Below, in pieces: positions 1-64,000 of a stretch of 64,000 bases of DNA. The stretch spans positions 72,230,001 to 72,294,000 of the forward strand of contig NC_091286.1 in NCBI RefSeq assembly GCF_032444005.1, read 5' to 3'. The notes beneath the pieces were generated by a model. The model was not told the DNA's origin. It made no database searches and worked only from the letters and a program-made list of their open reading frames with translations. The position numbers and the translations under genes were made by a program. Every line of letters starts with the position of its first letter. Within the stretch, counting starts at the first letter, position 1. The DNA is from Ranitomeya imitator (taxonomy: Eukaryota).

Positions 1-393
1 CTATTTATTTGGTATATACTATTCATGACACCACTGTGCATAAACTTTTATGAGCTGCTGTTACCTACAAATACTTTGCTTGTTGACTTTTTGTATCTTA
101 ATCTACTTCATTAACAAAAATTCGTTGGGAGATGTATGGCACCTTTTTGGCCCCCTTGGAAATTTCCCAATGGAGACCTTTTGTTGATTTCTCATTTTAC
201 ACAGCATCCCAACTTTTTGGAAATTGAGGTTGTATGTGTATATTATATTATTATATTACAAAAAGATATATCTTTTTGTAACATGATCTATGGGGATTCA
301 GAAGTTGGACTCCCGTGATCACATGAAGAATCCTTTGGCTTAGAACTGTATATAACTTAAAGGGGTCTAAACTGTAATATGTATAATATATAT

Positions 394-1961
394 CTAAAAA
401 AAATAAAGGGAACACTAAAATACCACATCCTGAATGAAATATTCCAGTTGCAAATTTTTATTCATTGCATAAGGTAATGTGATCAGAACCATAAAACATA
501 ACAATTATCAATGTAAATCAAAATGAATATCCCAAGGTGGTCTGGAGTTGGAATGATTCTCAAAATCAAAGTGGAAAATCAAATTATAGGTTGATCCAAC
601 TTCAGTGGAAATGCCTCATGACAAGGAAAAGATGCTTAGTATTGTGTGTGACCTCCACGTGCCTGTATAACCTCCCTACTGTACAACTCCTGGGCATGCT
701 CCTGATGAGGCGGCGGATGGTCTCCTGAGAGATCTCCTCCCAGACCTGGACTAAAGCATCCGCCAACTCCTGGACAGTCTGTGGTGCAACATGACATTGG
801 TGGATAGCGCGAGACATGATGTCCCAGATGTGTTCAATCAGATTCAGGCTTGGGGAACGGGTGGGTCACTCCATAGCTTCAATGCCTTCATCTTGCAGGA
901 ACTGCTGACACACTCCAGCCACATGAGGTCTGGCATTGTCCTGCATTAGGAGGAACCAAGGGCCAACTGCACGAGCATATGGTCTCACAAGGGGTCTGAG
1001 GATCTCATCTTGGCACCTAATGGCAGTCAGGCTAACTCTGGCGAGCACATGGAGGGCTGTGCAGCCCTCCAAAGAAATGCCACGTCACACCATTACTGAT
1101 CCACTGCCAAACCGGTCATGCTGAAGGATGTTGCAGGCAGCAGATTGCTCTCCACGACATCTCCAGACTCTGCCACGTCTTTCACATGTGCTCAGTGTGA
1201 ACCTGCTTTCATCTGTGAAGAGCTCAGGGCACCAGTGGCGAATTTGCCAATCCTGGTGCTCTGTGGCAAATGCCTAGCGCTCTACACGGTGTTGGGCTGT
1301 GAGCACAACCCCGATCTGTGGATGTTGGGCACACAGACCCTCCTCAAGTAGTCGATTTATAACCGTTTGTGCAGACGCATGCCCATTTGTGGCCTGCTGG
1401 AGGTCATTTTGCAGGGCTCTGGCAGTGCTCCTCCTGTTCCTCCTTGCACAAAGGCAGAGGTTGCGGTCCTGCTGCTGGGTTTTTGCCCTCCTACGGCCCC
1501 CTCCACATCTGCAGGTATTGGCCTGTCTCCTGGCAGCGCCTCCAGCCTCTGGACACTACGCTGACAGACACAGCAAACCTTCTTGCCACATCTCGCACTG
1601 ATGTGCCATCCTGGATGAGCTGCACTACCTGACCCACTTGTGTGGGTTGTAGAGTCCGTCTCATGCTACCACGAGTGTGAAAGCACAACCAACATTCAAA
1701 AGTGACCAAAACATCAGCCAGAAAGCATTGGTACTGCGATGTGGTCTGTGGTCCCCACCTGCAGAACCACTCCTTTACTGAGGGTGTCTTGATAATTGCT
1801 AATAATTTCCATCTGTTGTCTATTCCATATGCAAAATAGCATGTGAAATTGATTGTCAATCAGTGCTGCTTCCTAAGTGGACAGTTTAATTTCACAGAAG
1901 TTTGATTTACTTGGAGTTATATTCTGCTGTTCAAGTGTTCCCTTTATTTTTTTGAGCAGTG
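394..1961 (-). mobile_element. Degenerate Tc1/mariner DNA transposon with fragmented transposase
   Basis: Terminal inverted repeats (aaaaaaataaagggaacact at ~396 / agtgttccctttatttttttgagcagtg ending 1961). Minus-strand ORF fragments: HTH region [37 protein letters not shown], and LVQVWEEISQETIRRLIRSMP. Broken by frameshifts and stops. Confidence 0.9.
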
Positions 1962-1967
1962 TGTATG

Positions 1968-1970
<3 letters not shown>

Positions 1971-2001
<31 letters not shown>
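1971..2001. repeat. (TA)n microsatellite
   Basis: About 15 TA units directly after the Tc1 end. Confidence 0.95.
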
Positions 2002-2003
<2 letters not shown>

Positions 2004-3373
2004 TGTATGTGAGAAGCGTGTGCATGAATTAGCAGTAACGAAGATCGCACCGCTGGGGCACCTATTATATGCTGCATACACACAGTATATGCCAGTGCCT
2101 AGAACAGTATACAGAATACACTTTCTTATGATTGATATATAATTAATATATAAAATACATTCACAGATACATAAATGTAAACAAGCAAAAGTCTGTACAG
2201 CAATAAAAACACTACAATAGCTAAATTGTAGCAAATATCCTACATATACGTAGAAAATGGTCGTATAACAACATTTAAATAGCTTAGAAACCAAACTCCC
2301 TTGTATTATATGGAATCAGTAAAATGTAATTCATCTAAAAGGCTTGGTGAATGCAGAAAGCCATAAAACTACACCATTAGATCATTTATAGGTGTTTCAA
2401 AGGGTTTTATAACGTGCAAGAGTTTTAAGGAATCTGTCGTTCCTTTTTTGTCACAATTGTCATCATATTAGCGGACATTAACCCTTCAGGTAACACTGAT
2501 AAGGGCGCACATAAAACATCACTGTCCTCCAAGTGACTCTCAATTATCAGGTTTATAGATAAGCTAGGCCTTACATACCGGGGCCTTCATGCCTTCTTTG
2601 AGAACTAAGATGTAGCTGAAATCCACCACAAGAAAGTTACCAAAAGCCACAAAGTTGGCATTTTCAGCTAGGATAAAAAAAGTTTATAAACGATTCTCCA
2701 ACCACTTACACAAGTTTAAAGGCAAACTGCAGCAATAAAACCTTCTATGTATAACGGGTCTCAAAAGTTCACTGAACACATGCGGAGCAGGCCCGCCACC
2801 GAAACAAAAGGGGCTATAGAAATAAATACAAATAAAACGGCTGAACATATGCAAGCCCTAGGTTTCTAATAGCCTTATTGTTTAGAGGCACTTTCTAAAC
2901 TATAATCTTGAGAGGGATGATTTGATGGTGTGGCCCACCAGAGAAAATGATCGACAGCCCACATGCCAAACGCATAGAAAAAAAACGGTTCTACGTTGAT
3001 AGAATTTCAATCTCAACTGATTTACCCCTGTGTAGACGAGACTATCATGTTATAGCCAGGGCAAACCAGTGGTGATTATACTCCCCTAGTGGGCAATTCT
3101 AATCCTGGGTTCAGACAAAAAAGAAAAAAATACTTACATCACTTCCCGGTCCTCTTCTTTCCACCGCCGTCACATCTCCGGCCTCCTGACTATAGGCTGC
3201 ATCAAGGCAAGATATCACTGCGCATCATCAAGGTCGCAACCTTATAATGTGCAGTGTCACGGCCAGAAGTCCTGGTCTATAGTGAAGAGGCCAAAGATGA
3301 GATGTGCAACGATGGAAAGAAGAGGACTGGACCGTGGGCATTGAGGCGTCAGGATAGATAAGCAATAAGGTAA

Positions 3374-3782
3374 AGGCCCCGTCACACTTAGCGACGCTAA
3401 AGCGATCCCGACAACGATACGACCTGTCAGGGATCGTTGCTGCGTCGCTATGTGGTCGCTGGTGAGATGTCAAACAGTGCGATCTCCCCAACGACGCAGC
3501 AGCGATGCGGCGACCTGTAGCGACCTGTAGAACGATGCTATTTCATGATGATTCAATGGGACGTCCTGTCAACGAGGTCGTTGGTAAGGTGTCAAACACA
3601 GAGATGTGTGCTACCCAGCGGGACCTCAACGATCAAAAAATGGTCCAGGCCATTCCGACACGACCAGCGATCTCACAGCAGGGGCCTGATCGCTGCTACG
3701 TGTCACACATAGCGAGATAACTACTGAGATCGCTGTTGCGTCACAAAACTCGCTAGCGATCTCGCTAAGTGTGACGGGGCCT
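3374..3782. mobile_element. PIF/Harbinger-like MITE
   Basis: TIR aggccccgtcacacttagcga / tcgctaagtgtgacggggcct with TAA on both sides; non-coding and internally palindromic. Confidence 0.8.
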
Positions 3783-4772
3783 TAAGTGTTGGTAGAAGAT
3801 AGAAGAAACTAATACTCACCTCTCAAACCGCCTCGCTGTCTGCCAACTGTTACTCTTCTCTCTGGCATCGTGCACCACATCTCTGGTCTGTCCATTACAG
3901 GCCAGGACTTCTGGCTGCGTCAAGGCCTCGGAGGTCACTTTGTATCATAAGAACATGGAGCACGTCTTGATGTCATTACGTTGTAAACTTACAACAGGCA
4001 GTCGTCTCCGAGACGTGGACAGACTCCTGTACTTTAGTGAAGAGGTCCGAGCTCTTAGATGGAAAAAAGACGAGCAGATGGCGGGCAGTGAGCATTGGCG
4101 TGGCCAGAGAAGTACAGATGAGGTATTAGTTTGTTTTCTTTTTTCAAACTTGCATACAAATTTGGGCTGCGAACAAACCGGCAGAACCTATCTAGTTTGT
4201 AACCCAGAGACTATATGAATGTGTTTTCTCCATGTGGAGGATATAAAAGGCCACGTGGGTATTAGTGTGAGTTGGTAGTGGGTCTGTGGTATCTGTCAGC
4301 CGAGGGCTCTAGAACGGAATATATATTTTTATTAATAAAATTTCTAAACTTGTCAACTTATCTAAATTCCTATGAAAGTTAATAAATTAACTAACCAATA
4401 TGATTAATGGATATTTTTATTTTAATGGTAAAGTCAGTACATTCCTACCATTTCCAACTCCATCCAAAACTAGCTTCGACTCTACAGCCCTAGCCGGCAA
4501 ACACCACCAATTTCTGTAGGACTAGCTGACTAAATTAGCTGTATTCTTGCCTCCTTACAGTTAAGGTCGGGGTAATGGAAGATCAAGCATTTTGAGTTCT
4601 AACGCCTCTTCCTTTTTTTTTACAGGGGAGATAGGCCACTGCCAGAGGTGTCTGACAGTGGCTTACCTAACTATCCAATTAAAGACACATTCATGCTCGG
4701 CCAAGCTAGAGTATAGGAGTTGAGAGGAAAAGCTGTCAGCCAACAACATTTAAAGGTGCATGGGCACCTATA

Positions 4773-4970
4773 GGCCACGTGCACACAATGACTATTTGGT
4801 CACTATTTTACGTCAATATTTGTAAGCCAAAACCAGGAGTGGGTAAAAAAAAATGCAGAAGTGGTGCACGTGTTTCCATTATACCTTTCCTCTGACTGTT
4901 CCACTCCTGGTTTTGGCTTACAAATACTGAGGTAAAAAAAAATCACCAATTACTCAACATGTACGAGACC
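4773..4970. mobile_element. Palindromic MITE (same family as 16272-16451 and 41284-41478)
   Basis: Internal inverted repeat tttgtaagccaaaaccaggagtgg / ccactcctggttttggcttacaaa; three dispersed copies in the window. Confidence 0.8.
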
Positions 4971-6140
4971 TTAAAGCTAGGGCTTCTTGGAGTGGAGTTA
5001 AAGCTGTGGTAAGGTTAGTCATACCTTAAAGAGGTTGTCTACTACTTTTTAATTGATGACCTAGCCTTAGGACAGGTCATCAATGTTTGATCGGCCGGGT
5101 CCAACACACCCGCCGATCAGCTGTTCTCGAAAATGCTCACTTGTGGAGCTGGTGGTTTTCTGGTAGTGGCCGCCACAGGGTGTAATGAGACCAGGGGCTG
5201 CAAGGTTCTAGGAGACTCAGTCAGCCCTGTTATGTAGGTAGGAGACTGGGCTTAATTTACCAGACCCTGTAACAGGGAAAATCAACAATAAAAATATTAA
5301 ATCAATATGTTCAAATGCTCCCCAAATGGTCTTTTAAGGGGGTACATTGGCACATTATGTAAAGTAAATGAAAAAAATTTTAGCCAAAAAAAAAAAACAC
5401 CAATCTAAATTGGGTGCACAATTTAAAAATATTTTTTTTTCCTAGATGACAAAAATACACACATTTCCTATTTTTCTTTACATTTTTTCCTAATATCAGA
5501 AAAAAAATATAAAAAAATTACATAAAAATTAAGTCTTATGTACTATGAAAAAAATCTGTAAAAATAATTTATTAAATAAATCTGAAAATGTGCCTGGCCC
5601 GGTCCTGATCTGGTTAAAGGAAACGGTCTTTCAACATACTTTACATAAATCAATAGTTCATGTGAACATATGAAACTTTGTAATATGTCTTATCAGATAA
5701 ATTTGCTTCCTTCCACACGTATCAAACACTTTTTCCTCCCCACTGGCCTCCTGAACGTGTCATCTACTGTGAAAAAACTACGCAAATCAGTCTTGCTCAG
5801 ACAATATGACTATTAACATCCCGAGGCATCATGTGACACAGCTTGATATACTCTATGGGGAGGAGAGGAGGGAGGAGAAGAGAAAAACAGTGAGAAAATA
5901 GACAGAGGAAGACACAAACAGTGCGTAACATTTTAACAAGACTTTTACCTCAAGCCACAGCTAGATTCACATCCACACTGCTCAGTACTACTGCAAAATT
6001 TCCTCCATTCAGGGTTTGCTACTTTTCTCTATTCGTTAAATAAATGAACCAGCAGAAATCACTCATGTCTATGTGTACTTTCTATAAGAAACATCATAGC
6101 ATCTAGTATCTGCCTACTATCTTAGAGTCAATTGCAAATC

Positions 6141-6724
6141 TGTCACACACAGTGCAGGAAAGACTAAGTGCAACACGATGTGATAAGGGGAAGGGAACCC
6201 AACACTAGGGAAGGGGGAATGGAGATCCCTAGGCAGATGTTATGTCACCCTGTCTGCCCTCAGCATCCCTATATAGGTTCCACACATATCGCCGAGCAGG
6301 ATACTTAAACCCTGCCTGACCCTGGCGATGAGCCCTGCATTGGGAATGACAGGATGTACACTGGTCAATCCCCACTACCACTAAAGACAAAAGAGGACAG
6401 ACAAACAAGGGGAACACTTAGCTTGAGTAGACTCAGAGAGAAACACAGACTTCCTACAGCAGCACCAAAATGGAAGATTTTGGAAGATAGCCGACTGCTA
6501 TAGCTCCAAGCCTTAACAGGGAAATAAAAATATCACCGTCCACTCCCAGTGGCAAGCTGGGAGTTATAAACACCCCGGTCCAGGTGTGTCAACTAGAGCT
6601 GGGGGAAGTTTGCCACTGGTCCTAGAGTCAGAAGGACCAGGAAGAAGTCTGTAAAACAAACTGCTGAGACCTTCTGCAGTCAGATGCAGTGCAACGGTCT
6701 GCAGCCTCTGACACACCCGTGACA
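6141..6724. mobile_element. Solo LTR of an LTR retrotransposon (Gypsy/BEL-like)
   Basis: TGTCAC...GTGACA termini with a perfect 5-bp target-site duplication AAATC (6136-6140 / 6725-6729); 584 bp. Confidence 0.75.
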
Positions 6725-8219
6725 AAATCAGAGAAAGAATCCACAATGAGGGAAAAATGGAGAAAATGCTGTATACAATTCATATAATCGCCAGATACAG
6801 TGGTATTTGTCATGTACACAGGACAGCTTATTTTAAAAAGTTACATGAAAGTACAGTTACCCTATAAAAAAAAGCAAAGGTCGACAATGGTGAAGAAAAA
6901 TGCAATTTCTACATTTCTATTTTAGGATCGTTTCAATGTGCAGTTTAAAAACCATTTTAAAAAAACCTTGAACTTGAAAAAAAAAAAAGATTTTTTTTTA
7001 TTATTTTATACAATAAAAGGCCAATATGGTTAAAAAAATAAAGTACTGATACTTATTAAAAATGATAAAAAAACGTACCGTCATTTTTGTCCCCCCAAAA
7101 AAAACAAAGTAGAAATATTTTCAAAATGTTAAAAAATAAAACTGGCAACAGCAGTTTGACCAGGACATGCAAACACTCACTCTTTCCAATTGTACTGTGC
7201 AATTTTTTGGCCCAAACTCAATAGACCTATTACGGTAATTATTATTATTGCTATGACTTCATTATGTACATACAATGGGTCTTACAATAATTTTTTTTAT
7301 TTTAAACCTGATGAAAATGATATTGACCTGGGGAATACACATATAATGTTCAGGCTGCTGGTCTTTTCTCCAGGTCTCTGAAACCCTGTGTGGGATTAGA
7401 TGGTGCTACACATGTATTAATGGTGTACACAATTCTCCTGTTTCTTCACTATTAACAAGCTTCCTCACATGAAAGGTAGAAGTTTGCCTTCCATTAAGAT
7501 ACCGATGATAAAAAGCAAGTAATAAGATAGAGGCGACTGTAAATATCAGTGACAGGGCTGATAGTGGAGTCCATTTAAGGCTGTTAGTTTATCAAGACGT
7601 TGTCCTGATGAGTCCATCTAGTCACTCACGGGTAGAAGACTAAAGCCAACTCTAATCTATAGCGGAAAGAGAGAGGATGATGAGCAAATCTACATGAAGT
7701 TCTCACTATAGAAACTCCAAACTGATTGTTCTTAAAGCGTCTACTCAGACTAACCACACTAGTATTTCCACCCCCCATCCTGATGACCCGAAAGCATAAG
7801 AAACAATATTGACATCTTCTGTTGCATGCCGCATTATGGAGATATCCTCGTACAGAAGTATTGCTCCTTGTTGTGAATATCTTCAATATTTGGCACCCCA
7901 CGATTTGTGACATTGGGGCTACGAGAACCTTCTTGAGCCGTACTGTCTATATATTCTAACTGCATTCAAATAACAATCATACAAATAAATTTGTATGAAC
8001 TCAAAAATCACTTCCAAAAACTTGTCCCACAAACAACAAGGCCCTAAACTACTTTGTAAACGTGAAAACAAAAAAAAGTTGTGACTGATAAAATGTTGTA
8101 AGGCAGAAATAATTCTGTGGTCCTAAATGTCAAAACTGACTCCGGTCCTTAACTTTGTTCACCTTGCACTTGTCATCAGTCACTAATACCAGACCTATGC
8201 TAAGATTAGGAGGCATCTA

Positions 8220-9569
8220 CAGTTAGGTCCAGAAATAATTTGGACAGTGGTCGTATCTTTGCGATTTTGACTCTGTGTGCCAATATTATGGATTTAAAAT
8301 GAAACAAATGAGATGCAACCGGAGTGTAGTTTTTTTCACAACGTCTAATCAGTCATTTCTCTTTTTAAGGCCGATTAATGGTTGGCACCTTGTGGTGAAC
8401 CCTCTGTATTTGCCCTCATGAAGTCTTCTCTTTATGGTAGACTTAGTGAAACACCTACATCTTGGAGAGTGTTCTTCACTTTGATGGATGTTGCAAAGGG
8501 GTTTTTCTTCACTATGGACAGAATCCTATTCACAGCAACAGCTTCAAACTAGAAATGCCACACCTGGAATCAGCTCCAGACCTTTTACCTGCTTAAATGA
8601 TGATGCATCAACGAGGGAATAGCGCATGCAGACCATTCATAAGCTTTTGAATTAATTGTCTAATTACCTTTTCTCTCAATTAGGATGAGAATACCTGGAA
8701 ATCAAAGTCGAGAGTCTGCACTTAGGGTACCGTCACACTATACGATTTACCAACGATCACGACCAGCGATACGACCTGGCCGTGATCGTTGGTAAGTCGT
8801 AGTGTGGTCGCTGGAGAGCTGTCACACAGACAGCTCTCCAGCGACCAACGATGCCGAGGTCCCCGGGTAACCAGGGTAAACATCGGGTTACTAAGCGCAG
8901 GACCGCGCTTAGTAACCCGATGTTTACCCTGGTTACCAGCGTAAAAAAACCCAAACAGTACATACTTACATTCCGGTGTCTGTCCCTTGCCGTCTGCTTC
9001 CCGCACTCACTGACTGCCGGCCGTAAAGTGAAAGCACAGCACAGCGGTGACGTCACCGCTGTGCTCTGCTTTCACTTTACGGCCGGCAGTCAGTGAGTGC
9101 GGGAAGCAGACGGCAAGGGACCTGACGGACACCGGAATGTAAGTATGTACTGTTTGGTTTTTTTTACATTTACACTGGTAACCAGGATAAACATCGGGTT
9201 ACTAAGCGCGGTCCTGCGCTTAGTAACCCGATGTTTACCCTGGTTACAAGCGAACGCATCGCTAGATCGGTGTCACACACACCGATCCAGCGATGACAGC
9301 GGGAGATCCAGCGACGAAAGAAAGTTCCAAACGATCTGCTACGACGTACGATTCTCAGCAGGATCCCTGATCGCTGCTGCGTGTCAGACATCATCGTAAC
9401 GATATCGCTGGAACGTCACGAATCGTACCGTCATAGCGACAAAAGTGCCACTGTGTGACGGTACCCTTAAACCCTATATTGATAATATATCTGTACCTTG
9501 AATATCTTTTGGTAAATGGTTAAAATACCAAAACTTGTGTCAGTATCCAGATATTTCTGGACCTAACTG
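8220..9569. mobile_element. Internally deleted Tc1-like element
   Basis: TA|cagttaggtccagaaata ... tatttctggacctaactg|TA; interior has degraded transposase-like sequence; interrupted by a MITE. Confidence 0.85.
8725..9466. mobile_element. PIF/Harbinger-like MITE with nested palindromes, inserted in the Tc1 derivative
   Basis: TIR gggtaccgtcacac / gtgtgacggtaccc with TTA duplication; two inverted copies of a ~33-bp-arm hairpin plus a central palindrome. Confidence 0.85.
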
Positions 9570-9600
9570 TATGTGATATTTGTCTACAGTACATGTTTAA

Positions 9601-10493
9601 AGGAAAGCCATCACATGGAAAAAAAAAACTACTACCCTGTAGATATGGGCTAACCTGCAGATTAATAGCGTTGTGAACTTGCCTGGTGCGAACACTAACA
9701 CCCCCGCTGTTAGGATGACATCAACTTCATTCCTCCCAGTAACCTTTGAGTTTCAGTCACAGTGGCGGCTCCAACGCGGGTTCAGTTTCAATCATCGCTC
9801 TGTGTATAGAGCGCAGCAGTTGTAACCGCGCCCGGCACTGACTGACAGCTAGCCCAGCATTAGAGGTGGCTCTCAGTCAGTGCCAGGGGCACGGTTGCAG
9901 CCACCGCTCATTATACACAGTGCAGTGACTGAACTCGGGTCGGCGCCGCCACCGTGACTCAAACCTGAACGTTAAGGTACCGTCACACTCAGCGACGCTG
10001 CAGCGATATAGACAACGAGCCGATCGCTGGTGCGTCGCTGTTTAGGTCGCTGTAGAGACGTCAAACACAGCAACTCCAGAACGATGCAGGAGCGATCCAG
10101 TGACGTAACGGCGACTCACTTATCGTTCTCGCTGGTTGTTAGCTCCATGTAAAACGTTGCTGGCATTGTTGCTTTTGATGTCAAACATGACGATACACGC
10201 CGACCTGATGACGAAATAAAGTTCTGGCCTTCTAGCTCCGACCAGCGATGGCACAGCGGGATCCTGATCGCTGCTGCGTGTCAAACACAACGAGATCGCT
10301 ATCCAGGACGCTGCAACGTCACGGATCGTTGTCGTTCTCGTTGTAAAGTTGCTGAGTGTGAAGGTAGCTTTACCGGGAGGAATAAAGTTCAATTCCTCCC
10401 AGCAGTGGGGGTCTGAGTGCTGGCACATGGCAAGTTCAGAATTGAGGTTCAAAATTAACCCCACCTCCGTAGGTTTCATATGACAGGTTTCCT
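9601..10493. mobile_element. T2/Kolobok-type MITE (TTAA target)
   Basis: TTAA|aggaaagccatca ... tgacaggtttcct|TTAA; carries a nested Harbinger-like MITE. Confidence 0.75.
9976..10368. mobile_element. PIF/Harbinger-like MITE (related to 3374-3782)
   Basis: TIR ggtaccgtcacactcagc / gctgagtgtgaaggtagc; interior similar to the 3374 copy. Confidence 0.75.
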
Positions 10494-12399
10494 TTAATAA
10501 AAGTAAATTACCGTATCTCACCAAAAAAGCACCAAAAACGCATAGCTGCTTCATGTGGTGAAAAAAACGCCTAACCGTCAGGGACGCAGAGGGCTGTCAT
10601 CCTGCAAACAGGAAATACACTATGAGAAGCAATTCAGAAACTGCTGTATTCTATTTAACCTGGAATAAAATGCATGAAACCACTTCTTGTCATAAGTCGG
10701 AGCCAGTGACCCACAGAATTGTAAATTTTGCTGTTGACTATCAGACTGCACGGTGAATTTTGAGGGTGAACGCTTGAGGTGACGCGTCTCCCCTGATCCT
10801 GCTAACAGTATGTACAACTGCTAACTACAATTTATCTCGGATTTACTTTCCAAATGTTTTCTACTTTTCACCACTTTTTAACAACTGACTGACATTATTT
10901 TATTAGCTACAAACTGGCTACTTGAGACACCGCGAGCCGGAGTACAACCTTCCATAAAAAAAAGAGACCCTGCATCACAAGTCACCAACTGAAACAAGAC
11001 ACTGCCCTGGAACTTTATGGTAACAGACACACACGCCGTCATTATCGTAAAAAATCACAACAGCGCTGGGTATAGGCAGGCAAGTAGATGTGCGCGTCAT
11101 CGAGTAAAAGCCAACATCTCTCAGTAAGCCAGCGGATATTGGGATCAATACATTGTCCATGAAAAGTTCATGTTCTCAACGGGTAATCAAACTTTTTAAA
11201 AAAGTTTGGATATTTTATAGGCAGCATTTAGTAATGGCAGCATTTAGTAATGGGACTCAGAGTTCTGATACCCCTACCGGAAGCTAAAGAGAAAAGGAAG
11301 CATCGCTCAGGCAATCTCAATGCGCGAGCAGAACTATATACTCACTTTTCCTTTAGGGAATCTGTCAGCAGAATGAAGTAGGGACAGAGACCCTGATTCC
11401 AGTGATGTAGCACTTAGTTTGCTGGGTGCAGCAGTTGTGATAGAATCAATTTTCCATGCTGCAGATCTAGCAGAGCTCTGAATGCTGAGCCCTGTATAAC
11501 CCGCACACATCACTGAGTGGCAGCTTTCTGTGTACATTGTATAGTGAAAGAGAGCTGCTAATCAGTGCTGGGGGTGGACTAGGAGGCACAAGGACAGTTG
11601 TCCCCTAGCATTAATCTCCTGCTGATAAAAAACTGATTGTATTAAAAACAGCAAGACACAGTCCAGTAAGTGACACATCCCTGGAATTCCTTTATAATTC
11701 CTTTATAATCTACGGAGTCTGAAGACATGGATTCCCACCAATCACACCTACTAAAAAGGAGCAGCCACATATCAAAACTGTTAAAAAGTTTGGTTACCCT
11801 TTTGTAAATGACAAATATTTGATGATCTGGAAGAGGGGGTGTAAATTCTTGGACTAAGTTAAAAAGATTCCCGGCTCTGTGATTCTGAGATCAACTCACT
11901 TCAGTTTTAGGGCTAATTCACACATGCGTATGAAAATATGGAAGTGTACTATAGCTGTTTTTTATTCCCTGCTGATTCTGTTTTTATTTCATTTTGTGTT
12001 CGGTCTTGTTTGATCATCTGTACTACTTTCATTTTATTGTTAATTCCTTAATTATTTTTGCTGTTTATATAATGTAAAAAATATGGATATAATACAAAAA
12101 AAAAGAAAAGAAAAAGAACAGTATTTATTAAATACAACCCATTTTTTGAATAAAGTAGTTCCCACATGTCCTCACCAGAACATGCGTATAGAAGAATGAA
12201 AATGCTAATGAAAACATTTTAATGTATTGGCCACAAAGTTACAATGAAAAAAAAAAAAGAATGGTATCACTACTGATAATGTGCAAGTCTGGATGAGCCC
12301 TTGCATGGTCATACATTTAGAAGTCTTGCATCAAAGGGAAGCGGCGCCCATGATGGTGCACTTGAAGTGGTGCAAAACTAAACGTTTGCCTTCAGTTTC

Positions 12400-13550
12400 A
12401 TTGTATGTTTGGGCCAAGACAGTTCATGAAGTTTCTTCCCTCCTAAATATTACACCATCATCTGTGAGTGGGATTAATGAAAAGTGGAAGGAACCGCAGC
12501 AACTCAGCCATAAAGTTATAGACTGAGGTCACCAAGAGGTGAAGAGCAGACTTCTTAATGTCGTCAACATTTTGCTGACTCATCTTCAGAATCCAAATCT
12601 CACCTAGCATTAACTCCAGTATGAAAACTATATCCTCACCAAGAGCTCCATGGGGTGGGTTACCACGGCCGAGCTAATTCAAGCAGGCCTTACATCACCA
12701 AGCACGATACAAGTCGTTATCTAGAGTGGTGTAAAGCCACCAGTACTGGACTCTGATGGAGTGGAAACATGTTCTCTGGAGCAATGGATCACATTTCTCC
12801 ATCTGGTAATTCTTTGGAGGAGTGGCCTTGGTAAATTCCAGATCAACTGCATGGCACTTCTTGGTGCCAACCATAAAATTTAGTGGAGGAGTGACAATGC
12901 GATGGGGTTGTTTCTCAGGGGTTGTCCATGGCTCTTAGTTCCAGTGAAGGGAAATCTTGATACTTCAAGACATTTTGGACAATTGTAACTTCCAGCTTTG
13001 GGGAATGGTTTGAGAAAGGCCCTGTTCTGTTCAAAGTCCATCAAGGCATGGTTGGGTGAGCTTTGTGTGGAAGGACTTGACCTCAACCTCATCCGACACC
13101 TATGAGATGAAATACAACAGAGCTTGCAACCCAGAACTTCTCATCCAACATCAGTGTCTGGCCTCACAAACGCTCTTCTCAGTATTATTACTATTATTGC
13201 TTAGCTTATACAGCGCCTTCATATTCCATAACGTTTAACATACAACATCATCTCTATCCCCATTAGGGCTCACAATCTAAATTCCCTATCAGTATGTGTT
13301 TGGAGTGTGGAAAGAAAGAAGAGAACCCGGAGGAAACCCACGCAAACGCAGGGAGAACATACAAACTCACTGAAGATGTTGTCCTTGGTGGGACTTGATC
13401 CAAGAACCAAACCAACAGTGTTAACCACTGAGCCACCGTGCTCTTTTGGATGAATTGCCAAAAATTCCCACAAACACCTACAAAATGTTGTCCAAAAACT
13501 TCCCAGAATAATGGAAGCTGTTGCACCTGCACAGTAGGGAGCCACATGAA
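12400..13550 (+). mobile_element. Highly degraded Tc1 transposase remnant
   Basis: Fragments resembling VHEVSSLLNI..S.VSGI..KWK and VPTIKFSGG...WGCFSG (Tc1 catalytic region); interrupted by a SINE. Confidence 0.7.
13175..13440 (-). mobile_element. V-SINE (tRNA-derived head, L2-like tail)
   Basis: The minus strand starts cacggtggctcagtggttaacac (A-box), contains the V-domain-like core gtttgtatgttctccc...gcgtgggtttcctccggg, and ends in a gcgctgtataag...aataatag tail. Confidence 0.75.
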
Positions 13551-14390
13551 AGGGAATCTGTCACTTCCGGGACATATATGACCTATTAATATGGGCATAC
13601 AGGTAACAGAAATGTTACACTAGTCCTACCTGTATGCCTCATATTAATGGTCTTGATGCTGAGAAATGTTATATTCAGTCTTTATGTTAATGATTTCTTC
13701 CAGGCTCTGGGGCATGCGGTACCAGGAAGAAATCCCTGCCTCCTCTCCTCATTAAAATACTACATCCCTCCCATGCACATCAGTTACGCCCCTGGAATCC
13801 TGCGCCTTTGCCCTGCACTCCCTTAGAAATACATACCTTATGCTCCCTTCTGTGGGCACTGCATTCCGGGATCTTCTGCGCATGTGCCGACGAGTCAATG
13901 TGACCTCCAGTGTGTGCGTCGATAAGGTGCTCTCCCCACTTCCTGGCTGCATAGTCATAGCTAGGAACCATGTGTACATACGGATGACTATGCAGGGAGG
14001 ATGTAAGGAGAGCACATTATCGGCGAGCACACCGGAGGTCACTGGAGCGCAAGGCGCCAGCGCCTGCGCAGAAGATCCCTGAATGCAGCACCCATAGATG
14101 GATGAGGTATGTATTTCTGAGACCGTGCAGGGCTCAGGTGCAGGATTCCATGGCCATAACTGATGCTGAAGGGAGGGGGTAGGATTACAATGAGGAGAGG
14201 AGGCAGGGATTTCTTCCAGGCACTGCACACCCTGGAGCCTGGAAGAAAGCAAAAGAGAAAGAATATAACATCTTTCCACAACAAGACCATTCATATGAGG
14301 CATACAGGTAGGACTAGTGTAACATTTCTATCACCTGTATGCCCATATTAATAGGTCACATACGTCCTGGGGCGGGGTGACAGATTCCCT
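13551..14390. mobile_element. Large palindromic T2/Kolobok-type MITE
   Basis: TIR agggaatctgtcac / gtgacagattccct, TTAA at the right end (TGAA at the left), long imperfect inverted arms. The ORFs here are symmetric artefacts. Confidence 0.75.
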
Positions 14391-15798
14391 TTAATGCCTA
14401 TGGATTTATAAAAGTTGTTGTACGAGTACTGTGTGCAGGTGTCTCAATACTTTGGTCCATACAGTATATAGGATCATGACGTGTACAGGACAAATTCTCA
14501 CCCTCCAAAAGAGAAGAAAAAAAAAACAACTAAGTTTCCATTCAGTGACAGAACATAGATCACGAAAACAGTAACAGAAATGGATGCACTGAGTAAATTG
14601 GACAACCTCAGAACATTTGCATGAAATTCTGACAGTCATTATCAGCTCATCAGCCGGGAGGTCGTTTCACTTGAGAATTACCGAACATGCAGCAAGAACA
14701 TGACATCAATTCTGCCAAATTCCATGAATTCACTTTTGTAATGTTCCAAAAAAAGGACAATAGTCATTATCAGCGCATGAGGAAGCATTGTTACTAATTG
14801 TCAGACAACTAAAAATAAATGATTTTTGCACAAAATGGAGAAGTACGCAGTCACGTAAAACTGCAGAATCATTCTGTGCGTGTACATTTATTAATGTTAG
14901 CTCATGTTATGACTCCTAAATCATAAGACCTGTAAGCTCTACATGGTTTCCAAGGAGATGAAAAAGATAATTACTTTTTTTTTTTTTAACCTCTTTTCAG
15001 TTATGTTTTTTTCTTCCTTACTTATTTTACATTTTAATGTGCTGAAAAAAATACAGAAAAAAATCTTTATAGGGTATAATGAAAAGAAAAAGAAAAAAAA
15101 AATCAGTGACTGTTAACTGTTTTTTGGGGGGGTCAGTACTACAGCTACATCTTATTTATACTTTTTTAATGTTTTTTGGGGGAAAGCTGCAGTTTTTATT
15201 TGCACCGTTTTGAGATTACCTTCTGATCCCACTCTCAGCCCTGTATCCCCCACCGGTCTTGTGACCGCTGCAAACTTTTAATTTTCGTGGAGCATGTGCG
15301 TAATGAGTCAAGAGAGGGTTAATATACGGACTTGTTAAATCTTTTTTACGGACAGGGAAAGAAAAGAGCCTTATTTTTACGGACTAGAATTTCTGGACGG
15401 TTGGCAGCCCGGTCCTCAAAATCTATCCTCAAGACCATTGAAAGGACATGAGAATAGATTGGCTGGGGTCCAACACTCGGATGCCCCCGCTAACCAGCTA
15501 TTGTCAGTGACAGCGGCTGGAACTGCGCCATGTTTTTTGTAGTGGCCATGGCTGGGTACTGCACATCCGTCTCTTATTCAAATCAATAGTCCAAAACAGA
15601 TCAGTGGCATAACTAAGGCAGACACAAGCAGAGAAACCCCACTGATTATTATGGGGTTGGATGTGGGTTCTATTACATCTCAGTTTTTAGGATGGGAAAA
15701 AAAAGTTCTGCTTGATGCACTTTTTCTAAAATATTAGAAGGCGGCAGCACGTCAAGCCCACAAAAAAAAAATTAACGGAACTTCGACAGATACCTTAA

Positions 15799-15970
15799 GG
15801 CCGGGGTCACACTTCCGAGTGCAGTGCGAGAAACTCGTGCAAGTCTCTCACATCAATACCGGGACCGGAGCGTGCGGCTGCATGTATTTCTATGCCGTCC
15901 CGAGTGCCGACACCAGTGCCAGGTATTGATGCAAGTTTCTCGCATTGCACTCGCAAGTGTGACCCTGGCC
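15799..15970. mobile_element. Harbinger-like MITE (related to 43770-43964)
   Basis: TAA|ggccggggtcacactt ... aagtgtgaccctggcc|TAA. Confidence 0.75.
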
Positions 15971-16271
15971 TAAAAGTCAACAGCGCCCGTCTGCTTCCAT
16001 TTACATCAGTGATTTAACTCATTGGATTTGGGCATGAATTACATTTTTCTGTTCCAAAAAAAAAAAACAAAGTGAAGGACATCCACTTTCCAGAAAAGTC
16101 AATTTTGGAAAGTACTTATAAATAAAAAAAAAAGACAATTCTGGAGAATATTTAGGACTCAATATTACTTTGCCTCCTAAAAATGTATGAATAAACTGAC
16201 AGCTGGGCGATACCAGTTTTCAGTGTGTCCCTGCACAGTCTTACACTGTCCAACCAGTGCTGTGACCATCA

Positions 16272-16451
16272 GGCCACGTGCACACATTGAGGATTTGGTG
16301 AGTTTTTTACCTCAGTATTTATAAGCCAAAACCAGGAGTGGAACAATGAGAGGAAAAGTATAATAGAAACATATGCACCACTTCTGTAGTTATCACCCAC
16401 TCCTGGTATTCGCTGACAAATTCTGAGGTAAAAAACTCACCAAATACTGAG
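16272..16451. mobile_element. Truncated copy of the 4773 MITE family
   Basis: Shares the aagccaaaaccaggagtgg / ccactcctgg inverted core. Confidence 0.7.
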
Positions 16452-17252
16452 AAGTTTAGATGTTTTTCCATGTTGGTGGTGTTTTCCACTAGTAGATGAT
16501 ATTATATCCCCTGGTTTTTCCTGGGCCCCCTCCTCAGTGATTTGCTGGCACACTGGCACATTACAGGACACAATGGATCGGCGCTGTGCACAAGACCCTC
16601 ATTTATGAAGCCAAAGCTATTCATTTTTTACAGGCCCTTGTAAAACATGCCTTATAAAAACATGCTTCATTTGCTTGGAAATGCCCTGGAACGGACAGCA
16701 GTCACATAGATCCTGAGTGCTTAGGCCTCGCAGTAAGAGGGGAGCGGTTACAGGGTCTGTATGTCGCCGGCTGTATGGTGGTTACAGTCCGTGCAGGTTG
16801 TTCCCCACAGGAGCATGACTAAGTAAAATCCGTCATACATGATATAGACCACAGGAATGGACATTTCCCCATTCCTCATCTCTGAAATAAAGAGGTGGCC
16901 TTCCATCCTCATGCACACAGGTTGTATTAGACCGGTAGTATGGCACCCTATAGAAGTCTATGGGTTCATACTGTCCCTATGATTTCATACAAAGGCATTC
17001 AAAAATTAATTCTCATGGATTCATAAGTCGCCATAAATATTTTTCAGGAGAGTAAAACTATTTTTCTACATGAAATTCCCAAGCTGCAAGAAAAAGAAAA
17101 CAAAATACCCCTGTGTTCTCCTCTTTTATCATTTTATAATAGATTTTCCTGAAAAGACAGCATAGTGGTTGTGACAGTACACAGAGGAAACCCCGCCAAA
17201 GACATGATTGCATTTATAGCGGAATTTTTATCCAGTAAGATGAGAACAGAGG

Positions 17253-19830
17253 GACACCACAGTGCCCCAGCGACTCAGCCGTGCCAGACACCACAGTGCC
17301 CCCAGCGACTCAGCCGTGCCAGACACCACAGTGCCCCCAGCGACTCAGCCGTGCCAGACACCACAGTGCCCCCAGCGACTCAGCCGTGCCAGACAGCACA
17401 GTGCCCCCAGCGACTCAGCCGTGCCAGACACCACAGTGCCCCCAGCGACTCAGCCGTGCCAGACAGCACAGTGCCCCCAGCGACTCAGCCGTGCCAGACA
17501 CCACAGTGCCCCCAGCGACTCAGCCGTGCCAGACAGCACAGTGCCCCCAGCGACTCAGCCGTGCCAGACACCACAGTGCCCCCAGCGACTCAGCCGTGCC
17601 AGACACCACAGTGCCCCCAGCGACTCAGCCGTGCCAGACACCACAGTGCCCCCAGCGACTCAGCCGTGCCAGACACCACAGTGCCCCCAGCGACTCAGCC
17701 GTGCCAGACACCACAGTGCCCCAGCGACTCAGCCGTGCCAGACACCACAGTGCCCCCAGCGACTCAGCCGTGCCAGACACCACAGTGCCCCAGCGACTCA
17801 GCCGTGCCAGACACCACAGTGCCCCCAGCGACTCAGCCGTGCCAGACACCACAGTGCCCCAGCGACTCAGCCGTGCCAGACACCACAGTGCCCCCAGCGA
17901 CTCAGCCGTGCCAGACACCACAGTGCCCCAGCGACTCAGCCGTGCCAGACACCACAGTGCCCCCAGCGACTCAGCCGTGCCAGACACCACAGTGCCCCAG
18001 CGACTCAGCCGTGCCAGACACCACAGTGCCCCCAGCGACTCAGCCGTGCCAGACACCACAGTGCCCCCAGCGACTCAGCCGTGCCAGACACCACAGTGCC
18101 CCCAGCGACTCGGCCGTGCCAGACACCACAGTGCCCCCAGCGACTCGGCCGTGCCAGACACCACAGTGCCCCCAGCGACTCAGCCGTGCCAGACACCACA
18201 GTGCCCCCAGCGACTCAGCCGTGCCAGACACCACAGTGCCCCCAGCGACTCGGCCGTGCCAGACAGCACAGTGCCCCCAGCGACTCAGCCGTGCCAGACA
18301 CCACAGTGCCCCCAGCGACTCAGCCGTGCCAGACACCACAGTGCCCCCAGCGACTCAGCTGTGCCAGACACCACAGTGCCCCAGCGACTCAGCCGTGCCA
18401 GACACCACAGTGCCCCAGCGACTCAGCCGTGCCAGACAGCACAGTGCCCCCAGCGACTCAGCCGTGCCAGACACCACAGTGCCCCCAGGCCCCCAGCGAC
18501 TCAGCCGTGCCAGACACCACAGTGCCCCCAGTGACTCGGCCGTGCCAGACAGCACAGTGCCCCCAGCGACTCAGCCGTGCCAGACACCACAGTGCCCCCA
18601 GCGACTCAGCCGTGCCAGACACCACAGTGCCCCAGCGACTCAGCCGTGCCAGACAGCACAGTGCCCCCAGCGACTCAGCCGTGCCAGACACCACAGTGCC
18701 CCCAGGCCCCCAGCGACTTGCTGAGCCAGACACCATAGTGCCCACGGCAACACGGCCGTGCCAGACACCACAGTGCCCCCAGCAACTGAGCCGTGCCAGA
18801 CAGCACAGTGCCCCCAGCCACTCGGCCGTGCCAGACACCACAGTGCCCCCAGCGACTCAGCCGTGCCAGACAGCACAGTGCCCCCAGCGACTCAGCCGTG
18901 CCAGACAGCACAGTGCCCCCAGCGACTCGGCCGTGCCAAACACCACAGTGCCCCCAGCGACTCAGCCGTGCCAGACACCACAGTGCCCCCAGCGACTCAG
19001 CTGTGCCAGACACCACAGTGCCCCCAGCGACTGAGCCGTGCCAGACACCACAGTGCCCCCAGTGACTCAGCTGTGCCAGACAGCACAGTGCCCCCAGCGA
19101 CTCAGCCGTGCCAGACAGCACAGTCCCCCCAGCGACTCGGTCGTGTCAGACAGCACAGTGCCCCCAGCGACTCGGCCGTGCCAGACAGCACAGTGCCCCC
19201 AGCGACTCGGCCGTGCCAGACACCACAGTGCCCCCAGCGACTCGGCCGTGCCAGACACCACAGTGCCCCCAGCGACTCGACCTTGCCAAACACCACAGTG
19301 CACCTGGCGACTCGGCCGTGCCAGACACCACAGTGCCCCCAGCGACTCAGCCGTGCCAGACAGCACAGTGCTCCCCGGCAACTCGGCCGTGCCAGACACC
19401 ACAGTGCCCCCAGCGACTCAAGGGTGCCAGACAGCACAGTGCCCCCGCGACTTGTCCGAGCCAGACACCATAGTGCCCATGGCGACTCGGCCGCGCCAGA
19501 CACCATAGTGCCCACGGCGACTCGGCCGCGCCAGACACCACAGTGCCCCCAGCGACTCGGCCGTGCCAGACAGCACAGTGCCCCCAGCGACTCGGCCGTG
19601 CCAGACAGCACAGTGCCCCCAGCGACTCAGCTGTGCCAGACACAACAGTGCCCCCAGCGACTCGGCCGTGCCAGACAGCACAGTGCCCCCAGCGACTCAG
19701 CCGTGCCAGACAGCACAGTGCCCCCAGCGACTCAGCCGTGCCAGACACCACAGTGCCCCCAGCGACTCGGCCGTGCCAGACAGCACAGTGCCCCCAGCGA
19801 CTCGGCCGTGCCAGACAGCACAGTGCCCCC
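17253..19830. repeat. 35-bp GC-rich minisatellite (~74 units)
   Basis: Unit ccagacaccacagtgcccccagcgactcagccgtg; 34/35-bp variants; explains all ORFs from 17165 to 19878. Confidence 0.97.
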
Positions 19831-21734
19831 TCCCCCCACAGTATAAAGAGTAGTAGAATAGAAAAAACAGCTCAATAACTTGGGCACAGATGCCACTCTA
19901 TAATGATACACCCCTGTGATGATCCAATTCCTCAGGGTAAAAGTCCAACTTTATTAAATGCTCAGTTTAAAGAAAAAAAAACACAGAATATCCACATCTG
20001 TTCCTTACCAGCGTGTCCAGATGATACTTTACTTCGGATACATATGACCAGTTTAGGAACTTTTCAATTCATATATCAGTAGGGAAACTTACAGGGGCTG
20101 ATAGTGGGGGAACAGAAAAAAACTGCTCTGCTTTCAGGGAGCGTAGGGACATAAAAGTATGGGGGCGGTTTTACTTTCTTTTCACCATCCCAACCCCCCT
20201 GTACACAAGCATGCTCAAATTGGCCAAGTGTGCATGTACTTAAAATGGGGACAAGGGAACAAGTGGCTGAAAGAAACCTCTGACTGAGTCTTAAAGGATA
20301 AGGCACGCTGACAATCAAGATGTCCAATCCTTCTCTCTCTCTATCTGCTTTCTAGGGAGAGTGCGGACACCTCACACACAATCTGAGGCTGATATGGTCA
20401 CGTTCAGTCAATGTTCATCTAGTACATGTGGCCACCTTCAGCCTGTCCTGAAATCATACCAATATCCTACAAACATGAGTATTCTGATCTGTGAGTCTCC
20501 TGCCATGACTCCGACATCACACATAGGTAATAATGTGATGGCCATGGTCTGCTGGGGAAACATGGGACCCACTACACCCAGATCACATAGTGAATGCGGC
20601 CATATTACTGCACGTGGCGTGATGCAACCGCAGCAGACAGTTGTGGAAAATCCAAACCTGCTGGAAAAGTCAACAGAAAGCAATATGAAACGTGCGACTG
20701 CGAGTTAGTGACTTTTTTTTTTTTAGTTTGTATTGCAAATCTTAAAATCACTCATCATCGCCAAATGGCACCTTAAAAATAATCCGGCAACTTTACTGCA
20801 AGTTGTAGGCGGATCTGGAAGCCATGAAGCCCTGGACTAAAAAGAAGTCTGAGAGATCCCCTCATACATGTTGTTATTAAAATACATATACTTTTGTAGT
20901 GAGCAGTTCAATAAGTGTTGAGACCCCCTGATAAAATGCGAGGACCCTGATCACAGTGGTAATAGAGGTCCTGCGCTGGTACTTTCCATGAGATATCAGT
21001 TCAGCATAACTCAATAGCTTCTTCTGGTGTAAGGACCCTGCTATTCTATAACCAGAGCCTGAGCTCAGCAAAGGGGGCGCCGAAATATAGATAAATACTG
21101 CCATCTAGTGGTTGTGCCTCACTACAGGTCCACTATCCCATCAGCCAAAAACAGCACTGTCCTCTGTGTAGTGTTCCTCCAGTGACTGGTTTGGGGACTT
21201 CGCCATATTCAGATGATCGCACTGATCATCAAAAGCAACAAACATGAGTATCGCTGAAATGGAGCGATGCAGCACAAAACAGAAATGGGGGAGCACAGGA
21301 ATTTGTACAATCAACAGCACTCAATTTTTTCGAGCAAGTGATAGATCCTCTAAAATTTTCATCTAAAAACAACAACAAAAAAAAGACACCCTTAAAAAAA
21401 ATCAACGAGAAAAAAGTAGAGGCTCTCATTATGTAGTGACACACAAATTACATTTTTTTTTTTTTAAACATGGGTTTTTTGTGCCAAAATGTAAAATAAA
21501 ATTACATATCTGGCTTGTAACACCAATCTCATCAAGCACATTGGAATTGTGAAATGGATTTAGGCCCCTGTTTTTTCTATTAGAAAAACAAACAAACACT
21601 CTACCCCCCTAATCAATTCTCCCCTCTTTTCTTCAAGTGCTGCCCGGATCTCCATTCACTGGCTGTAATAATGTCCTATTTCTCACTTCTGTGGGCAGCA
21701 ATTGGCTGCTATAGTCACATGTCCAGAAGAGACC

Positions 21735-24700
21735 AGCAGGGACCTGTGCAGCAGCACTGGAACAGGAGCAGCAGGGACCTGAGCTGCGCTGGAACAGGAG
21801 CAGCAGGGACCTGAGCAGCGCTGGAACAGGAGCAGCCCGGACCTGAGCTGCGCTGAGAAAGGAGCAGCAGGGACCTGAGATGCGCTAAAAAATGAGCAGC
21901 ATAGACCTGAGCAGTGCTGGGAAAGGAGCAGCAGGGACCTGAGCAGCACTGGAAAAGGAGCAGCAGGGATCTGAGCAGCACTGGAACAGGAGCAGCAGGG
22001 ACCTGAGCTGCGCTGGGAAAGGAGCAGCAGGGACCTGAGATGCGCTGGAACAGGAGCAGCAGAGACCTGAGCAGCGCTGGGAAAGGAGCAGCAGGGACCT
22101 GATCAGCACTGGAAAAGGAGCAGCAGAGACCTGAGCAGTGCTGGGAAAGGAGCAGCAGGGACCTGAGCAGCACTGGAAAAGGAGCAGCAGGGATCTGAGC
22201 AGCACTGGAACAGGAGCAGCAGGGACCTGAGCTGCGCTGGGAAAGGAGCAGCAGGGACCTGAGATGCGCTGGAACAGGAGCAGCAGAGACCTGAGCAGCG
22301 CTGGGAAAGGAGCAGCAGGGTCCTGATCAGCACTGGAAAAGGAGCAGCAGGGATCTGTGCAGCGCTGGCACAGGAGCAGCAGGGACCTGAGCAGCGCTGG
22401 AAAAGGAGCGGCAGGGACCTGAGCAGCACTAGAACAGGAGCAGCAGGGACCTGAGCAGTGACAGAAAAGGAGCAGCAGGGACCTGAGCAGCGCTGGAAAA
22501 GGAGCGGCAGGGACCTGAGCAGCACTAGAACAGGAGCAGCAGGGACCTGAGCAGTGACAGAAAAGGAGCAGCAGGGACCTGAGCAGCGCTGGAAAAGGAG
22601 CAGCAGGAACCTGAGCAGCGCTGGAAAAGGAGCAGCAGGGACCTGAGCAGCGCTGGAACAGGAGCAGCAGGGACCTGAGCAGCGCTAGAAAAGGAGCAGC
22701 AGGGACCTGAGCAGTGCTGGGAAAGGAGCAGCAGGGACCTGAGCAGCACTGGGAAAGGAGCAGCAGGGACCTGAGCAGCACTGGAAAAGGAGCAGCAGAG
22801 ACCTGAGCAGCGCTGGGAAAGGAGCAGCAGGGACCTGAGCAGCGCTGGAAAAGGAGCAGAAGGGACCTGAGCAGCGCTGGGAAAGGAGCAGCAGGGACCT
22901 GAGCAGCACTGGAAAAGGAGCAGCAGGGACCTGAGCTGTGATGGAAAAGGAGCAGCAGGGACCTGAGCAGAACAAACAGGAGCAGCGGTGACCTGAGCAG
23001 CGCTGGAAAAGGAACAGCACGGACCTGAGCAACACTAGAAAAGGAGCAGCAGGGACCTGAGCAGCACTGGAACAGGAGCAGCGTTGACCTGAGAAGCTGG
23101 AAGATGAGCCGCGGGGACCTAAACAGCACTGGAAGATGAGCAGCCAGGACCTGAGCAGCGGTGAAAGATGAGCTGTGGGGACCTGAGCAGCGCTGAAAGA
23201 TGAGCCGCGGGGACTTGAGCAGCGCTGGGAAAGGAGCAGCAGGGACCTGAGCAGCGCTGGAACAGGAGCAGCAGGGACATGAGCAGAACTGGAACAGGAG
23301 CAGCGGTGACCAGAGCAGAACTGGAACAGGAGCAGCGGTGACCAGAGCAGCGCTGGAAAAGTAACAGCGTTGACCTGAGTAGCGCTGGAAAAGGAACAGC
23401 ACGGACCTGAGCAACACTAGAAGAGGAGCAGCAGGGACCTGAGCAGCATTGGAACAGGAGCAGCAGGGACCTGAGCAGCGCTAGAAAAGGAGAAGCAGGA
23501 ACCTGAGCAGTGCTGGGAAAGGAGCAGCAGAGACCTGAGCAGCGCTGGGAAAGGAGCAGCAGGGACCTGAGCAGCGCTGGGAAAGGAGCAGCAGGGACCT
23601 GAGCAGCACTAAGAAAGGAGCAGCAGGGACCTGAGCAGCGCTGGGAAAGGAGCAGCAGGGACATGAGCAGCGCTGGGAAAGGAGCAGCAGGGACCTGAGC
23701 AGCACTAAGAAAGGAGCAGCAGGGACCTGAGCAGCGCTGGGAAAGGAGCAGCAGGGACATGAGCAGCACTGGAACAGGAGCAGCGTTGACCTGAGCAGCT
23801 GGAAGATGAGCCGCGGGGACCTAAACAGCACTGGAAGATGAGCAGCCAGGACCTGAGCAGCGCTGAAAGATGAGCTGTGGGGACCTGAGCAGCGCTGAAA
23901 GATGAGCCGTGGGGACTTGAGCAGCGCTGGGAAAGGAGCAGCAGGGACATGAGCAGAACTGGAACAGGAGCAGCGGTGACCAGAGCAGAACTGGAACAGG
24001 AGCAGCGGTGACCAGAGCAGCGCTGGAAAAGTAACAGCGTTGACCTGAGTAGCGCTGGAAAAGGAACAGCACGGACCTGAGCAACACTAGAAGAGGAGCA
24101 GCAGGGACCTGAGCAGCATTGGAACAGGAGCAGCAGGGACCTGAGCAGCGCTAGAAAAGGAGAAGCAGGAACCTGAGCAGTGCTGGGAAAGGAGCAGCAG
24201 AGACCTGAGCAGCGCTGGGAAAGGAGCAGCAGGGACCTGAGCAGCGCTGGGAAAGGAGCAGCAGGGACCTGAGCAGCACTAAGAAAGGAGCAGCAGGGAC
24301 CTGAGCAGCGCTGGGAAAGGAGCAGCAGGGACATGAGCAGCGCTGGGAAAGGAGCAGCAGGGACCTGAGCAGCACTGGAACAGGAGCAGCGTTGACCTGA
24401 GCAGCTGGAAGATGAGCCGCGGGGACCTAAACAGCACTGGAAGATGAGCAGCCAGGACCTGAGCAGCGCTGAAAGATGAGCTGTGGGGACCTGAGCAGCG
24501 CTGAAAGATGAGCCGTGGGGACTTGAGCAGCGCTGGGAAAGGAGCAGCAGGGACCTGAGCAGCGCTGGAAAAGGAGCAGCAGGGACCTGAGCAGCGCTGG
24601 AAAAGCAGCAGCAGGGACCTGAGCAGAACTGGAACAGGAGCAGCGGTGACTAGAGCAGCCCTGGAAAAGTAACAGCGTTGATCTGAGCAGCGCTGGAAAA

Positions 24701-25488
24701 GGAGCAGCAGGGACCTGAGCAGCGCTGGGAAAGGAGCAGCAGGGACCTGAGCAGCGCTGGAAAAGGAGCAGCAGGGACCTGAGCTGCGCTGGGAAAGGAG
24801 CAGCAGGGACCTGAGCAGCGCTGGAAAAGTAACAGCGTTGACCTGAGTAGCGCTGGAAAAGGAACAGCACGGACCTGAGCAACACTAGAAGAGGAGCAGC
24901 AGGGACCTGAGCAGCATTGGAACAGGAGCAGCAGGGACCTGAGCAGCGCTAGAAAAGGAGAAGCAGGAACCTGAGCAGTGCTGGGAAAGGAGCAGCAGGG
25001 ACCTGAGCAGCGCTAGAAAAGGAGCAGCAGAGACCTGAGCAGCGCTGGGAAAGGAGCAGCAGGGACCTGAGCAGCGCTGGGAAAGGAGCAGCAGGGACCT
25101 GAGCAGCACTAAGAAAGGAGCAGCAGGGACCTGAGCAGCGCTGGGAAAGGAGCAGCAGGAACCTGAGCAGCGCTGGGAAAGGAGCAGCAGGGGCCTGAGC
25201 AGCGCTGGAAAAGGAGCAGCAGGTACCTGAGCAGCGCTGGAACAGGAGCAGCAGGGACCTGAGCAGCGCTGGGAAAGGAGCAGCAGGGACATGAGCAGCG
25301 CTGGGAAAGGAGCACCAGGGACCTGAGCAGCGCTGGAAAAGGAGCAGCAGGGACCTGAGCAGCGCTGGAAAAGCAGCATCAGGGACCTGAGCAGAACTCG
25401 AACAGGAGCAGCGGTGACTAGAGCAGCCCTGGAAAAGTAACAGCGTTGATCTGAGCAGCGCTGGAAAAGGAACAGCACGGACCTGAGC
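21735..25488. repeat. 32-bp purine-rich minisatellite (~115 units) with higher-order blocks
   Basis: Unit ggagcagcagggacctgagcagcgctggaaaa; diagnostic variant blocks recur at 23101, 23803 and 24409. Confidence 0.97.
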
Positions 25489-25489
25489 A

Positions 25490-25780
25490 CACTTCGTGGA
25501 AAATCCGCTGCGGAAACGCTGCGGTTTAAAAGAAGTAGCATGTCACTTCTTTTTTGTGAATCTGCAGCGTTTTTATACCCATTCCATTATAAAAAACTGC
25601 AGGGGTAAAAAACGCAGCAAATCCGCAATAAAATCCGCAATAAAACCGCAGCAAAAACGCACAAAAAATGTTGTGGAACCGCACAAAAAATGCGACAAAT
25701 CCGCAGGTGCGTTTTCTGCCAGAAGAGGCAGAATCCGCACCAGAAATTCCTAAGCCTAATCCGCAACGTGTGCACATAGC
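25490..25780. mobile_element. 5'-truncated Harbinger-like MITE (family of 48070-48432)
   Basis: Ends ccgcaacgtgtgcacatagcc; contains aatccgca/tgcgg repeats like the 48070 copy. Confidence 0.65.
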
Positions 25781-26699
25781 CTGAATCCTATTCTTAGGAT
25801 AGGGGGATAACTAACCGATAGTTGGAGATGCAGCCACTAGGACCCCTGTGAACCTGAGAACATGGCTCTGGAATGCGAGAAGCTACCTTGGATGTAAGTC
25901 AAGTAGCTTAGGTATCCATGGTTACGACCATTCATATAGTGAGTTAGTTGTTAGTGATCTTAACCATGGATACCTAATGTACTGAAATGCCTGCACTTGT
26001 GGTAAGCGACATAGCTCATCAGAAGAACTGTACAACATTTCTAATTGGAGGTATTTGATAATATTGTCATTATTACACCAACTACAAATTGGGATAGGAT
26101 CTTGGAGATGAGAATACCCCTTTAAAGACACTGTGGACACATAGCCATTGGTTGTTATTTTAGCAGCTGAAGGGGTTGTCACACAGCTTTCCTGGCCTCC
26201 TGAAAAGTAAATGTGTTTACATCTACAGTCCTATGAAGCAATGCAGCCTTCAGGAGCGCCTTCTCTGACCTCTAAGAATAAAGCACTTCCAGAGAAAGAT
26301 TTTGTTCCAAAATGTGAACCCCCCTGAAGAGGACATTATCTTTCTCTAAGATTCCTGTACGTAGAGGTTGATCAGATGACTCTTGATGACTATGGAGGAT
26401 CTGTACATTAAACTTATGTATCACCACCAGGGCAAATCACACAATTCATAAAGTATTCACCCCCGGGGACAGATGTGGACAGAGATTCGTGTAATGATTA
26501 GTTCCTACCTTGACAACCAGTTTGGAAGACATCAGGTCACGCCGTCCAGATACGAGACCTGTAACGATCAGCAAAGAATGATATCGGTTACGGGAGGAGA
26601 AGTCATATTCCATGACTCTGCAGAACATGGCAGGACGAGCAGAGGACGCCAGAGGGGGATAATCACACATTGCCCCAGCTGGGCAGATACCAAGAGATA

Positions 26700-28298
<1,599 letters not shown>

Positions 28299-28482
28299 TA
28301 AGTATGTACTGATCCCCAGAGGACCCCTATCTCGCTGTGCTGTCACATTACGGTTTACTGATGCAATTTTACGGTAATAAATGGTGATTTGACAGCACTC
28401 ATGCACAAACACTGCATGTATGTTACATATGTATATACCGTATACTGTATAGAGACCATTCAATATTTGCTCTAGGTTTTAA

Positions 28483-28889
28483 AGGTTATTCCTGTCTTAG
28501 AAAGCCATCCCCCTAACTACACCGCCAGGACCCCGACTGATCCGGATGGGCTCCACTGATCCTGGGAACAGGGCTCGGAGGTGCCCGTTGTCCAGGAGCG
28601 ATGGCCGACCATGCGACCCCCACTCTATTTATTGCCACTGTGACTGTTGGAGGACGCCGATCACTGTGACGATCTCCAGCCGTCCCATATGCAATAAATA
28701 TTGCGGTGACGCTCAAGTGCGGCTTTCGCTCCACTCAGATGGGACACTACAGAGCCCCCTCTCAGCATCGGTGGGGTCCCACTCTACAACCAATGGGCAG
28801 AGTGATGGTGGGCAGGTGGGACCCAGAAATCGGCACGGTACCCCTTATCCTGTGGGCAGGTGAAACATTTCTAAGATGGGAATATCCCT
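28483..28889. mobile_element. T2/Kolobok-type MITE
   Basis: TTAA|aggttattcctgtcttagaaa ... tttctaagatgggaatatccct|TTAA. Confidence 0.75.
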
Positions 28890-29229
28890 TTAAGGTGACA
28901 AATTGCCGCAGGTTTTAGTGGAAATTCATAGGCTGCGAATTTCGTTGCTTAAAGTTCTGTAATCGCCCATTTACGAGACACCACCCAATTCTCCTGAATG
29001 GAAGGGATATTCATGACAGCTGCAAAATCTGCAACGTGGGACTTGACCCTTACACTGCCAGTTAAGCACCAGAAGAAAATGCTGCAAAACGCAATGGAGT
29101 GGGGGCAGGGGATTTATTAAAGGTTTATTCCCCAAAACCAAGTTAGACCCTTTTTATAGGAAAGGGAATAACTTGCTGATCACTGTGGGTTCGACCACTG
29201 CTGGCTCCAATCAGCAGCAATGAGCCGGC

Positions 29230-30190
29230 AGGAGAGTGCACTGTCAGTGCACAGTGTGAGAATACCTGGAGTGCATACACCGGCGACATCACTTATGGGG
29301 TTGGTGCTGGTCTCTGCACACCGGGTATTCTGACAACGCACCCTGACAGCGCGCTTTCCTACCACCTCATTACTGCTGATCTGAGCCAGTGAGAGCACAT
29401 TGTCAGTGCACGGTGTGAGAATACCTAGCGTGCATACACCGGCGACATCACTTATGGGGTTGGTGCTGGTCTCTGCACACCGGGTATTCTAACAACGCAC
29501 CCTGACAGCGCGCTTTCCTACCACCTCATTACTGCTGATGTGAGCCAGTGAGAGCACATTGTCAGTGCACGGTGTGAGAATACCTAGCGTGCATACACCG
29601 GCGACATCACTTATGGGGTTGGTGCTGGTCTCTGCACACCGGGTATTCTAACAACGCACCCTGACAGCGTGCTTTCCTACCACCTCATTACTGCTGATCT
29701 GAGCCAGTGAGAGAGCGCACTGTCAGTGCACGGTGTGAGAATACCCGGCGTGCATACACCGGCGACATCACTTATGGGGTTGGTGCTGGTCTCTGAACAC
29801 CGGGTATTCTGACAACGAACCCTGACAGTGTGCTTTCCTACTGCCTCATTACTGCTGATCTGAGCCAGTGCGAGAGCGCACTGTCAGTGCACGGTGTGAG
29901 AACACCCGGCGTTCATACACCGGCGACATCACTTGGGGGTTGGTGCTGGTCTCTGCACACCAGGTATTCTGACAACGCAGCCTGACAGCGTGCTTTCTTA
30001 CCACCTCATTACTGCTGATCTGAGCCAGTGAGAGCGCACTGTCAGTGCACGGTGTAAGAATACCTAGCGTGCAGATACCAGTGACATCACGTACGGGAAC
30101 GGTGGGTATTCTGACAACTAGCACTAAGAGTGTGCTCTGCTGCCAGCTTGTTAATGCTGATCTGAGCCAGTGAGAGAGCGCACTGTCACT
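29230..30190. repeat. ~160-bp tandem repeat (~6 units), each unit a long imperfect palindrome
   Basis: The marker (c/g)tgagccagt recurs at 29381, 29540, 29699, 29860, 30020 and 30162; the inner inverted repeat is gaatacccggcgtgca / tgcacaccgggtattc. Confidence 0.92.
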
Positions 30191-31757
30191 GTGCACATTG
30201 CGCAGGAACTAGCCCAGCCCCGGAAACAATGGTCACTGATGACACTTCATTCCATTTCAGGGCGGAGGCTGCAGCTGTGACCATGGCACCTGCCCCCTGA
30301 TGATACTTTTTTTCAGGGATTCTCAAACAAAGCATCATAAAAAAGTGAAAAAAATACAAATAAAAGAAGTTAGTGTAGTTACGGAAGGATAGGGAATTTT
30401 TAATTCATGAATATTAGAAAATAACTTAGATTATAGCACCAAATAGGTATTAAGGATGACTATTACTTTGTATGTCGGACCACCCCTTTAACCTCAGCCC
30501 CCTGTGCCATGCACCAGCTGCCTAATACAAATGAGCTGCAGTAAATTCAGCATGTATTACCTCGGAATGACCACCAGGTGGCAACATAACCCCCGGATTA
30601 TATAACTGACCCGCTTTACTTTCTGGCTCGTACGGGCGAGTCTCACACAGTTCACTCTCCTGATAATCATAAAGAAGACGACAAACACTCATCTATTCTA
30701 CAGCTAGTTGTTACCTCTCTCTGTCTATTATACTCGGGCGCCCATCTACAGGGATCAGACCACAAGGAGATCTGAAATCGGCGGCAAGGAAATGGACAAG
30801 GAAGGGCAACAGCTCGCTTTGAGCACTATGCATTGCCCAAATCAAATATGGCCGCTGAACTACGGCGGCTGTGGAGGGACAAAATGCAGAATGCGACCGC
30901 GAATGATAAAAGTATGATAGTGCAGTGTAAGGCAAAGTATGAGGCGTCATGTGATGTGAGCGAGAGCTTTGTATTTTTTTAAAGGTTGTTGAGCTCATTT
31001 AGATTTTTACCTCAAAAAATGGCAGCTGAATAAAAAAAAGAGGGTGTTATTATGATCCTTGGGGTCATAAATTGTGATTGTGAAAAGGGGATTATATGAT
31101 GGCACAGCCACTTAACGGGGCATACAGGGAGATAGAATTTATGGATAGATGATAACTGTAGATCGATGGCTCTGAATGTTATCCGTGTGTCTTGGGCATG
31201 CTCGATCAATATGTTTGCATCCCTGCATCTGCATTATTCGCGGCTGTCAGACAGCTTCAACACGTGGGGATTCCCTAACAGGCAATCCCGCATGTGTTGC
31301 TGCTGTCGAACAGCAGACGCAAGGACCAGAACATAATATACGATAATACGAGCACACCCAAGATACACGGATAACACCCGAGCACACTCTCTCATCACCA
31401 ATGCCCACTGATCGCCACAAAGGATCCCTTTAAATCCTGTTACCATACACTGGCAGTGCATTCAGCAGTCGGGAATGTACGCAGCCTCTCCATTCATTCT
31501 TTATAGGTGTCAGCTGGAAAAAGACAGGAATAAAAGGTGCCCTTTCTGGCGATAGTGTTTTCAAACTAGAATGCCCCTTTAAGGCCAGGGTTACACGGCA
31601 AGATGTGTCGCCCAGCAGTGAAATCACAGTGTTGGAAGCATCTAACGATTTAATATGGCGTCGCACTGTGGCAAACGTTACCAAATGTGTTGCATTTTCT
31701 GCTGCAAGTTGCAAACTTGCTGTAGACTTCAATGCAAATCACACACTGAGGTCACTT

Positions 31758-32136
31758 GGGTTTACTAGGGACCGTTCCTGTCAGACTAATCTGATCAGTT
31801 TCTATGAAGAGGTAAGTTCCGGACTGGACCAAGGGAACGCAGTGGACGTTGTGTATATGGACTTTTCAAAAGCTTTTGATACGGTGCCACACAAAAGGTT
31901 GATACATAAAATGAGAATAATGGGGATAGGGGAAAATATGTGTAAGTGGGTTGAGAGCTGGCTCAGGGATAGGAAACAAAGGGTGGTTATTAATGGAGCA
32001 CACTCGGACTGGGTCACGGTTAGCAATGGGGTACCACAGGGGTCAGTATTGGGCCCTTTTCTTTTTAGCATATTTATTAATGACCTTGTAGGGGGCATGC
32101 AGAGTACAATTTCAATATTTGCAGATGACACTAAAC
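31758..32136 (+). mobile_element. CR1 LINE reverse-transcriptase fragment (continues at 39183-39210)
   Basis: GFTRDRSCQTNL...DVVYMDFSKAFDTVPH...GVPQGSVLGP...IFADDTK; the reading frame resumes as LCRVINT after the nested insertion. Confidence 0.92.
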
Positions 32137-32339
32137 CATACCTCCCAACTTTTGAAGCGGGGAAAGAGGGACAAAGTTAGCGGCGCGCAACGCGCGCCGC
32201 GGCAAATTTTAGGTCACGCCTCTGACCACACCCATTCACTAGTCACACCCATATCCACGTCTCAACTACACCCATTTAGCACTGCTGATCACACTGTTCA
32301 TAAAGAATAATTATAAACAAAAAAATATGGCCACACAGT

Positions 32340-32958
32340 GCTCCATACTGTATAATGACCGCACATGATGCTCCATACTGTATAATTGCCGCACATAATG
32401 CTCCATACTGTATAATGACCGCACATAATGCTCCATACTGTATAATGACCGCACATGATGCTCCATACTGTATAATGGCCACACATGATGCTCCATACTG
32501 TATAATGGCCACACATGATGCTCCATACTGTATAATGGCCACACATGATGCTCAATACTGTATAATGGCCCCACATGATGCTCCATACTGTATAATGGCC
32601 ACATATGATGCTCAATACCGTATAATGGCCCCACATGATGCTCCATACTGTATAATGGCCACACATGATGCTCCATACTGTATAATGGCCACACATGATG
32701 CTCCATACTGTATAATGGCCGCACATGATGCTCCATACTGTATAATGACCACACATGATGCTCCATACTGTATAATAACCGCACATGATGCTCCATACTG
32801 TATAATGGCCACACATGATGCTCCATACTGTATAATGACCACACATGATGCTCCATACTGTATAATGACCGCACATGATGCTCCATACTGTATAATGGCC
32901 ACACATGATGCTCCATACTGTATAATGACCGCACATGATGCTCCATACTGTATAATGG
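32340..32958. repeat. 30-bp minisatellite inside the TIR element (resumes at 38266-38390)
   Basis: Unit atgatgctccatactgtataatggccacac; explains ORFs 32276-33089. Confidence 0.95.
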
Positions 32959-33577
32959 TATATTGCCCATTGGCTCATGCACTTTATTGTTTGCTGCCGC
33001 TTGCAGTGTTTGGTTGCTTCACATATATGCACTATTTGCACATTAGATTGAGTACACTCCCATTATCGCAGATTTCTGCTTTTATCTGACACTTTTTTTC
33101 ATAGTTGTGTTTCCTCTCATCTTTTGTATTTTTTATGGGCCATATTGACATGTTATAACGGACACAGGATTTACATATATGGACATCAGTTAACTACAGG
33201 CACTTATACATTTTTTTATATATAATTGTGATACATTTTTTTATATATATGCATTTTTTTGTTATTGTATGGTATAGTCTGAGTTTTATGTAATTAATAA
33301 AGCAATTTTTATGACCACATCCTTGCTTTGATTGTTTTTATGGGATTTTTTTCTATGTGGAGCTAGAAATTTCCTCTTCATTATATGTAGTGTCCCACTG
33401 CGATACTTACACACTGGATGTCCTTGGGGTAGTTTTATTTATTTATTTATTAATATATATTGATATATATATATATATATATATATTTTGGTTAATTTTT
33501 ACCCTGTGTGCACTAGTGTGTTTTTTAATTGTTGTATATTTACTGTGTTCTGCACAGGCCATCCTTCTTGCTTCAGC

Positions 33578-36500
33578 ATGGACTTTAAGACCAGGGAACA
33601 GTCCTGGCAGGGACAAGTGAATCTGGTATTTGGGGCCAGTGGTGGAAAAGATACTACCACTAATGGTCCACAATTTAATGACTTTTTCTATACTATTAAA
33701 AATCTGACACACAGGAGAACACGCTCATGGTGGAACCGGGCTTTTTTAGAAAACTATGTACAGCGGCACCTTATCCCCAGGGGTTTACGGATCCAAATAA
33801 CACCATCATTCCCAGTTGAGGATAATGACTTTATAAATAAATGGGAAACCATATGTAACGAAACATCAATGAAATTAATGGGTCTACTAATACAATATAA
33901 TGCAAAAACTCTGACTGATATTGATAAATTATTAGAGGAGACCTTTATCAAGGCGAAAGCACAACTGACAATCGACCAATTTGAGTCGATAGATCCTCAA
34001 TTGGATAAACTGGTGGATCAGTGGGTAAAAGATATACAGACAAGACAAACCAGCAAATTAATAAGAGATCAGAGGGATATTGCCAATGGCAGAGTATATA
34101 GATGGCGGAAACCTCAGAGTAAAGAAGAACCCCGTGGAAGAACATTGTCTACAACATCAGATGTTACTAATGGTGATATTTCATGTGCCTCCTCCTCCGT
34201 CTCTGTATCCACTTCCATCAACTCTACACCAAAACGGAAACGTGAGCCTCGCTACATGCCGGCTAAGAAGAATTTCAGATATTCCCCTGACAACTATAGA
34301 GGCAACAATAAGGTAATCAATTTGAGCTCTCATTGTTTCTCTCAAACAGAGATGGCTGTGTTAAACAGGGGCCTAATGTTTTGTCCTGCAGCAAAGTTTG
34401 ACAAATTTGCTGCGGTCAAAGATTTACATTTATTTGCCAGGAAACTTATTTTTAAACGGCATTTCCATAATGAAGATCTAACGAGACTATTTCCAACAGA
34501 GACGGAGCAGGAGGCACTGAATATCTTGGAAGAACTAGCACGGGAACACAGTGAAAGTGAGGACGGTAAGATTCCGAAATCAATACAAACATGCTCACGT
34601 AGATTTCCACCTTTATCCTCCTGCCCAACATTGGAGATATTTGTACAGACGGTGAGCAAGGAATTTGACAAAATCCCGTGTTACCCCAATATGGATAATC
34701 TTAGTTATGGGGAAAAACAGAGTTTGGTTAAATTGCAGGGGATGAGTGATATCTTAATAAAACCTGCAGATAAGGGTGGAAGTATAGTAATCTGGCCTAA
34801 AACACTTTATGAGGCGGAAGCATTTAAACAATTAAAAGTAGAGGTGTGTTATAAGAAATTAACGTTCAATCCTCTGGAAAAATTTGGTAAGGAACTGATG
34901 GGAATCTTGAAAGAAGCTAAGGAGAATGGAATAATTACCAAGGAATTGTTCTTGGCCTTACAGGTTACAGAACCAGTTATTCCCACGTTATATCTACTGC
35001 CCAAAGTACACAAAAATAGTGTTACACCACCGGGTAGACCTATAATATCTGGGTGTGGCAATTTCATGGAAAACATTAATAAATTTATTGACTTCAAATT
35101 GAAACCACTTGTCGAGGAGTTGCCCTCGTTTGTAAAGGATACGAATGATTTTTTAAAGAAAGTGGATGGACTCCACATCGACAATGACACATTACTTGTG
35201 TCTTGCGATGTGGAGTCATTATACACTAATATCCGCCACAATGATGGATTAAGGGCTATACGGTATTTTCTGGACACATCAATGATATCCACGAACATGA
35301 GCAACTTCATTCTGGAACTCCTCCAATTTTCTTTGTCACATAACTTTTTTATTTTTAAGGGGTCCCTCTACCTACAGCTCCAGGGTACCGCCATGGGCGC
35401 ATCTTTTGCGCCTGCGTACGCAAATCTATTCCTGGGGCTGTGGGAGAGGGACCTCCTTGCATCTGACCTTATGGCATCAATGGAGCGCATCCCCTTGTGG
35501 GTGCGCTTCATTGATGACATCTTTTTTATTTGGCAGGGATCAAGAACACTGCTAGAGGAATTTATGGGTCAGCTCAATCAGAATTCTAATAATATACATC
35601 TAACTTTTAAATGTGACTCCAACTGTATTGAGTTCCTAGATGTGTATGTAAAACGTGGTGAGGATAATTTTTTGGTTACTGATTTATACAGGAAACCTAC
35701 ATCCGTCAATTCATTCCTTCATGCCACATCATCACACCCGAAAGCTATGATAAGATCCATACCGATTGGTCAATTTCTACGTCTTAGAAGAATATGCACT
35801 AATGAAGACGATTTTTTGAAACAATCAACTGATTTGAAAGCCAGATTTTTAGAACAGGGTTATAGCCACCGATCAATCAAAAAGGCCTTTAATAGAGCCA
35901 AATATACAACTCGACATCAGACATTATATTCTATGAAAACCAAGCCGTCAATCCAACCAACTAGATTTATCACTCAATTCCATGGCCAATCAGAATTAAT
36001 GCGTCAGCTTCTCACAAAATCTTGGCCTATCCTCCAAGGTGACCCAATTTTAGCACAATATATTGGGGATCATCCCAATATAACATTCAGAAGATCACGT
36101 AACTTGAGGGACACCCTGGTTAGGAGCCACTACGTAGGAGATCCTAAACCATCGGTATCCTTTTTGAATAAAACCAAACCAATAATAGGATGCAGACCTT
36201 GTGGGAATTGTGTGGCCTGCCCGAACATTAAGAGGGCTCAAACATTTATGAATGCTAAAGGCACGGCCACATACAAAATTAAACACTCCATTACGTGTAC
36301 AACAAAAGCAGTGATCTATTTTGCCCAATGTCCATGTGCTCTTATATATATAGGGATGACGACACGTCAATTGAAAGTTCGTACACGTGAGCATATTTTG
36401 GGTATCTTGGCTGCTAAAGATAATGAAGATATCAATTCTTTAAAAACAATACCCAAGCATTTTAAAGTACACCACAATTGTGATGCATCCCTTTTACAGG

Positions 36501-36652
36501 TATTTGGTATTGATAAAATCGTAGTTAATGAAAGGGGTGGTAAAATTAGCAAACCTCTGGCTAAACTTGAAACTAAATGGATATGGTTGTTAGATACTGT
36601 GGCCCCGAATGGCCTGAATGAGAACTTGAGCTTCGCCCCATTTTTAGAATAA
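33578..36652 (+). CDS. PLE polyprotein: reverse transcriptase + GIY-YIG endonuclease, 1024 aa
   Basis: RT motifs IKPADKGG, YLLPKVHK..PGRPIISG, DVESLYTNI, QGTAMG, RFIDDIF, FLDV, LYRKPT; CxxCxxC linker (PCGNCVAC); GIY-YIG VIYFAQCPC..IYIGMT..R..EH, LETKW, GLNE. The first ATG (agcATGg) is at 33578; the ORF-track start at 33488 is a TTG. Confidence 0.95.
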   Translation: MDFKTREQSWQGQVNLVFGASGGKDTTTNGPQFNDFFYTIKNLTHRRTRSWWNRAFLENYVQRHLIPRGLRIQITPSFPVEDNDFINKWETICNETSMKLMGLLIQYNAKTLTDIDKLLEETFIKAKAQLTIDQFESIDPQLDKLVDQWVKDIQTRQTSKLIRDQRDIANGRVYRWRKPQSKEEPRGRTLSTTSDVTNGDISCASSSVSVSTSINSTPKRKREPRYMPAKKNFRYSPDNYRGNNKVINLSSHCFSQTEMAVLNRGLMFCPAAKFDKFAAVKDLHLFARKLIFKRHFHNEDLTRLFPTETEQEALNILEELAREHSESEDGKIPKSIQTCSRRFPPLSSCPTLEIFVQTVSKEFDKIPCYPNMDNLSYGEKQSLVKLQGMSDILIKPADKGGSIVIWPKTLYEAEAFKQLKVEVCYKKLTFNPLEKFGKELMGILKEAKENGIITKELFLALQVTEPVIPTLYLLPKVHKNSVTPPGRPIISGCGNFMENINKFIDFKLKPLVEELPSFVKDTNDFLKKVDGLHIDNDTLLVSCDVESLYTNIRHNDGLRAIRYFLDTSMISTNMSNFILELLQFSLSHNFFIFKGSLYLQLQGTAMGASFAPAYANLFLGLWERDLLASDLMASMERIPLWVRFIDDIFFIWQGSRTLLEEFMGQLNQNSNNIHLTFKCDSNCIEFLDVYVKRGEDNFLVTDLYRKPTSVNSFLHATSSHPKAMIRSIPIGQFLRLRRICTNEDDFLKQSTDLKARFLEQGYSHRSIKKAFNRAKYTTRHQTLYSMKTKPSIQPTRFITQFHGQSELMRQLLTKSWPILQGDPILAQYIGDHPNITFRRSRNLRDTLVRSHYVGDPKPSVSFLNKTKPIIGCRPCGNCVACPNIKRAQTFMNAKGTATYKIKHSITCTTKAVIYFAQCPCALIYIGMTTRQLKVRTREHILGILAAKDNEDINSLKTIPKHFKVHHNCDASLLQVFGIDKIVVNERGGKISKPLAKLETKWIWLLDTVAPNGLNENLSFAPFLE

Positions 36653-37269
36653 TCCATGAACGGTCCTTTTTGTTCTCTTGTTGTTGATTTTATATTTCTG
36701 CTTTTAATTCTTATGAGCTTATAATGCATATGTACACATATTATTTTTTTAGTCGTTTTAATTATAATTTTTTAATAATTTTAACACTTCAGTGGTTTTT
36801 GTATATACTTGATATTAATTCCATATGTTTTGTACCATAGGCTCCTGTTATATTGTTTGAGACTTACCTTCTTGAGTGATTTGGTCCTTTTTCCCTGGAT
36901 GTCTGCGGATGGATCTTGTCCGCTGATTGCACTTGCTCCTTGCACGATATGTACTGGTGACTGACTTTTATATGGATGCGGACTCGTGCGGGGCATGGTG
37001 GGAGTGTCAAGCATCGCTGGAATACCTTTTTGTATAATATAATAAGTAGAATTAGGATTAGTATTCATTGTTATATATGTTTTTTCAATTTTTACATATA
37101 TTTCATTTTTGGGATAGAATTACATATAATCACACATGCTCTTACAGTATTAATTTGTCTCACTTTTATTAGAATATATATATATAATTTTTCTATATAC
37201 TTACACCATTTTAATACATTTTTTTGTATATAATTAATTATGTTATATGCCACTGTTAGGAGGCATATT

Positions 37270-37590
37270 ACATCTGGAGCCCAGTGCGCATGAGTGCGCA
37301 CGCGTGTATAACACGCTTGTCTTTTATTACGTCACATTAGGATTAGGATCCCATGGCGCATCCTCGGCGGTGCGCATGCGTGGCTAGGAGTCCGGCGGCC
37401 GTGTCGGGAGCGTCACTGTGGCCTTGGCAACGCCGGGAATTCACCCTGTGCGTCCGGTCACATGGCGTCTCTGGCATTGACTTCCGGGTATCCCGGCGGC
37501 GCATGCGCCGTTGATGCCGTAATGGCGGCTGCCATCGGTAACCCATTAAGATAGGACCATATATAAAGCCCCTGTTGTTGGTAGAATTAT
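37270..37590 (+). promoter_or_regulatory. Putative internal PLE promoter (CpG-rich, NRF1/ETS/YY1-like motifs, TATA)
   Basis: tgcgcatgcg at 37371, gcgcatgcgc at 37499, acttccgg, aatggcggc, and tatataaag at 37560-37568, about 25-30 nt before the ribozyme. Confidence 0.6.
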
Positions 37591-37591
37591 A

Positions 37592-37636
37592 CACCCCCTG
37601 ACGAAGGATTGTGCGTCCGAAACGCGCGTCGGGGTG
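37592..37636 (+). ncRNA. Minimal type I hammerhead ribozyme
   Basis: cacccc-CTGACGA-A-GGA(ttgtgcg)TCC-GAAA-C(gcgc)G-TC-ggggtg; helix I cacccc/ggggtg, palindromic loop 3, predicted cleavage after C37630. Confidence 0.88.
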
Positions 37637-38389
37637 CCCTGGATAGTGACTGGTGGTCCCTGGAATCGGATTTATATATATAGTAAGTGTCCCCTTATAT
37701 TGCCCATTGGCTCATGCACTTTATTGTTTGCTGCCGCTTGCAGTGTTTGGTTGCTTCACATATATGCACTATTTGCACATTAGATTGAGTACACTCCCAT
37801 TATCGCAGATTTCTGCTTTTATCTGACACTTTTTTTCATAGTTGTGTTTCCTCTCATCTTTTGTATTTTTTATGGGCCATATTGACATGTTATAACGGAC
37901 ACAGGATTTACATATATGGACATCAGTTAACTACAGGCACTTATACATTTTTTTATATATAATTGTGATACATTTTTTTATATATATGCATTTTTTTGTT
38001 ATTGTATGGTATAGTCTGAGTTTTATGTAATTAATAAAGCAATTTTTATGACCACATCCTTGCTTTGATTGTTTTTATGGGATTTTTTTCTATGTGGAGC
38101 TAGAAATTTCCTCTTCATTATATGTAGTGTCCCACTGCGATACTTACACACTGGATGTCCTTGGGGTAGTTTTATTTATTTATTTATTAATATATATTGA
38201 TATATATATATATATATATATATTTTGGTTAATTTTTACCCTGTGTGCACTAGTGTGTTTTTTAAATGATGCTCCATACTGTATAATGGCCACACATGAT
38301 GCTCCATACTGTATAATGAGCACACATGATGCTCCATACTGTATAATGACCGCACATGATGCTCAATACCGTATAATGGCCACACATAG

Positions 38390-38830
38390 CTACTCCTACA
38401 CACGCGGCTGCGCTCCGTACACTTTGCATACACGGCTCCACTCCATACATCTCAAACACACACGGCTCCGTTCCGTTCACCTCGTACACATTCAGCTCCG
38501 CTCCATACACCTCATACACACACGGCTCCGCTCCATACATCTCGTACACACGGCACTACGTACACCTCATACACACACCGCTCCGCTCCATACACATTGC
38601 AGAAGCTACTCCGCTCCATACACCTCGTACACACACGGCTCCGCTCTATACACATTGCACACACGGCTCTGCTCCGCACACCTCGTACACACGTGGCTCC
38701 ACTCCATACACCTTTCACACTCTACTCTCAACCGAACACTTCTTACACGACTCCGCTCCGTACACCTCGTACACACGCGGCTGCGCTCCGTACACCTCAT
38801 GCACACGGCTCCGTACACCCCTTACACACA
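38390..38830. repeat. Degenerate ~27-bp tandem repeat within the TIR element
   Basis: Variants of cacacggctccgctccatacacctcgta. Confidence 0.8.
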
Positions 38831-39774
38831 TGGGCTCTGCTACATCCACCCTGTAAACACCTCCTGACCTCACACATACGATGCCTTACCCTCCTCCGGC
38901 GCCATGGCAACCAGCAAAGTCCTGTACACGGAGGTCCTCCTCCCGAATCCGATCATGTGACCCCTAACTCCTCCCATCCTGTGACCTCATCACAGGTCCT
39001 GTGCACAGAGCAGCCATTATGTGCTGCTGTGCTGGCCGGGTGCAGGGAGCTCTCAGCTGACCGACCGGGTGATTCACATACCTCCCAACCAGTGCGGGAC
39101 AATTAATGTCCCGCCCGGGATCGCGGGACTGACTGTCAAAATCAGGACAGTCCTGCTGGATCCGGGACGGTTGGGAGGTATGACTAAACTCTGCAGGGTA
39201 ATCAATACAGATTGCAAGGGTGAATAAAGGGACTTTTTGCACAGAGTGCTGCTGCCAAACTGTGAAAACCAATGACAGTTTGCATCACACAGATGGGAGA
39301 GCTTCAGGGCTCAGCGCCTCACGTTGACTGGGCAGCTCACATGACTGACATCCCATCCAGCTCTGTTGCTTCTACTCATTTACTTCCACACAATCAAAAT
39401 TGATGAGCTGAATCCAGGAAAGCGGCTGACCTCAGGTATTGAAGATCATCTATATGTGACCCCTTAGGGTACATTCAGATGGCAGATTTTAGTTGTGGAA
39501 AAAACTGAGATTAAACTTTAAACTGCTGGATGTGGACGAGCCCGATCCGAGCTTACCCTTCGTCATTTCCTAGAAGAAATGGTTTCAGTATGCGACATTT
39601 GACTTTTGAATCAGATTTCAAATCTGTTGTGGTAAAATCTGCTGGAAAATGCAACGAAATCTGCGCAGAAAAAAACCTCGACATCCCCTCACCATGGACC
39701 ACAAGAGTGCTAACATCAATCCCCTCACCTGGTAGAGTATCACAGGTCCTTACAGAAATCCCTACCCGAGACAA

Positions 39775-40925
39775 AGTCACATAGTGACTCTGCTTCAATA
39801 AGATGACCGGCGACATAGCGACACTGCTTCAATAAGATGACAGGCGACATAGTGACGCTGCTTCAGTAAGATGACAGGTGACATAGGGAAGCTGCTTCAA
39901 TAAGATGACCGGTGACATAGTGAAGCTGCTTCAATAGGGACAGGCGACATAGTGAAGCTGCTTCAATGAGATGACAGGTGACATAGGGAAGCTGCTTCAA
40001 TAAGATGACCGGCGACATAGCGACACTGCTTCAATAAGATGACCGGCGACATAGCGACACTGCTTCAATAAGATAACAGGCGACATAGTGACGCTGCTTC
40101 AGTAAGATGACAGGTGACATAGGGAAGCTGCTTCAATAAGCAATAAGATGACCGGTGACATAGTGACGCTGCTTCAATAAGATGACAGGGGACATAGTGA
40201 CGCTGCTTCAATAAGATGACAGGCGACATAGTGACGCTGCTTCAATAAGATGACAGGGGACATAGTGACGCTGCTTCAATAAGATGACAGGCGACATAGT
40301 GACGCTGCTTCAATAAGATGACAGGCGACATAGTGACGCTGCTTCAGTAAGATGACAGGCGACATAGTGACGCTGATTCAATAAGATGACGGGCGACATA
40401 GTGACGCTGCTTCAGTAAGATGACAGGTGACATAGTGACGCTGATTCAATAAGATGACAGGCGACATAGTGACGCTGCTTCAATAAGATGACAGGGGACA
40501 TAGTGACGCTGCTTCAATGAGATGACAGGCGACATAGTGATGCTTCTTCAGTAAGATGACAGGCGACATAGTGACGCTGCTTCAGTAAGATGACAGGTGA
40601 CATAGTGACGCTGATTCAATAAGATGACAGGCGACATAGTGACGCTGCTTCAATAAGATGACAGGGGACATAGTGACGCTGCTTCAATGAGATGACAGGC
40701 GACATAGTGACGCTGCTTCAATGAGATGACAGGCGACATAGTGACGCTGCTTCAGTAAGATGACAGGCGACATAGTGACGCTTCTTCAGTAAGATGACAG
40801 GCGACATACATAGTGACACTGCTTCAGTAAGATGACAGGCGACATAGTGACGCTGCTTCAGTAAGATGACAGGCGACATAGTGACGCTGCTTCAGTAAGA
40901 TGACAGGCGACATAGTGAAGCTGTT
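39775..40925. repeat. 34-bp minisatellite (~33 units)
   Basis: Unit gacatagtgacgctgcttcaataagatgacaggc. Confidence 0.95.
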
Positions 40926-41132
40926 TAGGAAACCAAGATGGAAAACCATGCGTTGTATGAACAGTAGCACAGCATTTATATTAGATCCAGTGGGAAGGGT
41001 ATTGGGAGACATTTTTCACACAATTTTTAATATGGAAAATGTTCTTTCCACTCAAAAAACCCCCAAACCGTGACCATACCACCAGGGTCTGCACCAGCAT
41101 AGCAGCATGTGCTTCCTGTGCATCAGTAAAAC

Positions 41133-41270
41133 CAGTGGTCCCCAACTCCAGGCCTCGAGGGCCGCCAACAGTGCAGGTTTTCAGGATTTCCTTAGTATTG
41201 CGCAATACTAAGGAAATCCTGAAAACCTGCACTGTTGGCGGCCCTCGAGGCCTGGAGTTGGGGACCACTG
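41133..41270. mobile_element. 138-bp perfectly palindromic hAT-type MITE
   Basis: cagtggtccccaac termini, 8-bp TSD AGTAAAAC (41125-41132 / 41271-41278), 69-bp arms with no spacer. Confidence 0.9.
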
Positions 41271-41283
41271 AGTAAAACCATTA

Positions 41284-41478
41284 GGCTGCCGTCACAATAG
41301 CAGTATTTGGTCAGTATTTTACATCAGTATTTGTAAGCCAAAACCAGGAGTGGAACAAATAGAGGAAAAGTATAATAGAAACATATGCACCACTTCTGGA
41401 TTTATCACCCACTCCTGATTTTGGCTTACAAATACTGAGGTAAAATACTGAACAAATACTGCTAGTGTGACCGCAGCC
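41284..41478. mobile_element. Harbinger-like MITE
   Basis: TTA|ggctgccgtcaca ... tgtgaccgcagcc|TTA. Confidence 0.8.
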
Positions 41479-41699
41479 TTAGCACACACGTCCCAGACAC
41501 GTACACAGATACACCACATGTCTGACATGGACTCCAATTACACAGAAGAAATACTTTTTTTCTTTTTACAATAGTTGGATTGGAAATCTGATATTGGCTT
41601 TGACTGATCATCCCACCAATCTGAAAAAAAATAATAGAAAGATTTCACGGGATTTGTGCAAAATCTAAATCATTTATTGAATCAGGAGTGAAAGCATAG

Positions 41700-41950
41700 G
41701 CAGAGATTTCCAGCATTACATAACGTTTGCCGGCGCCATAATCTTGTAGTACGCCGCCATGTTTTTGCAGCCCGTCTCCCTCTAGTTTTTTCCCACTCTC
41801 CTGAAGTAGCGCTTACAATAACAACCAATGGGAGGGCACGTATCATAGAATGTTACGAAACACAAGTGAGAGTCGCGCTCCTATTGGTGGAAGGTTGGCG
41901 GCGGGATTGCAGGCACAGAAGGTGACCTGTGCGCAGTGTGTTTCCGGTGC
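41700..41950. promoter_or_regulatory. CpG-rich MKKS promoter, probably bidirectional (MKKS / SLX4IP)
   Basis: YY1-like gccgccatgtt (41753), partial ZNF143-like cttgtagt (41743), oppositely oriented CCAAT boxes (41825, 41883), ETS ttccgg (41942). The head-to-head MKKS-SLX4IP arrangement in mammals is recalled knowledge. Confidence 0.7.
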
Positions 41951-41991
41951 TGAACCTCCTGCGCCACAGCCGGCTGCTGTGTACGGTACAG
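41900..41991 (+). other. MKKS: MKKS non-coding exon 1 (5' end approximate)
   Basis: Strong donor CAG|GTGAGG at 41991/41992 just downstream of the promoter motifs. Confidence 0.6.
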
Positions 41992-43328
41992 GTGAGGCGG
42001 AGCTGCGGGGAATGGTGACATAACGTAAGACACTCGGTGGGAACCTGCAGCCGAGCACTGGTAATGGGGGTGTCACGTGGTGTGGAAAGGTGTAGCCTAG
42101 AACTCGCTACACATGTATCACTGTGGCTGCTCAGGCTCCAGGAGCGAATGATGTGAAAATAAAAATGGTAACAATGAAGCCGAACAGCTGGGAACACAAC
42201 CAAGGTAGAAGAGCGCTTCCATCTAAGTGTGGAGGTGCGCGAGGCTGGTTGCCACGGGCAACAGTTCCGTTTTGGCATGAGTCTAGATTAGGGATGAGCG
42301 GACCGTAGTAGTCCCGGTTCTGTTACCGGAGCCGAGCTTGATTCCAAGGTTTGGTCATGGTGCCAGTACTGTTCCCGAACTCCAGGAACAGGAGCACAAG
42401 TAGGTAGCTAGATGGCACTTCTTCCCCCTCACCCCGACGCGCGTTTCCCCGACGCCCTCGGGTGCCAGCCGGCGCTGTGTCTGATCAAATGCAGACTATG
42501 CGAGCCCTAAATAAGCGCCTCTAAGGAGTCTTTTATTTTGTATCTATGCCAAACGAGCCCAAACTGTGTATTCTCATTACGAGAGAGAATTTCCATCCCA
42601 TGTAGTGATTTAGTTTATTCCTGATTTGAAGTTTGAAAAAAAACCTGTTCCTACTTCTGCACGTGCTCTGTGCACATATAATCTTTTTAGACGCCAGGGC
42701 ACTCACTGATTGTATCCAGGTGAAGCAGATTCGTGACACCGCAAGCGATCATTTTCCTGAAGTGGATTCACCAGGGTTTTTCTGCCATTTATTCAGCTGC
42801 CTCCGCTGCATTACATGCAAGTGTAGAAAGCTGGTGACTTCCCTGCTGAAGAAAGAGCTTATTTTAACCAGTTCAAGGCTTCCGATCCCTGAAGTGGTGA
42901 AAAGATGGAACATGAAAAAAGAGCTCACCGACCCAAAAAGAGGACTTGGAAATCCTCCAGAAATTTTTCAAAAAACGCCAGATTAAAGGCAGAGATGCTT
43001 ACCTGCCTAGTACTCCAAAGGCACTATCAGGGTGCAGTGGGCCCGATTAAAGATGGCGGCTACACAAGTGCAGCAATACCGATGAAACAGCCACTCTCAA
43101 CCTACCAATCCATGGAGGGGTGGCTATTTGGTATATTGGTGCACAAAAGATACAAATCTGTATACAGCATTAAGTACAGCATGCACTGTGCACATTAGGA
43201 GATGGTTGTGAGGTTTTTCTGTATATTTAAGTATTGGATGCTTGCTGCCTCCAGCCTGATCTTGCACTCCTCCCATTGACCTGCAGGTGACCGTAATCAG
43301 CTCTACCTGCCCATAAATTGTAGGCTTA

Positions 43329-43739
43329 GGCTACTTTCACACTAGCGTCGGAATCTCCCCGTCGCAATGCTTCGGGCAGAGATTCCGACGCTAGCGTTTA
43401 ACGCACTGCACAGCAGAGGCAGCGGATGCATTTCTCCGGCGCCCCATTGTGAGGTGCGGGGAGGTGGGGGCGGAGTTCTGGCCGCGCATGCGCGGTCGGA
43501 AAAAGCGGTCCGTCAGGAGCAAAAAACGTTACATGTAGCGTTTTTTGCTCCCGACGGTCCGCCAAAGCACGACGCATCCATCGCACGACGGATGCGACGT
43601 GTGGCAATCCGTCGCAATGCGTCGTCAATACAAGTCTATGGGGAAAAAACGCATCCTGCAAGCACTTTTGCAGGATGCGTTTTTTCTGCAAAACGACGCA
43701 TTGTGACGGATTGCAGTTAACGCTAGTGTGAAAGTAGCC
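43329..43739. mobile_element. Harbinger-like MITE in MKKS intron 1
   Basis: TTA|ggctactttcacactagcgt ... acgctagtgtgaaagtagcc|TTA. Confidence 0.85.
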
Positions 43740-43769
43740 TTAGCCTGGGAGTGACATGAGTGTCCATAA

Positions 43770-43964
43770 GGGCTCATACTCACCTGCGAGAAACTCGGAT
43801 GAGTCTCGCATGTTAATACCCGGCGCTGCTGCCGCCACTCAGGAGCAGAGCGTGCAGCTTCATGTATTGCTATGCGGCCGCACGCTCCGATCTGAGTGCC
43901 AGCAGCAGCGCCGGGCATTAACATGCGAGGCTCATCCGAGTTTCTCGCAGGTGCGTATGAGCCC
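43770..43964. mobile_element. Harbinger-like MITE
   Basis: gggctcatac.cacctgcgagaaactcggatgag inverted at both ends; TWA flanks. Confidence 0.8.
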
Positions 43965-45117
43965 TTAGTTGTAGGTTGATAGCCCAAGAGAGGCATGTAC
44001 GGTAGAGCAGGGGCCCATCAGAGGGAGGTCACCTTGCCTTGGTTGATGGGCGGGCATACATGAATCGGCCAATTTGTGCACTAAGAACCTTCATTTTTCA
44101 TTCATAACCGTAAGTTTAAAAACATTTTTTTAAAAATATTTTTTTGAGTAGTAAACTCAAAATTGAATGTTTTGTTTTCTATAGATCTATCCATTTATCT
44201 GTATATAGATGTATATCTACCTATAGATCTATCAAATCTATCTGTGTGTAAACATTATTCTTCAACGGAGTATCTAAAAGAAGAGGTTGGACAATAGGTT
44301 GAACTAACATCACAATTATTTTTTTTTTTTTGTTAAATAATAGATCTTTATTTAGTCTACAAAAACGCATACAAATCCGCATGAAAAAAACACAAGAGTC
44401 CACATCAAATCCGCATGGATTTTTACCTGCATTTTCTGCCAAGAGATGCAGAAACTGCGCAGAAAATTCCACAGGCAAATCTGCAATGTGTGCACATACC
44501 CTAAATGCATTTATATATTTAAAATAACAAACGGAGCATATACCTTCCTGACGCTTTCATTGGTCTCAATGTTTTGGCTGCAGTGGTGCATCATGTTGAC
44601 AGGTCACTTTACCGCTACAGCCAATCATTGAGCTCAGCGGAAGGCACAATTAATAACAGCATGTGGATATGTGAAAAAATACCACCCATCTCACCAAGGA
44701 AAGAGAAAACGGTATTGTGTGCGGAATAGAAGCTGTACTGATAAGAGCAATGAATACGGCCACATCCTGGGTGCACGCATACCCTATGTTCAGCCTATAT
44801 AACTGTGAGGGTCAATCCCAAAAGAGAAAGTTCTGAAACTTGGATCAGGCAGCAAACAGCATTTCAGGGGTTTTGAAAGTGAATAATGAAATGAAGATTG
44901 CTGGCTGAAACTTTGTACCTGTGTACCTAACATATATCAAAAACATGTTTCATGTCAAGGATTTCCATAACCTTTTAGAGATCTAAATTTGACTTTTCTG
45001 TGGGCATTCTTGGTCTCGCTTGTACTCATACATGCGTCTTTCTCCAGGCCCTGCTGTGTTATTTCCGTTATTTTTGTAGCATTATTTTTCTTATATATAT
45101 TTTTTGTTTTTGTGTAG

Positions 45118-45338
45118 ATTGATCCAAGTGATGGGACTAAAATCAATATGGAAGAGCTACAAAGTTTTGATTGTTATGGGAACAAGTCTTGGAGTAATAC
45201 ACTGGGGCTGGATTAACATGCAGTCAAACCAAATATTTCATCCTGAGGGTCAAGGTCGACTACCATCCATTTTTCGGTTTCTTTCAAGAAAAGAAACGGA
45301 TCCCAAAGACAAATAATGGTGTGATTGTGGTCCTTTAG
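45118..45338 (+). other. MKKS: MKKS exon 2 (5' leader exon carrying uORF1)
   Basis: Polypyrimidine tract with tgtgtAG| at 45117 and donor AG|GTAGGT at 45339. Confidence 0.8.
45131..45316 (+). CDS. MKKS upstream-ORF microprotein uMKKS1-like, 61 aa, single TM helix
   Basis: MGLKSIWKSYKVLIVMGTSLGVIHWGWINMQSNQIFHPEG...; closely resembles the human MKKS-leader peptide as I recall it (MSLRNLWRDYKVLVVMVPLVGLIHLGW...); same exon-2 position. Confidence 0.85.
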   Translation: MGLKSIWKSYKVLIVMGTSLGVIHWGWINMQSNQIFHPEGQGRLPSIFRFLSRKETDPKDK

Positions 45339-46663
45339 GTAGGTGTCTATTCTATCCATCTGTATTTCCAGCTTTTACATACCATGCTCCAAAACTAAAC
45401 ATCAGGGCATTCGTTTGCACATTTGCTGTGTTTAAAATTGACAAATCTGTAATAAAGCTGCATGTGCATGGCCATATTACAGCTCATTATGGACAGACTT
45501 GGAAATGGGCACCCATAGAGTTATTTACTGTACCTGCACATACATATGAAGTTTTTTTATTCTGTCAATTAAATATGTGACATCAGCCTTATGTAAGATA
45601 CTATTCTCATATTTGAGCATTAGTACTAGGAGAGAATAGTACTAGGAGAGAATAGCTCCGAACATGCGGCAGCACATGGTGAAGCCTCCTCCATACAACT
45701 CTGCCTTTTGCATGAGGCATCAAGTCATTCTGTTAAATTGTAAAAAATGTTTATTATGATTTGTTTATTGAAATCCAATTGACAATTTATCTGGCTCCCA
45801 GATCCGCTTACGAATTGTTGCCTCACTTTCACTCACTCCTTAAATGGGCTCTCCAGGAATGTAATAAAACTATCCCCATCCCATAACTCCATCGGCAACC
45901 TCTTCTAGTCACGTGTCAGGACAGGCTGCAATCTGAAGAAACACCGCTCCCGAGACCTGTGCCTCAACTGACAGAGGAGCTTTGTTGTAAACACACGTTC
46001 CTGCGTGAGAACAGGAGAAAAAAATAAATATCTACTCAGCTCATTGTGCACAGAGGACTGAGACTGGGGAAAAAGAACTTTTGTGATCAGCTAGTTGAGG
46101 AGAAGAATTACTTCTTCTGTCAAAGCCCTTATCCAGTAGGTGAGCTTATAATAGAGCTCCTCTGTCAGCTGAGGCACAAGTCTCAAAAGCTCTTTTTCTT
46201 AATACTACAGCCTGTCCTGACATGTTACTAGAATGGGCTGCCCCCTGTTGTTGATGTACGCACTAGGATGAATGACAAATCTATGTATAATACATAAATA
46301 TTACTTTAAGCCTTTTTTTTTGGGGGGGGGGGTGCTTTGCTGTAAAGGAATACACAGCCCAGCAAAGGCACATGCCGGCAAAACGGAGACCAAAAGGACA
46401 GTTGGCTTCTTTCTAGTGGATGGGAATACTGGGAAAAACTCCTGATGTTTCCTTGACAAAGCGCACTTAACTTTAAAGGTGTAGTCAGACGGCCATATAA
46501 ATCAGATTGCAATGACTGGCCGACTCTCCCGGCCCGAGCATAACAGCTTCATAGAAATATATGCAATTGTCGCTTGGGAGAGCCACCGGTCCAGTCTGTG
46601 CACTGCGTTCCGATCTCTATACGGCCTTCCGACTGTGCCCTTACTCTGCTTTTCCTATGTAGT

Positions 46664-47231
46664 CAACACACCTCATGGAAGCAAGAAATCACAGTAAACA
46701 CAAATATAGAAAGTAGTAAATATCCATATACTGTGACTTATGTATCTTCTATAGACATAACAGCGGGATAAAGTCGCCAAACTTATATCGACCAAAGAAA
46801 AAACACACGACAAAGAAAATCCCAAAATATTTGAAATAATACATATAAATTTATTTAGAAAATCAGGTAAGATGACAAACAACTGGAATGGGAGGGAGAG
46901 TACAACCACATAACACATGTCAAAATAAGGACACCCACAGGACTCAAAAAATAATCATAGAGTTATATATAGGTAGCTCAGGACATACCTACTAGTAATA
47001 TAGTACTACACTTCATAGTAGTAGGTATGTCCTGAGCTACCTATATATAACTCTATGATTATTTTTTGAGTCCTGTGGGTGTCCTTATTTTGACATGTGT
47101 TATGTGGTTGTACTCTCCCTCCCATTCCAGTTGTTTGTCATCTTTTACCTGATTTTCTAAATAAATTTATATGTATTATTTCAAATATTTTGGGATTTTC
47201 TTTGTCGTGTGTTTTTTCTTTGGTCGATATA
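46664..47231. mobile_element. TSD-flanked inverted-duplication insertion (probable retroelement-end remnant)
   Basis: 14-bp direct repeat ttttcctatgtagt at 46650-46663 and 47232-47245; near-perfect ~211-bp arms at 46784-46994 and 47019-47231. Confidence 0.75.
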
Positions 47232-48069
47232 TTTTCCTATGTAGTGCCTATAATGTATACCTGCCTACATATTATCCTCGCCATACCAGCTGATGGCTAG
47301 AGGTTTTAGCCACTATTCTACAGGGCGCCCCATAGTACAGAAGGGGTTGTCTAGGTCTCAGCCTTGTAATTGTTATTCATTTAAGTTCACTAATTTTATA
47401 AAAGACCCCAGTAGTTGCTGGCATGCAATACTTTTCTTTCAAGGGATCTTCAAATCTATAAAATGTATGCATATCATTGACTTTTCCATCACTTTGATTG
47501 TTATGGATCCTGCGCTGACCTTGGAAATGAATCTGCCGCTGTTATAATAAAGTGCCTCAGCCCCTTTTACAGGTTTCTGTGGGGAGCAGCACCTTCCATT
47601 CTAGGGAATAGCCTGGTGTGCCGCTCTACAGAAAATGAGTGAACGTTCCATAGTGAAAGTCAGCTTTACATCTTGTATTTTTAGAATCATTGGGGTCCCA
47701 GAGATCAGATCTCCAGAATGCTTTATCCTAATGCTCATTGTACAAACTCCTTTAAAGCACCATTCCAGCGGTTTTTTTGTTTTTCAGCACTGGAGTGGCG
47801 CTTTACACGTAAGCACCTTGCCCCCATTCTTATACTTACCCTCTGGCAGCTTCAACTTTTACAGACGCTTCTCCAGTCCCTCAGCGCCGTTTTGTGAGCT
47901 CAGCTACTGGCTGGAAGTCAATGCAAGTCTGTGAGAGCCAGCACCGGTCTGTCATAGACTTGTATTGAAAACTTGCCTCCAGTTCGCTCCATGAAACCCT
48001 GGAGCATCCGTCAGGTCACTTTTCGCAGGACAGCGACGCTGGAAAAGGATGAAGACGGTAGGGGACTTA

Positions 48070-48432
48070 GGCTATGTACAGGCGTTGCGGATTTCTGTGC
48101 GGATTTTTCCGCTCAGTTTTTGAAAAATCCGCAGGTAAAAGGCACTACGTTTTACCTGCTCATTACCCGTGGATTTTCTATGGATTTACAGCATTTTTTG
48201 TGCCGATTTCACCTGCGTTTTACCACCTACGGATTCCTATAAATTATCAGGTGTTAAACGCTGCAGAATCCGCACAAAGAATTGACCTGCTGCAGAAAAT
48301 GCAACGCAGCATTTCTGCGCGGTATTTTCCGCAGCATGTGTACTGTGTTTTCCATAGGTTTACATGGTACTGTAAACCGGATGGAAAACTGCTGCGAATC
48401 TGCAGGCAAATCCACAACATGTGCACATAGCC
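48070..48432. mobile_element. Harbinger-like MITE in MKKS intron 2
   Basis: TTA|ggctatgtaca ... tgtgcacatagcc|TTA. Confidence 0.8.
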
Positions 48433-48585
48433 TTACTTGGCAAAAAAAACCTCTGCAGTAGTGCTTTAAACAAAATTTACAATAGTTTCCGTATTTCAGA
48501 ATGAAATTGAATGTAATTGCCATTTCTTTTCTTTTCCCCCAGATTTTTTAAGATCTGCTCTCCTTGACCTGGAATCCGAGGTGCC

Positions 48586-48738
48586 ATGAAGCAGAAATCA
48601 TTTTTGCGGAGGAACTGGTTCTGGGTCGCTGGGATATCCTTTCTAGGCATTCACTTTGGGACATATTTTATTCAAAGAATTGCAAAGAGTTCTGCTAGAG
48701 AAACTGTGGCCATCAGAGATGCTAAAAGCAGCGACTGA
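48586..48738 (+). CDS. MKKS upstream-ORF microprotein uMKKS2-like, 50 aa, single TM helix (below the ORF-track cutoff)
   Basis: gccATG context 43 nt after the exon-3 acceptor (AG 48541-48542). MKQKSFLRRNWFWVAGISFLGIHFGTYFIQRIAKSSARETVAIRDAKSSD* resembles human MKNTSWIRKNWLLVAGISFIGVHLGTYFLQRSAK as recalled. Confidence 0.88.
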   Translation: MKQKSFLRRNWFWVAGISFLGIHFGTYFIQRIAKSSARETVAIRDAKSSD

Positions 48739-48860
48739 CCAGACTGCCCCCTTCACGACCGTGCCGCTGGATAACTCACAAGCCCCCAATGTTCGTGCTA
48801 TCAGTGCTTGCCAGCGTACATCCGTCATGTCACACATTTCCCCCCTGTTGGTGTAAGATT

Positions 48861-48866
48861 AATAAA
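48861..48866 (+). terminator. Candidate internal poly(A) signal between uORF2 and the MKKS start
   Basis: AATAAA followed by U-rich sequence, 60 nt before the main ATG. Confidence 0.5.
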
Positions 48867-48926
48867 TTATATGATTTTTAAATCCTAAACTGATTTAATT
48901 TTCTTGAGGAATAGGAATTTTACATA

Positions 48927-49917
48927 ATGGAAAGAGTTGAACAGAAAAAGCAGTCGTCGTGTACAGCCGGGCCCCTAACCAGTGCATCGCTCAGGCAGGC
49001 AGTGAGTGTGATGCAGATGATGGTGGCATCCTGCTATGGCCCGTATGGAAGACTGAAGCAGATCCATAATGATAGTGGCGGGTACGTCACCACGACCTCA
49101 CAGTCCGCTGCCTTACTCGGTGGGATTTCGGTCACTCATCCTGCACTACAGTTACTAGTCGCCTCCATCCGTAATCATACCTTCGCCTTCAGTGATTGTG
49201 GACTCTTTGCAGCAATTCTTTGTTGCAGCTTGATTGACAGGTGCCTGAGATTACCGGTCTCTACCCACAAGGTGGTTAAGGCACACCAGAGTCTTACGGA
49301 CATGTGTTTGAGTTACCTGAAGTCGGAGGACTGTGCTTGCAAAATCAATGTGGATTTTACCCACAGCAAATTGCTGCTTGCCCTGACCCGCTCCGTGCTG
49401 TACAGCAAGCCGGCATGCATGATGACCAGAACAGAAGTAGATTATGTCAGTCTACTGATCGTTAAAGCTTTTCTCTACAAAGTACCCAACGTTTCCGCTA
49501 CCAGTCACCTCTTAGGAAGAACCGTGGTCGTGGCTGTGGAAGGCGCAAGCGTTATGGACTCTGCCTTCATCCCTGGCGTGCTCATTGAGGCGCCAGCCTG
49601 CGGTTGGAGCAGAACGATGCCTTCCTCTAGACTGCCCCCAACCAACATTAAGTTAGCCTTGTTTTCCGGATCGTTATGTGGAGAATTTAGTGAAACAGGA
49701 GACGGCACAGTGGAAGTTATGGCTGGGGTAGATCCAGAAAAAGTCATGTTGGACCAGTTGCTAGATTTAGGACGACAGTTAGTGGATGATGATGTGCAAA
49801 TACTTTTGTGTCAAAAAGTGATCCACCCGTCCCTGAAACAGTATCTGAAGGAGCACGATATCTGTGCCTTGGACAGATTAGGAGCAGCTCTGATGGAACC
49901 ATTAAGTGAAATGACAG
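48927..49917 (+). CDS. MKKS: MKKS/BBS6 chaperonin-like protein, coding part of exon 3 (aa 1-330)
   Basis: SCYGPYGRLKQ, FSDCGLFAAILCC, SKPACM, LCQKVIHPSLKQ, LMEPL..MTG match vertebrate MKKS; phase-1 donor G|GTAATA at 49918. Confidence 0.96.
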
Positions 49918-50835
49918 GTAATAACATAGTGGTGTACTATAAAATGACTTCCTACTGTAGTGCTTCCAGCTATCAAGGATTTCTGACGATGCCAGACATT
50001 ACAGTATTGGTGTCCACTAATTATTCACAAGTTTTTCAAAACAAGATATACACTTTCAAAAATAATGATTTTATTTCTTTTTTTTTTTTTTTTTGGGGGG
50101 GGGGGGGGGATTGCATTAAATTAGTTGTACAAGATTGGAAAAACCTTGTCAAAAACCAGTGCCATTCATAGCCACAGATCTATGCTTGACTTCATGGGCA
50201 AACACCCTTCAAAGCCAGGCAAGCCTGCTGATAGACTAGCTTTAAAGAACATAAGCTACTATTTAAAACTTTGTTCACACATTGCTTTTTTCCCCCTTTT
50301 AATGTTTGGCTTAAAAATAGCCACGTATTTTTAGTCGATTTTGCATTTTTGATTATGGCCATCTTTCAAGTCCAGTAGCAAAGCCTGTAGTAAAATTGCC
50401 CGCAGAAATGCCATACAAATGGGAGGAGGGAAAATTTGTCTTAAGTTTTTTTTAAACGAAACCTGTCGGGAGATCCAGATGGGCTGCCCAAGCAACCGTA
50501 AACCTATATCAGCCACTGACTTGTAAAAGCGGACGGGGAAACACTGCTAGGCTGACTAGTCCAAGATGCAGTTCCCAGTCGACTCCTTGCTATCCCGCTT
50601 CTTTTGATTGACAGGTCTTTCGCTACACGCACATACAGGGGGAGACTTGCGATTTTAGAGCAATGGATTTGGGAGAAGCCACCAGGGTACTACATCTTGG
50701 ACTAGTCATCCTAGATACATTGTTCCAGACAACTTTTAAAAATGTTTTCAGAGTAACACATACACATCTGCAATCATGTCGCCAGTGCCTGATTCTTCTG
50801 TCTGTGTTTGGCCAGAATGAGTCTGCGGTCAGGTG

Positions 50836-53800
50836 TTTTTTTTTTTTGTTTTTTTTAATCAGATAAATTTTTATTAAGGAAAACAATTATAACATATGAC
50901 ATCAAGCCATAATTCACATATAATCATATATTTTATGAACAAACTCTCCCCCCCCCCCTTTGAGACGCCCTTAATGCCTTCCTCATTTCCCGTCCAATAT
51001 TCCTTCCCCAAGCCAAATACAATTGTATAGTATGAACATCATCTATAACATTATGCAACCTCCCCACAAATCTAATTCCATTCTATCCATGGCTGCCATA
51101 GCTTTTGAAATACATCGAGTTTATTTCTCTTAGTATAGATACTTTTTTCCAATAATATTATATGGTCCGCCTGCGTAAGAAAGTCTCGTCCAGTCGGAGG
51201 CTCCTCCCTGATCCAGAACTGAGCTATCAATTTCCTTGCTATGAATAACAGTCTAGCAATCGCCAGTTTAGCCATAGATACCGCTGCTATTTCTTCCACA
51301 TAGCCTAATATACAGACCAAAGGGTCTCTGGGAATGACACACCTATATACCAATTCAATCCGATTCAATACAACTGTCCAGAAGGCGGACAATCTAGGGC
51401 AGTGCCACAGCATGTGTAACATGTCTGCCTGTTCCTGCGAACATCGTGGACACTCGGAATCAGACCTCAAACCCATCCTAAACAGTCTACCGGGAGTTCT
51501 GTAAGCTCTATGAATCACATATAATTTAGACATCCTCATAGAGATCTTAGGCACATATTCTAAAATAGATTCCCATCTATCATCATTTATCTCTCCCAAT
51601 TCAGCTTCCCATTTCACTCTAGACTTGATGGGATGTTTGACTAGAAAGGTGAATAATAAATCTCTATACACTTCTGAAATTGCCCCCTTGTCCCGCTGTT
51701 CTCCAAAATGGAAGCCAGCGTGATATCTATCTGGATCTCAATAAGTTTTCTCCAACATTGCGACCGATACGCATGCTGGATTCTTTTATAATTATATAAA
51801 TTTAAATGTGATAACTGGAATTCTGTTTGTAACTCCACGAATGACTTTAGTCCCCCTTGACCCATTAGCTGACCCATCTTTCTAATTCCTGCCTCTCTCC
51901 AGGGCCCAAATCCTTCCATTTGCTTAAATTCTTGTAAATTTATATTATCCCATATAGGAGAGTATTTGGTAAGGCCCGTGACACCCCTAATCTTTTTCCC
52001 ATACCTTATGAATTAGGAGAACAGTAGGAAACAGAGAGCCCAGTTTTAAAAATTGCCCCACCTCCAAACTCTCACCCAGAGGCCATTTTCCAATCAAATA
52101 TCTCAAACTACTTGGCGATTGCCCCTTTCCCATCTCCCCCCATCCTCCAATATGCTGCCCCCCCCCCCCCGCCTATATTAGTTCGCCAAACAGCGATTTA
52201 ATTTTACGAAACCTACTCTGTGGAATCCAAATTGGAGAATTATGCAGTACATATAACAGCTGTGGCATCACAATCATCTTCCTTAAATTGATTGCTGTAG
52301 ATTTGTTGGGCATAAATCCAGATTGATCTGGGTGGATTACGTTATCAATCCCATGGGTTAGTCTGTTGGCCAAGGCCTTTGCCAAATCTTTATATCCGCC
52401 ATAAGGAGTGAGATTGGTCTGTAGGACTCCGGATTCAACAGATCCTTATCAGCTTTAGGAATGACCACAACAATGGCCACTCTCATAGATGTAGGTAATA
52501 TTCCCCTCTCCGACGACTCATTAAATACTTTCTCCAATTTAGTTATTATTTCTTCACTAAAGGTTTTATACACCTCTGCCGGAATGCCGTCCGCTCCCGG
52601 GGCCTTATTATCCGCCAGTGCCACCCTCAGTTCCTCCGCTGCCATTGACCTATCCATCCATTCTCTATCTTCATCACCTAGTCTAGGAGGCTTAATCACA
52701 CTCATATACCTGTCCATCTCCTCTTGACCTTTATGTGTCTTAGAGGAGTATAGCTCACTGTAAAATTGTTTAAATACATCCAAAATTTGATCCCCTTGTG
52801 TAACCACATTACCTTCCTTTGTTTTAATTGCGTACACATGCGAGGATTCCCGTTGTCCCGAAGCTACGACTGAGAGCAGGTGCCCCACTTTCTCACCTTC
52901 CGCATAGAATGCCTCGTTCTGAAATGCCCGCAGTCTCTCTGCCTTACGGATGTGAAGTTTATTAACCTCCGACTGGGCCACTCTCATGCGGGTCTGCCTA
53001 GCTTTTGAACACTGCGCACCCAATGCCTCCGCTGCCCTTAATTCCTCCATCACTGCTTTGTCTAGATTTTGAGACCTAGTTATATATCGAGATACTTCTC
53101 TGAATAAAATCCCTCTCAAAAACGCTTTCATAGTATCCCAAACTATATGACCCTCTGCACTACTTCGTTTATCCTAAAGAATTCACCCAGTTCCTCTCCT
53201 ATCTTTCCCATATCCAACAACCGTAGCCAAAAGAAGTTAATTTTCCATCCCATACCTGCCAACCTCCCCTGTTCTCCCAATAGTAGAGATACCATCAGAG
53301 GACAATGATCCGATAGGACTCTGGGCAAATATTCCACTTCCTTCACCAAGTTATCCATCCCTTCATTTCCCAAAGCCACATCAATGGGAGACAAGGAACC
53401 ATACGTCGCCGAGTAGCACGGGTAAGTGTAGTTCTCCATATTTCGAACTCTCCACAAGTCTATCCATCCAATTTCCCTCATGTAGTTTCCAAAAGGTGTC
53501 ACATTTCCTTCCTCTCTGTTCCCTGTATGTTTGCCCTTATCCCAATGATCATTTGCAATATTATTCACGTCGCCTATTACAAGCAACGGGACCCCAGTCC
53601 ATTTCCCCGATATGTCCAGAATTTCCTGTATCTTTTTTCCAGAAAACGGTGGAGGGATATATAAAGACACAATACATAATAATCTATTCAATATCTTACA
53701 TACAATAAACACGTATTGCCCATCCTAGTCTATTATAACCTCCACTTCTTCATATGGAGTAGAAGTGTGGATTAATACCGACACTCCCCTAGCATAGGCT

Positions 53801-53950
53801 GAGTACGTCGCAGGTTCACCTGTTTGGTCCCAAGTATACCTGTATAATGCAATGCATTGTCCAAGTAATAATAGGAGTACTAATGTAGAAAACACTCCTA
53901 CCACGACAACCCCTAAGCGCACTGCAGTCCTCGAAGGAAGGGTGTGAGAG
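50836..53950 (-). mobile_element. Degraded L1-clade LINE ORF2 (APE + partial RT + C-terminal Zn knuckle), antisense in MKKS intron 3
   Basis: APE: ARGVSVLIH, VIGDVN, IDLWR, LSDHCP. RT: KAPGADG, YRPISLL, HPDQSGF. C-terminus: CPRC...HMLWHC. A poly(A) tail and AATAAA appear as a T-tract at 50836-50875. The central RT core is deleted. Confidence 0.9.
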
Positions 53951-54039
53951 CAATGGTGGGACACAGAGTCCTTCTTTTTGTCTAACTGCTTGGATTCTGT
54001 GATCTTAATTGGCCACACCATCTACGGGGTTACACCATT

Positions 54040-54460
54040 ACATAGAATCATAGAATGGTAGAGATGGAAGGGTCATTGTGTCCAACCCCCTGCCTCATCT
54101 CAGATGTCTGTCAAGCCTCTTCCATGGAAGGAGAACTCACCACCTCTCGTGGCCGCCTGTTCCACTCATTGATCACCCTCACTGTCAATACGTTTTTTCT
54201 AATATCTAATCTGTGTCTCCTCCCATTCATTTTCATCCCATTGCTTCTAGTCTTTCCTTTTCAAAAGATAATAAAGATGATCCTTCTACAATGTGACAGC
54301 CCTTGAGATATTTGTAGACAGCTATTAAGTCTCCTCTCACTCTTCTTTTATGCAAGATAAACATTCCCAAATGCTGTAACCGTTCCTCACAGGACATGGT
54401 TGGCAGAACGGTCACCATTCTGGTCGCTCTTCTCTGAACTTGCTCCAGTTTGTTGATGTC
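54040..54460 (-). mobile_element. 5'-truncated CR1 LINE 3' end
   Basis: [12 protein letters not shown]...[22 protein letters not shown], with an (ATTCTATG)n tail seen as catagaatcatagaat. Confidence 0.9.
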
Positions 54461-54954
54461 TGGAGCATGTTCAGAGAGGACTGACAGGCTGGTGTAGGCT
54501 TTATAACCATGCCAGCAGCCCCTGTGGACCATGCTGATGTGATTAGCTAACATAGTATTGCCTTGAATGCATGCAATTTTATCTACCTTCCCGTTGCGCT
54601 AATAATTAGGTCTAGTTTTCATTGTCTTAATTGGTTTTGAGAGGTACTGGCTCTCCTTGCAGAAGTTCAGCTCATATATGGAGTTTCGCATGCAATGCTT
54701 CCTCCGGGGGGGAAAAAACGATGCAAATTAGCTCTGCTGCAGGGAGAGAACTCCCCAGTGCCCCCTACAGACGGCTCCCCTGTATGACAATGAAACGTGA
54801 CTAGGGGTTTCACTGGGGTGGAGTGAAATATTTTACAATCCTCTGACTTGTACATGATTCAGGGAGTAACTGGTGCAGTAAATGTATACGTGGCACAATG
54901 TTGTGTCCGATTATGTGTTTTACACCATTGTCTTTTTTCCTCCTATTCTCACAG

Positions 54955-55130
54955 GGGCACAGCCTGTAGCTTCTCTCTGCCCGGTGTCCTCTGCTTCTTA
55001 TGGCCGCCTCCAGCAGATCAGTAACGTGTCCTATGGTAATAAGCAGTACCTGCATCTTCTTCCCGACACTACAGCTGTGTGCAGTATTGTGCTCTGCAAC
55101 CGGAATGAGACCTCCCTAAAAGAGCTTACG
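54955..55130 (+). CDS. MKKS: MKKS exon 4 (176 nt)
   Basis: ctcacAG|GG GCA CAG... GAQPVASL...CSIVLCNRNETSLKELT|GTAACT; phase-compatible with exon 3. Confidence 0.95.
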
Positions 55131-55769
55131 GTAACTCCATTACTAAGGGAACTAGAGGAGAACATATCCTTCTGATCCGGGTGGAACATATGAGGCAGAG
55201 TGATCAGGTCACCCCCTTGTCACATCACGCCATTGCACCAGGGCAGATCCCCAAGGGTGATTATTGATCAGTGGACCCTCCATTATCCCCAAAATGTCCT
55301 AAGATTGTGTAATATTTTACAAACCCTTTAAGCTAAGGATTCCTATAGGAATCTACCACTTTTAGTGGGGGGTGTCTAGGGAATAAAACTCTTTGTAAGG
55401 GGCTCAGAGTGGTGTTAAAAACAGTTGTATAAGTGATACCTTCACCTATTCCCTGCAGCTCTTGTTCTGATGGATTACCCGGTCTCGTCAGTCCCTACTG
55501 CCTGGTCCTATATCGGCACAACAGTGAGATCCTCATCAGCCTGTGATTGGCTGGTCGGCTTTTCAGGAGTGTCCAGATGGGATCAGGATGTAGCGGGCAG
55601 TGGGGTCAGGGTAACCTGCGAGTGATCAATGAGGGGATTGTCCCTCTTATTTATTTTTTTACATATTTTTTATCATCACGACGTCCCTATTAATTGATGT
55701 GCAATTTGCCTTTTGTAGTGAGGAACAGTTTCTCAATATCATCATTTTCCATTCATGTTCTCTTTCTAG

Positions 55770-55880
55770 CGAACGTGTCAGACGGCTGAACGCACTTTAA
55801 ATCATCTTCTTAAAGAACCCTGGCTCCTGCTCGGTGGGGGATGCACTGAAGCACACGTGGCTGCTTACATCCGTTATCAG
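55770..55880 (+). CDS. MKKS: MKKS exon 5 (111 nt; not in the ORF track)
   Basis: tttctAG|[37 protein letters not shown]|GTATAT. Confidence 0.95.
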
Positions 55881-55914
55881 GTATATGGTTAGAAATGGAA
55901 GAACAGCTTATTAC

Positions 55915-56226
55915 TAGTGATGAGCGAACATGCTCAGATGAGGTGTTATCTGAGCATGCTCGTGTGCTAATACAGTATTTTCAGCGTGTCCGAATAATAT
56001 GTTCGAGTCCCCACGGCTGTATGTCTCACGGCTGTTCGACAGCTACAACACATGGAGGGATTGACTAACTAACAGGTAATCCCTCCATGTGTTGGGTCTG
56101 TCAAAACAGCAGTGATACATGCAGCAGCAGGGACTTGAATGTGTTTTTCGAGCACACCAAAGACACTCTGTTAGCACCTGAGCATGCTCAGATAACACCT
56201 TATCCCAGCACATTCACTCATCACTA
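55915..56226. mobile_element. hAT-type MITE 34 bp downstream of MKKS exon 5
   Basis: tagtgatgagcgaa / ttcactcatcacta termini with a perfect 8-bp TSD CTTATTAC. Confidence 0.85.
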
Positions 56227-56550
56227 CTTATTACAATTTGGCGTGTTATTATAATGCTGAGTTGTCATTTAGTAGTTAAAGGGATTGTTTAGCTTTAGCC
56301 TAAATCTCTTTCATATACCTAATTAAGGCTTAACAAAAAGTAGTCCTCTGTTCAGGATCCTCATCTCTTGCATAGAGAGAGTGACTACAAACTGCGTCCA
56401 TAGGGCTGAGCTCAGCAATTTATGTGCCAGAGCTGGACAGCACTGAAGACATTTTGGTGCACACAACTTATGCCCCCAGCTACAAAACTCTTTTGGTTCT
56501 GTATTGCTGTGTTTTTTTTCCATTACACTGTACAGGACTTATATAAAGTA

Positions 56551-57436
56551 CTAGATGGTGGCCCGATTCTAACGAATCGGGTATTCTAAATTATGTATGT
56601 ATATAGCAGCCACATAGTATATAGCACAGGCCACGACATATTCTTGAATACGTGATGCATTAGTACAGGCCACGCAGTCTATAACAGTGGCCACGCAGTC
56701 TATAACAGTGGCCACGCAGTCTATAACGCAGCCACGCAGTATATAACACAGCCCACGTAGTATACAGCAATGTGGGCACTATATGCGTGGTTAAAAAAGA
56801 CTTAAAGTAAAAAAATAAACATATACTCACCTTCCGTAGGCCCCTTGTAGTCCTGTCGCCTGTGTGCGGTGCACGCAGCAGTTTCCGGTCCCAGGGTTGG
56901 TATGAGCGCAGGACCTGTGATGACGTCACGGTCACATGACCGTGACATCATGGAAGGTCCTTCTCGCATAGCATCCTTAGCACCGGAACCTGCCGCTTGC
57001 ACTACCGAGGACAGCGCGCCATGTCGGAGGGTGAGAATAACCTTTTTTTTATTATTATTTGTAGCATTAGATCTTTTTACTATTGATGCTGCATACACAG
57101 CATCAATAGTAAAAAGTTGGTCACACAGGGTTAATAGCTGCGTTAATGGAGTGCGTTACACCGCGGCATAACACGGTCCGTTAACGCTGTCATTAACCCT
57201 GTGTGAGCGCTGACTGGAGTGGAGTATGGAGCGGGCACTGACTTCAGGGAGGAAGGAGCGGCCATTTTGCCGATGGACTGTGCCCTTCGCTAATTGGTTG
57301 TGACAATTGTTGTGGGCGTTTTGCCACGACCAATCAGTGACTTGGATTTCCATGACAGACAGAGGCCGCGACCAATGAATATGCGTGACAGACAGAAGGA
57401 CAGACGGAAGTGACCCTTAGACAATTATATAGTAGA
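56551..57436 (-). mobile_element. Non-autonomous Helitron
   Basis: The minus strand begins TC and ends CTAG with a subterminal hairpin cccgattc-taac-gaatcggg; inserted between A and T with no TSD; short internal ~21-bp tandem repeat. Confidence 0.82.
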
Positions 57437-57516
57437 TGGAAAATCGGTCCTGTCTTGTAATACTTGAAGGAAAGGTGCTACGATCTTTATTTTTGTATTA
57501 TTCATTATATAATTAT

Positions 57517-57826
57517 TAGTGATGAGCGAGTGTACTCGTTGCTCGGGTTTTCCTGGGCACGCTCGGGTGATCTCCGAGTATTTGTTAGTGTTCGGAGATT
57601 TAGTTTTCATCGTGCTAGCAGAATGATTTACAGCTATTAGCCAGGCTAAGTACATGTGGGGGTTGCCTGGTTGCTAGGGAATCCCCACATGTTATCAAGC
57701 TGGCTAGTAGCTGTAAATCATTCAGCTGAGGAGATGAAAACTAAATCTCCGAACACTAACAAATACTCGGAGATCACCTGAGCGTGCTCAGGAAACCCAA
57801 GCAACGAGTACACTCGCTCATCACTA
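57517..57826. mobile_element. Palindromic hAT-type MITE
   Basis: tagtgatgagcgagtgtactcgttgct / agcaacgagtacactcgctcatcacta; related to 55915 and 63903. Confidence 0.85.
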
Positions 57827-58562
57827 ATAATCAATTATTTATTATACAAAATTAAATTCACTGCTTTAATAGTTTTAAATTTATTAATATTTTCATCAGC
57901 CACAGGGAGCTGCCATTTGCATTTGGGGAGGTGTAAGTGTCTGAACACGACACTTTCACACCTCAAATACTTCAGTCCCTGGGCATAAGAGACTGTGGTC
58001 GCTCTTGTATTGTGGCTGCGTTAGCTGTGACCTGGGCATGCTCCCTGGGCTGTCCAGGGCACAGCTGTGGGAGGAGATCACAGACATTTTTGTGGAGCCC
58101 GGAGTGTATGCTGCTGGCTGCACGTTCCCCCTCTCATCGCACATGCTGCTCTTTGTGTGCAATGACAGCTGCTAGGGAGCAGAGGTCCTGGGTGAGGTGA
58201 GTATCATGATCAGCAGCCTGGGATTAGTAGTACATGACCAGATTGCTGATCACCACTATGACCGAAATGTAATAATCACCCTGATGTGCCCTGTTCTCTG
58301 ACATAGCTCTGCTATGGAACTGTTACGCCTTAGAAAGAGGCATACACTGCCATAGCCGAGCTGTGTACGTAATGTCATCATTACACCCGACAAACAACTT
58401 GAATAAAAACAGGAGGGCACGTTACTTACATGGCATGCAGCATCTTCCATCCCTGTAAGCAGCGGTGTCTCTAGTGTCAGATCAGCCAGGTTGGGGGGAG
58501 CAGCAGTGCAAGATGAGAGCACTCATATCCAGCACACTCCAGGGAACCTGTGCAGCCCCTTT

Positions 58563-60022
58563 CCATCTCATTTTTCTGTGTTGGATATGAAGAAGGGGGA
58601 TTTTGACAAATTATTGACCATTGCAGGTTAGAGAGTGTGTATTTTCCTATGTGTATGACCGTGCATGTGTATTTTCCTGTATGTATTAGCGTGCATGTCT
58701 ATTTTTGCGTGCATGTGTGTGTGAATTTTTCTGTCTATTTTACTATGTATAGTAGAAGAGATCAGATGGTCATAGCTTCAAGTAAGAAATACAGTATAAA
58801 GTGGAAAGTTATCTAATCCCATCATGCACAATACTCCAAAGACCAGGGTGTGTAATCCCATCATGCGTGATATTCCCCAGACCGGTGTATTTTATCGCAT
58901 GATGTGCGATATTCCTCAGTCCGGTGTATCTAATCCCTGAAGCCCTGCTCTGTGTAGCACAGGTGATCAGATGATCACAGCTTTTAGTCTCCCATGGAGA
59001 CTATTGAAGCATGTAAAAAAATAAATAAAAATAAAAAGTTTTTAAAAACATAAAAAATATAAAAGTTTTTAAATCACCCTCCCCCCTTTTTGCCCCATTC
59101 AGAATCAATAAAAAAAAAACATATTTGGTATTGTTGCGTTCAGAATTTCTCGATCTATCAATATGTAAGAAGAATTCATCTGATTGGTAAACGGTGTAAC
59201 AAGAAGAAAATCAAAAAGCCAGAATTACGTATTTTTGGTCGCCGTGACATTGCACTAAAATGCAATAAAGGTTGATCAAAAGATCGCATCTGCACCAAAA
59301 ATGGAATTGATAAAATCATCAGTTGGGCACCCAAAAAAGTAAGCCCTCACCTAGTCCCATATCACAAAAAATGGAGATGCTACAGGTCTCGGAGAATTGT
59401 GCCATTTTATTTTTTACAAACTTTGGGGGTTTTTTTTCACCACTTAAATAAAAAGAACCTGACGATGTTTAGTGTCTGTGTACTCGTAATGACCTTGAGA
59501 ATCAGTTTTAGCATTTAAAGGGCCACTGTCACCCCCTCCAGCCGTTATAAACTAAAAGAGCCACCTAGTGCAACAGTAATGCTGCATTCTAACAAGGTGG
59601 CTCTTTTAGTTTTTGGTGCATGTATTCCCAAAATAAAGGGTTTTATTACTTCTCCAAAATACCTGTCTTTTGCCAGGGAGGCAGGTCCTCACCCCCCTGC
59701 TTGAACCGCCATACACCGGTCTGGGGAGTATCATGCATGGTGGGATTAGATAACTTTCCACTTTATACTGTATTTCTTACTTGAAGCTATGACCATCTGA
59801 TTCCTTCTACTATACATAGTAAAATACACATGTACGCTTATAGGAAAATAGACAGAAAAATTTACACACCACATGCACGCAAAAATAGACATGCACGCTA
59901 ATACATACAGGAAAATACACATGCACGGTCATACACATAGGAAAATACACTCTCTAACCTGCAATGGTCAATAATTTGTCAAAATCCCCCTTCTTCATAT
60001 CCAACACAGAAGAATGAGATGG
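58563..60022. repeat. ~290-310-bp inverted repeat pair in MKKS intron 5
   Basis: 58563-58853 is the reverse complement of 59712-60022, with few substitutions and one ~20-bp indel. Confidence 0.85.
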
Positions 60023-60029
60023 GATAGTA

Positions 60030-61246
60030 CGTCCGAGGTCAGAAGCCCCACTTTGATGCAGGGCTCCGCGGTGAGCCCGCATCAAAGCCGGGACATGTCA
60101 GCTGTTTTGAACAGCTGACATGTGCCCGTAATAGGCGTGGGCAGAATCGCGATCTGCCCGCACATATTAACTAGTTAAATGCCGCTGTCAAACGCAGACA
60201 GCGGCATTTAACTACCGCTGGCGGCCGGAAATGACGTCATCGCTGACCCCCGTCACATGATCGGGGGTCGGCGATGCGTCAGGATGGTAACCATAGAGGT
60301 CCTAGAGACCTCTATGGTTACTGATGAGCGGTGGCTGTGAGCGCCACCCTGTGGTCGGCGCTCACAGCACACCTGCATTTCTGCTACATAGCAGCGATCA
60401 GCAGATCGCTGCTATGTAGCAGAGGCGATCGAGTTGTGCCTGCTTCTAGCCTCCCATGGAGGCTATTGAAGCATGGCAAAAGTAAAAAAAAATGTGAAAA
60501 AAAAAAATATAAAAGTTTAAATCACCCCCCTTTCGCCCCAATCAAAATAAATCAATAAAAAAAAAATCAAATCTACACATATTTGGTATCGCTGCGTTCA
60601 GAATCGCCCGATCTATCAATTAAAAAAAAGCATTAACCTGATCGCTAAACGGCGTAGCGAGAAAAAAAATTGAAACGCCAGAATTACGTTTTTTTAGGTC
60701 GCCGTGACATTGCATTAAAATGCAATAACGGGCGATCAAGAGAACGTATCTGCACCAAAATGCTATCATTAAAAACGTCATCTCGGCACGCAAAAAATAA
60801 GCCCTCAACCGACCCCAGATCACGAAAAATGGAGACGCTACGAGTATCGGAAAATGGCACAATTTATTTTTTTTTTAGCAAAGTTTGGAATTTTTTTTCA
60901 CCACTTAGCTAAAAAATAACCTAGTTATGTTAGGTGTCTATGAACTCGTACTGACCTGGAGAATCATAATGGCAGGTCAGTTTTAGCATTTAGTGAACCT
61001 AGCAAAAAAGCCAAACAAAAAACAAGTGTGGGACTGCACTTTTTTTGCAATTTCACCGCACTTGGAATTTTTTCCCCGTTTTCTAGTACACGACATGCTA
61101 AAACCAATGATGTCGTTCAAAAGTACAACTCGTCCCGCAAAAAATAAGCCCTCACATGGCCAAATTGACGGAAAAATAAAAAAGTTATGGCTCTGGGAAG
61201 GAGGGGAGTGAAAAACGAAAAATCCCAAGGTCATGAAGGGGTTAAT
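60030..61246. mobile_element. Fragment of a large non-autonomous TTAA-type DNA element (related fragments at 58950-59515 and 61250-61505)
   Basis: Ends ...aggggTTAA; internal blocks (ctcccatggag.ctattgaagcatg, aagccctcacatggcc) repeat in the neighbouring fragments. Confidence 0.55.
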
Positions 61247-61645
61247 GAACATGGTAAAAAAAAAAAAAAAAAACAATTGTGGAATTGCACTTTTTTCGGT
61301 TTCACCGCACTTTGAATTTTTTTCCTGTTTCCCTGTACATTATATGGTGAAACCAATGATGTTGTTCAAAAGTACAACGTGTCCCGCAAAAAACAAGCCC
61401 TCACATGGCCATATTAACAAAAAAAGCTAATATTTATGGCTCTGGGAAGGAGGGGAGCAAAAAACAAAAACTCAAAAATGGAAAAACCCAAGGTGGTAAA
61501 AGGGATGTTTGGTCTTCTGATGGTGTCAGAAGTCTCTGGTATTGCCGGTGAGAGCGAGCGATGTGATTTGCATACGATTAGACATGCTCAGCCTTACATA
61601 CTTCGCTTGTAATGGGCGAGACAAAGCACGTCTAATCAGTGTGAG

Positions 61646-62429
61646 AATTTGGCCAAATAGTGTGAGCCCATCAACCATCGTCAAGGTGGTCTCATTAAAA
61701 AACTGATGAGTACCTGACCTCGCTGTCCAAATGTGAACACTTACCGAAGGCTAATGTCTGCATGCTTGGGTGAATATGGACACCTCTCTCCGCAAAGCCT
61801 ACATATGGGTTGGCCGGAACCAAGTGTGAATAGATGTAATTAAAAACCAGATGGTGAAGGGAGGAGTGCTCAGTCAATAAGCTAACATAGAAATGACAGA
61901 AAAAAGACTGGCACATCCAAACTAGTGTGAATAGGTGCATACCAGGAGCAGCTACCTCCATATATAATATACAAAAAAAGGTTGCACTCTATCGTGCCAA
62001 AACACGTCAAATATGAAATACATGAAATATGAATTGCAAACTTGCTTTTTGAACATTAGGAACCCATATGTAGGCTTTGCGGAGAGAGGTGTCCATATTC
62101 ACCCAAGCATACAGACATTAGCCTTCGGTAAGTGTTCACATTTGGACAGGGAGGTCAGGTACCCATCAGTTTTTTAATGAGACCACCTTGACGATGGTTG
62201 ATGCGCTCACACTATTTGGCCAAATTCTGTGCTAAGCGTCTCAAAAAATATATTTTTTTTCCTAATGTTCAAAAAGCAAGTTTGCAATTCATATTTCATG
62301 TATTTCATATTTGACGTGTTTTGGCACGATAGAGTGCAACCTTTTTTTGTATATTATATATGGAGGTAGCTGCTCCTGGTATGCACCTATTCACACTAGT
62401 TTGGATGTGCCAGTCTTTTTTTCTGTCAT
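61646..62429. mobile_element. TSD-flanked insertion with interleaved inverted duplications (X-Y-X'-Y')
   Basis: 13-bp direct repeat taatcagtgtgag at 61633-61645 and 62430-62442; X at 61644-61811 / 62061-62228 and Y at 61892-62060 / 62261-62430. Confidence 0.75.
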
Positions 62430-63150
62430 TAATCAGTGTGAGTGTCACATGACCGCCTGCAGAAATACTGATGGCCATGTTATAAGGATTCAAACTTTTA
62501 TCAGAAGACCAGACAACCCCTTCAGAAAGGAATCTGTCCTCCGAAACTGCAGGTTAAACTAAGTAAACCGTTCTATGGGGAACCTAGCCCTTATAGAGAA
62601 ACTCATATTAGCTGTATACATTTCATTGCTTAAATTATTTTAAAAACTGGTTTTATTCCATATGACAATGAAGGGGCTTCGGTGCACCCTTGGTGTGGCC
62701 AACAGCTCAAGGCAGTGTTCTGCCCCCCTCAGTTTGCATGCTGAGTAGTCCCTTGACTCTGAACTGACAGCGCTCGCTTGGGTAAAGCCGACAGCTGCCT
62801 GATCCCTGACAGCAGCCGCCGCTCAGTACACGGATACACACAGAAGATTAACAATGGACTCAGAGAGGATCAGTTGTGTTCCCTTTATGGTCAGTGCTTC
62901 ACAGAATACGGTAAGACCCCTGAGATTAACCTATTCTGTGCTGCACTTGTATCTGAGCCTCTGTTTAATTAGCATTTTACTCCCTGTAATTTCCCCTGTG
63001 GTGGCGCTGCAGGTTTCTGTAGAGATCACAGTGGATTGCTGGAGGTCCCATCTTGGAGACACTTGATGATCTCTACTGAGCTCCTTAGGTGTGAACATAA
63101 CCTGGTTATTATCGTATATGAGGTAAATTTAGCATTTGTTATATTCCCAG

Positions 63151-63591
63151 GTTTCCAGTCTTCCCGGCAGCCATCTTGAAGAGCTGAGGTGCACAGCAGC
63201 TGAGTATAAGCTGGCGGCTGACTGCTTCTGCTCTGCACTGGAGGCCGCTGCTCGAAGTTTGGAACATGATGGCGGCGAAATCCTTACAGATTTCCAGGAT
63301 GGACACGTCTGGTCTGTACCCCCTGAGGCCAGTGGTGGTGAATACGCAGGAGCTGGACATACGTGTGGCTGTCGGCTGCTCCACAACAAAGCTGATCTAC
63401 AGTGGACTGTGCTCGGGAGCCCGTGTCCGCCATTCAGCCCCCGAACTCGCACAGAGGTCCCCCCAGTCTTACTAGCCGAAGAGGCTCTGATTTTAGATGG
63501 CTTCTCTGCAAAGTGTAATGGTATAAGGGTGGCTGTGGACACGGCGGGGCTCATTTTGGATCTGGCATATGTTGTTAAAGATACAAATTAA
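63151..63591 (+). CDS. MKKS: MKKS exon 6 (441 nt, terminal); total CDS 1719 nt = 572 aa
   Basis: ttcccAG|VSSL...FCSALE...SLEHDGGEILTD...VAVDTAGLILDLAYVVKDTN*; the exon sizes add up in frame. Confidence 0.96.
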   Translation, partial: VSSLPGSHLEELRCTAAEYKLAADCFCSALEAAARSLEHDGGEILTDFQDGHVWSVPPEASGGEYAGAGHTCGCRLLHNKADLQWTVLGSPCPPFSPRTRTEVPPVLLAEEALILDGFSAKCNGIRVAVDTAGLILDLAYVVKDTN

Positions 63592-63599
63592 TATAAAAA

Positions 63600-63605
63600 A
63601 TTAAA
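63600..63605 (+). terminator. Possible MKKS poly(A) signal (ATTAAA)
   Basis: Variant hexamer 9 nt after the stop codon; the real 3' end is not determinable. Confidence 0.3.
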
Positions 63606-63902
63606 ACTGTTTTCATCCCATTCTATGAGAACAAATCCATGAGTGATCAATGAATCCACTTGCATCTGGACAAAGATCTACAGCTCCTTAAATCTACAGC
63701 TCCTTAAAGGGCTTTTCCAGCCTTGTGATATTGGGATAGGACACAGTTTCATATCGATGAGCGTCCAAGCACTCGGGTGCCCCTTGCTAACCTCCCAGGG
63801 GCAAATCTGTTTATTTTACATTTTCTCTTTACATGTTGCACTCCTGTTTTCTGACTAAAAAACATCTCTGCGAAAGTGATGTCGTCCTCTAAGCGAGAAC
63901 AC

Positions 63903-64000
63903 TAGTGATGAGCGAATATACTCGTTGCTCTGGTTTTCCCGAGCACGCTCAGGTGACCTCCGAGTATTTGCTAGTTTTCGGAGATTTAGTTTTCATTGCG
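63903..64000. mobile_element. Start of a hAT-type MITE (57517 family), cut by the window edge
   Basis: tagtgatgagcgaatatactcgttgct... Confidence 0.75.

What the first reader, a model, noticed from the sequence alone, without database searches (positions are those of the whole stretch)
45131..48738. The two MKKS-leader microproteins share one TM motif and look like ancient paralogs
Seen: uORF1 has GTSLGVIHWGWINMQ and uORF2 has GISFLGIHFGTYFIQ. They align without gaps as G-x-S-hydrophobic-x-x-I-H-aromatic-G-x-x-x-hydrophobic-Q, each preceded by a basic/Trp-containing N-terminus (SIWKSYK vs FLRRNWFW). Inference: the two microproteins arose by duplication, and the intramembrane His may be a shared functional residue (cofactor binding or hetero-dimerisation). 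I am not aware of this relationship being described. If true, MKKS is effectively a tricistronic locus with a two-member microprotein family in its leader.
Basis: partly seen in the sequence, partly recalled or inferred. Interest (0 to 1): 0.75.

Follow-up and report, generated by a model that had tools for sequence, protein, structure and literature searches.

The report
Two known MKKS-leader microproteins; kinship unproven
The two small membrane proteins in the leader of this frog's MKKS gene are the already described uMKKS1 and uMKKS2, and their resemblance (a Trp, a Gly and a His at the same spacing) hints at a shared origin but is too weak to prove one.

Summary
They are frog orthologues of the published MKKS-leader microproteins uMKKS1 (PNAS-117, micro-MKKS63) and uMKKS2. 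Assembled RNA contigs from four runs (three studies) join exon 2 to exon 3 and carry uORF1, uORF2 and the start of the MKKS coding sequence on one spliced transcript. The tricistronic layout is therefore real, but it is already published.

The paralogy claim stays open:
- The frog pair alone scores no better than shuffled sequences.
- Decoys that keep membrane-helix composition, and real E. coli membrane helices, reach the same score in about 1-11% of trials.
- His is 100% and 97% conserved and the first Gly 96% and 92%. An upstream Trp and a downstream aromatic residue also match.

New here: uORF2 also occurs in lamprey and hagfish. The lamprey locus has no detectable uORF1. The lamprey uORF2 matches uORF1 numbering exactly (W7, G17, H24, Y28).

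I put shared ancestry at about 45%. No published statement of the relationship was found.

The parts
45118..45338 (+). MKKS non-coding exon 2 (221 nt), holding all of uORF1
   Evidence: An AG acceptor ends at 45117 and a GT donor starts at 45339. Contigs in 4 runs begin at 45116/45117 and join 45336(+2) to 48541(+2) with GT..AG ends.
45131..45316 (+). uORF1: 61-aa orthologue of uMKKS1 / PNAS-117 / micro-MKKS63. The ATG lies 13 nt into the exon and the stop is TAA. The predicted helix covers residues 3-32, the hydrophobic core about 12-28, and the His24 codon is at 45200-45202.
   Evidence: It is 95% identical to a Dendrobates tinctorius protein and matches 121 vertebrate relatives at E 1e-12 to 1e-36. 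AlphaFold2 predicts helix 3-32. Hydropathy peaks at residues 12-28.
45339..48542 (+). Intron between the two uORF exons (3204 nt), containing highly repeated elements
   Evidence: The joint skips 3204 nt with GT..AG ends in all four runs. Summed contig depth is in the thousands at 48128-48521 (table 2).
48543..50171 (+). Exon 3: uORF2, a 188-nt spacer, then the start of the MKKS coding sequence. The 3' end of the exon was not determined; 50171 is only the end of the open frame.
   Evidence: The same contigs run from 48541/48543 to the end of the laid stretch at 49300. The ORF 48927-50171 begins the MKKS chaperonin-like protein and is 46% identical to the ray MKKS exon.
48586..48738 (+). uORF2: 50-aa orthologue of uMKKS2. 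The ATG lies 43 nt into exon 3 and 65 nt after the uORF1 stop in the mRNA. The predicted helix covers residues 11-48, the hydrophobic core about 13-29, and the His23 codon is at 48652-48654.
   Evidence: Nine frog orthologues match at E 1e-14 to 1e-22. The exhaustive profile search gave 28 representatives after dropping two long unrelated proteins; named cluster members include salmonids, a ray, a lamprey and a hagfish. AlphaFold2 gives pLDDT about 91 over residues 11-30.
48861..48866 (+). AATAAA between the uORF2 stop and the MKKS ATG: a candidate internal polyadenylation signal
   Evidence: Read directly from the sequence. Polyadenylation signals inside the human MKKS leader are reported by Akimoto 2013, as summarised in PMC11837024. 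Use in the frog is not shown: the contigs read through it.
48927..48929 (+). MKKS start codon (A at -3, G at +4)

Best explanation
This is the frog MKKS 5' leader with its two known peptide-coding upstream ORFs.

Shown here:
- uORF1 fills exon 2 and uORF2 opens exon 3.
- One spliced mRNA carries both ORFs plus the MKKS start.
- Each ORF encodes a single long N-terminal helix with a short, moderately hydrophobic core flanked by basic residues.

Inferred from published human work: both products insert into mitochondrial membranes, uMKKS1 in the outer membrane with its tail in the cytosol. Their translation also lowers translation of MKKS downstream, so each ORF has two roles.

On the claimed kinship: the two peptides share architecture and a W-x9-G-x6-H-x3-aromatic pattern along one helix face. 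That similarity lies only in the top 1-10% of what composition-matched or real membrane helices give. My reading is that common ancestry is not demonstrated. The resemblance is slightly more likely (about 55%) to reflect shared signal-anchor constraints plus a chance match of a few columns than an old duplication (about 45%).
For: Identity:
- Orthologue searches.
- NCBI names 'LOC128706665 homolog' and 'LOC128706666 homolog', and 'PNAS-117'.
- The ray locus has the same order: uORF1, uORF2, MKKS.
- One transcript: a GT..AG joint 45338|48543 in single contigs of 1.9-2.4 kb, in 4 runs from 3 studies.
- Architecture.
- Published function: PMC13577902 (outer-membrane BioID, effect of knockout on respiration), PMC11837024, PMC7530721, PMC6886504.

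Weakness of the kinship signal:
- Pairwise score is within shuffles.
- hhalign probability is 5.8-12%, 8.5% and 25% for the slowly evolving subset.
- Column-permuted decoys reach the hhalign score in 1.7% (all columns), 11% (3 segments) and 5% (5 segments) of trials.
- Real E. coli membrane helices reach the median cross-family HMM score in 5% and 2.8% of 361 pieces.
- Unrelated PDB chains reach 12-14 bits against either profile.
- The cross-hit is not reciprocal in the ray locus.
Against: - Every method picks the same register, and the neighbouring registers score far worse: -12.9 against -27 to -49.
- The ungapped global profile score beats segment-preserving permutations at p 0.013-0.021.
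- uORF2 relatives from tetrapods and lamprey score best against the uORF1 profile (p 0.004-0.016), while fast-evolving teleost ones score worst. That is what decaying homology would look like.
- In a six-frame scan of the ray locus (891 segments), the best non-self hit of the uORF2 profile is uORF1 itself.
- Two adjacent ORFs of the same size, topology and reported compartment have a high prior of being duplicates.
Confidence: 0.55

Rival explanations
1. The two are ancient paralogues. One ancestral signal-anchored microprotein ORF, of the uMKKS2 type as still seen in cyclostomes, was duplicated together with its exon at the base of jawed vertebrates. The upstream copy took a new tail, became uMKKS1 and then froze. 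The shared Trp, Gly and His mark an inherited helix face, possibly used for pairing or for a common partner.
For: - The same register is found by all methods, with p 0.004-0.05 in several composition-aware tests.
- His and Gly columns are above 90% conserved in both families.
- Lamprey and hagfish have uORF2. The 42-kb lamprey locus, from the end of JAG1 to beyond uORF2, has no uORF1 (best E 1.6).
- Lamprey uORF2 aligns to uORF1 with no offset (W7, G17, H24, Y28), and its start MALNTSW resembles M[GS]LK[TS][IV]W of uORF1.
- Each ORF starts 10-45 nt into its own exon.
Against: - hhalign probability never exceeds 25%.
- The local-score decoy tests give p 0.04-0.11.
- The tails show no similarity.
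- Only about 6 of 26 aligned columns carry the signal.
- The exhaustive uORF2 profile search recovered uORF1 sequence only inside two fusion proteins.
- Only one lamprey locus was read, so absence there could be a loss.
Confidence: 0.45
2. The similarity is pure coincidence with no shared constraint. The two ORFs arose separately and the His in each serves unrelated roles.
For: - The pairwise score is at chance level.
- Unrelated proteins such as ribosomal protein S5 match the uORF1 profile at 13.8 bits.
- 5-11% of decoys equal the hhalign score.
Against: - A near-invariant His at the same depth of a membrane helix in both families, with identical W-G-H spacing.
- The same compartment is reported for both in human cells.
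- Register specificity.
Confidence: 0.2

Closest known systems
uMKKS1 (PNAS-117, UniProt Q9HB66; also called micro-MKKS63 and MKKS3) and uMKKS2 (V9GZ13) of the human MKKS leader
   Same: Same gene, same exons, same order and near-identical lengths (61 against 63 aa; 50 against 50 aa). There is an AATAAA between uORF2 and the MKKS ATG. Sequence relatives are named as homologues of the human genes.
   Different: This is a frog copy. Its translation, localisation and effect on MKKS were not measured. In the frog the uORF1 stop lies 22 nt before the donor, whereas in the snailfish Liparis it overlaps the donor.
Other peptide-coding leader ORFs with a mitochondrial product: the MIEF1 and SLC35A4 upstream ORFs
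   Same: Conserved upstream ORFs that both encode a stable mitochondrial microprotein and damp translation of the main ORF (PMC7530721, PMC6886504).
   Different: Those leaders hold one conserved peptide ORF. MKKS holds two membrane-anchored ones in a row.
Families of single-pass micropeptides recognised by a shared membrane-helix motif (phospholamban, sarcolipin, myoregulin), and polycistronic paralogous small ORFs (Drosophila tarsal-less/pri). Both are from my own knowledge, not tested here.
   Different: In those cases kinship is backed by a shared binding partner or by near-identical repeated peptides. Here there is neither.
SMIM26 (LINC00493 microprotein)
   Same: A mitochondrial single-pass microprotein. 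One UniRef entry for an Amphiprion uORF1 relative (P0059) carries this name. From memory only, its juxtamembrane stretch resembles the 'AKSS' stretch of uORF2.
   Different: Not tested. No tool gave me an SMIM26 sequence and I did not type one from memory. The exhaustive uORF2 profile search listed no protein I could identify as SMIM26 at E up to 0.001; the library carries no names.

Membership tests
uMKKS1 / PNAS-117 microprotein family | Significant sequence similarity to named members across vertebrates | tested here: met
   E 8.7e-33 to a Dendrobates protein. The profile search finds 121 relatives from chimaera (Callorhinchus) to birds, several named PNAS-117 or 'LOC128706665 homolog'.
uMKKS1 / PNAS-117 microprotein family | Encoded whole in a non-coding exon of the MKKS leader, upstream of uORF2 | tested here: met
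   Exon 45118-45338 is spliced to exon 3 in RNA contigs. The ray has the same order.
uMKKS1 / PNAS-117 microprotein family | Mitochondrial outer-membrane localisation | not testable with these tools
   Published for human only (PMC13577902). Here there is only the helix prediction.
uMKKS2 microprotein family | Significant sequence similarity to named members | tested here: met
   Nine frog orthologues, one named 'LOC128706666 homolog'. The exhaustive search gave 28 representatives after dropping two long unrelated proteins; named cluster members include salmonids, a ray, a lamprey and a hagfish.
uMKKS2 microprotein family | 50-aa ORF in the same exon as the MKKS start codon and just upstream of it | tested here: met
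   The ORF is at 48586-48738 and the MKKS ATG at 48927, within one contig-covered exon. In the ray, uORF2 lies at 10001-10153 and the called MKKS gene starts at 10416.
Proposed two-member paralogue family (uMKKS1 + uMKKS2) | Significant profile-profile match between orthologue alignments | tested here: inconclusive
   hhalign probability is 5.8-12%, 8.5% and 25%. Decoy and real-helix controls give p 0.01-0.11.
Proposed two-member paralogue family (uMKKS1 + uMKKS2) | All motif columns conserved in both families across vertebrates | tested here: not met
   His and the first Gly are conserved in both. The Ser, second Gly and Gln columns are not shared.
Proposed two-member paralogue family (uMKKS1 + uMKKS2) | Each family finds the other in searches (reciprocity), or a bridging sequence links them | tested here: inconclusive
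   The uORF2 profile's best non-self hit in the ray locus is uORF1 (7.6 bits), but the reverse is not seen. Lamprey uORF2 is somewhat intermediate (p 0.015).
Tom7 (Pfam PF08038) | Score at or above Pfam's gathering cut-off | tested here: not met
   11.9 bits against a cut-off of 27, E 0.19, for uORF1 only.
SMIM26 | Sequence similarity to SMIM26 proteins | not tested
   There is only a source name on P0059. No reference sequence was available.

The most novel reading that the evidence does not exclude
The two MKKS-leader microproteins descend from one ancestral signal-anchored microprotein gene that sat beside JAG1 before jawed vertebrates arose. Cyclostomes keep the single copy. In lamprey it has a uMKKS2-type tail, a start resembling that of uMKKS1 and the uMKKS1 numbering, and no MKKS coding exon within 10 kb. 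An exon duplication at the base of jawed vertebrates then produced uMKKS1. The near-invariant membrane His, with the Trp and Gly on the same helix face, is an inherited functional surface, possibly a heterodimer interface.
Probability: 0.4. Interest if true: 0.5.

Novelty: already known. Interest (0 to 1): 0.3.

Why it matters
uMKKS1 has recently drawn attention: it is reported as the main protein product of the MKKS locus in human brain, needed for normal respiration in microglial cells, and tied to chemoresistance. If uMKKS2 is its sister, the two could act together or back each other up, which would change how knockouts of either are read. It would also give a rare vertebrate case of a small family of microproteins kept on one transcript for over 450 million years. 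As it stands, the locus and its three-ORF layout are published and the family claim is a reasonable but unproven hypothesis. The useful additions here are the calibrated negative-to-borderline statistics, the reduced motif, and the cyclostome data.

Tried and rejected
- Pfam scan of both frog peptides, two relatives and the fusion protein: nothing above cut-off. The only hits were Tom7 at 11.9 bits, and ECM10 and DUF6992 noise.
- PDB sequence search with both profiles: only chance hits, ribosomal protein S5 and a protist cytochrome oxidase subunit.
- SMIM26 as a bridging family: no tool supplied its sequence. A literature search for its N-terminal string found nothing, the scan's notes have nothing, and I did not type a remembered sequence, so this was left untested.
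- Akimoto 2013 itself is not held. I relied on papers that summarise it.
- The hagfish locus is not on record, so absence of uORF1 could be checked in lamprey only.
- Lamprey MKKS: tblastn with the frog exon found nothing within 10 kb downstream even at E 50. I could not extend the locus.
- AlphaFold2 of each peptide gives one long helix each. This fits either explanation and does not discriminate. Dimers cannot be modelled with the tool offered.
- Reversed uORF2 profile as a decoy scored 10.9 against 15.8 observed.
Full report
**What is in the window.**
- A long open frame starting at 48927 is the first coding exon of MKKS. It is 46% identical to the MKKS exon of a ray.
- uORF1 sits 13 nt inside an exon bounded by an AG acceptor (ending at 45117) and a GT donor (starting at 45339).
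- uORF2 sits 43 nt inside the next exon, which also holds the MKKS ATG 188 nt after the uORF2 stop.
- An AATAAA lies in that spacer at 48861-48866.

**Transcript evidence.** I laid assembled contigs from four public runs (three studies) on 43400-49300.
- Each run has one contig of 1.9-2.4 kb that starts at 45116/45117.
- Each contig skips 3204 nt with GT..AG ends (45338|48543) and runs on through uORF2 and the AATAAA into the MKKS coding sequence, to the end of the laid stretch.
- So one spliced RNA holds all three ORFs. In that RNA the two uORFs are 65 nt apart.
- Contigs cannot show whether the internal polyadenylation signal is used.
- One run differs inside uORF1 at two places: a silent change and Val22 to Ile. 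No run differs inside uORF2. One run has three differences in the spacer after it (table 3).

**Identity.**
- Word-based searches found frog orthologues of both ORFs. uORF1 is 95% identical to a Dendrobates tinctorius protein and uORF2 is 88% identical to an Anomaloglossus protein. Some carry NCBI names pointing to the two human leader genes, LOC128706665 and LOC128706666.
- A profile of the frog and eel uORF1 sequences found 121 relatives from chimaera (Callorhinchus) to birds. Several are named PNAS-117, the name of human Q9HB66.
- An exhaustive profile search with the frog uORF2 alignment listed 30 representatives, of which I kept 28 after dropping two long unrelated proteins.
- Named cluster members include salmonids, the ray Narcine, the lamprey Lampetra fluviatilis and the hagfish Myxine glutinosa.
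- The ray locus has the same layout as the frog: uORF1, about 3 kb of intron, uORF2, then MKKS.

**What is published.**
- The pair is uMKKS1 (63 aa) and uMKKS2 (50 aa). They are described as translated, located in mitochondrial membrane fractions and repressive for MKKS translation, with polyadenylation signals inside the leader (Akimoto 2013, summarised in PMC11837024).
- GENCODE chose to represent such leader coding sequences as separate genes (PMC6886504).
- The same 63-aa protein was named MKKS3 in a chemoresistance study (PMC13633250).
- The repressive effect depends partly on the encoded peptide (PMC7530721).
- None of these papers, nor the others that mention uMKKS, says the two peptides are related.

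**Architecture.**
- The most hydrophobic 17-residue window is residues 12-28 in uORF1 and 13-29 in uORF2.
- AlphaFold2 with the family alignments gives one long helix in each: 3-32 in uORF1 (pLDDT about 75-84) and 11-48 in uORF2 (about 91 over residues 11-30).
- Both therefore look like N-terminally anchored single-pass proteins with basic flanks. This fits either explanation of their resemblance.

**Testing the kinship claim.**

*Pair alone.* The best local alignment of the two frog peptides scores 24 (BLOSUM62). This is reached by 22% of shuffles and by 33% of shuffles that keep the N-terminal, membrane and C-terminal segments apart.

*Column conservation, 121 against 38 sequences.*
- His: 100% and 97%.
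- First Gly: 96% and 92%.
- Ser column: S59/G40 against A57/S39.
- Second Gly: 99% against 44% (mostly in tetrapods, frogs and cyclostomes).
- Final Gln: 10% (Lys 86%) against 92%.
- Also matching: Trp7 (100%) with Trp/Phe6 (96% together), Ile/Val before the His in both, and Tyr/Phe28 with Trp/Tyr27.

*Profile against profile.*
- My hhalign run gives probability 5.8% and 12% in the two directions, P 0.0065 and 0.0025, and score 16-18.
- The tool's own run on curated alignments gives 8.5%, P 0.0039 and score 17.4, pairing uORF1 7-32 with uORF2 6-31.
- Using only the slowly evolving uORF2 lineages (cyclostomes, ray, tetrapods) gives 25% and P 0.0008.

*Calibration.*
- Permuting the uORF2 alignment columns gives an equal or better hhalign score in 1.7% of trials (all columns), 11% (within three segments) and 5% (within five segments). 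The reversed profile scores 10.9.
- For the slowly evolving subset the three-segment figure is 4.4%.
Permutations reach it in 0.3%, 2.1% and 1.3% of trials.
- Single uORF2 sequences against the uORF1 profile give p 0.004 (a tetrapod-like representative), 0.015 (lamprey), 0.016 (sparrow), 0.05 (this frog), 0.06 (ray), 0.08 (hagfish) and 0.10-0.12 (teleosts).

*Real membrane helices.*
- I cut 361 helix-centred pieces from 150 kb of E. coli K-12.
- Of these, 5% and 2.8% reach the median cross-family HMM score (2.7 and 1.0 bits). None reaches the best cross-family scores (12.5 and 8.8 bits), but those are the best of 121 and 38 related sequences.
- These are bacterial multi-pass helices, so this is an imperfect null.
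- Against 177,635 PDB sequences, unrelated proteins reach 13.8 and 12.1 bits.

*Searches.*
- The exhaustive uORF2 search recovered uORF1 sequence only inside two fusion proteins.
- In a six-frame scan of the ray locus, the best non-self hit of the uORF2 profile is uORF1, in the same register (7.6 bits, E 0.17 among 891 segments). The reverse is not seen.

**Reading of these tests.** The resemblance is real and specific to one register, and about six columns carry it. It falls in the upper 1-10% of what unrelated membrane helices give. That is a hint, not proof.

**Cyclostomes.**
- The lamprey locus (42 kb) runs from the 3' end of JAG1 to 10 kb beyond uORF2. It has a clear uORF2 (E 9e-21) but no uORF1: the best hit of the very conserved uORF1 profile is E 1.6.
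- It contains no Ns.
- Lamprey uORF2 starts MALNTSW, close to the uORF1 start M[GS]LK[TS][IV]W, and it carries W7, G17, H24 and Y28, exactly the uORF1 numbering.
- This fits a duplication of a uORF2-type gene at the base of jawed vertebrates. It fits a loss in lamprey equally well.
- The hagfish locus could not be fetched.

**Verdict.** The locus is already known. The paralogy hypothesis remains open at roughly 45%.

**Limits.**
- All three word-based protein searches and the single exhaustive search were used, so I could not look for a bridging family such as SMIM26. One UniRef entry attaches that name to a uORF1 relative. My recollection of a similarity between SMIM26 and uORF2 is from memory and untested.

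Noticed in passing
L001 (Lampetra fluviatilis OZ243569.1), uORF2 in the open stretch 32172-32333: The lamprey uORF2 homologue lies downstream of JAG1 on the same strand. It is followed about 100 nt later by AATAAA. No MKKS coding exon is detectable within 10 kb downstream, only reverse-transcriptase-like ORFs, and there is no uORF1 anywhere in the 42 kb. It may be a stand-alone microprotein gene there.
   Followed up: partly
L006 (Liparis tanakae SRLO01008000.1), 2411-3274: In this snailfish the uORF1 stop (TGA) overlaps the splice donor (AA|GTGA). The annotated spliced model therefore reads in frame from uORF1 into uORF2 and gives a 125-aa two-helix fusion (P0151). Unspliced or early-polyadenylated RNA would give uORF1 alone.
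   Followed up: partly
P0155 (Lucifuga dentata KAF7645440.1): A second annotated fusion: the first 22 or so residues of uORF1 are joined through unrelated residues to a complete uORF2. I could not tell whether it is an alternative splice form or an annotation artefact.
   Followed up: no
P0059 (UniRef A0AAQ5XHA0_AMPOC): A clear uORF1 (uMKKS1) relative from Amphiprion is named 'Small integral membrane protein 26' by its source. This is either a naming error or a hint of a link to SMIM26.
   Followed up: no
window 48789-48881: A further 30-codon ATG ORF lies between the uORF2 stop and the MKKS ATG and spans the AATAAA. Its conservation was not examined.
   Followed up: no
window 17165-25541: About 8 kb of GC-rich (up to 66%) tandem repeats give long repetitive open frames on both strands, with Pro/Ser/Thr/Gln-rich units of roughly 35 aa. 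It looks like a large minisatellite array.
   Followed up: no
window 26975-27792; 31605-32180; 51072-53712 (minus strand): Transposon remnants: Tc1/mariner-like transposase pieces, a reverse-transcriptase fragment, and LINE-like endonuclease and reverse-transcriptase ORFs downstream of the first MKKS coding exon.
   Followed up: no
window 43400-43800, 44385-44581 and 48128-48521: Summed contig depth is in the hundreds to thousands, with many variant contigs, in all four runs. These are highly repeated, transcribed elements upstream of exon 2 and at the 3' end of the intron.
   Followed up: no
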